From: Vicinamibacteria bacterium
Lineage (GTDB): Bacteria; Acidobacteriota; Vicinamibacteria; Vicinamibacterales; JAENWD01
Direction: 5' to 3'
DNA length: 64,000 nucleotides
Assembly (NCBI GenBank): GCA_963828745.1
Contig: CAWHFZ010000010.1
Span: 157,221 to 221,220, forward strand
The position numbers were made by a program, and so were the translations under genes. The notes below the pieces were generated by a model. It was not told the origin of the DNA. It worked only from the letters and a program-made list of their open reading frames with translations, and ran no database searches. Shown piece after piece: positions 1 to 64,000 of this stretch (position 1 is the first letter of the stretch; every line of letters starts with the position of its first letter).

Positions 1-740
1 CGGCTGACCGGGATTTCCGTCGCCTTCGCGTCCTTCATACGAAGGATGTAATTCCTGCTGAACCAGGGGACTATCTCCTTGATTTTGTTGATGTTGACCA
101 GGTGAGACCGGTGCACCCGCCAGAACACTGCGGGGTCCAACCGTGCCTGCAATTCATCAAGAGTTCTGAAATTGCACGTGCCGGAGACGTGCCCAGTCAC
201 AATATTAATCGACTCGTCGGCCATCGAGGCAAAAATGATGTCCTCGGCCTGCACCAGCAGGAACCGTTCGCCTGCTTTCACGGCGACCTGCTCGGGACGG
301 GTGGTCTTCCTCGCTTCCACGAGTTGGACGATCCGCTCCAGTTGATCGTTCAGGGGGACGTCGGGGACCACCCGCCGCCGGGCCCGCTGGATCGCCGTTT
401 CGACCCTGCCGGCTTCGATGGGCTTCAACAGATAGTCGACGGCGTTCACATCGAAGGCCTCGATTGCGTGCTGGTCGTATGCCGTCACGAAAATGATGGT
501 GACGGGCGGCTCGCGATCGACCAGCTGGCGGGCCAGCTCGAAGCCGGTCAGCCCCGGCATCTGGACGTCGAGGAACACGAGGTCTGGCGTATGCCGGCCG
601 ATGGCGTCCAGAGCTTCAAAGCCGTTGCCCGCCTGGGCGACGACTTCGATGCCGCCGACCTCATCGAGGACGTAACAGAGCTCCTCGCGCGCCAGTTGTT
701 CGTCGTCGACCACCACGGCGCGCAGCAGGCGATCAGGCAC
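1..740 (-). CDS. LytTR-family two-component response regulator (C-terminus cut by window edge)
   Basis: Absent from the ORF track because it runs off the window. Hand translation from GTG (740-738) gives VPDRLLRAVVVDDEQLAREEL..DLVFLDVQMPGLTGFEL (receiver), then VFWRVHRSHLVNINKIKEIVPWF (LytTR motif). The start overlaps the kinase stop by 8 nt. Confidence 0.85.
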   Translation of the reverse strand, partial: MPDRLLRAVVVDDEQLAREELCYVLDEVGGIEVVAQAGNGFEALDAIGRHTPDLVFLDVQMPGLTGFELARQLVDREPPVTIIFVTAYDQHAIEAFDVNAVDYLLKPIEAGRVETAIQRARRRVVPDVPLNDQLERIVQLVEARKTTRPEQVAVKAGERFLLVQAEDIIFASMADESINIVTGHVSGTCNFRTLDELQARLDPAVFWRVHRSHLVNINKIKEIVPWFSRNYILRMKDAKATEIPVS

Positions 741-2049
741 TGGCGCGTTCCTCGGCGACGATGTCGGGGATCTCGAGACGCACCGAGGTGCCGCGCCCGA
801 GCTCGGTTGAGACGCTGACGGCGCTCCGCGCGCCATAGATCACACGCAGACGCTCGTTGACGTTGCTGAGCCCGATGCCGTCGGAGAATGCCGTCTCGCG
901 GCGTTCGTCGGTCATGCCCAGCCCGTCATCGGTTACCTCGACGACCGCGCCGCCTGCGGTGCGTTCGGCGCGGATGGTGATCGTGCCGCCGCCGACCTTG
1001 CGCGAGAGGCCGTGCTTGACGCAGTTCTCGACGAGCGGCTGCAGGATCATGCTCGGAACGAGCACATCGAGCGTGTTGGCGTCGACGTTCGTGCGCACCC
1101 GGAGCTGCGGACCGAATCGAATGACCTCGATGTCGAGGTACTCGTGCGCGGCCTCGAGCTCTTCGCGCAGTGTGACGAAGTGATTCGGATCGCGAAGGCG
1201 TCGGCGGAGGAGCGCCGACAGGCGGTGCACGACCATGCGCGCCGTTTCAGGCTGCGACCGGATGAGGGAAGAGATCGAGGTCAGCGTGTTGAAGAGGAAA
1301 TGCGGGTTGATTTGCGAGGCGAGCGCCGAGATCTTCGCCGCGAGCAGCAACTTCTCCTGTTCCTGGAGGCGATGCTCGATCCGGGCGTTGTTCCAGATCT
1401 TGATCGGCGTGGCGACACAGAGGACCGTTCCAATCAGCACCAGCACGAACGAGGTCGCTGACGGAGCGCTCAGGTAGAACAGCCGGTTAGGACCGAAGCG
1501 CAGACCGATCGCCTGTCGCAGGAGTTCCAGCGCGATTGGGGCGAGAACGAGGATGATCTGCCAGTCGACCTGGAGCCGGCGCGCCATGTGCCAGATCCGG
1601 CGTGGCAGCGCCGAGAAGACGAACGGCGAGAAGTGCCAGATCGCCTCCTTTGGACACAACTCGCGCAGGCCGCCGCCGGCAAACCCGCAGCCCACGGCAA
1701 AGGGCAGCGCGCCCCATTCGCCGGCAATAAGCGCTGGCACCGCCGTGAGCGCTCCGACGATTGCGCCCGAGTAAGGACCCGCGATGAGGCCGACGAGGAA
1801 CGCGCCTTCCAGGGTCAGGTCCGCCGCGTCATAGCGCAGGAGGATCCGGGACGCGACGCCAAGCGTCAGCGGAGCGCCCAGGGCCAGCGACAGGATCAGC
1901 CGATCGGTGAAGGCGCGGCGCTCGAAGATGAGAATGTGTCGAAAGCGCCGGAACCGGACCAGCATCGTCGCCAGGCCGGCCATGACCGCCAGCTTGAAGA
2001 CGAGCGTCGTGAGCAGGAACTGTTCCGGCGGCAGGAAGCGCGGTTCCAC
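733..2049 (-). CDS. LytS/YehU-type sensor histidine kinase
   Basis: 438-aa ORF. The N-terminal half is a hydrophobic multi-TM region. H-box region is INPHFLFNTLTSISSLI, followed by an HATPase_c-like C-terminus (VEVTDDGLGM..GIGLSNVNERL). Translationally coupled to the LytTR regulator. Confidence 0.88.
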   Translation of the reverse strand: MEPRFLPPEQFLLTTLVFKLAVMAGLATMLVRFRRFRHILIFERRAFTDRLILSLALGAPLTLGVASRILLRYDAADLTLEGAFLVGLIAGPYSGAIVGALTAVPALIAGEWGALPFAVGCGFAGGGLRELCPKEAIWHFSPFVFSALPRRIWHMARRLQVDWQIILVLAPIALELLRQAIGLRFGPNRLFYLSAPSATSFVLVLIGTVLCVATPIKIWNNARIEHRLQEQEKLLLAAKISALASQINPHFLFNTLTSISSLIRSQPETARMVVHRLSALLRRRLRDPNHFVTLREELEAAHEYLDIEVIRFGPQLRVRTNVDANTLDVLVPSMILQPLVENCVKHGLSRKVGGGTITIRAERTAGGAVVEVTDDGLGMTDERRETAFSDGIGLSNVNERLRVIYGARSAVSVSTELGRGTSVRLEIPDIVAEERASA

Positions 2050-2112
2050 AGGGGGAATTATCGCCTGAATGCGGCCAAGATGTTATGATCGTGAGGTTTA
2101 CCGGGAGCAGGC

Positions 2113-2562
2113 ATGATTTCCGAGATCATCACGGGCTTTGCCACGACCTTCAAGCACATCTTTCGCAAGCCCATCACGGTGGACTATCCGGACCAGAAGG
2201 TCCCGATGTTCCCCAAGTTCCGCGGCAAGCAAGTCCTGATGCGGGACGAAAACGGCCTCGAGAAATGCGTCGCGTGCGGGCTGTGCGCCGTGGCGTGCCC
2301 GGCGGATGCCATTTACCTGGAGGCGGCGGAGAACGATGGCAGCGTAATGGCCGGCCCGCGCTACGCCAAGGTCTATCAGATTCACAAGACGCGCTGCATC
2401 TTCTGCGGCTATTGCGAAGAGGCGTGCCCGGTGTCGGCCATCTTCATGGGGAAGGACTACGAGACGGCGGTTTACAGCTCGAAGGACTTCATCTGGGACA
2501 AGGCCGATCTGCTGGTCCCGTCCACTGCAGACGCCAAAGCGCCGCCAGTTTCTGCGCAGTAG
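2113..2562 (+). CDS. nuoI: NuoI-like 2x[4Fe-4S] ferredoxin (NADH-quinone oxidoreductase subunit I family), not in a nuo operon here
   Basis: 149 aa with two CxxCxxCxxxCP motifs (CVACGLCAVACP, CIFCGYCEEACP) and a NuoI-type N-terminus (GFATTFKHIFRKPITVDYPDQK). Confidence 0.8.
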   Translation: MISEIITGFATTFKHIFRKPITVDYPDQKVPMFPKFRGKQVLMRDENGLEKCVACGLCAVACPADAIYLEAAENDGSVMAGPRYAKVYQIHKTRCIFCGYCEEACPVSAIFMGKDYETAVYSSKDFIWDKADLLVPSTADAKAPPVSAQ

Positions 2563-2645
2563 GCGCGGCTTTTTGTCCGCAGGAGCGCCCGACTGTTCAG
2601 TCGGCCCATTGTCTGGCCGCCCTGATGGGCGGCCCTCCTGCAGGT
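2558..2645. repeat. compound hairpin cluster (REP-like) between the nuoI-like stop and the next gene
   Basis: GTAGGCGCGGC overlaps the nuoI TAG. Hairpins: CCGACTG-TT-CAGTCGG (2589-2604) and GGCCGCCC-TGAT-GGGCGGCC (2615-2634). Both are enclosed by GCAGGAGCGCC / GGCCCTCCTGC, which pair with one mismatch. Confidence 0.45.
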
Positions 2646-2661
2646 TCGGATCGACATCGCA

Positions 2662-4500
2662 TTGAACCCACCCTTTCTGGAAGCGATCGAACGGCGTGTC
2701 CTCGTCTGTGACGGCGCGATGGGCACGATGCTGTACGCGAAGGGCGTATTCATCAACCGCTCGTTCGATGCCTTGAATCTCGCCCAGCCCGACCTCGTCG
2801 TCGAGGTCCACCGCGAATACATCCGCGCTGGCGCTGACGTGATCGAGTCGAACACGTTCGGCGCCAATGCCGTCAAGCTTGGCGCCTTCGGCCTCGCCGA
2901 TAAGCTGGCGGAGATCAACGTCGCCGGCGCACGCCTGGCGCGCCAGGCCGCCCGGAACCAGGTGTACGTCGCCGGCGCAATCGGCCCGCTCGGCATCCGC
3001 ATCGAGCCGTGGGGCAAGATGAGCGTGGACGAGGCCACCGCGCTCTTCCGCGCACAGGCCGCCGCGCTGGCCGACGGTGGCGTCGATCTGTTCATCCTCG
3101 AGACGTTCCGCGACATCAACGAGCTCGCCGCCGCGATCGCGGCGGTGCGCGGCGTGTGCGACGTGCCGATCGTCGCGCAGATGACGACCGAGGAAGATGG
3201 CGACAGTCTCGACGGCATGCCGCCAGAGGAGTTCGTGCCGCAGCTCGATCGCTTGTCCGCGGATGTGATCGGCGTGAACTGCAGCGTCGGACCGGCGCCG
3301 ATGCTCGAAACCATCGAGCGTATGGCGCGTGTCACGACCAAGCGCCTGTCGGCTCAGCCGAACGCCGGACGCCCGCGTGACATCGAGGGCCGCAACATCT
3401 ATCTGTCGTCGCCCGAATACATGGCGTCCTACGCCCGCCGTTTCGTTCAGCGAGGCGTGCGCCTGGTCGGGGGCTGCTGCGGCACGACTCCCGAGCACAT
3501 CCGGCAGATCCATCACGCCGTGCGATCGCTCGCCCCGGCGGGGGAGCGTGTGGCGGTGAGCGCCGCGACCGGCACCGCCGACGCGTCGCTCGAGCCGCCA
3601 ATCGAACGCGCGGCCAAATCGCGGCTGGCCCGTTCGCTCGCCGAAGGCCGCTGCGTCGTGACCGTGGAGCTTCAGCCGCCGAAGGGCCACGACCCGGCCG
3701 AAGCGCTCGCCGATGTCGAGAAGTTCGGCGGCTACGGCGTCGCCGCGATCGCAATTACCGATGGTCTGAAGAGCGGCGCGCGGATGAGCGCGCTGTCACT
3801 GGCAATGCTGATTCGGCAGCACGCCGGCATCGAGCCGGTCCTGCAGTACGCCTGCCGCGATCGGTACCTCCTCGGCATGCAGTCCGATCTGCTCGGCGCG
3901 CACGCGGTCGGCGTCCGCAACCTGGTGCTGTTCACCGGCGATCCGCGGAAGAGCGGGGATTATTCCGACGCGACGCTCGTCTTCGACGTCGATTCGATTG
4001 GCCTGACGAATGCGGTCTCGCGCCTGAATCACGGCCGCGACGTCGGCGGCCAGCCGATCGGGCGGCCGACGGCCTTCCACATCGGCGTGGTGGCGAATCC
4101 AACCGCGCCGCGAGTCGACGAGGAAGTGCGGCGCTTCGTCTACAAGGTCGAGGCAGGAGCCGAGTTCGCGGTGACGCAGCCGATCTATGACATCGACGCG
4201 CTCGACCGTTTTCTCGATCTGACCGAAACGGCCCGCGTCCCGTTGATTGCCGCCATCCGGCCGTTCGAAAGCCTGTTGCATGCGGAATATCTCGCGAACG
4301 AGGTGCCGAACGTGCGCGTGCCGGATGCGCTGATCGATCGGATGCGCCGGGCTGATGCGCTTGGTGGTGCCGTGGATGAGGGCGTTACCATTGCGTTGGA
4401 GCTTGCCGAGAAGGCCCGCACGCGCGTCCAAGGGGTGCAGTTGAGCGGTGTGCCCTCGGCCGTGGTGGCGGTTTTAACCAACCTCGGCACCCGGGCGTAG
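2662..4500 (+). CDS. bifunctional homocysteine S-methyltransferase / 5,10-methylenetetrahydrofolate reductase (YitJ-like fusion)
   Basis: 612 aa with a TTG start. The N-terminal S-methyltransferase domain shows VLVCDGAMGTMLY, IESNTFGAN and GGCCGTTPEHI. The C-terminal MTHFR-like domain shows VTVELQPPKG..ITDG..NLVLFTGDP..FAVTQPIYD. Confidence 0.82.
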   Translation: MNPPFLEAIERRVLVCDGAMGTMLYAKGVFINRSFDALNLAQPDLVVEVHREYIRAGADVIESNTFGANAVKLGAFGLADKLAEINVAGARLARQAARNQVYVAGAIGPLGIRIEPWGKMSVDEATALFRAQAAALADGGVDLFILETFRDINELAAAIAAVRGVCDVPIVAQMTTEEDGDSLDGMPPEEFVPQLDRLSADVIGVNCSVGPAPMLETIERMARVTTKRLSAQPNAGRPRDIEGRNIYLSSPEYMASYARRFVQRGVRLVGGCCGTTPEHIRQIHHAVRSLAPAGERVAVSAATGTADASLEPPIERAAKSRLARSLAEGRCVVTVELQPPKGHDPAEALADVEKFGGYGVAAIAITDGLKSGARMSALSLAMLIRQHAGIEPVLQYACRDRYLLGMQSDLLGAHAVGVRNLVLFTGDPRKSGDYSDATLVFDVDSIGLTNAVSRLNHGRDVGGQPIGRPTAFHIGVVANPTAPRVDEEVRRFVYKVEAGAEFAVTQPIYDIDALDRFLDLTETARVPLIAAIRPFESLLHAEYLANEVPNVRVPDALIDRMRRADALGGAVDEGVTIALELAEKARTRVQGVQLSGVPSAVVAVLTNLGTRA

Positions 4501-4513
4501 CCGAACTGCGATA

Positions 4514-4622
4514 GCGGACCTGATGGTCCGCAGTTGACCATATGTAGGGCGGACCTTCAGGTCCGCCATTCGCCGAGACAGCGCGTGTTTGACCAGATGT
4601 AGGGTGGACCTTCAGGTCCGCC
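4514..4622. repeat. REP-like hairpin cluster (3 copies)
   Basis: GCGGACC-TGAT-GGTCCGC (4514-4531), TGTAGGGCGGACC-TTCA-GGTCCGCC (4543-4567) and TGTAGGGTGGACC-TTCA-GGTCCGCC (4599-4622). Confidence 0.8.
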
Positions 4623-4741
4623 GTTCGCGCCTTCGCTGCGGTAAAGCTTGTTTACGAGTTGCAGCCGAAGGTATAGTCCGATAAGTCCGCGGGTGGCAGC
4701 ACGATGGCCCAGGCCCCGCAAATCCGGAGGAAACGGCGCCC

Positions 4742-5443
4742 ATGGCACTGTTCGACCGAAGCGGCAGGGCAGATGAAGAATACGTGGCCTCGTCCGACGT
4801 CGCGACCCGCGCGCTGTCGGTCACGGCCGTTGAAACCGACTTCGTCGCCGGCGTCTACGAGAAGCTGGCGTCGATCTACGACATCGTGTTCGGCCCGACG
4901 CTTCACGCGGGGCGCCTCCAGGCGCTCAAGCGAATGGCGATTGCTCCCGGCGATCGCGTGCTCGAAGTTGGGGTCGGAACCGGCATCAATTTGATGCTGT
5001 ATCCGCGGGATTGCAAGGTAACCGGCGTCGATCTCTCGGACTCGATGCTCGAGAAGGCGCACGAGCGTGTGGCGAAGAACGGGCTGCGCGATGTCCGGCT
5101 GCTTCAGATGGATGCCTCGGCGCTGACGTTTCCGGACGAATCGTTCGACATCGTCTACGCGCCGTATCTCGTCAGCGTCGTTCCAGACCCGGTCACAGTC
5201 GCGCTCGAGATGCGTCGTGTCTGCCGTCCCGGCGGGCGCGTGATCATCCTCAATCATTTCCGCAGTTCCAATCCGATCGTCTCGTGGGCCGAGCGCTCGA
5301 TCTCCCCGCTGACGGTCCATATCGGGTTCAAGTCGGACCTCGATCTCCCTGCGTTCCTCGCCCAGGCGGAGCTTCATCCCGTCTCGATCGAGAAGGTGAA
5401 TATCCCGCCAATCTGGTCGCTCGTCACGTGTATTAAGGACTAG
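4742..5443 (+). CDS. class I SAM-dependent methyltransferase (UbiE/PmtA-like)
   Basis: 233 aa. SAM motif I is VLEVGVGTGINL. Also GVDLSDSMLEKA, FDIVYAPYLVSVVPDP and PGGRVIILNH. Confidence 0.8.
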   Translation: MALFDRSGRADEEYVASSDVATRALSVTAVETDFVAGVYEKLASIYDIVFGPTLHAGRLQALKRMAIAPGDRVLEVGVGTGINLMLYPRDCKVTGVDLSDSMLEKAHERVAKNGLRDVRLLQMDASALTFPDESFDIVYAPYLVSVVPDPVTVALEMRRVCRPGGRVIILNHFRSSNPIVSWAERSISPLTVHIGFKSDLDLPAFLAQAELHPVSIEKVNIPPIWSLVTCIKD

Positions 5444-5474
5444 CGAACTCAGGTGCGGCGGTGCCACTGGCGCG

Positions 5475-5578
5475 TCGCTGCACCGTCACCGTTTGCCCTG
5501 ACGCACCGGTCGCACTGACGCACCCGTTGCACTGACGCACCTGTCGCACCCGTCGCACCTGTACCACCCGCCGCACCC
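5475..5578 (+). repeat. degenerate tandem 9-mer array (CGCACCTGT-like units)
   Basis: gcaccgtcacc..gacgcaccggtcgcactgacgcacccgttgcactgacgcacctgtcgcacccgtcgcacctgtaccacccgccgcaccc. The same unit and orientation occur at 18631-18696 and 25016-25089. Confidence 0.75.
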
Positions 5579-5610
5579 TGAGCGCATTGTGGCGTGGTAA
5601 GTTACGCGCC

Positions 5611-7623
5611 ATGACTTCAGGACGACTCTTCCGCCGAGGCGCCGGCGTCGGTCTCGTGATCGCTTTCGCGTGTGCGGGATGGGCTCTCTCGGCCCGCGAG
5701 CCCGGTCGGGCGACGCAGGACGTGGTGACGCTCGACATCAGCAAGCCAGGTCCGCCGATCTCGCCGACGATGTATGGTGTCTTCTTCGAGGACATCAACT
5801 TCGCGGCTGACGGCGGGTTGTACCCGGAGTTGGTGAAAAACCGATCGTTCGAGTTCACCGAGCCGCTGTACGCATGGCGGCGTGTGTGGCGTGACGGCGT
5901 GGATGGCGAGCTCACGATTCGCAGCGACGCACCGCTCAACGATCAGAACACGCACTATCTCCGCCTGCGTGTGTACTCTGCCGACGGCGGGTACGGCCTC
6001 GTCAACTCGGGATTCCGGGGAATGGGTGTCCACACCGGGCGCGAGTACGTGCTGTCGGCGTTCGTGCGCATCCACACGCCCGGGACGCAAACCTTGTCGG
6101 CGCGGCTGACCGACGAGAAGGACCAGCCGCTGGCGGAGGCAACGCTCAGCGGATTCAGCGATCAGTGGAAGCGCTACGAAGCGACGCTGCGGCCGTCGTC
6201 GACCAATCCCCGTACCCAGCTCGAGATTATGGCCAGCGGGAAAGGCGAGATCGACATCGACATGGTGTCGCTCTATCCGAAAGAGACGTGGCAGAACCGG
6301 CCCAACGGTCTCCGCAAGGATCTCGTGCAGTTGCTCGCCGACATGAAGCCCGGTTTCATCCGCTTCCCCGGCGGCTGCATCGTGGAAGGGCGGCGCCTGG
6401 AGCTTCGCTACGACTGGAAGAAGACCGTCGGCGAAATCGCCGAGCGAAAGGCGCTGGTCAACCGCTGGAACGACGAATTCAGTCATCGCCCTGCGCCCGA
6501 CTACTTCCAGTCGTTCGGCCTCGGGTTCTTCGAGTATTTCCAGCTGGCGGAAGACGTCGGCGCCACGCCGCTGCCCATCGTCAATTGTGGCATGGCGTGC
6601 CAGTTCAATTCGGCCGAGACGGCGCCGCTCGACGCGCTCGATCCGTTCGTGCAGGACGCCCTTGACTTGATCGCTTTCGCCAATGGGCCCGTCGAGAGCC
6701 GGTGGGGCAAGTTGCGCGCGCAGATGGGCCATCCGGCGCCGTTCAATCTGAAGATGGTCGGTATCGGGAACGAGCAGTGGGGGCCGCGGTACGTCGAGCG
6801 GTACAAGCGATTTGCTGAAGCCTTGAAAAAGGCGCATCCCGAGATCGCGCTCGTCTCGAGCGCCGGCCCCGGTTCGTCGGGCAAGGAATTCGAATATCTG
6901 TGGACCAATCTGCGGCAGCTGAAGGCCGACATCATCGACGAGCACTACTACATGGCGCCGCGCTGGTTCCTCGAGAACGCGCATCGTTACGACGGCTACG
7001 ATCGCAGCGGTCCCAAGGTCTTCGCCGGCGAATATGCCGCGCAAACATCCGGCGTGGCGAAGCCGGACAACCGCAACAACTGGGAAGGAGCGCTCGCCGA
7101 GGCTGCGTTCATCACCGGCCTGGAGCGGAACGCCGATGTCGTGTCGATGGCGTCTTACGCACCACTCTTCGCGCACGTCGATGCCTGGCAGTGGACGCCG
7201 AACCTGATCTGGTTCGACAACCTGCGTTCGTTCGGCACGCCCAACTACTACGTCCAGAAGCTGTATGCGACGAATCTCGGAACGCACGTCCTGCGCGTGA
7301 ACGTCAACGGCTCCGAAAAGAACGCCGACAACGGCCTTTACACGAGCGCGTCACTGGATCAGAAGAACGGTGACGTGATCTTCAAGGCGGTGAATGCCAC
7401 AGCAACGGCACGGACCGTCCGCGTCGATCTCAAGGGCATCGCCGGCGTCAAGGGTGACGGCCGCGTGATAGTGCTTGCCTCCGACGATCTGAAGGCCGAG
7501 AACAGCCTCGAGCAGCCGACACGCGTGGCCCCGGCCGACAAGCCCCTTGCCGCGTCGTCGGGTGGGTTCGATCTCACACTGCAACCGCAATCGTTCACGG
7601 TGTTGCGAGCCAAGGTCATGTAG
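5611..7623 (+). CDS. GH51-like alpha-L-arabinofuranosidase with signal peptide
   Basis: ATG at 5611 (the ORF track uses an upstream TTG at 5587). Signal-like MTSGRLFRRGAGVGLVIAFACAGWALS. Motifs ISPTMYGVFFEDINFAADGGLYPELVKNRSFE, FIRFPGGC and VGIGNEQWG (catalytic GNE). Confidence 0.85.
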   Translation: MTSGRLFRRGAGVGLVIAFACAGWALSAREPGRATQDVVTLDISKPGPPISPTMYGVFFEDINFAADGGLYPELVKNRSFEFTEPLYAWRRVWRDGVDGELTIRSDAPLNDQNTHYLRLRVYSADGGYGLVNSGFRGMGVHTGREYVLSAFVRIHTPGTQTLSARLTDEKDQPLAEATLSGFSDQWKRYEATLRPSSTNPRTQLEIMASGKGEIDIDMVSLYPKETWQNRPNGLRKDLVQLLADMKPGFIRFPGGCIVEGRRLELRYDWKKTVGEIAERKALVNRWNDEFSHRPAPDYFQSFGLGFFEYFQLAEDVGATPLPIVNCGMACQFNSAETAPLDALDPFVQDALDLIAFANGPVESRWGKLRAQMGHPAPFNLKMVGIGNEQWGPRYVERYKRFAEALKKAHPEIALVSSAGPGSSGKEFEYLWTNLRQLKADIIDEHYYMAPRWFLENAHRYDGYDRSGPKVFAGEYAAQTSGVAKPDNRNNWEGALAEAAFITGLERNADVVSMASYAPLFAHVDAWQWTPNLIWFDNLRSFGTPNYYVQKLYATNLGTHVLRVNVNGSEKNADNGLYTSASLDQKNGDVIFKAVNATATARTVRVDLKGIAGVKGDGRVIVLASDDLKAENSLEQPTRVAPADKPLAASSGGFDLTLQPQSFTVLRAKVM

Positions 7624-7686
7624 GCCGGACTTTCCTACACGTGCCGCGTTGTCGTGGATCGGCGGCGCGTGGGTTAGCATCGCGGC

Positions 7687-9867
7687 ATGACATGGTTTCG
7701 GGTTGGCCTCACGGTCGCGCTCCTCACGGCACCCGCAGCCGCGTCGGCTGATGATGGACGACCGCTCACCTTCCGTCCCGCCGCGCCCGGCGTCTGGAAG
7801 GCGACGCTCGGCACGCCGGAAGATCTGACGCTCCTGAGCGCCGCCGGCGCCAGACCCGAGCTCGCGGCACTCGGCGCGATGACGACGCCGCCGTTTCCGC
7901 TGACGGAGGATGCTGGTATCGGTCGCATCGCCAATGGCCGGCTGGCGCTGAGATTTCCCCTCGGTCCGGACGAAGACATCTACGGTCTCGGCGTCGATTT
8001 CGCCTCGATGCGCCGCACCGGACTGAGCTTCCAACTGCACGTCGATCACTGGAGCGGGAGGACCGGCCGTACACATGCGCCGGTGCCGTTCTATGTCTCG
8101 ACGAAGGGGTACGGCGTCTTTATCGACTCCTCGCGATACCTCACGGTGAGCGTCGGCCTGGGCGTGCGCACCGCCGCCACTGTCAAACCCCCTCCAATAG
8201 ATCGGACGACGCACGCGAAGGAATGGGCCGAGTTCCCGCGCTCGGATTCGATTGAAATCCTGGTGCCCGCAGCAGGAGTGAACGTCTACGTCTTCGCCGG
8301 ACCGACGATGCTCGATGCCGTGCGCCGGTACAACCTGTTCTGCGGCGGAGGCGCCCTGCCACCGAAGTGGGGTCTGGGCTTCATGACCCGGACGCCGACC
8401 GCCTACACGGCGGCACAGGTCCTGAGTGAAGTGGCCGAATTCCGCAGACGTGGCATCCCGCTCGACATGATCGGGCTCGAGCCGGGATGGCACGATCATG
8501 CCTACCCGACCTCGTTCCAATGGGACGCCGCGCGATTTCCCGATCCCGCCGGCTTTCTCACGCGTCTGGCTGGCGAGCATGTCCGCGCGAATCTCTGGTT
8601 CAACCCGTACGTGTCGCCGACGTCGTCCCTCTATTCCGCTCTCCTCCCGTTTGCTGGATCGCATCTCGTCTGGAATGGCATCGTCCCCGACTATTCCATG
8701 CCTGCCGCGCGGACGGCCTTCGCGGACCATCTGCGAGCAAAGGTCATGGGGACGGCCGCTGGAGCAATCGGCGGCTTCAAGGTCGATGAGGTCGACGGCT
8801 TCGACTTCTGGCTGTGGCCCGACGTCGCGCAGTTTCCTTCCGGCCACGACGGCGAACAGCTGCGACAAACCTATGGCCTGCTCCTGCAGCGCACATTGAT
8901 GGAGATCTACCGCGGCCTCAATCAACGCACGCTGGGTCAGGTCCGGGGCACGAACGGAGGCGCGTCTCCATTTCCGTTCGTCATTTACAACGACAACTAC
9001 GATTTCAACGAATACATCACCGCGGTTGGGAATACCGGCTTCGCCGGTGTCCTGTGGTCGCCGGAAGTTCGCGCCGGCGAAGGCGAGGACATGCTCCGCC
9101 GGATTCAGGCGGTGTGCTTCTCACCGCTGGCGATCTTCAACGGCTGGGCGACCGACACAAAGCTCTGGACCCATGCCGACGTCGTGGATGCTATCCGCGA
9201 CGCCATTCAATTACGTGCGCGTCTCTTGCCGTACTGGTACACCGCCTTCGCCCAGTACCGTTTTGAAGGCACGCCGGTCATCCGGCCGATGCCACTCGTG
9301 GACGGGTTTATGACGCCAAGCCCGCGGAACGCGGCGGATCCGTTTGCGATTCGCCGAGTCGACGAGATCAAGGATCAGTACATGGTCGGCGATACCTTGC
9401 TCGTGGCGCCGATCGCGCCCGGTGCCAGGACCCGCCGAGTCGTCCTGCCTCCCGGAAAGTGGTACGACTTCTACACCGGCGATCTCGCGGGCGAGCACGA
9501 GACGATCAGCGTGACGCCGCCGCTCGAGCGGATCCCGCTCTTCGTTCGAGATGGCGGGCTCGTCCCGCTGATCCCGGCGCGACAGTTCGCGCCGGGCCGC
9601 GACGACGTGTCACCGCTCGAGGTGAGGTACTACGGCAGCAAGCCTGGCAGCATGCGGCTTTACGACGATGACGGCGAGACGTTCGACTACGAGCGCGGAG
9701 CGCATACGTGGACGCGGCTCGACGATGACGCGAGGCGCCTCGTCAGGGAGGGTGACACCGTCGTCAGGGGCGGCACGTTGGCGGTATGCGGACGTGAGCT
9801 TCGTCCAGATGACGAAGTGACTGGCTCGGCGTGCCATCGCCGACCTCGAGGTCCGTCCTACAGGTGA
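7687..9867 (+). CDS. glycoside hydrolase family 31 (alpha-glucosidase/alpha-xylosidase-like), secreted
   Basis: 726 aa with a signal peptide (LLTAPAAASA). Motifs LPPKWGLGF, DMIGLEPGW, GGFKVDEVDG and WSPEVR. The last ~25 codons are uncertain: an alternative frame ends ..RYADVSFVQMTK at 9820. Confidence 0.8.
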   Translation: MTWFRVGLTVALLTAPAAASADDGRPLTFRPAAPGVWKATLGTPEDLTLLSAAGARPELAALGAMTTPPFPLTEDAGIGRIANGRLALRFPLGPDEDIYGLGVDFASMRRTGLSFQLHVDHWSGRTGRTHAPVPFYVSTKGYGVFIDSSRYLTVSVGLGVRTAATVKPPPIDRTTHAKEWAEFPRSDSIEILVPAAGVNVYVFAGPTMLDAVRRYNLFCGGGALPPKWGLGFMTRTPTAYTAAQVLSEVAEFRRRGIPLDMIGLEPGWHDHAYPTSFQWDAARFPDPAGFLTRLAGEHVRANLWFNPYVSPTSSLYSALLPFAGSHLVWNGIVPDYSMPAARTAFADHLRAKVMGTAAGAIGGFKVDEVDGFDFWLWPDVAQFPSGHDGEQLRQTYGLLLQRTLMEIYRGLNQRTLGQVRGTNGGASPFPFVIYNDNYDFNEYITAVGNTGFAGVLWSPEVRAGEGEDMLRRIQAVCFSPLAIFNGWATDTKLWTHADVVDAIRDAIQLRARLLPYWYTAFAQYRFEGTPVIRPMPLVDGFMTPSPRNAADPFAIRRVDEIKDQYMVGDTLLVAPIAPGARTRRVVLPPGKWYDFYTGDLAGEHETISVTPPLERIPLFVRDGGLVPLIPARQFAPGRDDVSPLEVRYYGSKPGSMRLYDDDGETFDYERGAHTWTRLDDDARRLVREGDTVVRGGTLAVCGRELRPDDEVTGSACHRRPRGPSYR

Positions 9868-11043
9868 TCGGCAATGATCGAAGCCGCGCGAGCAGCGCCA
9901 TCCACATCAGCCTTCTCCGGTGGGTTCGGCTGCGCGAGCAATCGATCGAGCGAGTCCTGCCAGCGGCCGCCGAGCAGGTCCTCGTTCGAGATGAATCCGC
10001 ACCGCAGCCAGCGCGGCATCTCCCGGACCAGCACGTCGTACTCGACGAAGTGCCCGCGCGAGGTGTAGAGCAGCGCCGTATCGTTGGCGATGCATTCCGA
10101 GATGATCCCGTACCCCGGCTTCGTGATCACGATGTCGACGGCTGCGACGACGTCTTCGTAGCGCATCCCGTCCGCGTAGAGCCGCTTCTCGTCAACCATC
10201 CTGACGTTCGCGGGCAGTTTACGCTGCGCCACTGCGTCAGTGGGACCCTGGGCCATATCCGCGCGCGCGGCTCGTCGGCGCGCCGGTTGGCGCCGACATC
10301 AGCGGTGGTCACGACGAGGTAGTCGCGCATCGACGCGATTCGGTCGAGATCGATGCTGGCGAGGCCGTATCCGCCGAATGACAGCAGGACGAGGGGAACA
10401 TCCGCGGGCAGATCGAGCGAGCGCCGCACGTCCTGTGGATCGCGCGCCGTTCGCCGCGCGATGAACGGCAGATCGAAGACGTTGCGGAACATCTCGAAGC
10501 CGCCATGCATCGGCAATCGGAGCGCGAGATCCGCGGCCGAGTACGCTGCGCGTATCTGCTCGACGAACCGGCCGCCGCCCGGCGTCCAGTCGCGATAGCC
10601 GTCGTAGATCCAGTCCCAGGTGAAGTTGCCGAGCGCGATTGCCGGAACGTCCGCAATCCGCGCCGCGGCGAACGCGAGCGGCGGAATATCCCCGACCACG
10701 AGGCTCGCGCTGACGCGACCGCAGCCAGTCCGCCTCCCGCGCCGCGAGCGATTCGAACCCGTCATAGAACGCGGACGCCCGCCGGATCGTTTCGGCTTCG
10801 TCGACGCGGAGGCTGTCGATCTGGATCACGCCGGTGTCGGCGTCGAGCGGCTGCCAGTCGATCGGCCGTGTCAGTGTCAGATCGAAGATCCAGCGAGGCG
10901 CGGACGGTGCGGACTGCAATCGGCGATTTCGCGATGCTCGGCGCCGAGGCGTTGAGGACCTCGATGTCGCGCGCGGCGTGGCCGAAGCCGTGACCGGAGA
11001 TGTACCCGCAGCAGCCGCCACCTGTACCCGTAGACTGGATCAC
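9858..11043 (-). pseudogene. GT-B fold glycosyltransferase-like protein (MurG/YjiC-like), at least 3 frameshifts as sequenced
   Basis: Fragments in three frames join into one protein: ..YISGHGFGHAARDIEVLNA.., ..VVGDIPPLAFAAARIADVPAIALGNFTWDWIY..VLLSFGGYG.. and ..VDIVITKPGYGIISECIANDTALLYTSRGHFVEYDVL... A GTG start lies 2 nt after the lon stop. Confidence 0.6.
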
Positions 11044-11045
11044 GT

Positions 11046-13380
11046 CTAGAACGCGACTTTGAGCACTTCGTCGAGCGTTTCGACCGGAACGAAGGTCATG
11101 CTCTCTCTGAGATCCCCAGGAAGCTCCTCGAGATCGACGGCGTTGCGCGCCGGCAGGATGAACGTGTGAATGCCGTGCCGCCGCGCCGCCAGGGCCTTCT
11201 CGCGAATGCCACCGACGGGCAGCACCAGACCCGAGAGCGTGATTTCGCCGGTCATCGCCACGTCTTCGCGCGTCGGCTGATTGCGGATCGCCGACAAGAT
11301 CGCGGTCGCCATCGTCACGCCCGCCGAGGGACCGTCCTTCGGGATGGCTCCGGCCGGGACGTGCACGTGCAGGTCTTTCCTCTCGAAGAAATCTGTCCGG
11401 CACGCCCAGTTCCGCGGCGTTGGCGCGAATGTGACTGACGGCGGCGCGGGCCGATTCCTGCATAACCGCACCCAGCTGGCCGGTCAGGATGATGTTCTGA
11501 CTGCCGCCCGGAAGCAGAGACGCTTCGATGAACAGCACATCGCCACCGGCCTCGGTCCAGGCGACGCCGGTCGCGACGCCCGGCCGCGACGTCCTGAACG
11601 CCGAGTCCTGCTGGAAACGCGCCGGCCCCAGGTATTCCTTGAGATCGCCGGCATCGACGCGAGTGGTCGCGGGAGGCGCGCCGTTGTCCGTCGCGGGGCG
11701 ACTCGCCGCTCGGGCCGCGATTTTCCGCGCCATCGCGCCAATCTGCCGCTCCAGGCTCCGCACGCCGGCCTCGCGCGTGTACTGGAAGATGATCGCGGCG
11801 AGGGCTTCGTCCGTGATTTCCATCGCGCTCGACGGCAGGCCATGCTCTTCGAGCTGTCGCGGAATCAGATAGCGTCGCGCGATGTGGCGCTTCTCGTCCT
11901 CGGTGTATCCGGGAAGCTGCAGGATCTCCATGCGGTCGAGCAGCGCCGGGTGAAGCGTACCGAGCTGATTGGCGGTCGCGATGAAGAGGACGCGCGAAAG
12001 ATCGAGCGGCACTTCGAGGTAGTGATCGCGAAAGCTGTGGTTCTGCGCCGGGTCGAGCACCTCCAGCAATGCGGCGGCCGGGTCGCCCTGGAACCCGACG
12101 CCGATCTTGTCCATCTCGTCGAGCATGAACACCGGATTGATCGTGCCGGCCTGCCGCATCGACTGGACGATACGCCCGGGGAGCGCGCCGATGTAGGTGC
12201 GGCGGTGGCCTCGGATCTCAGCCTCGTCGCGCACGCCGCCGAGCGACAGGCGCACGAACTTCCGGTTCATCGCGCGCGCGATCGACTGGCCGAGCGAGGT
12301 CTTGCCGACGCCGGGCGGGCCGACGAAGCACAGAATCGGCCCCTTCATGTCGCCCTTGAGCTTGCGAACGGCGAGATACTCGACGATCCGTTCCTTGATC
12401 TTGTCGAGGTCGTAGTGGTCTTCGTCGAGCACGCGGCGCGCTTCGACCGGATCGAGCCGGTCGTCGGAGGCGACGCTCCAGGGGATGTCGAGCAGCCACT
12501 CGAGGTAGGTCCGCGTCATCTGGTAGTCGGGTGACGCACTGTTCATGCGCGCGAGCCGATCCAGTTCCCGCGTCGCCGCTTGCAGCGGTTGTTCAGGAAG
12601 GTTCGCCGCTGCGACCTTCTCGCGCAGCAGCTTGATCTCGTCAGCCTCGCCCTCGCCCAGTTCCTCCTGGATCGCCTTCAACTGCTGGCGCAGGTAGTAC
12701 TGGCGCTGGGCGTCGGACATCTCCTGCTGCGCCTGCGATTCGATCTTGCCCTTCATCTCGAGCAGCTCGATTTCGCGCGACAGCGCGCCGGACACGGCTT
12801 CGAGCTTGGCCAGCAACGGCTCTGCCTCGAGGATGCCTTGCTTCTCCGCGGCCGGCAGGTCGAGCAGGCTCGCCAGCAGGTAAGCCAGGCGCAGCGGATC
12901 GTCGAGGTTCGCGACGACGCCGCGCAGCTCCTGCGACAGGCTGCTGGTGAGGGATAGCGCCCGATCGACCTGTTCCTGGATCCGCCTGACGTAGGCATCC
13001 ACCTCGATCGACTTCGTCACCTTCTCGGGCTGCGGTGAAATCGTCGCGCTCATCGTCTCGCCAGTGCGATTGACGACGTCGGCGTGCGCGCGCTGAAGGC
13101 CCTCGACGATGATCTGGAGACCGGCATTCGTCCGCGCCATCTGCCGGATGATCCCGACGGTGCCGACGCGATGCATGTCGTCGGGGCCCGGATCGTCGGC
13201 GGCCGTCGACTGCAGCGTGAGGAACAGCATGCGATCGCCCTGCAGCGCGCGCTGCACGGCATCGATCGACACGGCGCGGTTCACGCCGAGCGGCAGAATG
13301 CTGAGCGGAAACGCCACTGTCTCGCGGAGCGGCAGGACCGGCAGCGACGACGGGATGGTGGTGGTGGGCGAGTCGGCCAT
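11046..13380 (-). pseudogene. lon: ATP-dependent Lon protease, one frameshift near 11395
   Basis: LON N-domain (LPVLPLRETVAFP), Walker A (GPPGVGKTS) and ALLDRMEI. The protease domain continues in the frame of ORF 11046-11471 ([23 protein letters not shown]). Removing one base at the ccgg run near 11395 restores [19 protein letters not shown]. Confidence 0.85.
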
Positions 13381-13436
13381 GTGCTACGAGGTATTTCACT
13401 CAATTGCGGAGACATGCGTCAAACGGCGCGGAAGGT

Positions 13437-13512
13437 GGACCCGAAGGTCCGGCCGACACGCGGGTCGGTATCGCCACCCCGATCACATGTAGGGCGGACT
13501 TTCAAGTCCGCC
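13437..13512. repeat. REP-like hairpins
   Basis: GGACC-CGAA-GGTCC (13437-13450) and TGTAGGGCGGACT-TTCA-AGTCCGCC (13489-13512). Confidence 0.7.
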
Positions 13513-13543
13513 TTGAACCCTCAGGCCCGCCTCCACCTCGAGC

Positions 13544-13860
13544 ATGCGGTATGCTTGCGCGATGGCTTCGAACGAGCGTGACTTCTTCAGCGAGAAGCAG
13601 GAGACTCGGCCGACGCCGCTGACCTGTCCGCGGTGCCGGCGCAAGCACGACTACCAGCTCCGCTGGGTCCGTCGGATCAAGAAGATCGGATTCCGCCGGG
13701 CGCCGACGAACGCGATCGCGCGCTCTATGCCAAGCTTCGTGACTACATGATTCGCGTCGACGACGTGGTGCACTGCCAGTCGTGTCGCACACGGTTCGAA
13801 GTACCGTCTCACCAGTCGCTCGTTTTCCTGCAGGAAGGCGAGCGCCAGCCGAATTCCTGA
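13544..13860 (+). pseudogene. small zinc-ribbon protein (CxxC..CxxC), one frameshift near 13685
   Basis: ORF 13544-13750 (..LTCPRCRRKHDYQLRWVRRIKK) continues in ORF 13633-13860 (..DERDRALYAKLRDYMIRVDDVVHCQSCRTRFEVP). ATG at 13544 or 13562. Confidence 0.5.
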
Positions 13861-13870
13861 GGGAGAGCGC

Positions 13871-15223
13871 ATGGACACGACATCGCGTCGCGATTTTCTG
13901 AAGACCACTGCGGCGGGACTCGGCGGCGCGGTGGTCGTCGTCGGCGGCGGCACGCGCCGCGGCCGAGCCGAAGACGGCGCCGCAGACGACTCCTGTTCAA
14001 GGCGCCAGCCATCGAGCACGTCCGCGTCGGCTTCGTCGGCGTGGGCGGCATGGGCACGAACCATCTCGACAACTATCTGGCGCTCGAAGGCGTCACCGTC
14101 GCCGCCGTCTGCGATATCGACCAGTCGCACGCCGAGCGTGCCCGCAAGAAGATCGTCGACGCCGGGCAGCCCGAGCCGAAGCTCTTCACGCGCGGCGAGC
14201 GCGACTTCGAGCGGATGTGCGGCGAGCAGGAACTGGATCTCGTGTTCAACGCCACGCCGTGGGAATGGCACGTGCCGGTGATGCTGGCAGCGCTGAAGGC
14301 GGGCAAGCACGCCGCGACGGAGGTGCCGGCCGCGTATCGCGTCGACGACTGCTGGGCGCTGGTCGAAGCGGCGGAGAAGTACAACAAGCACGCGGTGATG
14401 ATGGAGAACTGCTGCTACGACCGGCGCGAGATGCTGACGCTGATGCTGGTCCGGAAGGGGCATCTTCGGCGACCTGCTGCATGCCGAGTGCGGCTATCTC
14501 CACGATCTGCGGTCGATCAAGTTCTCGAAGGAAGGCGAAGGCCTGTGGCGCCGGGCGCACGCCGATCGCACGAAACGGCAATCTCTATCCGACGCACGGG
14601 CTCGGGCCGATCGCGCAGTGCCTTCGACATCAACCGCGGCAACCAGTTCGATTACCTGGTGTCGATGAGCAGTCCAGTCACGCGGCCTGAAGCTGTACGC
14701 GGAGGAGCATCTGCCCGCCGACGATCCGCGGCGCAAGGAGGTCTACAAGCTCGGCGACGTCAACGTGTCGCTGATCCGGACGGTCAAGGGACAGACGATC
14801 TACCTGGCGCACAACTGCGACGACCCGCGCCCGTACAGCCGGCTGCACAAGGTCCAGGGCACGCGTGGATTGATCGAGGGCTGGCCCGATCGCATCCACA
14901 TCGAGGGCCGCAGTCCGAACGACGAGTGGGAGACGCTCGACAAGTACTACGAAGAGTTCGAGCATCCGCTGTGGAAGTCGGAGCGCGTCAAGAAGGCGAC
15001 GCGCGGCCACGGCGGAATGGACTTCCTCGAGGACTTTCGGTTCATCGAGTGCCTGCGCACCGGCCAGCCGGCGGACATGAACGTCTACGACGCGGCGTCG
15101 CTCAGCGTCATCTGCGAGCTGACGGAGCGATCGGTCGCGGACGGCAGCCGTCCGCAGGACGTTCCCGACTTCACGCGCGGCAAGTGGAAGACGACCGAGC
15201 CGCTGGGGATTGTCGAATCCTGA
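13871..15223 (+). pseudogene. Tat-exported Gfo/Idh/MocA-family oxidoreductase (GH109-like), several frameshifts
   Basis: Tat signal MDTTSRRDFLKTTAAGLGGA. Rossmann part VGFVGVGGMGTNHLDNYLALEGVTVAAVCD.. (ORF 14041 frame). C-terminal part ..GTRGLIEGWPDRIHIEG..EHPLWK..HGGMDFLEDFRFIECLRTG (ORF 14765-15223). Confidence 0.7.
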
Positions 15224-15232
15224 GGAACCGCC

Positions 15233-15290
15233 GTAGGGCGGACCTTCAGGTCTCGCCGATGTAGGGCGGGGGCTTGAGCCCCGCCCTGCA
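15233..15290. repeat. REP-like hairpins (2 copies, different stems)
   Basis: GTAGGGCGGACC-TTCA-GGTCTCGCC and TGTAGGGCGGGGGC-TTGA-GCCCCGCCCTGCA. Confidence 0.75.
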
Positions 15291-15302
15291 CCGGATCTCC
15301 GT

Positions 15303-16010
15303 TCACCACACGCCAGGCAATACCCGCCACCGCACCGTCCGTTGATAGTCGACATACTCGTCGCCGAACGCCTCGACGAGCGATCGCTCCTCGAACGGAA
15401 TCGCCACGATCAAGTACGACCGAGCTCACGGCCGCGAAGACGAATCGCGTCCAGGTCATGTCCGGCACGGCGAAGACCATGAGCATCCATCCGAGATAGA
15501 TCGGATGGCGCACGAGGTGATACGGGCCGACGACCTTGAAATCGGTCATTCGATGCTCGTGCCGAGTCCCTGGCGGATGCCGGCGAGCTGCAGCCCGTCG
15601 ATCACTTGCGTCGCGCGCAGCCGTCAGCCAGACGCCGGCGAGAACGATCGTCCAGTGCGGAACGGCCGCTCCAGCCCCGATGGTCGTACAGGCGGCCAGG
15701 CAGCGGCTGCCAGCCCGCGATCAACGACGATCAGGAGCAGGCTCGACGATCCACACGTAGAGCTGAACGCTCGAGATGCGGCGGGCACCCGCGCGCGTCA
15801 GCCGGCGCTTGATCCCGGCGCGCGCGAACAGACTGTGGTGGAGCGCGAAGGCGCTGAAGAGAAGGACGTCGACGAGCGGGCGCCCACGCGGCGTTGGCAT
15901 CCGTCCGGCGCCGGCGCCCATGCCGAGATAGAACGCCGCCGAGCGCGATCGTCAGGCTGACCACGAACGCGGCGCCACCGAGCCAGACGATCGACGCGTG
16001 TGGCCGGACC
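15303..16010 (-). pseudogene. membrane methyltransferase family protein (ICMT/PEMT/NnrU-like), several frameshifts; 5' end uncertain
   Basis: Fragments LLFSAFALHHSLFARAGIKRRLT and GPYHLVRHPIYLGWMLMVFAVPDMTWTRFVFAA. After a 1-nt shift the tail reads ..LIVAIPFEERSLVEAFGDEYVDYQRTVRWRVLPGVW, with the stop at 15303. Confidence 0.6.
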
Positions 16011-16053
16011 CGGCGCCGAAAGGTCAGGCATCGGCCGGTATTATAGTGAGGCC

Positions 16054-17328
16054 ATGGCCGTCCCGCGGGTCGTGATCTCGGGCATCGGCGTCGTCTCGGC
16101 GTTCGGTGTCGGGCGAGAGCGGTTCTGGGACCACGTCAGCCGCGGCGTTACCGCCACCCGTGCCGTCACCGAGTTCGACGTCTCGACGTTCCCGTGCCAG
16201 GTCGCTGCGCCGGTACCGGCGGTGACTCGCGGCCGACGCACAAGTGCTCGACGGCGAAGACGATGCGGATCGCGAGTCGCGCGCCGATCCCAGGCGCTAT
16301 TCACGCGCGGCGCTCCTGGCCGTCATCGCGGCACGCGAGGCGTGGCACGACGCTCACCTTCGCATCGACGAGCCGAACGCCGGGGTCATCATCGGCAGCG
16401 GCGGCGGCGGCATCGACGTCGGCGAAGCGCAGTACCGCGACTTCTTCACCGCCGGCGGCAAGCACGTCACGCCATACGCCATCGCCGTCGGCATCGTCGG
16501 CATGATCTCGAGCGAGGTCTCGATTTCGCTCGGGCTGCGCGGCATCAGCCACGTGCTGTCGACCGGATGCACCAGTTCCACGGATGCGCTCGGCTATGCG
16601 GCGCGCCTGATTCGCGCCGGCGAGGCCGACGTGCTGCTCTCAGGCGGCGCCGACGGGTGCGTCACGCCGGGCATGATCTTCGGCTTTTCGCGGATGCGCG
16701 CGGTTTCGACGCGCTACAACGATCGGCCGTCCGAGGCCTCGCGTCCGTTCGATCGAGGACGCGACGGGTTCGTGCTCGGTGAGGGCGCGTGGATGTACGT
16801 CGTGGAGCGCGAGGATCGGGCGATCGCGCGCGGCGCACGCATCTACGCGACGGTCGAAGGCTACCAGTCCACGTGTGACGCCTATCACCGCGTGCAGATG
16901 GATCCCGATGGACGATGAGATTGTGGCCGCGATGCGTGGGGCGATCGATCGATCCGGGCGCTCACTTCGACGAGATCGGCTACGTCAACTACCACGGCAC
17001 CTCGACACAGCTCAACGACGCCATCGAGTCGCGCTGCACGCGTATGGTGTTCGGCGAGCACGCCGACCGCGTCCCCGGTTCGTCGACGAAGTCGATGATC
17101 GGTCACCCGCAGGGTGCCAGCGGCGCCGCCGGGATCGTCGCCACGGCGCTGGCGCTGCACCGCGGCTTCCTGCCGCCGACGGCCAACCTTACCGATCCCG
17201 ATCCGGCCTGCGACATGGACTTCATCCCGCGTATCGGACGGGCGCAACAGGTCGGCGCCGCGCTGTGCAACTGTCTCGGCTTCGGATCGAAGAACAGCGC
17301 CATTGTGCTTGGCGCGCAGGATGCCTGA
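16054..17328 (+). pseudogene. beta-ketoacyl-ACP synthase (FabF/KAS II-like), 2 frameshifts (~16235, ~16910)
   Basis: RVVISGIGVVSAFG. Active-site Cys in LSTGCTSSTDALGYA. His motifs YVNYHGTSTQLND and STKSMIGHPQGASG. The three frame segments abut in order. Confidence 0.8.
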
Positions 17329-18558
17329 CGACGTGCTGGTCGTCGGTGCGGGTCCGGCGGGATCCGTCGCCGCACTCGTGCTGGCACGCGCCGGCGTCAA
17401 GGTGACGCTGCTCGATCGCTCCGGATTCCCACGCGACAAACTCTGCGGCGATTCGATCAATCCTGGCGCAATGGGGCTCTCTCCGAGCGCACGGACTGGC
17501 GACGGCGATCGAGCACGTCGGCGTGCCAATACGCGGCATGCTCGTGACCGGCCCTGGTAATACCGAAGTGAACGGCAGATACGCAGACGGGATCTGCGGC
17601 CGCAGTATCCGGCGCCGCGGATCTCGATACGCTGCTGCTCGACGCTGCCATTCGTGCCGGCGCCCGATTCGAACCGAACGTGCGCGTGTCCGCGGCAGCG
17701 ACGACAGGCACAGGGCCCGCCAACGCCGTGAACGGCGTCGTCGTCAGCGCAGAAGGCGGCTCGCATGTCGAGCGTCACGCGCGGCTGGTGATCGCCGCCG
17801 ATGGCCGTCGATCGACCCTCGCGTTCGGGCTGGGGCTGGCGAGGCATCCGGCACGGCCGCGGCGCTGGGCGCTCGGCGCCTATTTCGAAGGTGTGATCGG
17901 CCTGGCGGAGCGGGGCGAGATGCACATCGGCAAAGGCCGCTACATAGGTGTGGCGCCGCTCCCTGGCGGCCTTGCCAACGCTGCGTCGTCGTCCCGGAGC
18001 TGGCGGCGAGGAGCTTCATGCACGCACCGGACGTGGCGCTCGAAGCCGCGATTGTGGCGGATGCGCGGCTTGCGCGTACGGTTCGAAAGAGCACGTCGCG
18101 TGACGGATGTGCAAGTGCTCGGTCCGCTTGCCGTCGACGCGGAGAGCGCTGGCGTTCCCGGCCTGTTGCTCGCTGGCGATGCGGCGGGGTTTATCGACCC
18201 GATGACCGGTGACGGGCTGCGGATTGCAATCAAAGGCGCGGAACTGGCCGCCGAAGCAGCCCTCGGGTATCTCCAGGGCCGGATCGGTCAGCCACACCTG
18301 TGGCTGCAGGGGAAGCGGGACACCGAGTTCGCCGGAAAGCTGCGCACGAACCGTTTGCTGCGCTCGCTGGTCGCCCGCCCGCTCGCGCTCAGCGCCGCCG
18401 CGGTCGGCGCCCGGATCGTGCCAGCCGCCGTCGAGCGGATCATCATGTACGCGGGCGATGTGGACGCGCCGGTGCGCGAGGACGTGGACGAAGGTAGGAC
18501 CGTAGGCCGGAGCTTTAGCTCCGGCGAGGACGTGGACGACCGTAGGCCGGAGCTTTAG
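17321..18558 (+). pseudogene. FAD-dependent oxidoreductase, geranylgeranyl-reductase family, at least 4 frameshifts
   Basis: DVLVVGAGPAGSVAALVLARAGVKVTLLDR (FAD fold), RLVIAADGRRS and LLLAGDAAGFIDPMTGDGLRIAIKG. The start overlaps the KAS stop by 8 nt. The last ~20 codons are encoded by REP copies. Confidence 0.7.
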
Positions 18559-18620
18559 CTCCGGCGATCGTGGCCCAAGCTAAAGCTTGGGCCTACGACA
18601 CTAGGCTTGGGCCTACGACG
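18501..18620. repeat. REP-like cluster (4 copies, two stem variants, both orientations)
   Basis: CGTAGGCCGGAGC-TTTA-GCTCCGGCG occurs twice (18501, 18541), each preceded by the duplicated GAGGACGTGGACGA. Also GGCCCAAGC-TAAA-GCTTGGGCCTAC (18572-18596) and a partial CTAGGCTTGGGCCTAC. Confidence 0.8.
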
Positions 18621-18630
18621 CCGTGAACGC

Positions 18631-18696
18631 GTGCACCTGTGGCACTCGTCGCACCTGTCGCACCTGTCGCACCCGCATCTTCACCTCTCGCACCGG
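18631..18696 (+). repeat. tandem 9-mer array (CGCACCTGT units)
   Basis: gtgcacctgtggcactcgtcgcacctgtcgcacctgtcgcacccgcatcttcacctctcgcacc. It ends 5 nt before the stop of the minus-strand esterase. Confidence 0.75.
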
Positions 18697-18700
18697 CCTC

Positions 18701-19522
18701 CTACCAGTTCGTCTCTGTCCTCTTCGGCAACAGCCATCGCAATGCGGGTTCGAAACGGCGCGCCCACGCCGCTTCGTTGTGCTGGCCGCCGCGTTCCTCG
18801 ACGTACCTGATCTGCCGTCGTGGATGGATCGCCTGACGCCGGAGCAGGCGGACCATCTCACGGACCTGGCGAACGTGGCCGCGTCCTTCGAGTGTGCCGG
18901 TATCGAGATACAGGCGAGCGTCCCATTGCCCGACTGCGCTCACGACGCCGAAGATCGCTCCGCGCGCGAACCACAGCGACGGGCTCATTGCACCCGCGAA
19001 ACCGAAGGTGTCGGGACGGCGGAGCAACGCGTACAGGCTGATCAGTCCGCCCATCGAGGAGCCCATGATCCCGGTCATCGCACGCTCGCGCTGGGTCCGG
19101 AACTCGGCGTCGATGCGCGGCTTCAACGTGTCGATCAGAAACGATACGTAGTCGTCGCCACGCCCGCCGCCGATGCGTTCGTCGCGGAACGGGCTGTATT
19201 CGTCGGCGCGAAGCTTGCCGCTGTTGGGGATGGCGACCACGATCGCCTCGAGACCCTCGCGCGATACGCGCTCCATCGTCTCGTCGACGAGCCATTCGCC
19301 CGCGAACGAGGTCGTGGGATCGAAGAGGTTCTGCCCGTCCTGCATGTAGAGCACGGGATAGTGGCGCCCGCTCGATCCATACGACGGGGGCAGGTAGACA
19401 AGCACGTCACGCTGGGTGCCGAGTTGCGGGCTCTCGACGCCCTCGAGCCGCCGTATGTTGCCGACGACATTCCCCTGCACCTCGCGTCCCGGCGCCCTCG
19501 TCGTACATCGCGTTGGTTCCAC
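18701..19522 (-). CDS. esterase family protein (esterase D / enterochelin-esterase-like alpha/beta hydrolase)
   Basis: 273 aa. Motifs VLVYLPPSY..HYPVLYMQDGQNLFD, DEYSPF and the nucleophile elbow GIMGSSMGGLISL. Confidence 0.8.
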   Translation of the reverse strand: MEPTRCTTRAPGREVQGNVVGNIRRLEGVESPQLGTQRDVLVYLPPSYGSSGRHYPVLYMQDGQNLFDPTTSFAGEWLVDETMERVSREGLEAIVVAIPNSGKLRADEYSPFRDERIGGGRGDDYVSFLIDTLKPRIDAEFRTQRERAMTGIMGSSMGGLISLYALLRRPDTFGFAGAMSPSLWFARGAIFGVVSAVGQWDARLYLDTGTLEGRGHVRQVREMVRLLRRQAIHPRRQIRYVEERGGQHNEAAWARRFEPALRWLLPKRTETNW

Positions 19523-19591
19523 AGTATCATTGACGTGGCCCGCCGCTGTTCGCGGGCGGTCGTGCTGCGGACGCGGCGAGGTCTTTCACTG

Positions 19592-20701
19592 ATGGCGCAT
19601 CGGTTCACCATCGGCGTCGAGGAAGAATTTCAGATTGTCGATCCCCAGACGTGGGAGCTCCGTTCGCACGTCTCGGAGCTGCTTGCGGCCGGCTCGCGGT
19701 CGCTCGGCGAGCAGATGAAGCGCGAGATGCACCAGTCGATCGTCGAGGTCGGCACGACGATCTGTGAGGACGTGCCGCGCCTGCATCACGAGATGTTGAA
19801 AATCCGGACCGAGCTGTGCGCGGCGGCGGATCGCGCCGGTCTGGCCGTGGCCGCGTCAGGCACGCATCCGTTCTCGAACTGGATCGACCAGGTCATCTCG
19901 CCGGGCGAGCGCTACGAGAACATCGTCGAGGAACTGCAGCAGCTGGCGCGGTCGCTGCTGATCTTCGGTCTGCACGTGCACGTCGCCGTCCCGGATCGCA
20001 CGACGGCTATCGACATCATGAACGCGGCGCGCTACTTCCTGCCGCATCTGCTCGCGCTGTCGACCAGCTCGCCGTTCTGGATGGGCCGCGACACCGGCCT
20101 GAAGTCGTATCGCACGACGATCTTCCGGCGCTTTCCACGCACCGGCGTGCCCGATCACTTCGGGTCGTGGAGCGAGTACGAGAACTACGTCAACCTGCTG
20201 ATCGATCTGCACTGCATCGACGACGGTAAGAAGATCTGGTGGGACATCCGTCCGCACCCGACATTCGGGACGCTGGAGTTCCGCGTGTGCGATGTCCCGA
20301 CCCGCGTCGAAGAAACGGTCGCGATCGCCGCGCTCGTGCAGGCGATCGTCGTCAAGCTGTACAAGCTGTATCGACAGAACATGGGGTTCCGCCTGTATCG
20401 GCGGGCGCTGATCGAGGAAAACAAGTGGCGGGCCGCGCGCTGGGGACTCGACGGGCAGCTGATCGACTTCGGCAAGAAGTCGGAAGTCCCGATGCGCGAT
20501 CTGGCGCTCGAACTCGTGTCGTTCGTCGACGACGTGGTCGACGAGCTCGGCAGTCGCGAGCACGTGAACTACGTCCACACCATTCTGAAGGACGGCACGA
20601 GTGCGGATCGGCAGTTGAAGGTGTATCGCGAGACCGGTGATCTGACGAGCGTCGTGCAGCACGTCGTGCACGAAACGCGTCCCGCGACGATGCGCGTCTA
20701 A
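19592..20701 (+). CDS. carboxylate-amine ligase, glutamate-cysteine ligase family 2 (YbdK/GCS2-like)
   Basis: The real start is the ATG at 19592 (MAHRFTIGVEEEFQIVD). The upstream 323 codons of ORF 18623-20701 lie antisense to the esterase. Also LHVHVAVPD and TLEFRVCD. Confidence 0.85.
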   Translation: MAHRFTIGVEEEFQIVDPQTWELRSHVSELLAAGSRSLGEQMKREMHQSIVEVGTTICEDVPRLHHEMLKIRTELCAAADRAGLAVAASGTHPFSNWIDQVISPGERYENIVEELQQLARSLLIFGLHVHVAVPDRTTAIDIMNAARYFLPHLLALSTSSPFWMGRDTGLKSYRTTIFRRFPRTGVPDHFGSWSEYENYVNLLIDLHCIDDGKKIWWDIRPHPTFGTLEFRVCDVPTRVEETVAIAALVQAIVVKLYKLYRQNMGFRLYRRALIEENKWRAARWGLDGQLIDFGKKSEVPMRDLALELVSFVDDVVDELGSREHVNYVHTILKDGTSADRQLKVYRETGDLTSVVQHVVHETRPATMRV

Positions 20702-20703
20702 AT

Positions 20704-20772
20704 GGGGTCGGGATAAATTTCAATTTTTGCCACGTCCTCGGTACGGCAAAAATTGAAATTTATCCCGACCCC
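20704..20772. repeat. perfect 28-bp inverted repeat with 13-nt loop, AT-rich core
   Basis: GGGGTCGGGATAAATTTCAATTTTTGCC (20704-20731), loop acgtcctcggtac, GGCAAAAATTGAAATTTATCCCGACCCC (20745-20772). It starts 2 nt after the GCS2 stop and ends 19 nt before the ATP-grasp ATG. Confidence 0.9.
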
Positions 20773-20791
20773 GAGATATCGAGCGGTATTT

Positions 20792-21702
20792 ATGGCCAAG
20801 AAAAAGACGGATGCGCCGATGATCGTCGGCCTGCTCTGCGGGCGCGAGTTTTCGTTTCCTCCGGCGTTCATCGCCGCGGTCAACGAGCTGGGGAAGCCGC
20901 ACGGCGTGACCGCCGAGATGGCGAAGCTCGGGGGCACGAAGATGGGCGAGCCCGCGCGCTACCGGGTAATCGTCGATCGCATTTCCCACGAGGTCGAGTA
21001 CTACCGCGCCTACCTGAAACACGCGGTGCTGCAAGGCACGTACGTCATCAACAACCCGTTCTGGTGGACCGCTGACGACAAGTTCTTCAACTACGCCGTC
21101 GCCAGCAGACTGGGCGTCGCGATCCCGAAAACGATCGTGCTGCCGCAGAAGGACTATCCCGCCGACGTCGACCTGACGCCGGAGTCGCTGCGCAATCTGG
21201 AGTATCCCGATCGACTGGGACGCGTTGCTCGACTACGTCGGCCGGCCCGCGATTCTGAAGCCGTTCTCCGGCGGCGGCTGGAAGCACGTCTACAAGGTGA
21301 ACGATCGTCACGAGCTCCTGGCCGCCTACGATCGCACAGCGCCGTACTGCATGACGCTGCAGGAATTCATCGACTTCGATCAGTACGTCCGCTGCTTCAC
21401 CTTCGGCAAGACCGACATCGTGCCCGTCCACTACGATCCGCGCGAGCGCCGATACATCGTCGATCACGCCTATCTCTCGTCCGAGCTCGGCTGAGCGCGT
21501 CGTCAAGGACGCGCAGACGATCAACCAGGCGCTCGGCTACGAGATGAACACGATCGAGTTCGCGGTGCAGGACGGCGTGCCGTACGCGATCGACTTCCTG
21601 AACCCGGCGCCCGATTTCGAGCGCGATCGGATCACGTCGCACTATTTCGGCATGGCCGTCGAGCGGATGGCGAAGCTGGTCATCGACCGTGCGACCTCCT
21701 GA
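20792..21702 (+). pseudogene. ATP-grasp family ligase (RimK/GshB-like), 2 frameshifts (~21207, ~21490)
   Basis: MAKKKTDAPMIVGLL.., then IDWDALLDYVGRPAILKPFSGGGWKHVYKV.., then ERVVKDAQTINQALGYEMNTIEFAVQDGVPYAIDFLNPAPD... Removing one C from the CCC run near 21205 restores LEYPIDWD. Confidence 0.75.
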
Positions 21703-21798
21703 CGACCTCACCAACCCCTGGCCGCGGTGGGAACAGATGGTCGGATTGGGCAAAGCGGCCGGCGTAATCGGGCAGCCGGCGTGAGGAAGTGGCGGCAA

Positions 21799-21836
21799 CG
21801 AAGGACGAAGGACGAGGGACGAAGGACGAAGGACGG
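21799..21836 (+). repeat. tandem heptamer array (GAAGGAC)n
   Basis: cgaaggacgaaggacgagggacgaaggacgaaggacgg. The same unit occurs at 47746-47776. Confidence 0.8.
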
Positions 21837-21847
21837 AAACGCGACAG

Positions 21848-23213
21848 ATGTCCACGGTTAGCGACGCAATCGAACACTGGCACGCCCTGTTGCGGCCGGA
21901 CGTCGAACTGACGGCGGATTTCGCGGCGCGCTTCACCGACGATCTTCGGGCCGAACGGCTGTTCTTCGGCGATCGGATCCATTGCCCGTTCCTGCGTCCG
22001 TTCTTCCTCGACGACGACCAGGTGTCACTGGTACGTCGCGTCAGCGAGTCGATCGCGCGAATGGGCGAGACGGTGGCGCAGGCGGCGCTCGAGCGTCGCG
22101 ACATTCTCGATGCGGTTGCGCTCACCGACGCCGAGCGCGCACTGGTCGCCATCGATCCCGGCTACTCGACTGCGAGCACCGCGTCCCGTCTCGACTCGTT
22201 CATCCTTCCCGATTCGCTGCAGTTCGCCGAATACAACGCCGAGTCACCTGCCGGCCTTGGCTACACCGAGAAGCTGACCGGCTGCTTCGAGCACCTCGAG
22301 CTGCTCGGACGGTTCCGCGAGCGGTTCGAGGCGTCGGCGTTCGCGCTGATGGAGCCGATGCTGCACGCACTGCTGGCCAGCTACCGCGAGTGGGGAGGGA
22401 CTGCCAATCCGCCGACAATCGCGATCGTCGACTGGCGCGAGGTGCCCACCTGGGCCGAATTCCTGATCCTGCAGGCGAAGTTCGAATCGCTCGGCGTGCC
22501 GACGATCGTCTGCACGCCGCCGCAGCTCGAGTTCGATGGGCGTACGCTTCGCGTGGACGGCCGCGTCATCGACCTGGTCTACCGCCGCGTGCTCATCAAC
22601 GACATCCTCGAGAAGCCGGCCGACTGCCGGGCGCTCACGGATGCCTATGCCGCCCGCGCCGTGTGCGTCGCCAACACCTTCCGCTGCAAGATTCCGCACA
22701 AGAAGGCGTTCTTCGCGCTGCTGACGGATGAACGATTTTCGGCCCTGTTCACCGCCGGACGAGCGCGCGATTGCCGCGCGGCACATCCCGTGGACGCGCC
22801 TGGTCAAGGAAGGGACGACGACGCGAAACGGTCAGCAGCTGGATCTCATCCCACATATCAGGAAGGAACGGCGCGATCTGGTGCTGAAGCCGAACGACGA
22901 TTACGGCGGCCACGGCGTGACGCTGGGATGGGAGGCGGACGACAACGCCTGGGACGAGACCCTGACGAAGGCGCTGAGCGGGGAAGACGGTGCGTGGGTG
23001 GTGCAGGAGAAGATTCACGTCCGCCGCGAGCCGTTCCCGCGCTTCACGCCTGGGCAAGGCGCTCACGTCGGCGACATGCTGGTGGACTGCGCGCCGTATC
23101 TGTTTCGCGGGAAGCTGGCGGGCTTCCTGACGCGACTCAGCGCGTCGGGCCTGGCGAATGTGACATCGGGCGGCGGCCAGGTGCCGTCATTCGTCATCCG
23201 CGCACGCACGTGA
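21848..23213 (+). pseudogene. GspS-like / circularly permuted ATP-grasp amidoligase, 1 frameshift (~22745)
   Basis: LQFAEYNAESPAGLGY, IAIVDWREVPTWAEF and CKIPHKKAFFALLTDE, then (ORF 22728 frame) HIPWTRLV..LVLKPNDDYGGHGVTLGWE..WVVQEKIHV..ANVTSGGGQVPSFV. Confidence 0.65.
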
Positions 23214-23228
23214 GAGGCCGACGTCGCG

Positions 23229-24357
23229 ATGCCTTTTGACTGCCAGTTCCGATCGACGCACGGCCAGGACGCGTGCGTCGACCGGTGTCCTACCACCGGC
23301 GCCGATCCGACCTTCGTGTTCGCTCGGATCGAGCAGGCCGCCGACCTGCCGCCGATCGATCCGCACACGATCGACGTCGCGGTCCTCGACATGCATCACG
23401 GATGGCCGAATCTCGGGCATGACGCCATCGGCTACGGCATCCAGAACATCGTCTGCGACATCACTCCCGCGCTCAGGGCCGCGGGACTTCGCGTGCGCGT
23501 GTTGTCCTATGACGTCCGGCGCGGACACCAGATTCCAGAGCCGCCCGGCGATCGCCATCGCATCTACATCGGCACCGGCGGGCCTGGGCATCTCGATCCG
23601 CGCCTGAACGATGGCGTCTCCCCAGGATCGCAGGGCATCAAAGAGGATCCGGCTGGGAGCCGAGGCTGTTCGCCCTCTTCGACGACATTCGGTCGGACGG
23701 CCAGGCCGCGCTGCTCGCCGTCTGTCACACTTTCGGCGTGATGTGTCGCTGGCTGGGTATTGCCGACGTCGTGCTGAGAGGAGACGAGAAAGGCGGCAAG
23801 AGCAGCGGGATCGCCGATAACCTGTTAACCGACGCCGCGCTCGATCACCCATGGTTCAGCGGCCTTGGCCGAGAACTCCCCGGCCGTCGTCGATTGAAAA
23901 TCCTGGACAACCGGCTGTACGACCTTATCCCTCGCGGACCCATCACACCGCCCGTCGTTGCGCTGTCGTGCGAAGCGACAGGTATCGGCGGTGGACCTGG
24001 CGACGCGTTGACGGCGATCGAAGTCGCCCGCGATCCTGAAGGACAGTCATGCCGAGCATCCTCGGCGTCAACCATCATCCGGAGATCGTCAATCGTCCAC
24101 GCCAGCTCACCATCCTGCGCAAGCGGATGGAGCGTGGCGCAGTGACGCCGGAGTGGTACGCGGAGCGGGCCAAGGCGCTCACCGACATCATCGGCGACGA
24201 GCGCGGCGATCAGTTGCTGCATCTCACGTCGAGCTACATGTTCCTGGGACCGCTGCGGTTCCACTTGTACAGGCAGATTCGACTGCGCGCGGAACGCCTC
24301 GGCGTGGCCGTCGACGTGCACGAGCATCGCACGCCGATTCTCGCCAGCTACGCGTAG
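23229..24357 (+). pseudogene. class I glutamine amidotransferase-fold protein (GATase1 / gamma-glutamyl-hydrolase-like), 2 frameshifts (~23650, ~24047)
   Basis: VAVLDMHHGWPNLGHD. Nucleophile elbow ALLAVCHTFGV. His-Glu candidates in ILGVNHHPEIV. The three frame segments abut in order. Confidence 0.65.
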
Positions 24358-24371
24358 CGAGAAATCGGAAT

Positions 24372-24444
24372 GGCGGACCTGAAGGTCCGCCCTACATGTG
24401 TAATCCGATCACATCTGTGGCGGCGGGGCTTTAGCCCGCCGTAG
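24372..24444. repeat. REP-like hairpins (2 copies)
   Basis: GGCGGACC-TGAA-GGTCCGCCCTACA (inverted orientation) and GGCGGGGC-TTTA-GCCCGCCGTAG. Confidence 0.8.
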
Positions 24445-24473
24445 TAATCTGATCCCCCTGTAGAACGGGGCCC

Positions 24474-24887
24474 GTGGCCCCGGCGACTGACGTGCCCGTC
24501 ATTCCCGTTCAACTCGGAACCAGACGCCTTCCGAAAGAGGGCCTTCGCCTGGGTACAGTGCGCCACCTGCCCAGGGGTGTCCGAAAGGATCGCTACGGCG
24601 CCGAAAACTGGTTCGACGTCTGGCTTCCGAATCTCGCGCCCAGCGCCGCGCTCGTGAAAACGGCGAGATCCGCTGTTGGTGACGACAAGGCGTGGAAGCG
24701 GTTCGCGGGGAGATATCGGGCGGAGATGCGTCGCCCCGAAGCGGCGCGCGTGCTGGAGCTCGTCGCCGCCTTGTCGCGCGTGACCAACGTCTCGGTCGGA
24801 TGCTACTGCGAGAATCCGCGCTACTGCCATCGAGCGATCCTGGTCGAGCTGCTCGCCGAGCGCGGAGCCACAGTTCGGAAGAGGTGA
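24474..24887 (+). CDS. DUF488-family protein
   Basis: 137 aa. LPRGVRKDRY, WLPNLAPS and the C-terminal VGCYCENPRYCHRAILVELL motif typical of DUF488. Confidence 0.7.
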   Translation: MAPATDVPVIPVQLGTRRLPKEGLRLGTVRHLPRGVRKDRYGAENWFDVWLPNLAPSAALVKTARSAVGDDKAWKRFAGRYRAEMRRPEAARVLELVAALSRVTNVSVGCYCENPRYCHRAILVELLAERGATVRKR

Positions 24888-24891
24888 GGGA

Positions 24892-25005
24892 CAGGCGGCA
24901 GACTTCAGACTTCAGGCGGCAGGCTTCAGGCTCCAGGCTCCAGGCTTCAGGCTCCAGGCTCCAGGCTTCAGGCTCCAGGCTCCGGCTCGGGCTCCGGGCT
25001 CCGCG
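24892..25005 (+). repeat. tandem heptamer array (CAGGCTY/CAGACTT units)
   Basis: caggcggcagacttcagacttcaggcggcaggcttcaggctccaggctccaggcttcaggctccaggctccaggcttcaggctccaggctccggctcgggctccgggctcc. Confidence 0.8.
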
Positions 25006-25015
25006 CTGATCGTGA

Positions 25016-25089
25016 TGCACCCAGGCACCTGTGCACTACGCACCCGTCGCACCTAACGCACCTGTCGCACCTGTCGCACCTGTCGCACC
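25016..25089 (+). repeat. tandem 9-mer array (CGCACCTGT units)
   Basis: ..gcacctgtgcactacgcacccgtcgcacctaacgcacctgtcgcacctgtcgcacctgtcgcacc. It ends 9 nt before the stop of the minus-strand esterase at 25098. Confidence 0.8.
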
Positions 25090-25097
25090 GACATTCC

Positions 25098-25823
25098 CTA
25101 AACGCCCCTCAAATACCCCCGCATCATGTTTTTCCAATACGGCCAGTCGTGTCCGCCTGCGTCGCCCCAGTCATCGAGATGGTGGCTGATGCCCTTGTAG
25201 CTGAGAGCGCGGGAGAGATCGTAGGAGTGCGAGGGGTGCTCCCACGGACCGTGGCCCGTGGCGATGTGGATATTGGCGCTGCTGATTTGTCCGATCAGGC
25301 CGGGATCCGTCATGCCACCGATGTAGTCCATCGGATTGTTGAAATAGAAGTTGTCGTCGTACTGGCCGTCCATGAACCGGCGCAGGTCGTAGAGTCCCGA
25401 CATCGCGAAGCACCCGCGGACGGCGTCCGGGTGTTTGAACAGCGTATTCGCCGCGTGATATGCCCCGAGCGACGCACCCATCGTCGCGATCGCCACCAGG
25501 CCGCCGCAGTGGTGGTGGATGAACGGGATCACTTCCCATCGGATGTACTCGTCCCATTGGCGCTGCATCCAGCTCCGGTGAAAGGGATGCGCGCCCTTGT
25601 TGTAAAAGCTTTGATCGCCGTTCGATCCGACGGTGAAGAGCTTGATGCGGCCGCCGTCGATGAACTCGGCCAGCGCGTCGACCATGCCCTGGCCTTCCAG
25701 TTCCCACTCGTCGCCACCGCTCGTCGGAAACGCCAGGAGCGGCGTGCCCCAGTGTCCGTAGGCGACGACGCCCATGTCGCGTCCGAGGCGACCCGTATAC
25801 CAGCGCTGATACTCTCTTTGCAC
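25098..25823 (-). CDS. esterase family protein (alpha/beta hydrolase)
   Basis: 241 aa. Motifs GVVAYGHWGTPLLAFPTSGG, IATMGASLGAYHA (nucleophile elbow) and GGHDWPYW. Confidence 0.75.
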   Translation of the reverse strand: MQREYQRWYTGRLGRDMGVVAYGHWGTPLLAFPTSGGDEWELEGQGMVDALAEFIDGGRIKLFTVGSNGDQSFYNKGAHPFHRSWMQRQWDEYIRWEVIPFIHHHCGGLVAIATMGASLGAYHAANTLFKHPDAVRGCFAMSGLYDLRRFMDGQYDDNFYFNNPMDYIGGMTDPGLIGQISSANIHIATGHGPWEHPSHSYDLSRALSYKGISHHLDDWGDAGGHDWPYWKNMMRGYLRGV

Positions 25824-25905
25824 GTCCGCGATTCTATCGCGGTCGTGCTGGCGGGAATGGCGCCAGGTGTTGTTGTATGCTTCCGGTTCTCATTCGCCGC
25901 TCACA

Positions 25906-26068
25906 TGTAGGGCCCGGGCTTCAGCCCCGCCACCCGGCGGACCTGAAGGTCCGCCCTACATATTCGGCTCACGTGTAGGGCTCGGGCGGGGACATGTAGG
26001 GCTAGGCGGGGACATGTAGGGCGGGGCTTCAGCCTCGCCAGGACGGCGGACCTCAGGTCCGCCCTACA
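25906..26068. repeat. REP-like cluster (4 full and 2 partial copies, alternating orientation)
   Basis: TGTAGGGCCCGGGC-TTCA-GCCCCGCC, GGCGGACC-TGAA-GGTCCGCCCTACA, two bare TGTAGGGCT heads, TGTAGGGCGGGGC-TTCA-GCCTCGCC and GGCGGACC-TCA-GGTCCGCCCTACA. Confidence 0.85.
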
Positions 26069-26087
26069 CAGTCGGCGGGGAGGAGTA

Positions 26088-27293
26088 GTGTCGGAACGCG
26101 AGCCGATGACGATCCTGTGCGTTGCCACGTACGAAAAGGGTCAGCAGTTCATTCGTGAATGCAAGCGTCAGGGCTGCACCGTGCTGCTCCTGACGGTGGA
26201 TACCCTGAAGGACGCGGACTGGCCGCGCGAGGCCATCGACGAGACCTTCTACATCCCTCGTGACATCGCCCGCGACAGCTTGCTGAAGGGTGTCAGCCAC
26301 ATCGCGCGCACGCGCGTCCTCGATCGGATCGTCGCGCTCGATGACTTCGACGTCGAAACGGCCGCCCTCCTGCGAGAGCATCTGCGTGTCCCGGGGATGG
26401 GCGAAACCACCGCGCGCTACTTCCGCGACAAGCTCGCGATGCGCGTCCGCGCCAGGAACCAGGGCATCCTCGTGCCCGATTTCGTCGCCGTCGTGAACGA
26501 CGATGCGATCAACCGGTTCGCCGACAACGTCGGACTGCCGTGGATGCTGAAGCCGAGGTCCAACGCCGCGGCGATTGGCATCCACCGGATCGAGAAGCAC
26601 GACGATCTCTGGCCGACGATCGACGGGCTTGGCGATCAGCGCTCGTTCTACGTCCTCGAGCAGTTCGTCGCCGGCGACGTCTTTCACGTCGATTCGCTGG
26701 TCTGGGAGCGCGAGCCGATCTTCCATACGGCGCACCAGTACGGCATGCCGCCGTTCAGCGTCGCTCATCAAGGCGGCATCTTCACGACGCGCACAGTACC
26801 GAAGGCGACGTCAGCCTGGAAGCCGCTCGCCGCCATCAATCGCGAGGTGTTGACGACGTTGAATCTCGCGCGCGGCGTCGCCCACACGGAGTTCATCCGC
26901 AGCGCGGCTGACGGCCGTTGGTACTTCCTCGAGACGTCGGCCCGCGTCGGCGGCGCCTACATCGTGGACGTCGTCGAGGCCTCGACCGGCATCAACCTGT
27001 GGCGCGAGTGGGCAAAGATCGAGATCGCCGGGGAGGATCACCCGTATCATCTGCCCAACGCCCGCGAGCAGTATGCGGGTCTTGCGCTCACGCTGTCGCG
27101 GCAGGAACGGCCCGATACCTCCGCCTACACGGATCCGGAGATCGTGCTGCGCGTGAACAAGAAGCATCATGCGGGCCTGATCGTCCAGTCCCAGGACCCG
27201 AAGCGCATCGATCAGTTGCTCGACAACTACACCGGCCGGTTCCTGCAGGATTTCTACGCTTACGCTCCCGCACCGGAGCGTCCGACGTCCTGA
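26088..27293 (+). CDS. ATP-grasp domain protein (carboxylate-amine ligase type)
   Basis: 401 aa. GTG start preceded by GGGGAGGAG. Motifs WMLKPRSNAAAIGIHRI, FYVLEQFVAGDVFHVDS and HTEFIRSAADGRWYFLETSARVGGAYI. Confidence 0.8.
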   Translation: MSEREPMTILCVATYEKGQQFIRECKRQGCTVLLLTVDTLKDADWPREAIDETFYIPRDIARDSLLKGVSHIARTRVLDRIVALDDFDVETAALLREHLRVPGMGETTARYFRDKLAMRVRARNQGILVPDFVAVVNDDAINRFADNVGLPWMLKPRSNAAAIGIHRIEKHDDLWPTIDGLGDQRSFYVLEQFVAGDVFHVDSLVWEREPIFHTAHQYGMPPFSVAHQGGIFTTRTVPKATSAWKPLAAINREVLTTLNLARGVAHTEFIRSAADGRWYFLETSARVGGAYIVDVVEASTGINLWREWAKIEIAGEDHPYHLPNAREQYAGLALTLSRQERPDTSAYTDPEIVLRVNKKHHAGLIVQSQDPKRIDQLLDNYTGRFLQDFYAYAPAPERPTS

Positions 27294-27294
27294 C

Positions 27295-27819
27295 TTGCGT
27301 CTTCAGGCATGGCCCGTCGTCGTACTGGTCATCGGCGCGGTCTTCCTGCTGATGCTGGTGGAACTGCAGGTCGCCGTCTTCAATGACCGGACGCTGCGGG
27401 CTCGAGGCGCGGTCGAACCGCCGGACGACGTGTATCGGATCATGCGGTTCGCGTATCCGGGCGCCTTCCTCCTGATCGGACTCGACGCGCTGCGTCACGA
27501 GTGGCTCTCTCGTGACGTCGTGCTGCTGGGCCTCGTGCTCTTCGGCTGGGCGAAGGCCCTGAAGTTCTGGGTGATTCGCACGCTCGGCAGCCGATGGTCG
27601 TTTCGCGTGATGGTGGTGCCCGGCCTGCCGCTGATCACCGGCGGACCGTACCGCTGGGTCCGCCATCCCAACTACGTCGCAGTGCTCGGCGAGATCGCCG
27701 CGATCGCGGTGACGCTGTCGGCGCCCGTGTCCGGCGTGATTGCCGTGCTCGGATTCGCCTGGCTGCTCCGCAAGCGCATCCTCGTGGAAGAACGAGCGCT
27801 GGGCCTCCGGGAAAGATAG
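27295..27819 (+). CDS. isoprenylcysteine carboxyl methyltransferase (ICMT)-family membrane protein
   Basis: 174 aa with multiple TM segments. GGPYRWVRHPNYVAVLGEIAA and the ..LLRKRILVEERAL C-terminus. Starts 1 nt after the ATP-grasp stop. Confidence 0.8.
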   Translation: MRLQAWPVVVLVIGAVFLLMLVELQVAVFNDRTLRARGAVEPPDDVYRIMRFAYPGAFLLIGLDALRHEWLSRDVVLLGLVLFGWAKALKFWVIRTLGSRWSFRVMVVPGLPLITGGPYRWVRHPNYVAVLGEIAAIAVTLSAPVSGVIAVLGFAWLLRKRILVEERALGLRER

Positions 27820-27966
27820 CGATCGAGTTCTCGAATTCTCGATTTCTGTATTTGGTCCCTCGCTTCGGCCCACCGACATGCGACGCGCTCGCAGGCCGAA
27901 AAGCCACCGCCGCCGCTGCGGCGTCCTAAGCATTACCCGCTGCTATACTGGCGGAGTCGGTCACTC

Positions 27967-30568
27967 ATGCCTGCGCTTTGCCGGCTGTTGCTCGCGAGCG
28001 GGCGGCAGCAGGTCTTACCACCGGCGGCGGTCGTCCCGACCGTGCTTGCGCTGGGGTTGGCGCTGGCGTCCCCCACGTCCGGGCAGGTACGCCCGACCGA
28101 CGCTCCGCAAGTTCTCCCGCAGGAAAGCGAACGGCCTCCGAGCCCTGCACAGCTGAAGTACGACGCGGTGCGGGCGCTCCGCGACGGTCGCTACAGCGAA
28201 GCGCTCTCGCTGGCGGCGACGTTGCCGGCCGATACAGAGGTCTTGATCGTCCGTGGTCGCGCGCTCGCCGCGATCGGACGCTACGACGACGCGCTCGCGG
28301 CCTTTCAGCCGGTCGCGCAGCGCGAGCCTTCAGGCGAGGCAGCATTCGAACTCGGGCGCGTCTATTTGATTCGTGGCCGGACGGCGGACGCGACACGCGT
28401 GCTCGAACGAGTCATCGCGGCCGGCAGCCGCAGCGATGTCGGCGAGACGATCGGCCGGGCTGCGCGGGCAGCGCAGCTCCTCGCCCGCTACGAGCAGGCG
28501 AACACCCTGTTCCGGGATGCCGCGGCACTCGTCGGTGATGATCCGCAGCTGCAGGTCGCGTGGGGCGAGCTGTTTCTCGAGAAGCAGAATCGTCCGGAGG
28601 CCGTCCGATCCTTCCGCGCCGCGCTGCAAGGCGATCGGCGGAGTGCCGCCGCGTATGCCGGCCTCGCGCGCGCGTTCGCCGACGAAAATGCTGCGGTCGC
28701 CAAAGAGCTGGCCGGGCGCGCGCTTGGCGTCAATCCGTCGTTCGTGCCTGCCCATCTGGTGCTCGCCGACCAGGCGCTCGACGAAGATCGCCGCGCCGAT
28801 GCCAATGACGCCATTACGCAGGCACTGAACGTCAACCCGCAGAGCCTCGAGGCCCTCTCGCGCCAGGCGGCGATCGCCATGCTGGACGATCGCGAATCGG
28901 ACTTCGAGACGCTGGTCGCCCGAGTCCTGGCGATCAATCCGAAGTTCAGCGAGGTGTATCGAATCGCCGGGGCCCAGGCAGCACGGCACTACCGTTTCGA
29001 GCGCGCCGTCGAGCTGACGAAGAAGGCGCTGGCGATCGATCCGCAGAACTCGCGAGCCTCCGCCGACCTCGGCACGCACCTGCTCCGAACCGGCGACGAA
29101 GGCGCGGCGCGCACGGCCCTCGACAAAGCCTTCAAGGCCGATCCCTACGACGTCGTCGCCTACAACCTCCTCGGTCTGCTCGACAGCCTCGAGTCGTTCT
29201 CGACCGTCCAGGATGGCATCCTGACGTTCCGACTGCACCCGGACGAGGCGCCAGTTCTCCGGGAACATGCGCTGCCGCTGGCACGCGATGCGCTGCGGAC
29301 GCTGTCCGAACGTTACAACTTCACGCCGACCGGCCCGATTCTGATCGAGATCTTTCCGCGGCATGATGACTTCGCCGTGCGCAACGTCGGGCTGCCCGGC
29401 ATGATTGGCGCGCTCGGGGCATGCTTCGGCAAGGTCGTCACGCTCGACTCGCCTCGCGCGCGACCGCCTGGTACGTTCAGCTGGCAAGCGACCATGTACC
29501 ACGAGCTGGCGCACGTAGTCACCCTGCAGATGTCTGCCAACCGCATTCCGCGATGGCTGACGGAAGGCATCTCGGTCTACGAGGAGCAGCACGCGCGTCC
29601 CGAGTGGGGCCGCGACATGGACCTCGAGTTCGCCGACGCGCTCGAGCGCGGCACCGTGATCAGCCTGCCGGATCTCAATGCCGGCTTCATGGATCCGACG
29701 ACGATCTCGATGGCCTATTACGAGGCGTCGCTCCTGGTCGAATTTCTCGTCGAGGCTCACGGCCACGGTGCCCTCGAGTCGCTGGTGCGCAGCCTTCGCC
29801 GATGGCGGCGACACCGACGCAACGCTGAAGAAGACGCTGAGCACCTCTCTCCCCGAACTGCAGCCGCAGTTCACCAGTTGGCTGAACGCGCGCTTCGATC
29901 CCATTCTCAAGGCGCGGCGCGCGCCGCAGGATGTGGTGATCACGTCGCGGACGCCACGCCAGACGCTCGAGGAGCTCGCGACGGCACACCCCGATTACTT
30001 CGACCTTCTCGTGCGTCTCGGCGAGCTCCGCGCGCAGGCGGGTGACACGGCAGGCGCTTACAGCGCGTGGCAGCGCGCCGCTGCACTGGTTCCAGCGGCA
30101 ACGGGCGAGGACGGTCCGCGCGCGCGGATCGCCAAGCTGGCGATGGAGCAGGGCGACGCGGCGCGCGCGATCGAGGCGCTGGAAGGTACGCTCCAGCGGG
30201 AAGGCGCCAACGTCGAGGCGGCGCGCCAGCTGGCCATGCTGCTCGATCGTGCCGAGCAGCCGGTCCGCGCGGCAGCGGCGTGGGCGCGCGTCGCCGAGCT
30301 CGATCCGTTCGATGCCAATGCGTCCGCCGTGCTCGGACGTCAGGCCTTGAGCCACAGCGATCCCGAACTCGCGGCCCGCTGGTTCCGTGCGGCGCTCGCC
30401 GCCGGCCCGGCCGATCGGGCCGCGGCTCACTGCGATCTCGCCGAAAGTTACCTTGGCGCCAGCCAGCCCGTGCTGGCCAAGCGGCAGGTGCTCGCCGCGC
30501 TCGAGAACGCCCCGATGTACGCCCGGGCGCAGGATCTGCTGCTCGCGATCGTGGACGGGGTTCGCTGA
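27967..30568 (+). pseudogene. secreted TPR-repeat protein with peptidase-MA-like zincin domain (HELAH), 1 frameshift (~29795)
   Basis: Signal peptide, TPR-like repeats, then TFSWQATMYHELAHVVTLQ..WLTEGISVYEE. The C-terminal TPR part continues in the ORF 29678-30568 frame. Removing one base near 29795 gives LVRSFADGGDTDATLKK. Confidence 0.7.
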
Positions 30569-31387
30569 TGCGCCTGCGTGCCTGGATAGCGATGCTCACG
30601 GTCCTCGCGATCGCCGGCGGTGTCGAGGCTCAGCGCGTGCTCGGCCAGAACGAGACCGGCTTTCAGCAGGGCGGCACGCAACCGACCGCCGATCCCCGCC
30701 TCGCCGGTCTGGAATGGACCTTCGTGCGCGTGAAGTATGCCGCGAACTCGATCACCGGACGTCGCTTCCGCATGCAGTACTGGGGCGAACCGTGGGCCAC
30801 CGACGGTCCGGCTGCCGAGCAGAACCTGTCGCGCCGGGTCCGCAGCACCACCGCGATCCAGGTAGGCGATCCGATTGTCCTCGGGCTCGAAGATCCCACT
30901 TTGTGGCAATACCCGTGGATCTATTTCGTGGAGCCGGGAAATCTCGAGCTGACTGCGCAGGAGGTGCCCATCCTGCGAGAGTTCCTGCTGCGAGGCGGCA
31001 CGGCGGTCTTCGACGACTTCCACGGGCCCGTACGAGTGGGAAAGTCTCGTCGCGCAACTGAAGCGCGTCTTTCCCGACCGCCCGATCGTCGAAATCGAGC
31101 GGGGCCACCCGCTGTATTCCTGCTTCTACAAGCTCGATGGTTACCCGCAGGTGCCGGGCATCGGATCGTTCATGCAGGGGCGCATGTGGGAGAAGGGCGG
31201 GTTCGTCGCCCACCTGCGCGCGATCATGGACGATCGGGAGCGTCCGATGGTCATGATCAACTGGAACACCGACATCGGCGACGGATGGGAGTGGTCGAAC
31301 GCCGAGGATCTGCCGGGATACGTCCGGCACACGCGCGAGGCGTATCGGATCGGCATCAACGAAATCGTCTATTCGTTGACGCATTGA
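30568..31387 (+). pseudogene. DUF4159-domain protein, 1 frameshift (~31028)
   Basis: ATGA overlap with the upstream stop. MRLRAWIAMLTVLAIAGG.., WQYPWIYFVEPGNLELTAQEVPILREFLLRGGTAVFDDFHGP, then YEWESLVAQLKRVFPDRPIVEIERGHPLYSCFYKL... Removing one C at the gggccc run restores the frame. Confidence 0.75.
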
Positions 31388-31416
31388 AGAAACGTTCGCA
31401 ATCACGAGGAGATCGA

Positions 31417-32438
<1,022 letters not shown>

Positions 32439-32442
<4 letters not shown>

Positions 32443-33353
32443 GCGTCATGCGCGTCAGCCGCCCGGGGGAGCTGCGGTTTCTCGATCCCGCCGTCATCGC
32501 ACGGCTCGCCTCCCTGGAACTGCGCGCCCGCACCATTGTCGAGGGGTTCATCTCGGGCCTTCACCGTAGCCCGCTGAAAGGCTTCTCGGTCGAGTTCGCT
32601 GAATATCGCCAGTACTTTCCCGGGGACGATCTTTCGACGATCGACTGGAAGGTCTTCGCCCGCACCGATCGTCACGTCGTCAAGAAGTTCGAAGAAGAAA
32701 CCAACCTGAAGGGATACCTGCTGGTCGACGTGAGCCGATCGATGGCGTACGGCTCGGGTCCGTTGACCAAACTGGAATACGCGTCAACGCTGGCTGCCTG
32801 CCTGGCGTATCTGATGCAGAAGCAGCGCGACGCGGCTGGTCTCGCGACGTTCGACGAGCGGATCCGGACCGTCGTGGCGCCGGGCACACGGCCCGGACAT
32901 CTCAATGCGCTCATGCATGCGCTGAGCTCGGTGACCGTCGGGACCGCGACCAATGCGGGCCTGGCCTTGAATCAGCTGGCAGAGACAGTCAGGAAACGAG
33001 GGTTGGTCGTGCTGATTTCGGACCTGTTCGACGAGCCGGAACGCGTCGTGCGCGGTCTGAAGCACATGCGGTTTCGCGGTTCGGACGTGCTGGTGTTCCA
33101 CCTGCTGGATCACGCCGAGCTCACATTTCCGTTCGAGCAGCCGGCCCGGTTTCGAGACATGGAGGACGGCGCCGAGGTGCTGGTGAGCCCGGCCGAGATC
33201 AGGCAGGGTTATCTCGCGTCGATCAACGGACTGATCGAGACCTATCGTCGCGAGCTCGGGGCGGCCGGCGTGGACTACCGGCTCGTCGATACGAGCCAGC
33301 CGCTCGACGAGTCGCTCCTCGAATATCTGGCGACGCGCAGCCGGCGTCACTGA
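32439..33353 (+). CDS. DUF58-domain protein (MoxR partner)
   Basis: GTGA overlap with the MoxR stop (alternative ATG at 32448). SPLKGFSVEFAEYRQYFPGDDLSTIDWKVFARTDRHVVKKFEEETN. Confidence 0.88.
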
Positions 33354-33364
33354 CGAGCGTCATC

Positions 33365-35242
33365 ATGTCATCGCTCGGCTTCCTTTCACCGCTGTTTCTG
33401 TTAGGCGCCCTCGCAGTCGCCGTCCCGATCGTGCTGCACCTGCTCCGGCAGCGCGTCGATCCGGTCTTCGAGTTCAGCGCGGTGAAGTTCCTCCGGCGTG
33501 TGCCGGTGGAGCGGGCCCGGCGCCGGCGTTTGCGCGACGTGCTGCTGTTCTTGCTTCGCGCGTCGGCCGTGCTGCTGCTCGCGATCGGCTTCGCGCGACC
33601 GTATTTTCAGGGCGGCACCGCGCTACCGGAGCCGCCCGTCACGGTCGTGCTCGCTGACGTGTCGGCCAGCATGGGGGGCGAGCCACGCACCGCGAAGTTG
33701 CGCGACCTGGTGCGCGAGGCAATCGATGCCGCGCCGGCAGGCCATGCCGTCGGGCTCGTTCGCTTCGCGGCGACCGCCGATGTGCTCGTGGCGCCGACGC
33801 TGGATCGTGCTGCCGTGAAGGCCGCCGCGTCACAGCTGATGCCTGGATTCGGGCCGACGATGTACCGTGTCGGCCTCGCACGCGCCGCGGAGGTGCTCGG
33901 CACGAAGAAGGGCCGCGTGGTGGTGGTCACGGATCTGCAGAGCGGGGGATGGACGGCGGGCGCCGGAACCGGATTGCCGTCCGGCACCGAGGTCGCCGCC
34001 AGCGACGTGGGGGCTCTGCCGCGAAATGCCGGCATCGCACTGCTGACATCGACACCCGACGGGCTCGTCGCTCGTGTTCGCAATACCGGTGGCCAGCGCG
34101 ACGCGACGGTCAGCTTCGAAGTCAACGGCGTGCGGCGCGACGGCCGGACGGTGCGTCTGGCTGAGAATGGCACGGTGGACGTGACCACGAAGATCGCGGT
34201 GGCGCGTGGCGACCGCGTCGCCGCGCGCGTCGCCGATCCCGACGGCCTGCCAGGTGACGATGTGATGTGGCTGGTGCGATCCGAACCGCGGCTGGAGCGT
34301 GTCGTGATCGTCGTGTCACCTGGAGCGGGACAGCAGGACGGCATTTACGCTCAGCGTGCGCTCCAGGCACTCGAAGGCGCGCGGGCGGTAGACGTGACGG
34401 TTGTCGCCGCCGATCGTTTGCTCTCGAGTGAAAGCCTTCGCGGGACCGCTGCCATCGTCGTCGTCGGTACAGCCGGCCTCGATCGCCGCGGCGCCGACAT
34501 GCTGGCCACGTTCGTGCGCGATGGCGGCGGCTTACTCGTCACCGTCGGTCCGAGTACCAACCCGGAGCTGCTCGCGGCCGGGTTCGGTCAGGGGTTTCCA
34601 CGCATCCGCCTCGGCCCCTCATCCGACAGTACGCTGGCCTTGGCGGTCGCCGAAACGCGCCACCCCGCGCTCGACGTGTTCGCCGTAAACCCTGGCGCCT
34701 TCAACGACGTGCGCTTTTCGCGCGCGGCCGACGTCCTCGGCGATGCCGGCAGCGACGTGCTGGTCCGCTTCGACTCGGGTGCTCCGGCCCTCGTCGCGTC
34801 AACCTACGGGCGTGGGCGGCTGGCGGTCTTCGCGTCTGATCTGTCGAATCGATGGAACGATTTTGCGTTGCAGCCGGCGTTCGTCCCCTTTCTCGGCGAG
34901 ACCGTCCGGTGGCTGGCCGGTGCGCGCACGCCGCCGGAGACGCTGGTTGCCGGGACCAGTCCGGTCGAGGGCGCAGACAAGCCGGGCGTCATCGCATGGA
35001 GATCCGCGGGCAGCCCGGACGCCACGCAGGTCGCAGTAAACGTCGATCCGCGCGAGTTCGATCCGGCACGGCAGGAAGCGTCCATGTTCGTAGACCGCGT
35101 GCCGCGGGAAGGTGCCGCCCTGACAACGGCGGCCGAGGCGGTTGCGAGAAGGCAAGAGGCGGCGCAGGGCTTGTGGCGCTACGGTCTCGGTCTGATGCTG
35201 GTCAGTCTGGTGGTCGAGTCGTTGGTCGGCAGGCGGACCTGA
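33365..35242 (+). CDS. BatA-like protein: N-terminal double-TM aerotolerance-regulator domain + VWA domain
   Basis: 625 aa. MSSLGFLSPLFLLGALAVAVPIVLHLLRQR. MIDAS-like DVSASMGG. C-terminal TM. The stop codon lies inside a REP hairpin. Confidence 0.82.
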   Translation: MSSLGFLSPLFLLGALAVAVPIVLHLLRQRVDPVFEFSAVKFLRRVPVERARRRRLRDVLLFLLRASAVLLLAIGFARPYFQGGTALPEPPVTVVLADVSASMGGEPRTAKLRDLVREAIDAAPAGHAVGLVRFAATADVLVAPTLDRAAVKAAASQLMPGFGPTMYRVGLARAAEVLGTKKGRVVVVTDLQSGGWTAGAGTGLPSGTEVAASDVGALPRNAGIALLTSTPDGLVARVRNTGGQRDATVSFEVNGVRRDGRTVRLAENGTVDVTTKIAVARGDRVAARVADPDGLPGDDVMWLVRSEPRLERVVIVVSPGAGQQDGIYAQRALQALEGARAVDVTVVAADRLLSSESLRGTAAIVVVGTAGLDRRGADMLATFVRDGGGLLVTVGPSTNPELLAAGFGQGFPRIRLGPSSDSTLALAVAETRHPALDVFAVNPGAFNDVRFSRAADVLGDAGSDVLVRFDSGAPALVASTYGRGRLAVFASDLSNRWNDFALQPAFVPFLGETVRWLAGARTPPETLVAGTSPVEGADKPGVIAWRSAGSPDATQVAVNVDPREFDPARQEASMFVDRVPREGAALTTAAEAVARRQEAAQGLWRYGLGLMLVSLVVESLVGRRT

Positions 35243-35343
35243 AGGTCCGCCCCAGCAGGGTGCGGGTCGGATCAGGATGTCGGGCTCGGATCAAGATATC
35301 GGGCTCGGATCAAGAATATGTAGGGCGGGGCTTCAGCCCCGCC
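35232..35343. repeat. REP copies flanking an ~19-nt tandem triplet, inside the operon
   Basis: GGCGGACC-TGAA-GGTCCGCC (35232-35251, contains the TGA stop of the BatA-like gene), 3x CGGGYTCGGATCARGATRT (35263-35320) and TGTAGGGCGGGGC-TTCA-GCCCCGCC (35319-35343). Confidence 0.8.
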
Positions 35344-35354
35344 AAGAAGCGGTT

Positions 35355-38300
35355 ATGCACGAGCAGTTCGGCCAGATAGAGGCGTTCCTCGACGCACTGG
35401 GACGGCGCTGGCGCCGTCTGGCGAGCCTGCGGCTCGTCACGCGGCTGTCGCTCGGTCTCGCGGTCGTGTGGGGCATGGCGGCGCTGGGGTGGCTGCTGGT
35501 CGGCCGCGGCTCGATGGTCGCCGAAACCGTTCTGGTCGTGTGCGCGGTTCTCGCGAGCGCGGTGATCGGCTTCGTCGCCTTGCGCCGCTGGCCGTCGATG
35601 CCCGGACGATTGGCGCTGGCCCGCCTCGCCGAGGATCACGTGGATGGCCTCGACGACCGACTGGTGACGGTGGTCGGTGCCATTCACGACAACCGGGTCG
35701 ATCGCGATGGGCCCATCGCCACGGCACTTGTCGCCGATACGTCGGCGCACTTGCCGCTCGATGGCGCGAGCGCGGTCGTCACGGCCGACGCGCTGAGTGC
35801 GGCGGGCCGGCGCGCGATTGGCGCGACGGCGCTGGCCGCCGGCTGCATCGCCGTTCTCGCATTGCCGGCGACACGAGTTGCCCGGATGGCGTGGCTCTAC
35901 GTCTCGCCGGTGTCGCTCGTGTTCGAGGTGCAGCCCGGCAACGTCCGGCTGCGCCCCGCGACACCGCTGACGATCCGGGTGCGTACGTCAGCAGCCGGAC
36001 ATGGCCTGGCCCCGGACCTCGAGGTCCGGATGAAGCAGGCGGCGCGGCGGACCCGAATGGAAGGCCAGGCCGGCGACCAGTTCGCGACGACCTTTTCCAC
36101 GGTGCCGGCCTCGTTCACCTACCACGTCGAACTCGCCGGACGCAGGTCTCCCGATTACACGGTCACGCTGTTGACCAACCCGCGGGTCAAACGAATCGAT
36201 CTCAGCTACGACTTTCCGAGCTTTACCAAGCTCGCGAGCCGGACGGAAAACGATGGCGGCGACATCTACGCGCCGGCCGGCACGCGCGTGCACCTGACGG
36301 TCTTGCCGCACACGACGACCGCGCCGATCGTCAGCGGCACCGTCGCTCTCAGGACCGGGCGCGTCGTTCCTCTTACGCGCCAGCCTGACGGCGCGCTGTC
36401 AGGCGATCTCGTGATCACGACCGACGACGCGTATCGCGTCAAGCTGACGGACGCGGATGGCCTGCAGAACACCGAGGATCCGGAATACTTCGTGCGCATG
36501 CTCGACGATCGTCCGCCCGACGTCCGCATCGTGCGGCCGGCGGGCGATCGCCAGGTCACGCCGCTCGAGGAAATAGAAATCGAGGCGCGGGCCGACGACG
36601 ACCACGGCGTGGCGGGACTCGAATTGGTCTATGGCGTGCGTGGCGGCCGCGAGCGGGCGGTGCCGCTGGGCGGAGACGGGTCGCAGCTCTCGGTGACCGG
36701 CAAGCATACGGTCTATCTGGAAGACCTCAACGTGAAGCCGGGCGACTTCGTCGCCTTCTACGCACGCGCGCGCGATGTCGGCCGCGGCAAGCGCCCGACC
36801 CAGGCGCGCAGCGACATCTATTTCCTGGAAGTGACGCCATTCATCGACGAATTCGCGCTGGCGCAAAGCCAGGCGATGGCCGGTGGCGGTGGCGAGCAGA
36901 TGGACGATCTCGTCAGGCAGCAGAAGGACATCATCGTCGGCACCTGGAAGCTCGACGCGCGCACGGCACGCAGCGGCGCCGCGGCGGCCGCCGAAGATCT
37001 CGCGACGCTGGGACGCGCCCAAGGCAACGTCCGGCGCCGTACCGAGGCGGCGGCACAGATGCGGGCGGGCAGCCTGGTTTTGCGCCGGCCCGGTCTGGCG
37101 CCCGATCAGGATTCGAGCCAGTCGCCCCTCGCCGAAGCCGCCAGTGCCATGGGCCGCGCCGAGCAGGCGCTCCACGGGCGTAAAGTGCCACAGGCGCTGC
37201 CTGCGGAGATGGAGGCGCTCAATCATCTGCTGCGTGCGCAGGCCGAGGCGCAGCGGAAGCAGGTGACGCGGCAGCAAGGCAACGGCGGCGGTGGATTCAA
37301 TCGCGCGCAGCAGGATCTGTCCACGCTGTTCGACCGCGAGCTGGCACGGCAGCAGCAGACGAACTACGAGACGCCCAAGACGGCCGAAGAGCGACGCGAA
37401 GATCAGGGCGACGACACACTCGAGCGCGTGCGTGAGCTGGCGCGACGGCAGGAGGCGCTGGCGCGGCAGCAGGAAGATCTGGCGCGCGAGCGCGCGCGCA
37501 TGGATGCGGAAGAAGTGAAGCGGCGTCTCGAGCGACTGACTCGTGAGCAGTCGGAACTGCGTCGCGAAGCCGAGATGCTCGCGCAGCAGCTCCAGAGCGC
37601 CGAGCGCCGCGCGCGCGAGCAGCAGATGGGACAGCGCGGGAGTCAGTCCCAGTCGGGGCAGCAGCAGTCGAGTGGTGAGTCGGGACGTGAGTCTGCCGGG
37701 AATCCTTCAGGCGACGGATCTCGCAGTCGTCGGCCTTGCGGCAGGCGTCCGAGGACATGCGGAATGCCGCCGGCAACCTGCGGCGCGAGGACACGGAGCA
37801 GGCACGGCAACAGAGCGCGCGAGCCCTCGAGCGACTGCAGGGGGTCGAGCGCGCGTTGCGCAACAGCGGCCCCGACGAACGCCGTCGGGCGATGGGCGAT
37901 GCACAGCTCGAGGCGAGGCAACTCGCCGAGCGGCAGCGGCAGCTGACCGAGACGGCGCCGCCGACGCTGCGAAGCGCAACGACGCCGATGCGCGACGGCG
38001 TACGGCGGCAGAACAGCAGCGCCTGGCCGAGCGCGTCGACGCGCTGCAGAAGCGGCTGCGGGAGCTTGGCAGCGGCGGCGATCGCGCCGAGCGCGACCGG
38101 CTGAGTGCCGCCGCACGGGAGCTCGAAGACGGCCGCTCCGCCGAGCGCATGCGCGCGCTTGCGCGCGGACTGCAGAAGGGAAACGAGGCCGGACAGGCAG
38201 AGACCGGTCGCGACCTGGCGCGCTCGCTGGAACGTCTCGCCGATCGCATCGGAGGATCGACGGGCAAGAACGATCCCGAGGGGAAGCGGCTGGCTGACGA

Positions 38301-38931
38301 TTTGTCGCGCACCCGGGAGCTGCGCGAGCGTCTCGGCGAGTTGCAGCGTCAAATGGCGGAGCTCGGGCGGCAGGGCAGCGCGGGCGACCAGCCGGCCCAG
38401 ACTGACGACGGGCGGCAAAGCGCGCAGCAATCCGGCCAGCGCTCCCCGAGCAGCGGCCAGTCCGGGCAACCAGGAAGCCAGTCATCGAGTGGCCGAGGCA
38501 ATGGCGAACCGGGTGCCTCGGCGAACACCGCGCGCGGGGAAACTGGCGACCAAGCGGGTCGCGAGCGCGCGCGCGAAATCGGCGCGCTGCGACAGCGTTA
38601 TCGCGAGGAACTGCGACGCGCCGGTCAGGCTGACGAGCGGATTCGCGAACTATCGCCATCGACGAACGGATACGGCGCGACGCCCGAGGGACAGGGAATG
38701 GTGAGCTCCGCCCCCGGGACCGAGGCGTTCAAGCAGGACTTCACGCGATGGGAGACGCTGCACCGCGAGTTGACGCTCGGGCTCGAGCGGCTCGAGTCGG
38801 ATCTCTCGCAGCGGGTCATCGACAAGGCGGCAAAGGATCGGCTGCGCTCGGGGAGTGCCGACCGCACCCCTGTGGAATATCGCTCCAGCGTCGACAAGTA
38901 CTTCCGCGCGCTGGCGCAGGAGCCGCATTGA
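35355..38931 (+). pseudogene. DUF4175-like large membrane-anchored coiled-coil protein, 2 frameshifts (~37700-37735, ~37960)
   Basis: ATG at 35355. N-terminal TM pair, a long E/R/Q-rich coiled-coil region and a low-complexity SGQ region. C-terminus ..TPVEYRSSVDKYFRALAQEPH. Three frame segments (ORFs 35277, 37736, 37543) abut in order. Confidence 0.65.
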
Positions 38932-38932
38932 C

Positions 38933-41142
38933 GTGCATTTCGCCACTGCGCTCCCCGGCTGGACGCTTGTCGTCGTCGCGGCGGCGATCCTCGCTCTGGC
39001 GCTGTTCACGTACGGTCGCGCCAGAAGCCTGTCGACTGCCCAGCGAACGCTGCTCGTAGCGCTGCGCGCCTGCGCACTCGCCCTCGTCGTGCTCTGCCTG
39101 CTGAGGCCGATGGTGCCGATCACGCCCGCTCATCGTGACTCGGGTGTCATCGGCATCCTCGTCGACCAGTCGCGCAGTATGGGCTTGCGCGACGCCGATG
39201 GCTTGTCACGCCTCCAGCGCGCGGCGGCGGTCATCCAACAGAGCCTGATGCCATCGCTTGCCAACCGATGGCGGGTGGAGACCTGGCTGTTCGGCGACGG
39301 TGTACGTGACGCACGTGACGTCGCGATGGCCCCGACCGCCGATCGGAGCGACCTGGCTGGCGCGGTCGCGAGCGCCGTGGAACGCCTCCGCGGCCGCAGC
39401 CTCGCCGGCCTCGTGATTTTGACCGACGGAGCGCGAACCGACAGGGCGAACCTCGCCGACGTCGGCGCGCAAGCGGGCGTACCGATCGTGACCATCGGCA
39501 TCGGGCGCGCTGGATGGCCGTGACATCGCGGTCCGCAGCGTGACGCCGAGCGAATCACGGCTCGACGCGAGCCTGATCGATCTGACGGTGGCAGCGGAGG
39601 CGCGGCAGCTTGCAGGCGCGGTCGAGATGCGGCTGCTTCAGGACGGAAGAGTCGTGGCCAGGCGCAATGTCGATCCCGGCCCGGGCGGCGCGATACGCAC
39701 GCTGTTCACGGTCGCACCGGGACGCCAGGCACCCACGCTCTACACGGTGGACGTCTCGCCAAAGGATGGTGAGCTGACCGAGGCGAACAATCACGCGTCG
39801 GTGCTCGTGCCACCGCCCGGACGACGCCGTCGGGTCCTCGTGCTTCAGGGCGCGCCGGGCTTCGAACACACGTTCCTGACGCGGGCCTGGGTAGAAGACC
39901 CGTCCCTCGATGTGGATTCGGTGGTCCGCAAGGGGCGCGACGAGCGTGGTGCGGACACGTTCTTCGTTCAGGCCGCCGGCAGCCGATCCGAAACGCTCGC
40001 GAATGGATTCCCGGCGACCAAGCAGGCGCTTTACACCTACGACGTCGTGGCACTCGCCAATATGGACGCGCGGGCGCTGGGGCGCGAGCAGTTGGAATGG
40101 CTTCGTGATTTCGTCGCCGAACGGGGCGGCGGGTTGCTCTCGCTCGGTGCCCGTAGCCTGGATGCGCAGGCGATCGCCGATTCTCCGATCGAAGAAGCGC
40201 TGCCGCTGCGCCCTGGCGACAGCGGCAGCGTTGTGCGCGCGGCAGCGACACGGGGAGGTTCGGGCGAACGCGTGCGGCTCACCGCCGACGGTCGACGGCA
40301 CTCGCTGATGCGCATCGCCACCAGCGACGAGGACTCGGCCAAGCGCTGGGCAGCAATGCCATCGCTGGCCGCGCATGTGCGTCTGGGCGCGGCGCGCCCC
40401 GGCGCGAGCATTCTGGCCACCGCGGAAGGGCAGGCTGGAGCATCCGATCCGGTCGATCGCCGTGCAGCGGTTCGGCGCCGGGCGCGCGATGATCTTCGCC
40501 GGTGAAGCGAGTTGGCGCTGGAAAATGATGATGCCCGCCAACGACGGCAGCTACGATCGATTCTGGCGTCAAGCCGCGCGCTGGCTCAGCGCCGAAGCGC
40601 CGGATGCGGTCGCGGTTGATGCGTCGGGTGTAACGCCCGACGATGACGATGTGACACTCGCCGTGGATGCGCGTGACGGGTCGTTCGTGCCGGCCGCGGA
40701 TGCCAATGTCAACGTCAGGGTCGAGAGCCCGGACGGCACGAGCGCTACGCAGACGGCAACGCTCGTGAACCCGGCTCGAGGACGATTCGAAGCGCGGATC
40801 AACGTACGTGCGGCCGGCATCTATCGGGCCCACATCGAAGCAACGCGCAATGGCGCCCGTCTCGGCGCGGCGGACGTGCCCTGGCTGGTGGGTGGCATGG
40901 ATGCGGAGCTCGCTGATCCGCGACTCGACGCGATCGGCCTGCGACGACTTGCTGAAAGCTCCGGCGGTGCCTACCTGACGCCGGATCGTGCCGCTGAGGC
41001 CGGCAAGTTCCTGGTCGCCCGCAGCGCCGGGCGGGTGCCGACAGAGTGGCGGGACGCCTGGCACCGCGGATGGGTGTTCCTGACAATCGTCGCGCTTGTT
41101 TCAATCGAGTGGACCCTGCGACGTCAGTGGGGATTGAAATGA
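38933..41142 (+). pseudogene. membrane VWA + GATase1-like (BatB/DUF1355-like) protein, 2 frameshifts (~39508, ~40440)
   Basis: GTG start 2 nt after the upstream stop. TM pair, MIDAS-like DQSRSMG, RVLVLQGAPGFEHTFL..YDVVALANMD..GGGLLSLGA, RAMIFAGEASWRW and a C-terminal TM (GWVFLTIVALVSIEW). Confidence 0.7.
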
Positions 41143-42122
41143 TTCGCCATTGGGCTGCGGCGTTTGCCCTTGCTGCCTGCGCCTCGACCGCGGCCGCTGA
41201 GAATCGATTCGCACTCGTCGTCACCGGTGCGCCCGGCGGCGATCAATATGCCGCGGCGTTCAAGACCTGGGAGCAGCAGGCCGGTACCGCGCTCAAGCAG
41301 CTGGGTTTTCCCGACGATCACGTCACCTTGCTCTCGGGCATCAACGGCGCTCCTGAGAGGACCAGCACGCGAGATCACGTCACCGAAGCCATTCAGCGCC
41401 TGAAGACGCAGGCCGGGCGAGGCGACGTCGTGCTCGTGCTGCTGCTCGGACATGGGACGGTGGACGCGACCAGTGCCAAATTCAATCTCGTCGGCCCCGA
41501 TCTGTCGTCTGGAGAATGGGCGGAGCTCCTGCGCGACATGCCAGGACGATTGGTGATCGTCAACACTACCGGCGCCAGCTTTCCGTTCCTCGGCGAACTA
41601 TCCGCGCGCGGTCGCATCGTGATGACCGCGACCAATTCCACGGCGCAACGCTACGACACGATTTTTCCAGACCGATTTCTCGCGGCCTTGACCGATCCGG
41701 CCGCCGATCTCGACAAGAACGGGCGCGTCTCCGTCTGGGAGCTCTTCGCATATACCAGCCGCACCGTGGCGCGTCACTACGAGCAACAGGGCCTGCTCGC
41801 GACCGAGCATCCACTGCTCGACGATACCGGCGACGGCAACGGCAGCGAAGCGCCGGGATCGAACCCCGCTCCGGAACCCGACGCGCCACGGATCGAAGAC
41901 GGCGCCCTCGCTCGCGCCACTTATCTGGAGCGCGATCCGATCGAGGCAACGGCCGACGCGGAGCTTGCCGCGCTGCTGACGCAACGCCGCACGCTCGAGG
42001 AGCGCGCCGAAGTCCTGAAGCAGCGCAAGCCGTCGATGGCGCCGGAAGTGTGGGAGCGTGAGTTCGAAGCGTTGATGATCGACCTGGCTCGTGTGTCGCG
42101 CCGAATCAGGGCCGGCTCGTAG
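41139..42122 (+). CDS. secreted caspase/legumain-fold (peptidase C13-like) protein; function uncertain
   Basis: ATGA overlap with the upstream stop. Signal peptide (AAAFALAACASTAAA). RFALVVTG.., VVLVLLLGHG (His-Gly). A Cys is expected about 45 aa later, but VIVNTTGASFPF is found instead. Also TEHPLLDDTGDG and a C-terminal coiled coil. Confidence 0.55.
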   Translation: MIRHWAAAFALAACASTAAAENRFALVVTGAPGGDQYAAAFKTWEQQAGTALKQLGFPDDHVTLLSGINGAPERTSTRDHVTEAIQRLKTQAGRGDVVLVLLLGHGTVDATSAKFNLVGPDLSSGEWAELLRDMPGRLVIVNTTGASFPFLGELSARGRIVMTATNSTAQRYDTIFPDRFLAALTDPAADLDKNGRVSVWELFAYTSRTVARHYEQQGLLATEHPLLDDTGDGNGSEAPGSNPAPEPDAPRIEDGALARATYLERDPIEATADAELAALLTQRRTLEERAEVLKQRKPSMAPEVWEREFEALMIDLARVSRRIRAGS

Positions 42123-42137
42123 CCAAGCGAATCGCTT

Positions 42138-42815
42138 TCAAGCCGGTCGTCCGGCGTCCCACCACTCGAGCTGCGAGCGCTCAGGCCGGGCAAACACCTT
42201 GACGAGCAGCGCACCCGCCGCAAACCCCGCAACGTGCGCCCAGAACGCGACACCGCCGACCTGACCGGACGCTGCCAGCCCCGACGTGACACCGCTCAAG
42301 AGCTGAGTCAGGAACCAGAAGCCGAGAAAGAACACGGCTGGCACTTCGAACAGGAAGAAGATCGGTACCCACATCAACACGCGCGAATGCGGATAGAGCA
42401 CGAAGTACGCACCCATCACCCCGGCAATCGCGCCGCTGGCGCCCACCGTCGGGATCTGCGACGAGGGATCGCTGAAGAAGTGTGCGAGCGTGGCGATGAG
42501 GCCGCACAGCAGGTAGAAGAAGACATAGCGGCCGTGGCCGAGCCGATCCTCGATGTTGTCGCCGAAGATCCAGAGCGACAGCATGTTCCCGAAGAGATGC
42601 ATCCAGCTCCCATGCAGGAACATCGAGCTCAAGATCGTCGGGATCGTGAATGCCGAGGGGATGAAGCCATAAACTTCGATGAACGCGTCGAGCGCTGCCG
42701 GCGAATGTGCGACAAGCGAGAACTCGTGAAGAAAAACCAGTCCGTTGATTGCAATCAGGCCAATCGTCGCGATCGGCACGGTCTGCGATGGGATCACATC
42801 GCGGACGGGTATCAT
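42138..42815 (-). CDS. rhomboid-family intramembrane serine protease
   Basis: 225 aa. [25 protein letters not shown] and [13 protein letters not shown] (catalytic Ser); six TM-like segments. Confidence 0.88.
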
Positions 42816-42838
42816 GCCGGCAGTATAATCCCCGCGCC

Positions 42839-43129
42839 ATGATCTGCCGGAATTGCGGCACCGAGATCGCCGACAAGGCGCTCATCTGCTATCGCTGCGG
42901 CACCGCGACGACCGAGCCGCGCATTCAACCACCGGCATCGTATCGGCGCACGGGCCAGCCGCGTCGATCGCGCGGGCCGGTGCTGCTGGCGCTGATCGTG
43001 CTCGTCGTCGCCGCGCTCGTGATGGGACGGGTTGCCACGGGCGAGCTCCCGTCGGAAGTGGGCTACGCGCTTGCCGCCGTCGGGACGCTGGCCATCGTCT
43101 GGCAGCTCTGGTCGCGGCGCCGGTTGTAA
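42839..43129 (+). CDS. zinc-ribbon domain membrane protein
   Basis: [21 protein letters not shown] (CxxC..CxxC) followed by two TM segments. ATG at 42839 within ORF 42749-43129. Confidence 0.6.
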
Positions 43130-43220
43130 CGAACGGGTCGGTTGCGGCTGCGGAAGGCAATCAGCTATCATCCAAGGTCGGCCGCACGCAAAAACACTTG
43201 TCCGGCCCGCCCCCAACCCT

Positions 43221-44843
43221 ATGTCCGATGGTCGCCTCGAGGTAACTGACGCCCTCGGCCGGCGCGTCATTCACATCGACAAGCCCGTGTTCTCGATCGG
43301 GCGCCGCAGCGGGAACGATCTCCAGCTCGTTGGCAGCGATGTGTCGCGCGACCATGCCGAAATCGCGCTCGACAACGGCCGGTTCCTGCTCCGCGATCGC
43401 GGGTCCCGCTACGGCACGTACGTGAACGGCGAGAGCGTTTCGGAGCACGAGCTGAAGCATGGCGATCTCGTCCGCCTCGGCCGGAGCGGTGGCGCCGAAC
43501 TCGTGTTCCTTCTCGACGACGCCACGCAGTCGCCGGCATCGTCCGACAAGCACACGACGTCCGCGGTCGGCGATTTGCGGCAGGTGGCGGCACTGCTCGA
43601 AGGATTGCGGGCGCTTGGCTCCGGCCGTGTGCTCGACGAAGTGCTGGCGCTGGTCATGGACTCCGCGCTCGAGGTGACCGGCGCTGAGCGCGGCTTCATC
43701 ATGCTGGCGAGCGCCGACAACGAGAACGAGCTCGAGTTCAAGATCGCCCGCGGCCGCGGACGCGTCACGCTCTCGGGCAAGGGCTTCGAGACCAGCCGGA
43801 AGATTCCGGAAGAGGTCTTCAAGACCGGCCAGGAAAAGATCGTCGCCGACTTGCTCGACGGCGATCTCGCCAATGTGCACATGGGGACCGTGGCGCTCGG
43901 CATCCGCCACGTGCTGTGCACCCCGCTCAAACTGGTCCGGTATCTCGACAAGGCCGACATGCCGAACGTCGAGAAGCGCATCGGCGTGCTGTATCTGGAC
44001 AGCCGCGAGCGCGGCGCGCTGCTCTCGCGGGCGGCGCGCGCCGCACTCGAGACGCTGGCGACGGAAGCTGCCGTCGCGATCGAGAACGCGCGCCTCTACC
44101 GAGAGACGCTGGAAAAGGCGCGCATGGAGCAGGAGCTGCGGATTGCCGCCGAGATCCAGCAGGCGCTCCTGCCCGAGCCGCGACGCAAGGGCGAGTTCTT
44201 CGAGGCAGTCGGCCAGTCGGTGCCGTGCCGATCGATTGGCGGGGACTTCTTCGACTACGTCGATCTGCCGAACGGCGCCTTCGGCTTCGCCGTTGGCGAC
44301 GTCGCCGGCAAGGGCGCTCCGGCGGCGCTCCTCACCGCCGTCCTCCAGGGCGTGTTCGCCTCGCAGGCGTCATCCGGCAGCTCGCCGTCGGAAACGCTGT
44401 CGCGGGTCAACATCGCGCTGATCCGGCGCGCCATCGAGTCGCGCTTCGCCACGGCGCTCTACGCCATAATCGGCCCGAAGGGCGAGCTGACCTACTGCAA
44501 CGCCGGACACAATCCGCCGATGGTGTTCGGGAAGGATGGCGTTCAGCGCCTCGAGAAGGGCGGACTGATCCTGGGTCTCTTCGAGCACGCCACGTTCGAG
44601 GAGGGCACCGCCACCCTCGACCCCGGTGACCTGCTCGTCGCCTTCAGCGATGGCGTCACCGAAGCGCTCAGCACCGAGGGCGAGGAATACGGCGAGCAGC
44701 GTTTGCTCGACTGCGTCCAGGCCAACCGCGACAAATCGGTGGCTGAACTCCTCGACAGCATCTTCGCCAGCGTTCGCGAGTTCACGGCCGGCGCCGTGCA
44801 GAGCGACGACGTGACGGCGCTGGTGCTGCGCTATGACGGATGA
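43221..44843 (+). CDS. FHA - GAF - PP2C (SpoIIE-type) serine/threonine phosphatase
   Basis: ATG at 43221. FHA: FSIGRRSGNDLQLVGSDVSRDHAEI..GSRYGTYVNG. Central GAF-like region. PP2C: IGGDFFDY..GDVAGKGAPAAL..AFSDGVTEA..SDDVTALVLRY. Confidence 0.85.
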   Translation: MSDGRLEVTDALGRRVIHIDKPVFSIGRRSGNDLQLVGSDVSRDHAEIALDNGRFLLRDRGSRYGTYVNGESVSEHELKHGDLVRLGRSGGAELVFLLDDATQSPASSDKHTTSAVGDLRQVAALLEGLRALGSGRVLDEVLALVMDSALEVTGAERGFIMLASADNENELEFKIARGRGRVTLSGKGFETSRKIPEEVFKTGQEKIVADLLDGDLANVHMGTVALGIRHVLCTPLKLVRYLDKADMPNVEKRIGVLYLDSRERGALLSRAARAALETLATEAAVAIENARLYRETLEKARMEQELRIAAEIQQALLPEPRRKGEFFEAVGQSVPCRSIGGDFFDYVDLPNGAFGFAVGDVAGKGAPAALLTAVLQGVFASQASSGSSPSETLSRVNIALIRRAIESRFATALYAIIGPKGELTYCNAGHNPPMVFGKDGVQRLEKGGLILGLFEHATFEEGTATLDPGDLLVAFSDGVTEALSTEGEEYGEQRLLDCVQANRDKSVAELLDSIFASVREFTAGAVQSDDVTALVLRYDG

Positions 44844-45126
44844 CGGCACGGCGCGGCGACGAGCCCTCGTCGCCGCCGTGTTGTGGCTGGTCCTCGCCTT
44901 CTGTATCTGGAACGTCCGATTCGACTGGGGCGTGCGTGTCTGCGCGTCTCAATACCTGAACGATCGATTCGCTTATCTGCATGGCCGCGGCCCGAGAGTC
45001 GAGCTCGCCGACGCCATGGACCGTGGAGTCGCGGAGGCACGGCATACGGCGACGCTTCTCGCATTGCCCGCCGTTGGCATTGCCGCCGGACTGGTGACCT
45101 ACGCCGCGCGCCGGCGTCAGCCGTAA
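44833..45126 (+). CDS. small hypothetical membrane protein
   Basis: 97 aa with two predicted TM segments. Overlaps the phosphatase stop by 11 nt (translational coupling). No recognisable motif. Confidence 0.45.
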   Translation: MTDDGTARRRALVAAVLWLVLAFCIWNVRFDWGVRVCASQYLNDRFAYLHGRGPRVELADAMDRGVAEARHTATLLALPAVGIAAGLVTYAARRRQP

Positions 45127-45134
45127 CCCGGAGA

Positions 45135-45261
45135 GGTCACGGACGGACACGAGTCACAGACGGACACGGATTCAGACGGACAACGCGTCTTAATGAGGAA
45201 TGCGCGCCTAATCGGGGCGTTATGGCGAATCGATCCGTGACCGTCCGTGCAGTCTGTGACC
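45135..45261. repeat. GTCACGGAC-rich imperfect inverted array
   Basis: Left: ggtcacggacggacacgagtcacagacggacacggattcagacggac. Right: gatccgtgaccgtccgtgcagtctgtgacc, which abuts the M28 stop codon. Confidence 0.7.
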
Positions 45262-46176
45262 TATTTCGGCTTGTTCAGTCTTGCCACGATCTTGGGGAGC
45301 GATTCGACGATCACGTCGCCGACAATCTGCAGACTCCTGGCGCTGACGGCGTTCAGATTGTCGTCGGCCGTGTGCCACTGGGCGTAGTCGAGATCGATCA
45401 CGTCGACGGCGGGGATGCCGGCATCGAGAAACGCCGCATGGTCGTCCTCGACCGGCGTCGCTTCGTCGAGGAAGATGGCTGCGTGTCCGAGGCGGCGGGC
45501 GGTGTCCCAGATGATCGACGTCATCCACGGCGTCGATCGGGACTCCTTGCGGATGTTCAGGGCGCGGTCACCGACCATGTCGAGGAGGATCATCCCCTTG
45601 ACGCCGGCGAGCGAACCGTCCTTCTTCGCCGTCGCCACGTAGTGACGGCTGCCGTAGGTGTGATCGGTGCCACCCCAGTCGGGCAGCAGCGCCTCCTCGC
45701 CGTCGAAGAACACCAGCTCGATGGTCAGCGGATTCTCGCGATCCTTCAGCACGCGCGCGAGTTCGAGCAGCATGGCGGCGCTCGACCCGCCGTCGCTGGC
45801 GCCGACGAACCGGAACTCGCGAAACAGCTTGGTGTCGTAGTGTCCGGCGATGACCAGGCGCTCGGGCCGCTTGCCCGGCAAGCGGACGATGACGTTGGCC
45901 ATCTTCATGGTGCCGAGCGGCGTCTGCGCGTCGAATGCCTGCTCGGCGGGCGAGAGGCCGAGTGTCTTCAGCTGCCCCGTGATGTAGGTGCGGGCCTGCT
46001 GGATTCCGGCCGATCCTGGCGGCCGTGGACCGATCGCAACGAGTGCGCGGAGATGGTCGAATGCCCGCGCCGAATCGAAGCCCGGCGAACCGGCGCCGCT
46101 CACCGGCCTGCGGGGTGCAGGCGAGTAACAGCAGGAGAACCGTGAAGGCGACGGGACGGCGGGCCACGAGCTTCAC
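45261..46176 (-). pseudogene. M28-family peptidase (glutaminyl-cyclase-like) lipoprotein, 1 frameshift (~46100)
   Basis: Lipoprotein signal [21 protein letters not shown] in one frame. The mature part [52 protein letters not shown] is in ORF 45261-46103. Confidence 0.75.
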
Positions 46177-46190
46177 GTCCCCGCGTACGA

Positions 46191-47480
46191 TCAGCCGCGC
46201 CGATCGACCTGGCACGTAATCGCGGACGTCGGGGCCGTCGTAGACCTGTCGCGGGCGTGTGATCTTCGTCTCCGGATCCATCAGCATCTCCTCCCACTGC
46301 GCAAGCCAGCCTGAGGTTCGCGGGATGGCGAACAGCACCGTGAACATGTCCACCGGGATGCCCATCGCCTCGTAGATCAGCCCGGAGTAGAAATCGACGT
46401 TCGGGTAGAGCTTTCGCTTGACGAAATAGTCGTCCTGCAGCGCGATGCGCTCGAGCTCCTGTGCGATTTCGAGTAGCGGATTCTTCCCGGTGACCTCGAA
46501 TACCTCGTCGGCCACCTGCTTGACGATGCGGGCTCGCGGGTCGTACGACTTGTAGACGCGGTGCCCGAATCCCATCAGCCGTCCTTCGCCGCCCTTCACC
46601 GACTTGATGAACGCCGGCACGTTGGCTGAGCGATCCGATCGAGTGGAGCATCCGCAGGACCGCTTCGTTCGCGCCGCCGTGAAGTGGTCCATAGAGGCGC
46701 GGCCGCCGCCGCGGCGACCGACGAGAACGGATCCGCGAAGGAACTGCCGACGCTCCGCATCGCGAACGTGGAGCAGTTCTGCTCGTGATCGGCGTGCAGG
46801 ATGAAGAGGACGTCGAGTGCGTGCTCGAGCACCTTGTCGGGCGTGAACGGCTTGCCTGGTGTGGCCTTGAGCATGTGCAGGAAGTTGCCGGCGAAGCTCA
46901 GGCCCTCGGCTGGCGGGACGATCGGTTCGCCCTTTCGTCGACGCGCCGCGTACGCGGCGAGCGCCGGCGTCTGCGAGACGATGCGGGCGATCTGACGCGC
47001 ACGCACCGTCTTGTCGTGCACGTTCTGGGCTTCCGGATAGAACGTCCCCAGCGCGCCGAAGGACGAAATCAATGCGCCCATCGGATGCGGATCCTCGGCC
47101 ATCGCATCGAACAGCCCGGCGATCCGCGCCGGGGGCATCCGGTTGTCGTGGACCGTTTGGGTCCACGTGCCGAGCTGCGCGGCAGTTGGGAGGTCGCCTT
47201 GCAGCAGCAGATACGCCGTTTCCAGGTACGAGCTCTTCTCCGCCAGCTGTTCGATGGGGTAGCCGCGATACCGCAGGATGCCCTTGTCGCCATCGATGTA
47301 GGTAATGCGGCTGCGGCAGGCGGCGGTGTTGACGAGGGCCGGATCGTAGGAGACCAGACCGAAATCCTCGGGACCGGTCCTGACCTTGCGCAGGTCGGCG
47401 GCGCGAACCGTGCCGTCGTTGATCGGGACCTCGGAGGTGCGGCCGGTGCGGTTGTCGGTCAGCGTCAGCGAGTCAGGCAT
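46191..47480 (-). pseudogene. gltA: citrate synthase, 3 frameshifts (~46695, ~46625, ~46205)
   Basis: [35 protein letters not shown], then (YG)[14 protein letters not shown], then [29 protein letters not shown] one-base correction near 46205 gives ..DYVPVDRRG and a stop at 46191. Confidence 0.85.
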
Positions 47481-47504
47481 CGGATGGAAGGCGCGCGGCG
47501 CGAA

Positions 47505-47696
47505 TCAGGGCTCGGGTGGTGGTTCGTCTCGGTCGTCGGAGTCGGAGGCAACCGGCTCGCCCGGGATGCGGTAGTCGCCATCCACCCACCGCGCCAGATC
47601 CAGCAATTTGCACCGTTCGCTGCAGAACGGGCGCCACGCGGGGTCGACGGGCTGCTTGCGGCAGTGTGCACACACCGCTCCGGCGACGGGCGGCAT
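47505..47696 (-). CDS. yacG: DNA gyrase inhibitor YacG (zinc finger)
   Basis: 63 aa. [34 protein letters not shown]. Confidence 0.85.
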
Positions 47697-47745
47697 CTCA
47701 ACATTCTATGAGCGGCCGTGGCGGCCGGGCAAGCGCGGCCTCAGA

Positions 47746-47807
47746 GAAGGACGAAAGACGAAGGACGAAGGACGAGGAGTGAGCGGCGAGGGGTGAGCGG
47801 CGAGGGG
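47746..47807 (+). repeat. tandem arrays: (GAAGGAC)n then 2x GTGAGCGGCGAGGG
   Basis: gaaggacgaaagacgaaggacgaaggacgagga gtgagcggcgaggg gtgagcggcgagggg. Confidence 0.8.
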
Positions 47808-47819
47808 ACGGTCCTTGAC

Positions 47820-48506
47820 TCAGTTCGTTTGAAGGTCCGCTTCCGGCGCGTGGTGCCGCACGTCGCGGGCGGAAACCAAAAAGATCACGTCCTCAGCGAC
47901 GTTGGTCGCATGATCGCCGATCCGCTCCAGGTGCCGTGACACGAGGATCAGGTCGAGCGACGGCTCGATGGTCCCCGGGTCCTGCAGCATGAACGTCAGC
48001 AGTTCGCGGAAGATCTGGGTCTTCAGGGCATCGAGCTTGTCGTCCTCGTTGAGCACGTGCTGCGCGAGGACGATGTCCTGGTTGACGTAGGAGTCGAGCG
48101 CGTCCCGCAGCATCGCCTGCGCGATGTCGGCCATTCGCGGGATGTCGATCAGCTTCTTGACGGGTGGATGGGTCGCGTATCGCTTCGAGGCCTCGGCGAT
48201 GTTCACGGCGAGATCGCCGACGCGCTCGAGATCGGTGTTGATCTTGACCGCAACCATCACGGCGCGCAGATCCGCGGCGACCGGCTGGTGCAGGGCCAGG
48301 AGCTTCAGGCACCGATCGTCGATCTCCATGTGCAGAGCGTTGACGGGCTCGTCGCCGTGCAGTACGTGCTCGATCTGGGCGAAGTCGCGTTCGGCCAGCC
48401 CCTGGACGGCGCTGCGCACGCGTGCTTCGGCGAGCCCGCCCATTTCGAGCAGGCGCGTCTTGAGGATGTCGAGCTCCTCCTGAAAGTGTCGAACGAGGCG
48501 TTCCAT
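47820..48506 (-). CDS. phoU: phosphate signaling complex protein PhoU
   Basis: 228 aa with two PhoU repeats (..DLERVGDLAVNIAE.. and ..HLERIGDHATNVAEDV). Confidence 0.9.
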   Translation of the reverse strand: MERLVRHFQEELDILKTRLLEMGGLAEARVRSAVQGLAERDFAQIEHVLHGDEPVNALHMEIDDRCLKLLALHQPVAADLRAVMVAVKINTDLERVGDLAVNIAEASKRYATHPPVKKLIDIPRMADIAQAMLRDALDSYVNQDIVLAQHVLNEDDKLDALKTQIFRELLTFMLQDPGTIEPSLDLILVSRHLERIGDHATNVAEDVIFLVSARDVRHHAPEADLQTN

Positions 48507-48520
48507 GACGTCTCCGTGCT

Positions 48521-49348
48521 CTACCCGAAGCGACCCGTGACGTAGTCTTCGGTCAGCTTCTCGGCCGGCGCCGTGAAGATCTTCTCGGTGCGGTCGAATT
48601 CCACCAGCTTGCCGAGCCAGAAGAAGGCGGTGTAATCCGAGACGCGTGCCGCCTGCTGCATGTTATGCGTGACGATGACGATGGTGTAGTCCTTCTTGAG
48701 GTCGTAGATCAGCTCTTCGATGTGCTGCGTGGCGATCGGGTCCAGCGCCGACGCCGGTTCGTCCATCAGCAGCACTTTCGGCCGCACCGCGAGCGCGCGG
48801 GCGATGCACAGCCGCTGCTGCTGGCCGCCCGAAAGCGCGAGGGCCGAGTCGTGCAATCGATCCTTCACTTCCTCCCAGATCGCTGCGGCCCGCAGACTGG
48901 ATTCGACGCGTTCGTGCAGGTCGGCCCTGGTTTTCGCGAGCCCGTTGATCCGGAGGCCGTAGGCGACGTTCTCGAAAATCGACTTCGGAAAGGGGTTCGA
49001 CTTCTGAAAGACCATGCCAACACGGCGGCGGAGACCGACCACGTCGATGCGCGGGTCGTAGACGTCGACCCCATCGATCATCACCTTGCCCTCGACGCGT
49101 GTCCCCGGGATGATGTCGTTCATCCGGTTCAGCGTGCGGAGAAAGGTGCTCTTGCCGCAGCCAGACGGGCCGATGAGAGCGGAGACCAGGTTGGCGCGCA
49201 GCTGGATTGAGATCTCGTGGAGGGCGCGCTTGCTGCCGTAGAAGAAGTTCAGGCGCTGGGCGTCGATCTTGACCGGCTGGTCGCCAACCGTCGGGCTTTG
49301 CGGTCGCGTGATGTCTGCAAGCGACGGAATCGTCGGCGTCGCGCTCAT
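48521..49348 (-). CDS. pstB: phosphate ABC transporter ATP-binding protein PstB
   Basis: 275 aa. [45 protein letters not shown] and the PstB-type C-terminus [10 protein letters not shown]. Confidence 0.9.
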
Positions 49349-49531
49349 GAAATCCTCCCGCCTCGCGTGCGGATGCGCAGCCAGACGGCGGCAGTCACGT
49401 CGGAGCGCGTCTTGTCATCGTAAGCCGCCAGCGATTTCGCGTCCGTTTCCAGGATGTAAATTTGGTGTAAACCGGGAATCGTCACCCTTCAACCCAGCTC
49501 CCGAATTTGACACGCCCGAGTACATCGCGCT

Positions 49532-49598
49532 GGTCCGCGACGGCGATTGTCGATGTTGTCCGGGACCGCGAGGGTCGTGTTGTCCGTGACGACGTCCG
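49532..49598. repeat. GTCCGTGAC-type motif cluster between the ppx stop and the pstB start
   Basis: ggtccgcgacggcgattgtcgatgttgtccgggaccgcgagggtcgtgttgtccgtgacgacgtccgc. Confidence 0.55.
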
Positions 49599-49599
49599 C

Positions 49600-51165
49600 T
49601 CAGCGAGCGATGGCCGCCTTGCGTTTCGGTGGGGCAGCCGTCGCTTCGAACTGGACCGGCTTCCCGACCATATCGGCAAACGCGCCCGCATGGCGGTCAG
49701 CGGCCCACAATTCGAGCTCCGTGTCGCCGTTGGTGCGCAGCTGCACGAGATAGTCGTCGCCGCGATCGACGAGCCGGAGCGACCCGAGCACCTGCTGATG
49801 ACTGCGATCGAGTCCTTCCGCGAGGCGAAGACAGGCGGAGAGCGCCTTGACGACTTTCCGCAGCCCGGACGGGAGATCGCAGTAGCCCGGGTGGTCCTTC
49901 TTCGGCGTCGCGCGGCGATGGTAACGGGCGATCAGTCCCATGACTTCGATCTCGATAGGGTCGAATCCGCGCAGATCGCCGTTCTTGATCAAGTAGTAGG
50001 AGTGGCGGTGGTGCTTCTCGTAGCTGACGTGCACGCCGACGTCGTGGAGCAGCGCGGCGTATTCCAGCCACTCGCGCTCACGATCGGTGAGACCGTGGAT
50101 CCCGCGGGTCTGATCGAAGAGCGCCAGCGACAGACGCGCGACTTGACTGGCGTGATCGGCCCAGTAGCCGCAGCGTTCGCCGAGCTCGACGACGCTCCGG
50201 CGGCGGACGTCGGGATAGCGATCCGCGCGCGCGATTTCCTTGCGGTGCTGATGGATGTAGTCGAGGATCAGACCTTCTCGCAGCGCCAGATCGCACAGCG
50301 TGATGTCGTCGGCGCCGAGGCTTCGCAGGATCGTGTCGAGCAGCACGGCGCCGGCGACGACGAGATCGGCGCGGCGGGGTTCGAGGCCCGGAATGCGCAG
50401 GCGCTCGGCCAGCGACAGCGAGGTGACCTTCTCCCGCAGGCGGTGAAGGGCCTTGGCCGGAATCCGCAGATTGCGCAGTTCCTCGGGCGCTTCGCCTGAA
50501 ATCTCGTGGGCCGCGACCTCGCCAAGGCTCAGGATCGTGCCCGACGTCCCGATCACGCGGTCGTAGCCCGCTTCGGCGATCTGCTTCGTATACTCGCCAA
50601 TCTCGGTAGTGATGTGGCGCACGAGCTTGCGCTCGTCGCGCTCCGTCAGCGGATCGCTCTTGACGAACCGTTCGGTGAGGCGGATTACGCCGATCTTGAA
50701 GCTCTTTGCGTGCTGCGGCCGCTCGCCGCCGAGCGTGATTTCGACGCTGCCGCCGCCGATATCGATGACCGCGGCCTTGCCACGCTTGACATCGACACCA
50801 TACACCGCCGCGAGGTGAATCAGCCGCGCTTCCTCGGTGCCGGAGATGACGCGCGCACGAATTCCGGTCCGCTGCTGAATTGCCGCCAGAAACTGCACGC
50901 CGTTCTCGGCTTCGCGCGTCGCGCTGGTCGCCGCCGCCAGAATCTCGTCGACCTGGTGCGATTCGGCGAGGCGCCGGAACTTCGAGAGCGCCTGTAAGGC
51001 GGCGTCCATCGCCGTGTCGGTCAGCTTTCGCCCGTCGAGACCGCCGGCACCGAGGCGGACCATCTCCTTCTCGCGATCGATGATCTCGAACGACGAATCC
51101 GGGCGGACCCGGACGACGATCATGTGGACCGAGTTGGTGCCGATGTCGATTGCGGCGAGGCGCAT
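49600..51165 (-). CDS. ppx: Ppx/GppA-family exopolyphosphatase with C-terminal HD domain
   Basis: 521 aa. AAIDIGTNSVHMIV, DIGGGSVE and LLHDVGVHVSYEKHHRHSYYLI. Confidence 0.88.
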   Translation of the reverse strand: MRLAAIDIGTNSVHMIVVRVRPDSSFEIIDREKEMVRLGAGGLDGRKLTDTAMDAALQALSKFRRLAESHQVDEILAAATSATREAENGVQFLAAIQQRTGIRARVISGTEEARLIHLAAVYGVDVKRGKAAVIDIGGGSVEITLGGERPQHAKSFKIGVIRLTERFVKSDPLTERDERKLVRHITTEIGEYTKQIAEAGYDRVIGTSGTILSLGEVAAHEISGEAPEELRNLRIPAKALHRLREKVTSLSLAERLRIPGLEPRRADLVVAGAVLLDTILRSLGADDITLCDLALREGLILDYIHQHRKEIARADRYPDVRRRSVVELGERCGYWADHASQVARLSLALFDQTRGIHGLTDREREWLEYAALLHDVGVHVSYEKHHRHSYYLIKNGDLRGFDPIEIEVMGLIARYHRRATPKKDHPGYCDLPSGLRKVVKALSACLRLAEGLDRSHQQVLGSLRLVDRGDDYLVQLRTNGDTELELWAADRHAGAFADMVGKPVQFEATAAPPKRKAAIAR

Positions 51166-51215
51166 TGAGCGGAAATGACGTGTGCTAGGATCGGCATCCT
51201 ACCACGAAGATTCCG

Positions 51216-52097
51216 ATGTCAAAGGCTGCGGACGGTCCGGGATTCGCGTTGGGCGTGCTGTCTCGCACGTGGTCGCGCGTCGAAGCGGGCGACGTGGACG
51301 CCGTGCATCGCTCTCGCGTCGCCACCCGCCGTCTTCGCGAAGCGTTGCCGCTCGTCAAAGGCCGCGGCCGCGAGCGCCGCCGGCTGCGTCGCGAGCTGCG
51401 GAGCGTGACGCGATCGCTCGGGCCGATCCGCGAGCTCGACGTCGCGCTGTCGCTCGCCGGCACGCTTGCGATCGATTGGCCCGATCTGGCGTCGGCGCTC
51501 GATCAGGTCACCGGACGATTGCACGAGCTGCGCGCGCGGCGCCGCGCGCGCCTGATCAGGAAAGTCAGCCGCGCCGATATTGAGAATCTCGTCGAGCGTG
51601 TCGAGGCGCTGCTGGCGCAGGCTCGTCGTCCCAATGCCTTACGTCCATCGATCGATCGGCCGCGGCTCGCGGAACGCATCGCCAGCCGCGCCGCTACCAC
51701 TCGAGATGCCGCCGAGCGGGCGGGCGCCCTCTATGCGCCCGAAGCGCTGCACGCGGTGCGGATCGCCACCAAGAAGCTGCGGTATGCCCTGGAAGTTGCG
51801 CGCGCCGTGCGCATCGTTGGCGCGGCAAGTGCGGCTCGCCGCCTGAAACAGTATCAGGATCTCCTCGGCCTCCTGCACGATCTCCAGGTATTCTCGTCGC
51901 ACGTGACGCGTCTGCAGACACGTCACGCCGTCGACGAGCCCGATCTGGCGACGTTGTCCGATTTGCTGATGCACCTCGAAGATCGCTGCCGCGAGCTGCA
52001 CGCCGCGTTCGTCGCGCAGCGCGGCGCCCTCGTCACGCTCTGCGACGACGTCGAGGGTGTGTTCGCGCGGCTCGGAGCCGCTACGCGGTCGTCATGA
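51216..52097 (+). CDS. CHAD-domain protein
   Basis: 293 aa with paired CHAD helices (VHRSRVATRRLREALPL, LHAVRIATKKLRYALEV, LGLLHDLQV). Confidence 0.82.
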   Translation: MSKAADGPGFALGVLSRTWSRVEAGDVDAVHRSRVATRRLREALPLVKGRGRERRRLRRELRSVTRSLGPIRELDVALSLAGTLAIDWPDLASALDQVTGRLHELRARRRARLIRKVSRADIENLVERVEALLAQARRPNALRPSIDRPRLAERIASRAATTRDAAERAGALYAPEALHAVRIATKKLRYALEVARAVRIVGAASAARRLKQYQDLLGLLHDLQVFSSHVTRLQTRHAVDEPDLATLSDLLMHLEDRCRELHAAFVAQRGALVTLCDDVEGVFARLGAATRSS

Positions 52098-52606
52098 GCG
52101 TCGCGCGCGATCTCGAGCTTTATCTGGTCCGTCACGCGCCCGCTGCGGAGCGGGGACCAGAGTGGCCAGACGACAGCGCCCGGCCGCTGACGCCCAGTGG
52201 GGCCGCAAAATTCGGCAAGGCCGTCGCCGGTCTCGCAGCGCTCGGTGCACAGATCGACTTGATCCTCACCAGTCCATTCGTGCGGTGCCGGCAGACCGCC
52301 GACATCCTGGCCAGCGGTTTACCCGGCAGGCCGCGAGTGCAGGCGCTCGACGCGCTGGCTCCGGGCGGAGGCCATGCCGCCGTGATCGCCGAAGCCGCGC
52401 GTGTCGCCAAGCGCCCGCGCGTCGCGCTCGTCGGCCACGAACCGGACATCGGTCACCTGGCGTCGAAGCTCCTGGGCATGCGCCGCGCACTCGAATTCCG
52501 CAAGGGCGCCATCTGCCGGATCGACGTGGATGGTCTTCCTCCCGGCGGCCCTGGCCGACTCGCGTGGTTCGCCACGCCGCGCATGCTTCGTCGAATGGCG
52601 CCCTGA
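52094..52606 (+). CDS. sixA: phosphohistidine phosphatase SixA
   Basis: 170 aa. LYLVRHAPA (RH motif), LTSPFVRCRQTA and LVGHEPDIGHL. ATGA overlap with the CHAD gene. Confidence 0.82.
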   Translation: MSVARDLELYLVRHAPAAERGPEWPDDSARPLTPSGAAKFGKAVAGLAALGAQIDLILTSPFVRCRQTADILASGLPGRPRVQALDALAPGGGHAAVIAEAARVAKRPRVALVGHEPDIGHLASKLLGMRRALEFRKGAICRIDVDGLPPGGPGRLAWFATPRMLRRMAP

Positions 52607-52619
52607 TACGCGTGCCTCC

Positions 52620-53510
52620 GTGCGTGTCTCCGTCGTCATCAATCCCGTCGCGGGTGTGCGGGGCGCGTCGCTCAATCGCGCTCGCCGTCGCGCAGAACTC
52701 GCGTTCGAGCTGCTGACTGCCGAAGGCGCGGATCCCGAAATCCTGATCACCGAACGCCATGGACACGCGAGAGAGCTCGCGCATGGCGCCGTCGAGCGCG
52801 GCTCGCGTCTCGTGATCGCATGGGGCGGCGACGGCACCGTCAACGAGGTCGCCAGCGCGCTTGCGTTTACGAGTGCCGCACTCGGCGTCATCCCTGGCGG
52901 ATCGGGCAATGGCCTCGCGCGAATGATTGGAATGCCCTCGGATCCGCGAGTGGCGCTGCCCCGATTGATGCGAGGTCGCGACCAGGCGATCGATGTCGGC
53001 GAAGCGAACGGGCGCCTTTTCGTCAATGTGGCCGGCGTCGGATTCGACGCACACGTCGCCGGCTGCTTCGCGCGGATCGGCCGCGAGCGCCGCGGCTTTC
53101 TGAAATACGCAACCATCGTCCTTACCGAGCTCGGACGATACCAGCCGCAGGCCTATGCGCTCGAACTCGACGCCGAGGCGACCGAATGCAATGCGGCATT
53201 CCTGCTCTCGTTCGCCAATGGACGGCAGTGGGGGAACGGAGCGGTGATAGCGCCTGAGGCGCGGCTGGACGACGGCTTCCTGGATGCGGTTCTGGTGCAG
53301 ACGCGTAACCGGGCGGGCGTTATCAAAGCGATCCCTCGACTGTTTTCCGGCACCGTCGATCGCGCCGCTGGCGTGACCATCCGCCGGATACGAGCGGCGC
53401 GGGTCTCATCCGATCGGCCTCTTTCGCTTCACGTGGATGGAGAAGCCGTCGAATGCACCGAGACGCTGGCGGTTCACGTTCATCCCGCTGCACTGCGCGT
53501 ACGGCAGTAG
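52620..53510 (+). CDS. diacylglycerol kinase-family lipid kinase (YegS/BmrU-like)
   Basis: GTG at 52620. VSVVINPVAG, VIAWGGDGTVNEV, GVIPGGSGNGLAR. Confidence 0.82.
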   Translation: MRVSVVINPVAGVRGASLNRARRRAELAFELLTAEGADPEILITERHGHARELAHGAVERGSRLVIAWGGDGTVNEVASALAFTSAALGVIPGGSGNGLARMIGMPSDPRVALPRLMRGRDQAIDVGEANGRLFVNVAGVGFDAHVAGCFARIGRERRGFLKYATIVLTELGRYQPQAYALELDAEATECNAAFLLSFANGRQWGNGAVIAPEARLDDGFLDAVLVQTRNRAGVIKAIPRLFSGTVDRAAGVTIRRIRAARVSSDRPLSLHVDGEAVECTETLAVHVHPAALRVRQ

Positions 53511-53661
53511 ACGAAAAGCGAAAGTCTGCAGAGTTTGAAGGATATATATGGCGAAAGCGGTCGCCCTGCAGGGTTTACACAATGTTTACAGCGGGGCCCC
53601 GGCAGGTGATCCAAGATCGAGGGAATCACAACAAAGTAAACGACGAATGCGGAGTCATCAG

Positions 53662-53871
53662 ATGTACGAGCGCAGTCTTACTTACGACGGTCATACCCGC
53701 CGATTCCAGATCGTTGCCGCCGGCGCGTCAGGCTGGGAGGTACGTGAGGAGCAGGACAGTCACGTGGTTCGCGCGAAGATCTACGACGACTGGCACCGCG
53801 TCGAGCGTGCGCGCACCATCTTCCAGGCGGAAGTTCACAGCCTCGAAAAGGCTGGATGGGTCGCGAACTGA
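53662..53871 (+). CDS. small hypothetical protein (69 aa)
   Basis: ATG at 53662 with GGAG 8-11 nt upstream. MYERSLTYDGHTRRFQIVAAGASGWEVREEQ..HSLEKAGWVAN. Followed by an intrinsic terminator. The upstream part of ORF 53548 lies in low-GC leader DNA. Confidence 0.5.
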   Translation: MYERSLTYDGHTRRFQIVAAGASGWEVREEQDSHVVRAKIYDDWHRVERARTIFQAEVHSLEKAGWVAN

Positions 53872-53918
53872 TTTGACCTGCCCGGCGCACGCCAAGCGCC
53901 GCAACACGCGATTTCACG

Positions 53919-53944
53919 AGGGCGCACGAGAGTGCGCCCTTTTT
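53919..53944. terminator. rho-independent terminator, potentially bidirectional
   Basis: AGGGCGCAC-GAGA-GTGCGCCCT followed by TTTT. It lies between convergent genes, and the T-tract touches the regulator stop at 53944. Confidence 0.75.
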
Positions 53945-54636
53945 CATTCCACGAATCGGTAGCCGAGACCGACCACCGTCTCAATCTGGCGGCCTACCGG
54001 ACCGAGCTTTCCGCGAAGCCGTCCGACGTGCACGTCGACCGAGCGGGTTTCGATCAGGCGGTCGTAGCCCCAGACTCGTTCCAGTAACCGATCCCGCGAC
54101 AGCACCCGATTCCGATTTTCGACCAGATAGCGGAGCAGCTCGAATTCGCGCCGCGTCAGGCGAATCGCGCGGCCTTCGACGCTGACTGCCACGGCGTCGA
54201 AATCCGCCGTCAGATACTTGCCGCGGTAGACGGCCGCCTCAGCAGGCGCACCGTCGGGCTTCCCGCGGCGGAGAACGGCACGGACGCGGGCAGCGAGCTC
54301 GCGGAGGCTGAATGGCTTGGTGACGTAGTCGTCGGCGCCGACGTCGAGCCCCGTCACGCGATCGGACTCGCTCGTTTTCGCCGTCAACATGATGATCGGC
54401 ACGCGCGACGTATTCGGCCGGGCGCGAAGAATGCGGCACACTTCGAGTCCGCCGACGACCGGGAGGTTGAGGTCGAGAATGATCAGATCGGGCGGGCGAT
54501 CCAGCACATGCTTGAGCGCGACGTCGCCGGATCCGACCGTTTCCGCCTCGACGTCACCGCCACGCTCGAGCGTGTGCTTGATCAGGCCGGCAATATCTTG
54601 CTCGTCTTCGACGATAAGCACTCGCGTTTTCTGCAC
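53944..54636 (-). CDS. OmpR/PhoB-family winged-helix response regulator (no adjacent kinase)
   Basis: 230 aa. VLIVEDEQDIAGLI..DLIILDLNLPVVGGLEVC..MLTAK. C-terminus LTRREFELLRYL..VDVHVGRLRGKL..GLGYRF. Confidence 0.88.
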   Translation of the reverse strand: MQKTRVLIVEDEQDIAGLIKHTLERGGDVEAETVGSGDVALKHVLDRPPDLIILDLNLPVVGGLEVCRILRARPNTSRVPIIMLTAKTSESDRVTGLDVGADDYVTKPFSLRELAARVRAVLRRGKPDGAPAEAAVYRGKYLTADFDAVAVSVEGRAIRLTRREFELLRYLVENRNRVLSRDRLLERVWGYDRLIETRSVDVHVGRLRGKLGPVGRQIETVVGLGYRFVE

Positions 54637-54695
54637 GACACTCTGACCCTACTGTCGGCAAATTTCGCGCACGTGTCGCAGAGGTTAAATCTGAG

Positions 54696-55964
54696 TTACA
54701 CGACCGTCCCCGCCTTGACGACGCCTCCCTTGGGCACGACGATGATGCCCGAACGGATGTGCCAGCCGTCGCCGTCGGCTTCCTGAAGCCCCTGCTCGTT
54801 GACCAGCCGGCACCCGTCGCCGATCCGGGCGTTCTTGTCCACGATGGCGCGGTCAATCGTGACGTCGCGGCCGATACCCAGGCGCGGCGTGTCGCCAAGC
54901 CCCAGCGCATCCTCTTCCGTCTCGAAAAAATCGGCACCGACCAGGACGCTGCGTGAGATCGCGGCGCCCCGGCGCACCACGGCACGCACGCCGAGCACCG
55001 ATTCGATGATCGTGCCGTTCTCGAGCGTGCACCCCTCGGTAAGGATTGAGTCGCGCAGGGTGCAGTCCTGGACTCGTGCCGGCGGCAACGTGCGCGCACG
55101 CGTGAAGATCGGCCGCTTCGGGTCGTGAAAGCGGAAGGGCGTGTCGTGTTTCGTGAGCATCAGGTTCGCGTCGTAATACGCGCCGATCGTGCCGACGTCG
55201 GCCCAGTAGCCGCGATGCAGGAACGCGTTGACCCGGTACCGGCCCAGAGCCGCGGGGATGATCTCTTTGCCGAAGTCGATGCCGTCCTGCTCGAGCACTT
55301 CCAGCAGCACCTGGCGTGAGAACACGTAGATGCCCATCGACGCCACGAACGGCTTCTCGGGGGGCGTCGTAAGAAAGGCGCCGCCTGTCGGGAGCGAGCC
55401 GCCCATTTCACCGAGCCGCGCGCGAGTCGGCTTCTCCTCGAACGCGACGATCTGACCGGCGCGATCGAAACGGAAGATCCCCATCTCCGCCGCGTCTGTC
55501 GGCGTCACGGGCTGAGCAGCGATCGTGATGTCGGCGCCACGCTCCGTGTGCGCCTCGACCAGTTCCGCGTAGTCCATACGGTAAAGGTGATCGCCGGCAA
55601 GGATCAGGTAGTAGTCGGCGTCGTGTTGCTCGAAGTGGCGGCGGGCCTGGCGCACTGCGTCCGCCGTGCCCTGGAACCAATGGCTGCTGTCAGGTGTCTG
55701 CTCGGCCGCGAGGATCTCGACGAACCCCTCGCTGAATTGGTCGAGTCGATAGGTCAGTCCGATGTGACGGTTCAACGATGCCGAGTTGAACTGCGTCAAC
55801 ACCAGGATCCGACGAAGCTCGGAATGCAGGCAGCTGCTGATCGGAATATCGATGAGCCGGTACTTGCCGCCGATCGGGACGGCCGGTTTCGAGCGGGAAT
55901 GTGTCAGCGGAAACAGTCGAGTACCGCGGCCTCCGCCGAGGATGATCGCCAGAACGTCGCGCAT
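54696..55964 (-). CDS. glgC: glucose-1-phosphate adenylyltransferase
   Basis: 422 aa. AIILGGGRGTRLFPLTHSRSKPAVPIGGKYRLIDIPISSCLHS, WFQGTADAV, and a left-handed beta-helix C-terminus. Confidence 0.9.
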   Translation of the reverse strand: MRDVLAIILGGGRGTRLFPLTHSRSKPAVPIGGKYRLIDIPISSCLHSELRRILVLTQFNSASLNRHIGLTYRLDQFSEGFVEILAAEQTPDSSHWFQGTADAVRQARRHFEQHDADYYLILAGDHLYRMDYAELVEAHTERGADITIAAQPVTPTDAAEMGIFRFDRAGQIVAFEEKPTRARLGEMGGSLPTGGAFLTTPPEKPFVASMGIYVFSRQVLLEVLEQDGIDFGKEIIPAALGRYRVNAFLHRGYWADVGTIGAYYDANLMLTKHDTPFRFHDPKRPIFTRARTLPPARVQDCTLRDSILTEGCTLENGTIIESVLGVRAVVRRGAAISRSVLVGADFFETEEDALGLGDTPRLGIGRDVTIDRAIVDKNARIGDGCRLVNEQGLQEADGDGWHIRSGIIVVPKGGVVKAGTVV

Positions 55965-55988
55965 GCGGGGAAGCTTAGCAAAATTGCG

Positions 55989-56016
55989 GATTGCCGATTG
56001 GGGATTGGGGATTGGG
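55989..56016 (+). repeat. short tandem heptamer array (GGGGATT)n
   Basis: gattgccgattggggattggggattggg, in the divergent glgC / GT2 intergenic region. Confidence 0.6.
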
Positions 56017-56131
56017 CTCTTGCCTTAGATTTTCCGCGGGCGTCACGCGTCCTTGATCCCTGCGTTACACGTCTCCCGTAGGCTGGGGACGATGCGGTTG
56101 GGACGGACGCGCCGCCTGGCGGCGAAGGCGA

Positions 56132-56863
56132 ATGACGATTAGCGTGATCGTTTGCGCCTACAACGAGGCCGGATATCTGGCCTCGTGCCTCCATTCGCTT
56201 CTCGCACAAAGCCGCCGGCCCGACGAGCTGCTGGTCGTCAACAACGCGAGCACCGACGACACCGCGCTCGTCGCCCGCGGGATCGGGGGCGCGCGAGTCA
56301 TCGACGAGCGACGCAAAGGCCTGGTGCGGGCGCGGGAAACCGGTCGCCGCGCCGCCACCGGCGACTTGCTCGTCTACCTCGATGCCGACTGCAGGGCGCC
56401 GTTGACCTGGCTGGAGCGCGTGGAACGGCGATTCGTTCGCGATCCCGCTATCGTGGCGACGTCGGGGCCCTACCGCTTCTACGACTGGGACTGGGTGGGC
56501 CGCACGATGATCCGCGCCTACGACCTCACCGTCGCACCGCTCACGCAGCTCCTCGTCTATCGTCTCCTCGGCATCGGCACGCTCTTCTACGGCGGCAATT
56601 TCGCGGTCCGTCGTGAGGCCCTCGACGCGATCGGCGGCTTCGATACCGCGATCGAGTTCCATGGCGAGGACACGAATCTCGGGCGCCGTCTGGTTCGCGT
56701 CGGCAAGGTCAGCATGGCGCCGGAGTGCTGGCTTTACACCTCGGCCCGCCGCTACCGCGCGATGGGCAAGCGCCACGTCGTCCGTCTCTATGTTCGTAAC
56801 TTCTGGTCCGAGCTCGTGCATCACCGGCCGCGGGACCGGCAGCACGTGGATGTGAGGATCTGA
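56132..56863 (+). CDS. glycosyltransferase family 2
   Basis: 243 aa. ISVIVCAYNEAGYLASCLHSLLAQ, VVNNASTDDT, YLDADC. Confidence 0.85.
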   Translation: MTISVIVCAYNEAGYLASCLHSLLAQSRRPDELLVVNNASTDDTALVARGIGGARVIDERRKGLVRARETGRRAATGDLLVYLDADCRAPLTWLERVERRFVRDPAIVATSGPYRFYDWDWVGRTMIRAYDLTVAPLTQLLVYRLLGIGTLFYGGNFAVRREALDAIGGFDTAIEFHGEDTNLGRRLVRVGKVSMAPECWLYTSARRYRAMGKRHVVRLYVRNFWSELVHHRPRDRQHVDVRI

Positions 56864-56865
56864 CT

Positions 56866-57681
56866 GTGCCCGGATACGAACCGTTTCTCCTCTGTGATTT
56901 CCACGTGCACACGCGCTGGAGCGACGGGCGCCTCAGCCTGCGCGACACCATCGACCTCTACGGACGGACCGGGAAGTTCGACGTCATCGCGATCACCGAT
57001 CACATCCTGATGAAGCGGGATCTGCTCGCGCGTGCCGGGCGCGTTGCTACGCTGGGACGATGCAGTTTCGGCATCGCCGAGGATCAGTTCCAGGCGTATC
57101 TCGAAGACATCGCCCGAGAGGCCGAGCGGGCTCGCCGCGAGTACGACCTCCTGGTGGTACCGGGAGCCGAGATCACGCAGAACAAGCTGCGCGGGAAGAA
57201 GAACGCGCATATTATCGCGCTCGACCTCAAGCGCTACATCTCGGCAGACCAGACCCCCGACGACATCCTCAAGGAAATTCGGCGGCAGGGCGCGCTGAGC
57301 ATCGCCTGTCATCCGCATCACCGCGCTGTGCGACGGCTCGAGATCAGCACCTGCTACCTCTGGGATCACCGCTCGGCGCTCGCGGGCCTCGTGGACGTGT
57401 GGGAAGCAGCGAATCGCGACGATCTGTTCTCGGTCACCAGTCTCAAGCACTTCCCATACGTGGCGGGCAGCGACTTCCACAAGCCGAAGCACCTCTACTC
57501 GTGGAAAACGTTGCTGCGCGCCGAGAAGGAATGGCCCGCGATCCGGAAAGCGCTCTGCGCCAACGTCGACGTCGCGTTGACACTGTTCCGCAAGGAATCG
57601 TGGAAGCCGGAGGGAACCGCGTGGACCGGCGCGCTTCGCCCCGCGGCGCTGGGACGATTGCGGTTGCGCGCCGCGAGGTAG
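56866..57681 (+). CDS. PHP-domain metal-dependent phosphoesterase
   Basis: 271 aa, GTG start 2 nt after the GT2 stop. CDFHVHTRWSDG, IAITDH, ACHPHH. Confidence 0.8.
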   Translation: MPGYEPFLLCDFHVHTRWSDGRLSLRDTIDLYGRTGKFDVIAITDHILMKRDLLARAGRVATLGRCSFGIAEDQFQAYLEDIAREAERARREYDLLVVPGAEITQNKLRGKKNAHIIALDLKRYISADQTPDDILKEIRRQGALSIACHPHHRAVRRLEISTCYLWDHRSALAGLVDVWEAANRDDLFSVTSLKHFPYVAGSDFHKPKHLYSWKTLLRAEKEWPAIRKALCANVDVALTLFRKESWKPEGTAWTGALRPAALGRLRLRAAR

Positions 57682-57805
57682 GGCGGCGCGCGAGCGCAGG
57701 AGCCGTCCGCGGCCGGTGGCCGGTCGACTGGTTCGTCCTCAGCAAGCGAATGTCTTGCGGCACGAACCCCACAGTCGCCGTCCACCGGGCGCGGACGTCG
57801 TCGCC

Positions 57806-58406
57806 GTCACGGACTGACTGCGACAATCCTGGTCACGGACCAACACGATCGAATCACGTCACTGATTGCGCGGATCAAATAAGGGTCACGGACGGATACC
57901 GGCAACCCCCGGTCACGGGCGGCACTGACAGAACGGGAGGCCGAGGTTCGATCGATCGGCGCCCTGTGGGCCGCGCGGACAATGCCCGTCACTGACAGCG
58001 CGGATAGTGCCTGTCATGGACCGTAGGGACAAGCGAGAAATCGCAGGTACGACGGTCAGATTACAGTCTTACTAATCCAGTTGATTGTCGCCCTGTGGCG
58101 CCGGCCGCGAAGGCGGCCGGCGGAGTGAAGCAGACGGTCTGAGGGAGAACCGCACGAGATGTTGCAGCGGCTCTCCCTCAGGCCGTTTGCTTCACTCCCG
58201 AGCAGCACTTCGTGCTGCGCCTCAGGGCGACACGTCGTATTCGCGCTCGTCAGCACTGCGATCTCTCGCTTGTCCGCGCGGTCCGTGACAAGCATTATCC
58301 GCGCGTATCCGTGACGGGCATGGTCCTTGACAGCTATTGTCCGTGCTGTCCGTGACAGGTGTTGTCCGTGCTGTCCGCGGCAGGCCCGGTCCGCGGTGTC
58401 CGTGAC
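57806..58406. repeat. ~600-bp foldback region: GTCACGGAC motifs on the left, GTCCGTGAC motifs on the right, ~70-bp core inverted arms
   Basis: Outermost motifs GTCACGGAC (57806) and GTCCGTGAC (58398-58406) are reverse complements. Arms 57977-58046 and 58256-58326 align at roughly 85 percent as reverse complements by eye (e.g. ggacaagcgagaaatcgcag vs ggacaagcgagagatcgcag). Confidence 0.75.
58087..58231 (+). other. multi-hairpin core (candidate structured RNA or DNA cruciform) at the centre of the foldback
   Basis: Outer stem GTCGCCCTGTGGCGC / GCGCCTCAGGGCGAC. Inner hairpins: CCGGCCGC-GAAG-GCGGCCGG (58101-58120); 32-nt arms 58122-58153 / 58167-58198 with 29 Watson-Crick pairs, 2 G-T pairs and 1 A-C when read on the + strand; and GCAGCAC-TTC-GTGCTGC. 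Confidence 0.5.
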
Positions 58407-58408
58407 CC

Positions 58409-59047
58409 CTAGCGCTTGTACGTGATCGAGACCCCCGCCGAACTCGACGTGTCGATCGTCGTCTCGCCGTCCGGCAGCGCGCGGACGCGGGTCAGGAATT
58501 CGCCGATCCCGCTCATGCCCGGACTCGAGACATTGTGGGCCGTGAAGCAACCGCCCCGCCGAAGCTTCGGCCAAAGCGCGTCGAGGTACTTCGTGTACCA
58601 CTCCTTGTCCGCGTCGGAGAACACGAAGTCGATCGGTCCCTCGAGCCGGGGCACGATCTGGTGCGCATCGCCGAGCCTGGCATCGATGTACTCAGAGAGC
58701 CCGGCGTCACGAAAATTGGCCACCGCGATGTTGTGACGCCGCTCGTCGATATCGATCGTCACGAGCTTGCCGCCAGTCTTGCTGAGCGCCCACGCAATCC
58801 AGATCCCTGAGTGTCCTGTCGACGTGCCAATCTCCACGGCCCGCTGATACCGATGTTTCAGAACCAGGTCGTGCAGCGTCCGGCCATCGATTTCGGGTAC
58901 GTTCAGATCGTGCCAGTCGTCCTGGTGCCGATCGAGAAACGCCCGGACGCGCTGATCCAGACCTGATGCGCTCGCCGACTGCGAGGGCGGTGTCGGAAGT
59001 AGAGCGATCAGCGTGGCGCTTACGATCAAGAGCGAAAGTGATGGCAT
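58409..59047 (-). CDS. secreted class I SAM-dependent O-methyltransferase (caffeoyl-CoA OMT-like)
   Basis: 212 aa with a signal peptide. AVEIGTSTGHSGIWIAWAL, LVTIDIDERRHNIA, DFVFSDADKEWY. Confidence 0.8.
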   Translation of the reverse strand: MPSLSLLIVSATLIALLPTPPSQSASASGLDQRVRAFLDRHQDDWHDLNVPEIDGRTLHDLVLKHRYQRAVEIGTSTGHSGIWIAWALSKTGGKLVTIDIDERRHNIAVANFRDAGLSEYIDARLGDAHQIVPRLEGPIDFVFSDADKEWYTKYLDALWPKLRRGGCFTAHNVSSPGMSGIGEFLTRVRALPDGETTIDTSSSAGVSITYKR

Positions 59048-59135
59048 GATGATGGGCCGCTCGGTTCTGCGTCCGGCAGGCGACCGTCCACAGGAATGTA
59101 CTACGAAGCCGCCACTCTGAATTACGATTCACAAG

Positions 59136-61326
59136 ATGCCGCAGACCTGGTTGCTGCTCGCCGCGTTGCTGTCCGCTCAGGAGGCGGCACCGACCGGGGT
59201 CCGGGGTATTGTCGTGGACGACTCCGGCGCGGCGATTGTTGGGGCCACTGTCGCAGCGGAAGCACGTGACGCCACCTGTCGTACGGTCAGCAGCGATGGT
59301 GGCACCTTCGACCTGACATGCGCCAGGCCTGGGGACGCGATCCAGGTCCAGGCGCGCGGATTTCGTCCGGCCGACGTCCGCGCTACCGCTGATCCGTTTC
59401 GCGTGGCCCTCGCCCCGTCTTCGTACAGTGAGTCGGTCGTCGTCACCGCCACGCGCACCGACAGCGCCCGCACGTCACCGGCAGCGCCCGTTGCGATTCT
59501 CACTGCCGCCGATCTCGCCGCGATGCCGCCCGCGCCATTGGACGATGCGCTGAAGACGACGCCGGGCTTCAGCCTGTTCCGGCGCACGACCTCGAGGTCG
59601 TCCAATCCGACGACGCAGGGTGCTGGCCTGCGGGGTCTGTCGGCATCCGGTGCGAGCCGGGCCCTGGTGCTCGCCGACGGTACGCCGCTCAACGACCCGT
59701 TTGGCGGCTGGGTGTACTGGAGCCGGGTCCCGGCCGCAGCCATCGATCGCGTCGAAATGGTCCGCGGCGGGGCCAGCGACCTCTATGGCGCGGATGCGCT
59801 CGCCGGCGTCGTCCAGGTGCTGACGCGCCGGCCGGGGCAACCGGAGGCGCGGGTCGAACTGGACGGGGCGAGTCATTCGACGGGCCGGCTATCGCTCTTC
59901 GCGGGCGCCGCGCGGGACGGGTGGCGCGGCGCAGTGGCCGGCGAAAAGTTTTCGACCGACGGCTACATTTTGGTGCCGGCGCCGGACCGTGGGCCCATCG
60001 ACACGCCGGCCAACAGCCGGTACACGAGCGGTAGGGCAGAAGCCGGATATTCCACCTCGCCGATTTTCAGCGTGGACATTGTCGGCGATGTATTCGCAGA
60101 GCATCGCGACAACGGAACGCCTGTCCAGACCAACAGCACGGACATTCGGCAGCTCAGTGCCTCGGTGGGCGGAACGGCGAAAGGAAACACCTGGAGGATT
60201 GCCGGTCAAGCCGGCGATCAGAGCTACGATCAGGCGTTCTCGGCGATTGCCGCCGACCGCACGTCGGAAACGCTGACCTCCCGGCAGTACGTCCCCGCCT
60301 CGCAGTATTCGGTCGCGGCGATGTGGCAGCGTGTCTGGAGCGGCGTCGATCTCCTCGCCGGAATCGACACCCGATCCGTCGAAGCCACCAACAACGAACG
60401 GAGCTTTGCTCCCGACGGGACCGTCAGGGCGCTGACGTCCACGTCGGCGTTTCAACGCACGAGCGGGATTTACGTGCAGGCCACGGGCCGCCCCGCCTCG
60501 CGCGTCACGCTAATCGCTGGCGCGCGCGGCGATGTCCGGCAGCGCACCCGGGAAGAGGACTGGCTCGACGGCGATTCAGCGTTTTCGCCACGGATCGCGA
60601 CGGCATGGGCAGCGACCCCGCTCGTGACCATTCGTGGCAGCCTCGGCTGGTCGTTTCGCGCTCCGACGCTGAACGAGCGCTATCGCGGATTCCGCGCCGG
60701 CAACGTCGTCACGCTGCCCAACGCCGATCTTCGGCCCGAGTCGTTGCGCACCGTCGAAGGCAGCGTGCTCGTGACGCCGTCGCGTGGCGCGTTGCGAGTG
60801 ACCGTATTTCGCAATGACCTGTCGGACGCGGTGACGAACGTGACCGTGACGGCAACGCCCACGCTGATCACTCGAAGGCGCGAGAACGTGTCGAGCATCG
60901 ATGCGTGGGGCACGGAGCTCGAAGGGGAGTGGCGCGTGCGTACCGGGCTGACGCTCGTCGGCGCGTCCGCGTTCACGCGTTCGCGCTTCGCCGGCTATGC
61001 ACCGCTGGATGACCTGACCGTGCCGCAGGTGCCGGGATGGCAGTTTTCGCTGGGCCTTCGCGGAAGCGCTCCTGCGGACCTGGCGTACGCTGCTCAACGT
61101 GCGAGCCTTCGACGATCAGTTCGAGGACGATCGCAACACGCTCGTGCTTGGCTCTGGCTCCGTCGTCGACGTCACGGTCCAACGCCCGTTCGGCCGGAGG
61201 GCGACCGGTTTCGTGAGCCTCGAGAACCTATTCGACGTCGGCTACGACGTGGGCCGCACGCCCGTGCGGACGATTGGACAACCGTTCACCCTGCACGTGG
61301 GCGTGCGCGTGCTGGTCGGCCGGTAA
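59136..61326 (+). pseudogene. TonB-dependent receptor with carboxypeptidase-regulatory-like N-domain, 1 frameshift (~61075)
   Basis: Signal peptide. GIVVDDSGAAIVGATV. Plug: ESVVVTATR..ALKTTPGFS..LRGLSASGASRALVLADGTPLND..IDRVEMVRGGASDLYG. The last barrel strands are in ORF 61099-61326 (..GQPFTLHVGVRVLVGR). Confidence 0.8.
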
Positions 61327-61482
61327 CAAATCCCAGAGCCAGAGGCGAGCACCCCGGTCGTGCAGCCGCTGCCGGCACATCGCGCCGCGGCGCTCGATGA
61401 CACGCGTGTGCGCCACCCCGGTCAGCGGATGGCACGACACGTAAACCATGCAACCGCATTCAAGAGTCAGGTTGTAAGACAT
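61228..61482 (-). CDS. small Cys-rich hypothetical protein (3' end uncertain)
   Basis: ATG at 61482 with AGGGAG 7 nt upstream. MSYNLTLECGCMVYVSCHPLTGVAHTRVIERRGAMCRQRLHDRG... As read, the ORF overlaps the convergent TBDR 3' end by 99 nt. Confidence 0.5.
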   Translation of the reverse strand: MSYNLTLECGCMVYVSCHPLTGVAHTRVIERRGAMCRQRLHDRGARLWLWDLLPADQHAHAHVQGERLSNRPHGRAAHVVADVE

Positions 61483-61556
61483 CGTCGACTCCCTATGCGT
61501 TATACCGGCCGCGTTTGACGATTGGCCGACAACGGCGCGACGGAAACGAAAAACTT

Positions 61557-61694
61557 CGAAGGTCGCAAGGGTCGCAAGGGTCGCAAGGTCGAAAGGTCGC
61601 AAGGTCGAAAGGTCGAAAGGTCGAAGGTCGCAGAGTCTCGCGAGACCCTGCGACCCTGCGACCCTGCGACCCTGCGACCCTGCGACCTTGAGAC
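61557..61694. repeat. mirrored tandem arrays forming a long interrupted hairpin
   Basis: About 8 units of GGTCGMAAG, then the centre GAGTCTCGCGAGAC (palindromic), then about 5 units of CCTGCGAC, which is complementary to the left units. It ends exactly at the stop of the downstream TBDR. Confidence 0.85.
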
Positions 61695-64000
61695 CTAAAA
61701 GTTCAGTCTCAGCGCAAACTGCATCTGGCGATTCGTGCCGAGACCGACGGTACGTCCGACGGTGCTGGTCAGGCTGCCGAACGTGCCGGCGGCGGCTGAC
61801 GTGAACGGTTGTTCCGGCTGGATCTGGTTCGTGCCCGTGCCGAGCGCGCTCGGCAGCGTCGCTACGGGGTTCGAGAAGTTGTCGGTGTTGAACAGATTGA
61901 ACACTTCCCATCGGAACTCGACGTTGGCCGTTCCGATATCGAACCGCTTCGTCGCCAGAAAATCCATCTGCTTGAACGAGGGGCCGCGCAGCGCCCCGCG
62001 CTGCAGGTTGCCGAATTCGCCAGGCGCCGGGATGCTGAAGGCGGCGGGATTCAGCCACTGCAGCCCGTTCTTCAGATAGGGATCGACACCAGGAATCAGG
62101 TTCGGCCGCCGCACGTTACGCGACGAGCCGCCGCCCAGTGTATTGATGATCGCGCTCCGCCCAGCCGCCGCGCTGCCGAAGATATTCCCCGCCGCGTCCA
62201 TGTAGACGACGTCCGGGCGCGTGACGCGCACATCAATCGGCAGGCCGCTCCGCGCGTTCACGATCGCGCCGACATCCCACCCGCCGAGCAGGGCCTGGGT
62301 GAGGCCCGACGCGTTGCCCAGAATCCTGTGGCCGGCCCCAATCGGCAACGTGTAGAGCGCGCTGACGTTGAACGTATGGCGCACGTCGAACGCGTTGTAC
62401 CCGATGTCGTAGTCGTAGTCGAACGGGTTGCCGGCGGTCAGCGCTTCGTTCGACCCTGCAGTGTTGCCGTAGCTTTTGCCGAGTGTGTATTGCGAGTTCA
62501 GCGTCAGGCCGTTCGAGATCCGGCGCGCAAGGGACAACTGCATCGAGTTGTAGCTGTCGTGCCCGCCGCTGGTCTTGAAGTCGATCTCGGCAAACGGACG
62601 CTGGATGGTGCCGTTGACGATGTCGAACTCCCGGGTGATGACCGCGTTCTTCGTCGGATCGGCGTTGGTCTGCACCCCGATGATGCGGTTCGTAAAGTTG
62701 CGCAGGAAGAGATTGCGGCCCTGGCTGCCGACGTAGGCGGCCGTTGCGACGAGCTTCCACGGCAACTCGCGCTGCACGGAGGCCGAGTACTGGTAGACGC
62801 GCTCGGGAATCTCGTACTCGTTGGCGTACGCGCGCGGCTGGTAAGTGCGGTTGTTCGGGTTGCTGATGAAATTCGCACGTAGCAGAGTCGCATCGACAGG
62901 ATACTGTCCACCCGTAATTGTCGTGCTGATGCGATCGCTTTCAATCGGCTGAATCTGGTCTTCGGTCTGTCCGGGACCCACGAAGATGCCGAACCCGCCG
63001 CGGAGCACGGTACGGCCGTCGCCGGGCGCCCACGTCATCCCGACGCGTGGCTGGAAGTTGTTCTTCTTGCTCCCGTAGAACGGCGTGCCTTTCGGCTTCA
63101 GCGTGCCGGTGTCGATGTCGAAGATCACGGCGTTGTCGTCCGCTTCCTTGAGCGGCGTGTAGTACTCGTAGCGGAGACCGTAGTTCAACGTCACGCCGTT
63201 GGCGAGCTTCCACTCGTCCTGGGCGAATCCGATGGCGTAGTTCTGGACCGCCTTGCGCCGGCCGGTGACGCCGTCGTTGAACACGCTCGGCTCGCTCAGA
63301 TCGCCGAGGTACTGCACCTGCTGCCCGCGGTTGGCGAGGAAGTCGTTCAGGTTGGCAAACGTGTAGGTCGTGCCGCCCAGACGATCCGTGGTGAACCGGA
63401 TGAACCGTGCCTCACCGCCGAGCTTCAGGCTGTGCCGGCCCCGCGTCCACGTCAGCGCATCGATGATCGAGAGCGAGTAGGGGTTGTACGGGGTGCCGCG
63501 GCCATTGGCGGCGCTGTTCTGCCGCAGCAGCCCACCCGGCGAGGCGATGCCGGAACTCGCGCCCTGGCCGGAGATACCGGTGTTCGCCACGCTGCCGGTC
63601 AAGCTGATGGAAAGCTGCGACAGGTCGATGCTGTTCACGGTCGGCGCGATGCCGTCGATGCTGGTCGGCGCGGCGTTGTAGCCGAACTTCAGCTCGTTGA
63701 GCATCGAGGACGAGAGCACGCCTTGCAGGGCCACGATGCCGTTCGAGGGATTGGCTTCGATGTGCGAGCGGCGTCCGGTCACACCCTCGGGCTGGTCGTT
63801 CGTGCCCTGGTCGCGGAAGTAGCGTCCGTACACCGACCAGTTCGTGTTCAGCTTCTGGTCGATACGCACGTTGAACGAGTCTTCCTTGACCGTCGACACG
63901 CTCTGCAGCTGCAGGATGTCGTAGTCGGGGTTCGTCGACTTGCCGGCGAGCACGACTGCGCCCGGGCCACGGAAGGCGTCATACAACGGCTGGATGGCTC
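61695..64000 (-). CDS. TonB-dependent receptor, beta-barrel part (N-terminus beyond window end)
   Basis: The frame stays open to the window edge; the track's M at 63986 is an internal TTG. It has a Gly/Asn/Tyr-rich barrel composition and the canonical C-terminus ..QFALRLNF. Confidence 0.85.
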   Translation of the reverse strand, partial: AIQPLYDAFRGPGAVVLAGKSTNPDYDILQLQSVSTVKEDSFNVRIDQKLNTNWSVYGRYFRDQGTNDQPEGVTGRRSHIEANPSNGIVALQGVLSSSMLNELKFGYNAAPTSIDGIAPTVNSIDLSQLSISLTGSVANTGISGQGASSGIASPGGLLRQNSAANGRGTPYNPYSLSIIDALTWTRGRHSLKLGGEARFIRFTTDRLGGTTYTFANLNDFLANRGQQVQYLGDLSEPSVFNDGVTGRRKAVQNYAIGFAQDEWKLANGVTLNYGLRYEYYTPLKEADDNAVIFDIDTGTLKPKGTPFYGSKKNNFQPRVGMTWAPGDGRTVLRGGFGIFVGPGQTEDQIQPIESDRISTTITGGQYPVDATLLRANFISNPNNRTYQPRAYANEYEIPERVYQYSASVQRELPWKLVATAAYVGSQGRNLFLRNFTNRIIGVQTNADPTKNAVITREFDIVNGTIQRPFAEIDFKTSGGHDSYNSMQLSLARRISNGLTLNSQYTLGKSYGNTAGSNEALTAGNPFDYDYDIGYNAFDVRHTFNVSALYTLPIGAGHRILGNASGLTQALLGGWDVGAIVNARSGLPIDVRVTRPDVVYMDAAGNIFGSAAAGRSAIINTLGGGSSRNVRRPNLIPGVDPYLKNGLQWLNPAAFSIPAPGEFGNLQRGALRGPSFKQMDFLATKRFDIGTANVEFRWEVFNLFNTDNFSNPVATLPSALGTGTNQIQPEQPFTSAAAGTFGSLTSTVGRTVGLGTNRQMQFALRLNF

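Follow-up and report, generated by a model that had tools for sequence, protein, structure and literature searches.

The window, a stretch of 64,000 nucleotides from a soil Vicinamibacteria bacterium (Acidobacteriota), contained four consecutive genes on the same strand, g1 to g4 (Table 1), as an earlier note made from the sequence alone had described. Three of them encode ATP-dependent carboxylate-amine ligases, each of a different type (YbdK/GCS2, ATP-grasp, and circularly permuted ATP-grasp). Alongside them are one GATase1-fold enzyme with a Cys-His-Glu triad (g4) and two α/β serine hydrolases (EstA and EstB). Profile and structure searches upheld the four enzyme classes that the note had assigned. 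The two α/β hydrolases and a RizA-like L-amino-acid ligase extended the system past the four genes. The absence of NRPS, transporter, and precursor genes was also borne out: no NRPS or transporter gene was found within about 8 kb of the cluster, and no conserved small ORF was found near it, so the cluster lacks a precursor peptide. An Rfam search found no riboswitch in the cluster. A few metatranscriptome contigs covered g2 and g4; these were of read length and could be DNA carry-over.

Table 1. Features of the cluster and its flanks (positions in the window; lengths after correction of the indels)
Feature	Positions	Strand	Description
EstA	18701-19522	−	α/β serine hydrolase (Pfam Esterase PF00756, GSSMG motif), divergent from g1
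Four-gene cluster	19592-24357	+	g1, g2, g3, g4
g1	19592-20701	+	YbdK/GCS2-family carboxylate-amine ligase, 369 aa, intact
Inverted repeat	20704-20772		AT-rich, perfect, 28 nt, loop 13 nt, between g1 and g2
g2	20792-21784	+	ATP-grasp ligase, distantly RimK/LysX/Ddl-like, 329 aa
g2 indels	~21204-21209, ~21491, ~21698-21702		three one-base insertions
GAAGGAC run	21796-21840		heptamer simple repeat in the g2-g3 spacer
g3	21848-23213	+	circularly permuted ATP-grasp type 2 (CP_ATPgrasp_2), 454 aa
g3 indel	~22752-22754		one-base insertion
g4	23229-24357	+	divergent class-I glutamine-amidotransferase/peptidase-C26-fold protein, 375 aa
g4 indels	after 23650; 24047-24048		T missing; two extra bases
DUF488 protein	24474-24887	+	Pfam DUF488-N3a, E 4.3e-40
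EstB	25098-25823	−	second α/β serine hydrolase (GASLG motif), Pfam Esterase E 1.2e-9
Fourth ligase	26088-27293	+	L-amino-acid-ligase-type ATP-grasp (RizA-like), 401 aa

Ligases and flanking genes

g1 matched Pfam GCS2 (E 2.9e-63), the PDB YbdK entries 1tt4 and 1r8g (about 1e-50), and the NCBIfam model NF010039 'carboxylate-amine ligase' (535.7 bits, cut-off 371). This generic model was the only one it passed in NCBIfam, and g1 fell under every 'glutamate--cysteine ligase' cut-off. g2 ends at 21784, not at 21702; the TGA at 21700-21702 arises because the third indel creates it. Both motifs quoted in the earlier note were present in g2, as were both of those quoted for g3. The RimK/GshB-like description of g2 held for an ATP-grasp of distant RimK relationship, with a match to NCBIfam rimK_fam (E 3.4e-9) whose 36.5 bits were far under the cut-off of 143.4; the GshB part fell away, with no match to glutathione synthase models. 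Foldseek placed Ddl, ArgX, and RimK at E 1.6e-9, and LysX was also among the fold matches, in a search with a low-confidence model of g2 (pLDDT 64).

g3 had been described as GspS-like or circularly permuted, and the second option stood. PF14403 was matched by 23 of 24 g3 homologues (E up to 0.001; best E 5e-11), and the window's own g3 protein scored 19-21 bits, under the gathering score of 32. g3 gave no GSP_synth match and 13.6 bits against the glutathione synthase model (cut-off 299); its match to PDB 3n6x was weak. At least 7579 homologues of g3 were found. As neither g2 nor g3 reached the curated threshold of its nearest family, their chemistry is inferred at superfamily level only.

The intact EstA homologue from locus L001 matched Pfam Esterase with E 2.2e-36, and the PDB relatives of EstA were IroE-like and ferulic-acid esterases. 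EstA lay near the cluster in 14/36 species loci, and EstB, the most consistent partner after g1-g2-g3, in 34/39. The fourth ligase, 1.7 kb downstream of the cluster, matched PDB 4wd3 'L-amino acid ligase' (E 1.2e-22) and, weakly, Pfam ATP-grasp_4 and ATPgrasp_N; it was linked in 13/37 species loci, mostly together with EstA and EstB. A rhodanese gene was seen near the cluster in 5/38 species loci. The DUF488 gene was found in one of 39 and is a lineage-specific neighbour, probably outside the system. Among relatives, only the closest (L001 and L002) had the g1-g2 inverted repeat, which was missing from L004 onwards; its only Rfam matches were miRNA hairpins far under threshold. This hairpin is specific to the lineage and does not represent a conserved regulatory RNA. 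The GAAGGAC run, which reached a depth of more than 1000 in metagenome contigs, is outside the system.

Frameshifts in g2, g3, and g4

Three of the four genes had been reported as frameshifted in the earlier note. This was correct and can be extended to six frameshifting indels (three in g2, one in g3, and two in g4), including a third g2 indel that had gone unseen. If these were real, the genes would be a decaying set without function today; the note had given decay through real frameshifts as one way for its proposal to fail. Each of the six indels was missing from contigs of ~99% identity in at least one, and up to four, independent metagenomes of soil or rhizosphere; for the single g3 indel and the g4 pair, this held in all four metagenome runs. 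Compared with L001, the neighbouring genes (KAS, FAD oxidoreductase, and EstA) carried dozens of comparable one-base insertions, with 16 such errors in 600 bp at 15419-15994. One of these assembly indels, near 19488-19490 in EstA, was not present in the X3 and X6 contigs.

With the indels corrected to the readings of the independent contigs, the frames of g2, g3, and g4 had zero internal stops. Outside the indels, the proteins were 93-99% identical to intact homologues; the repaired g2, g3, and g4 showed 92.7%, 94-94.7%, and 98.9% identity to the intact database proteins P0242, P0001, and P0121, respectively. In the relatives L001, L002, and L085 all genes were intact and the gene order was unchanged. 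Because the independent contigs lack the indels and the same type of error litters the neighbouring genes, the breaks are assembly errors and not decay; their pattern is consistent with a long-read assembly left uncorrected. A pseudogene set is therefore extremely improbable.

Neighbourhood conservation and the g4 protein

Gene neighbourhoods were counted in 43 acidobacterial species loci whose g3 was at least 54% identical, with denominators that vary by gene. g2 adjoined g3 in all 40 loci and GCS2 adjoined g2-g3 in 35 of 37; with EstB in 34 of 39, these figures indicate that the genes form a functional unit. The conserved core was GCS2-g2-g3 plus an α/β hydrolase. g1 and g2 were about 75-79% identical between lineages whose g3 was 55-63% identical. 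The four genes of the earlier note did not hold together as the conserved unit, as the slot just 3′ of g3 was occupied by g4 in just 7/40 loci, by an M29 protein in 28/40, and by an M24 protein in 1/40, never by two together. The full four-gene set was kept only in one Vicinamibacteria lineage, and variants L003 and L017 retained g2-g3-g4 without GCS2. In nine loci of the distant Pyrinomonadaceae, a canonical GATase/Peptidase_C26 gene (Pfam) lay downstream of GCS2 and a few genes away from g3, and in L084 a 46%-identical g4 adjoined a 47%-identical g2.

g4 matched no Pfam or NCBIfam family. Its AlphaFold2 model (pLDDT 87.6, pTM 0.91) showed a class-I glutamine-amidotransferase fold with a helical C-terminal extension of about 90 aa, and the N-terminus carried a conserved Cys5/Cys16/Cys20 motif. 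LAVCHTFG and NHHPE were both present; the triad Cys166/His283/Glu285 was invariant in the homologue alignment, and the HPE motif aligned to GMP synthase. The best Foldseek match was Arabidopsis γ-glutamyl peptidase 1 (E 8e-11), followed by the GMP synthase GATase domain, SpuA, PuuD, and GGH. g4 had been proposed as a hydrolase or an amidotransferase. The peptidase top matches, the M29 proteins that take its slot in sister lineages, and the gene arrangements in Pyrinomonadaceae and L084 favour a peptidase role, as judged from sequence comparison and the model; the slot replacement is circumstantial, and some M29-fold proteins, such as NicX, are not peptidases.

Proposed function and comparison with known systems

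We consider the intact, probably co-transcribed cluster to be a lineage-specific variant of a CP_ATPgrasp_2-centred 'amidoligase plus peptidase' system for small-peptide synthesis and turnover (probability roughly 0.55). The ligases would act sequentially in the cytoplasm via acyl-phosphate intermediates and give a short non-ribosomal peptide or amide, possibly with a γ-glutamyl-type bond that the GCS2 enzyme forms. As a γ-glutamyl-type peptidase, g4 may trim or recycle the product, a job that an M29 aminopeptidase would do in most sister lineages, and EstA and EstB could contribute to turnover as well. That ligases and hydrolases occur in a ratio near one to one suggests a product subject to dynamic synthesis and degradation (an osmolyte, reserve, or stress metabolite), as opposed to an antibiotic destined for secretion.

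GATase1 subunits also partner ATP-grasp enzymes as ammonia donors. g4 might accordingly be a glutamine amidotransferase subunit that passes ammonia from glutamine to the GCS2 or an ATP-grasp ligase; the ligase would amidate an acyl-phosphate and release an amide-capped product, as happens in carbamoyl-phosphate synthetase (CarA/CarB) or when AsnO acts in the synthesis of N-acetylglutaminylglutamine amide (NAGGN). The complete triad and HPE motif of class-I amidotransferases, the strong Foldseek matches to GMP-synthase, PabA, PurQ, and PhzE GATase domains, the 15 bp between the g3 stop and the g4 start, and the extra terminal elements, which in the model could dock a partner, are in line with such a role. 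We regard it as unlikely, since the best structural matches of g4 were stand-alone γ-glutamyl peptidases and the metallopeptidases that fill its slot in most lineages cannot supply ammonia, so the ligases evidently work without an ammonia donor.

A protein- or peptide-tagging system, in which a target protein would receive amino acids on a carboxylate through g2 and/or g3 and the peptidases would strip the tag, is rather doubtful. RimK, which attaches glutamates to ribosomal protein S6, is the nearest named family of g2, and RimK, ArgX, and LysX were among the fold matches. The unusually high conservation of g1 and g2 and the tag/de-tag logic of paired ligases and hydrolases would suit tagging, and a 2009 amidoligase survey is said to have considered peptide tags among the possibilities. 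Against tagging, g2 was far under the RimK-family cut-off, the neighbourhood held neither a conserved small ORF nor an obvious target gene, and the L-amino-acid-ligase-type and GCS2 enzymes point to free small-molecule substrates. The glutathione-like low-molecular-weight thiol put forward in the earlier note would have GCS2 making γ-Glu-Cys, g2 attaching a third residue like GshB, g3 coupling the product to an amine like GspS, and g4 serving as the matching γ-glutamyl hydrolase. The GCS2 family does include genuine γ-Glu-Cys ligases (haloarchaeal GshA and mycobacterial EgtA), g4 resembles γ-glutamyl peptidases including plant GGP1, which is active on glutathione conjugates, and a rhodanese gene is occasionally nearby. 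Nothing specific supported a thiol, however: g2 and g3 failed the corresponding models, g1 was under the glutamate--cysteine ligase cut-offs, two loci dispense with GCS2, and the cluster had no tie to cysteine. We therefore hold a thiol to be improbable.

The small-peptide system that we favour shares with the glutathione, γ-Glu-Cys, and ergothioneine routes (GshA/GshB, EgtA with EgtC, GspS) a GCS2 ligase, further ATP-dependent ligases, and a γ-glutamyl-type hydrolase. It departs from them in the poor fit of g2 and g3 to GshB and GspS, the dispensable GCS2, and the missing cysteine link; EgtC is a class-II (Ntn) amidohydrolase, whereas g4 has the GATase1 fold. The stand-alone C26 γ-glutamyl peptidases (Arabidopsis GGP1, E. 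coli PuuD, Pseudomonas SpuA, and γ-glutamyl hydrolase) have the same triad and were the best structural matches to g4, but g4 is 12-15% identical to them, lacks a Pfam GATase/C26 match, and adds the N-terminal Cys motif and the C-terminal extension. Cyanophycin synthetase/cyanophycinase and RimK systems likewise pair ATP-grasp ligases with dedicated peptidases; cyanophycinase (S51) shares a GATase1-like fold, and g2 shows detectable RimK-like ancestry. In contrast to them, the cluster has no Mur-ligase domain, and g2 scores far from RimK proper. The NAGGN osmolyte pathway, reportedly described by Sagot et al. in 2010 as an Ngg ligase and an AsnO amidotransferase with a linked peptidase, also clusters a dipeptide ligase of the ATP-grasp type with a glutamine-amidotransferase-type enzyme and a peptidase, and NAGGN is an intracellular stress peptide made without NRPS or exporter. 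The families differ (AsnO is class II; Ngg has a GNAT domain), so the analogy is one of design and does not imply homology.

The earlier note had placed the genes among mixed amidoligase neighbourhoods predicted by computation, and this was confirmed; we found no paper in the literature searched that characterises such a cluster. Iyer, Abhiman, Burroughs, and Aravind (Mol Biosyst, 2009) are said to have predicted the CP_ATPgrasp_2 (PF14403) system by comparative genomics. The Pfam text on PF14403 reportedly names Roseiflexus RoseRS_2616 as prototype, with a GCS2-like COOH-NH2 ligase, an α/β-hydrolase peptidase, an amidohydrolase, and a metallopeptidase, and predicts small-peptide synthesis. 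The present cluster agrees in setting a circularly permuted ATP-grasp beside a GCS2 ligase, α/β hydrolases, and a peptidase or amidohydrolase. The published description reportedly has a GAT-II-like enzyme and an M20 peptidase; here the amidohydrolase is of GATase1 fold (class I), from a compact family without a Pfam model, and sister lineages have an M29 peptidase. g2, a second ATP-grasp that is highly conserved, is moreover an obligatory partner here, and a RizA-like ligase is often linked.

Integrity of the cluster genes

The four-gene cluster and its flanking features are collected in the feature table. Three of the four genes had been reported in the earlier note to carry frameshifts, and this was borne out: g2, g3, and g4 were broken as sequenced. 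A Pfam search of the raw ORF fragments gave nearly no matches, so read-through proteins were made for searching.

Coordinates of the features in the window
Feature	Position	Strand	Description
EstA	18701..19522	-	alpha/beta serine hydrolase
g1	19592-20701	+	intact; YbdK/GCS2 carboxylate-amine ligase
Inverted repeat	20704-20772		perfect 28 bp, between g1 and g2
g2	to 21784	+	ATP-grasp, 329 aa once read through
g2 C-terminal tail	about 21700-21784	+	NPWPRWEQM.GLG
Heptamer run	21796-21840		GAAGGAC, g2-g3 spacer
g3	within 19592-24357	+	circularly permuted ATP-grasp, probable CP_ATPgrasp_2, 454 aa
g4 N-terminus	23229-23300	+	residues 1-24, PFDC-x10-C-x3-CP
g4	within 19592-24357	+	GATase1-fold protein, 375 aa; motifs LAVCHTFG, NHHPE
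EstB	25098..25823	-	alpha/beta serine hydrolase
401-aa ligase	26088..27293	+	RizA-like L-amino-acid-ligase-type ATP-grasp
ICMT-to-Bat synteny	27295-31400		shared with locus L085, 13183-19143
REP-like palindrome	4543, 4598, 13488, 24372, 25936, 35232		GGCGGACCTGAAGGTCCGCCCTACA, six intergenic copies
Related repeats	25890-26080		GGCGGGG...CATGTAGGG, crowded

In two relatives, L001 and L002, all genes are intact and arranged as in the window; their g3 protein is 94% and their DNA about 91% identical to it. The alignment with L001 contained dozens of single-base indels across 14-31 kb, mainly insertions in the window, and 16 of them were concentrated in a 600-bp segment at 15419-15994. The window was also matched, at about 99%, by contigs of four independent metagenomes from soil and rhizosphere; one piece of 1705 bases had 10 mismatches. 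Compared with the window, these contigs lacked a single base at each of 21204, 21491, 21698, and 22754 and two bases at 24047, and they had an extra T after 23650. Every cluster indel was absent from the matching contigs, those at 22754, 23650, and 24047 in 4/4 metagenome runs. The six corrections gave g2, g3, and g4 without stops, which shared 92.7%, 94.7%, and 98.9% identity with intact proteins in the database, respectively. The closest named genomes were Vicinamibacteria metagenome-assembled genomes.

The cluster frameshifts are assembly errors, and their pattern fits an unpolished long-read assembly; a decayed cluster was therefore set aside. The chance that these genes are pseudogenes is practically negligible, since all six indels were missing from the independent contigs. 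The stop at 21702 is false and arises from a third indel in g2; the gene ends at 21784, as in all homologues. Any frameshift elsewhere in the window should be presumed an assembly error. A few read-length metatranscriptome contigs fell on g2 and g4 and carried the corrected bases, which is weak evidence of expression.

Single-base insertions in comparison with the 91%-identical relative spanned 14157-31381, and the genes broken there included a ketoacyl synthase, a FAD oxidoreductase, EstA, and a TPR peptidase. Several repeats were also seen. The inverted repeat between g1 and g2 was AT-rich in a 65% GC genome, unique within the window, and present in the closest relatives only; its origin may lie in the insertion of a small palindromic element. 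This hairpin was rejected as a riboswitch or attenuator, as it was not conserved past the closest relatives and Rfam returned spurious miRNA-hairpin matches only. None of the REP-like copies was expected by chance, and the element showed raised depth in soil metagenome contigs. The heptamer run was absent from L001. Its depth in metagenome contigs was >1000, which makes it a very common motif in these communities.

Family assignment of the four proteins

By family membership, g1 is clearly a YbdK/GCS2 carboxylate-amine ligase. It scored 214 bits against Pfam PF04107 (GCS2; cut-off 21, E 2.9e-63) and 535.7 bits against NCBIfam NF010039 'carboxylate-amine ligase' (cut-off 371), and it was homologous to the YbdK structures 1tt4 and 1r8g in the PDB (E about 1e-50). 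All NCBIfam 'glutamate--cysteine ligase' models stayed below their cut-offs for g1, the best giving 400.7 vs 409.

The g2 protein is predicted to have an ATP-grasp fold, at the superfamily level only. It remained below the gathering scores of the Pfam ATP-grasp models and had no match to TIGR01380 glutathione synthase in the NCBIfam search. Against TIGR00768 rimK_fam it gave 36.5 bits (E 3.4e-9) for a cut-off of 143.4, which leaves it outside that family. The g2 profile found the PDB entry of Ddl, 3r23, with an E of 3.7e-4. Foldseek also placed Ddl on top (E 1.6e-9), with ArgX, RimK, LysX, and MdnB close, all about 1e-9. The AlphaFold model behind these matches was poor (pLDDT 64) and therefore supports the superfamily assignment only. 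An invariant Trp-rich tail, masked in the window by the false stop, closes the g2 homologues, and this tail might serve to dock g2 onto a partner.

The g3 sequence probably groups with CP_ATPgrasp_2 (PF14403). The window protein and its 94% relative scored 19-21 bits against a gathering score of 32, and 23/24 g3 homologues matched PF14403 at E up to 0.001 (best E 5e-11); many homologues carry a precomputed PF14403 match. There was no g3 match to the GSP_synth pre-ATP-grasp family in Pfam, and the sole glutathione-synthase signal was 13.6 bits for a cut-off of 299. A weak match to PDB 3n6x (E 0.11) bears the depositors' label 'putative glutathionylspermidine synthase'. PDB sequence searches with the g2, g3, and g4 profiles gave marginal matches only.

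For g4, no Pfam match of any kind, GATase (PF00117) and Peptidase_C26 (PF07722) included, was obtained with the window protein, a 98% relative, or ten divergent family members, and NCBIfam left g4 unmatched. When 1.84 billion representative proteins were searched with the g4 profile, only 279 relatives were found, which indicates a compact family without a HMMER-level bridge to canonical amidotransferases. A profile comparison of g4 with a canonical GATase encoded by a neighbor gene gave no link (hhalign probability 0.4%).

The AlphaFold2 model of g4 was confident, with a pLDDT of 87.6 and a pTM of 0.91. The best Foldseek match was Arabidopsis gamma-glutamyl peptidase 1 (GGP1; E 8e-11, target-normalised TM-score 0.63), followed by GMP-synthase GATase subunits, SpuA, PuuD, MetA-type acyltransferases, and gamma-glutamyl hydrolase. 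Nearly all of the 44 PDB matches at E up to 1e-3 were of the GATase1 fold. Cys166, His283, and Glu285 were invariant in 30 homologues. In the predicted model Cys166 sits at a strand-helix elbow (strand 161-165, helix 167-176), and the NHHPE motif (His283, Glu285) lines up with FHPE in GMP synthase. Judging from sequence and model elements, g4 has a predicted GATase1 fold with a Cys nucleophile and a His-x-Glu pair, and the earlier call of this fold and triad was right. All motifs quoted in the earlier note were found in the genes. The g4 protein defines a compact GATase1-fold family without a Pfam or NCBIfam model. Its N-terminus carries a near-invariant motif with Cys5, Cys16, and Cys20, often with His11. 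This motif resembles a small metal-binding or redox site and lacks a counterpart in canonical GATase1 proteins.

Conservation of the gene neighborhood

In a one-genome-per-species scan, relatives of g3 occurred in at least 590 species, and the best 80 loci, in which the cluster proteins were placed by tblastn, were almost all from Acidobacteriota, overwhelmingly those of soil. Near-identical copies were present in many soil and rhizosphere metagenomes.

Partner genes in the 43 loci with g3 at least 54% identical (denominators: loci with enough flank)
Partner	Loci
g2, directly upstream of g3	40/40
GCS2	35/37
EstB alpha/beta hydrolase	34/39
M29-like metallopeptidase in g4 slot	28/40
g4	7/40
M24 peptidase in g4 slot	1/40
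EstA	14/36
401-aa ligase	13/37

From these counts, the conserved unit comprises the g2-g3 pair, GCS2, EstB, and one interchangeable hydrolase. M29, g4, or M24 filled one slot in 36/40 loci, and g4 and M29 occurred together in none of the 40 scored. The four-gene set of the earlier note holds as the Vicinamibacteria version, preserved to about 70% g4 identity (L085), but not elsewhere. EstA and the 401-aa ligase were often linked as well; the best solved relative of the latter was the L-amino-acid ligase 4wd3 (1.2e-22).

Other arrangements were also observed. In L003 and L017, g2-g3-g4 and EstB are kept, GCS2 is gone, and a PGM1-like ATP-grasp is found instead. In the distant Pyrinomonadaceae (L053, L055, L057-L060, L078, L081, L082), g3 is followed by a conserved 201-aa protein without a Pfam match and then GCS2. 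Downstream in nine Pyrinomonadaceae loci, the opposite strand carries a canonical Pfam GATase/Peptidase_C26 gene, which in some directly adjoins GCS2. In three of the nine, g2 is also on the opposite strand, about 5 kb upstream. In L084, a 46%-identical g4 adjoins a 47%-identical g2.

Beside this divergent pair of L084, at 2691-3605 (-), a 304-aa protein gave a weak sub-threshold match to Peptidase_S51 (cyanophycinase/dipeptidase E family). The M29-like protein that takes the g4 slot directly after g3 (L007, L011, L013, L029, and others) is about 341-358 aa long and starts with ...PGARNA(I/V)..CL.I.P.ERV; its match to the Pfam M29 model (E 1e-13) is confined to the C-terminal half of the model. 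The ICMT-to-Bat region comprises an ICMT-family methyltransferase, a TPR/Peptidase_MA protein, DUF4159, and a MoxR-DUF58-BatA (Bat-type) operon. This synteny was common only to close Vicinamibacteria relatives, and its genes are probably unrelated to the ligase system.

Proposed function and relation to known systems

The cluster encodes two or three hydrolases and three ligases of acyl-phosphate chemistry, to which the downstream gene adds a fourth. No NRPS or exporter was found near it, Rfam detected no riboswitch at the cluster, and a promoter and terminator scan was uninformative. We propose that the ligases would assemble a short cytoplasmic peptide or amide, which the hydrolases would trim or recycle, with g4 acting as a peptidase; we put the probability of this overall picture at about 55%. 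GCS2-family enzymes form gamma-glutamyl-type bonds and the closest structures of g4 all cleave gamma-glutamyl amides, so the product probably contains such a bond.

The structural matches of g4 also include amidotransferase subunits, and g4 could itself be one. The main argument for a peptidase rather than an ammonia donor is that g4 or a metallo-aminopeptidase fills one slot in a mutually exclusive manner, and we consider the amidotransferase role unlikely. Protein tagging in the style of RimK, whose structure is among the close fold matches of g2, appears improbable. A search for conserved small ORFs as precursor or target peptides found none common to >5 loci, and those shared were overlapping-frame artefacts. 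The earlier note suggested a glutathione-like thiol, for which the cysteine link was limited to an occasional rhodanese neighbor (5/38). This reading is weakened and now very improbable, because g2 and g3 do not match the GshB or GspS models, g1 satisfies the generic ligase model only, and GCS2 is missing in some variants otherwise keeping the system. The observation of the earlier note is confirmed and its interpretation partly supported.

A bolder extension of the peptide or amide proposal, quite unlikely as a whole, is that the invariant g2-g3 pair, with GCS2 or PGM1-like and RizA-like ligases and interchangeable peptidases (g4, M29, C26, alpha/beta hydrolases), would build and mobilise a new non-ribosomal peptide or poly(amino acid). 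Such a product might be an Acidobacteria-specific, cyanophycin-like nitrogen/carbon reserve or desiccation osmolyte, and g4 would found a new Cys-His-Glu gamma-glutamyl-type peptidase family.

Acidobacteria are one of the most abundant soil phyla, and these organisms are little studied. Three to four amide ligases with two to three hydrolases, so widely conserved, imply a metabolite or modification of importance to them. The genes are intact, the core is GCS2-g2-g3 with EstB, and g4 and M29 are alternatives for one slot. The cluster is a well-defined, widespread, and demonstrably intact target for acidobacterial metabolite discovery, if an unsurprising one to a specialist.

Our literature searches found no experimental work on this family. 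The closest known system is the CP_ATPgrasp_2 neighborhood of a 2009 amidoligase survey, reportedly a prediction only, in which the gene is said to occur with a GCS2 ligase, alpha/beta-hydrolase peptidases, and further peptidases or amidohydrolases. The composition here fits that description, with GCS2 (35/37), EstB (34/39), and M29, g4, or M24 (36/40) around g3. Unlike in that description, the amidohydrolase here belongs to a divergent class-I fold family without a model, g2 is an obligatory second ATP-grasp, and a RizA-like ligase is often linked. With the NAGGN osmolyte pathway and the cyanophycin synthetase/cyanophycinase pair, the cluster shares design logic, not homology. We read it as a variant of the CP_ATPgrasp_2 system predicted by comparative genomics.
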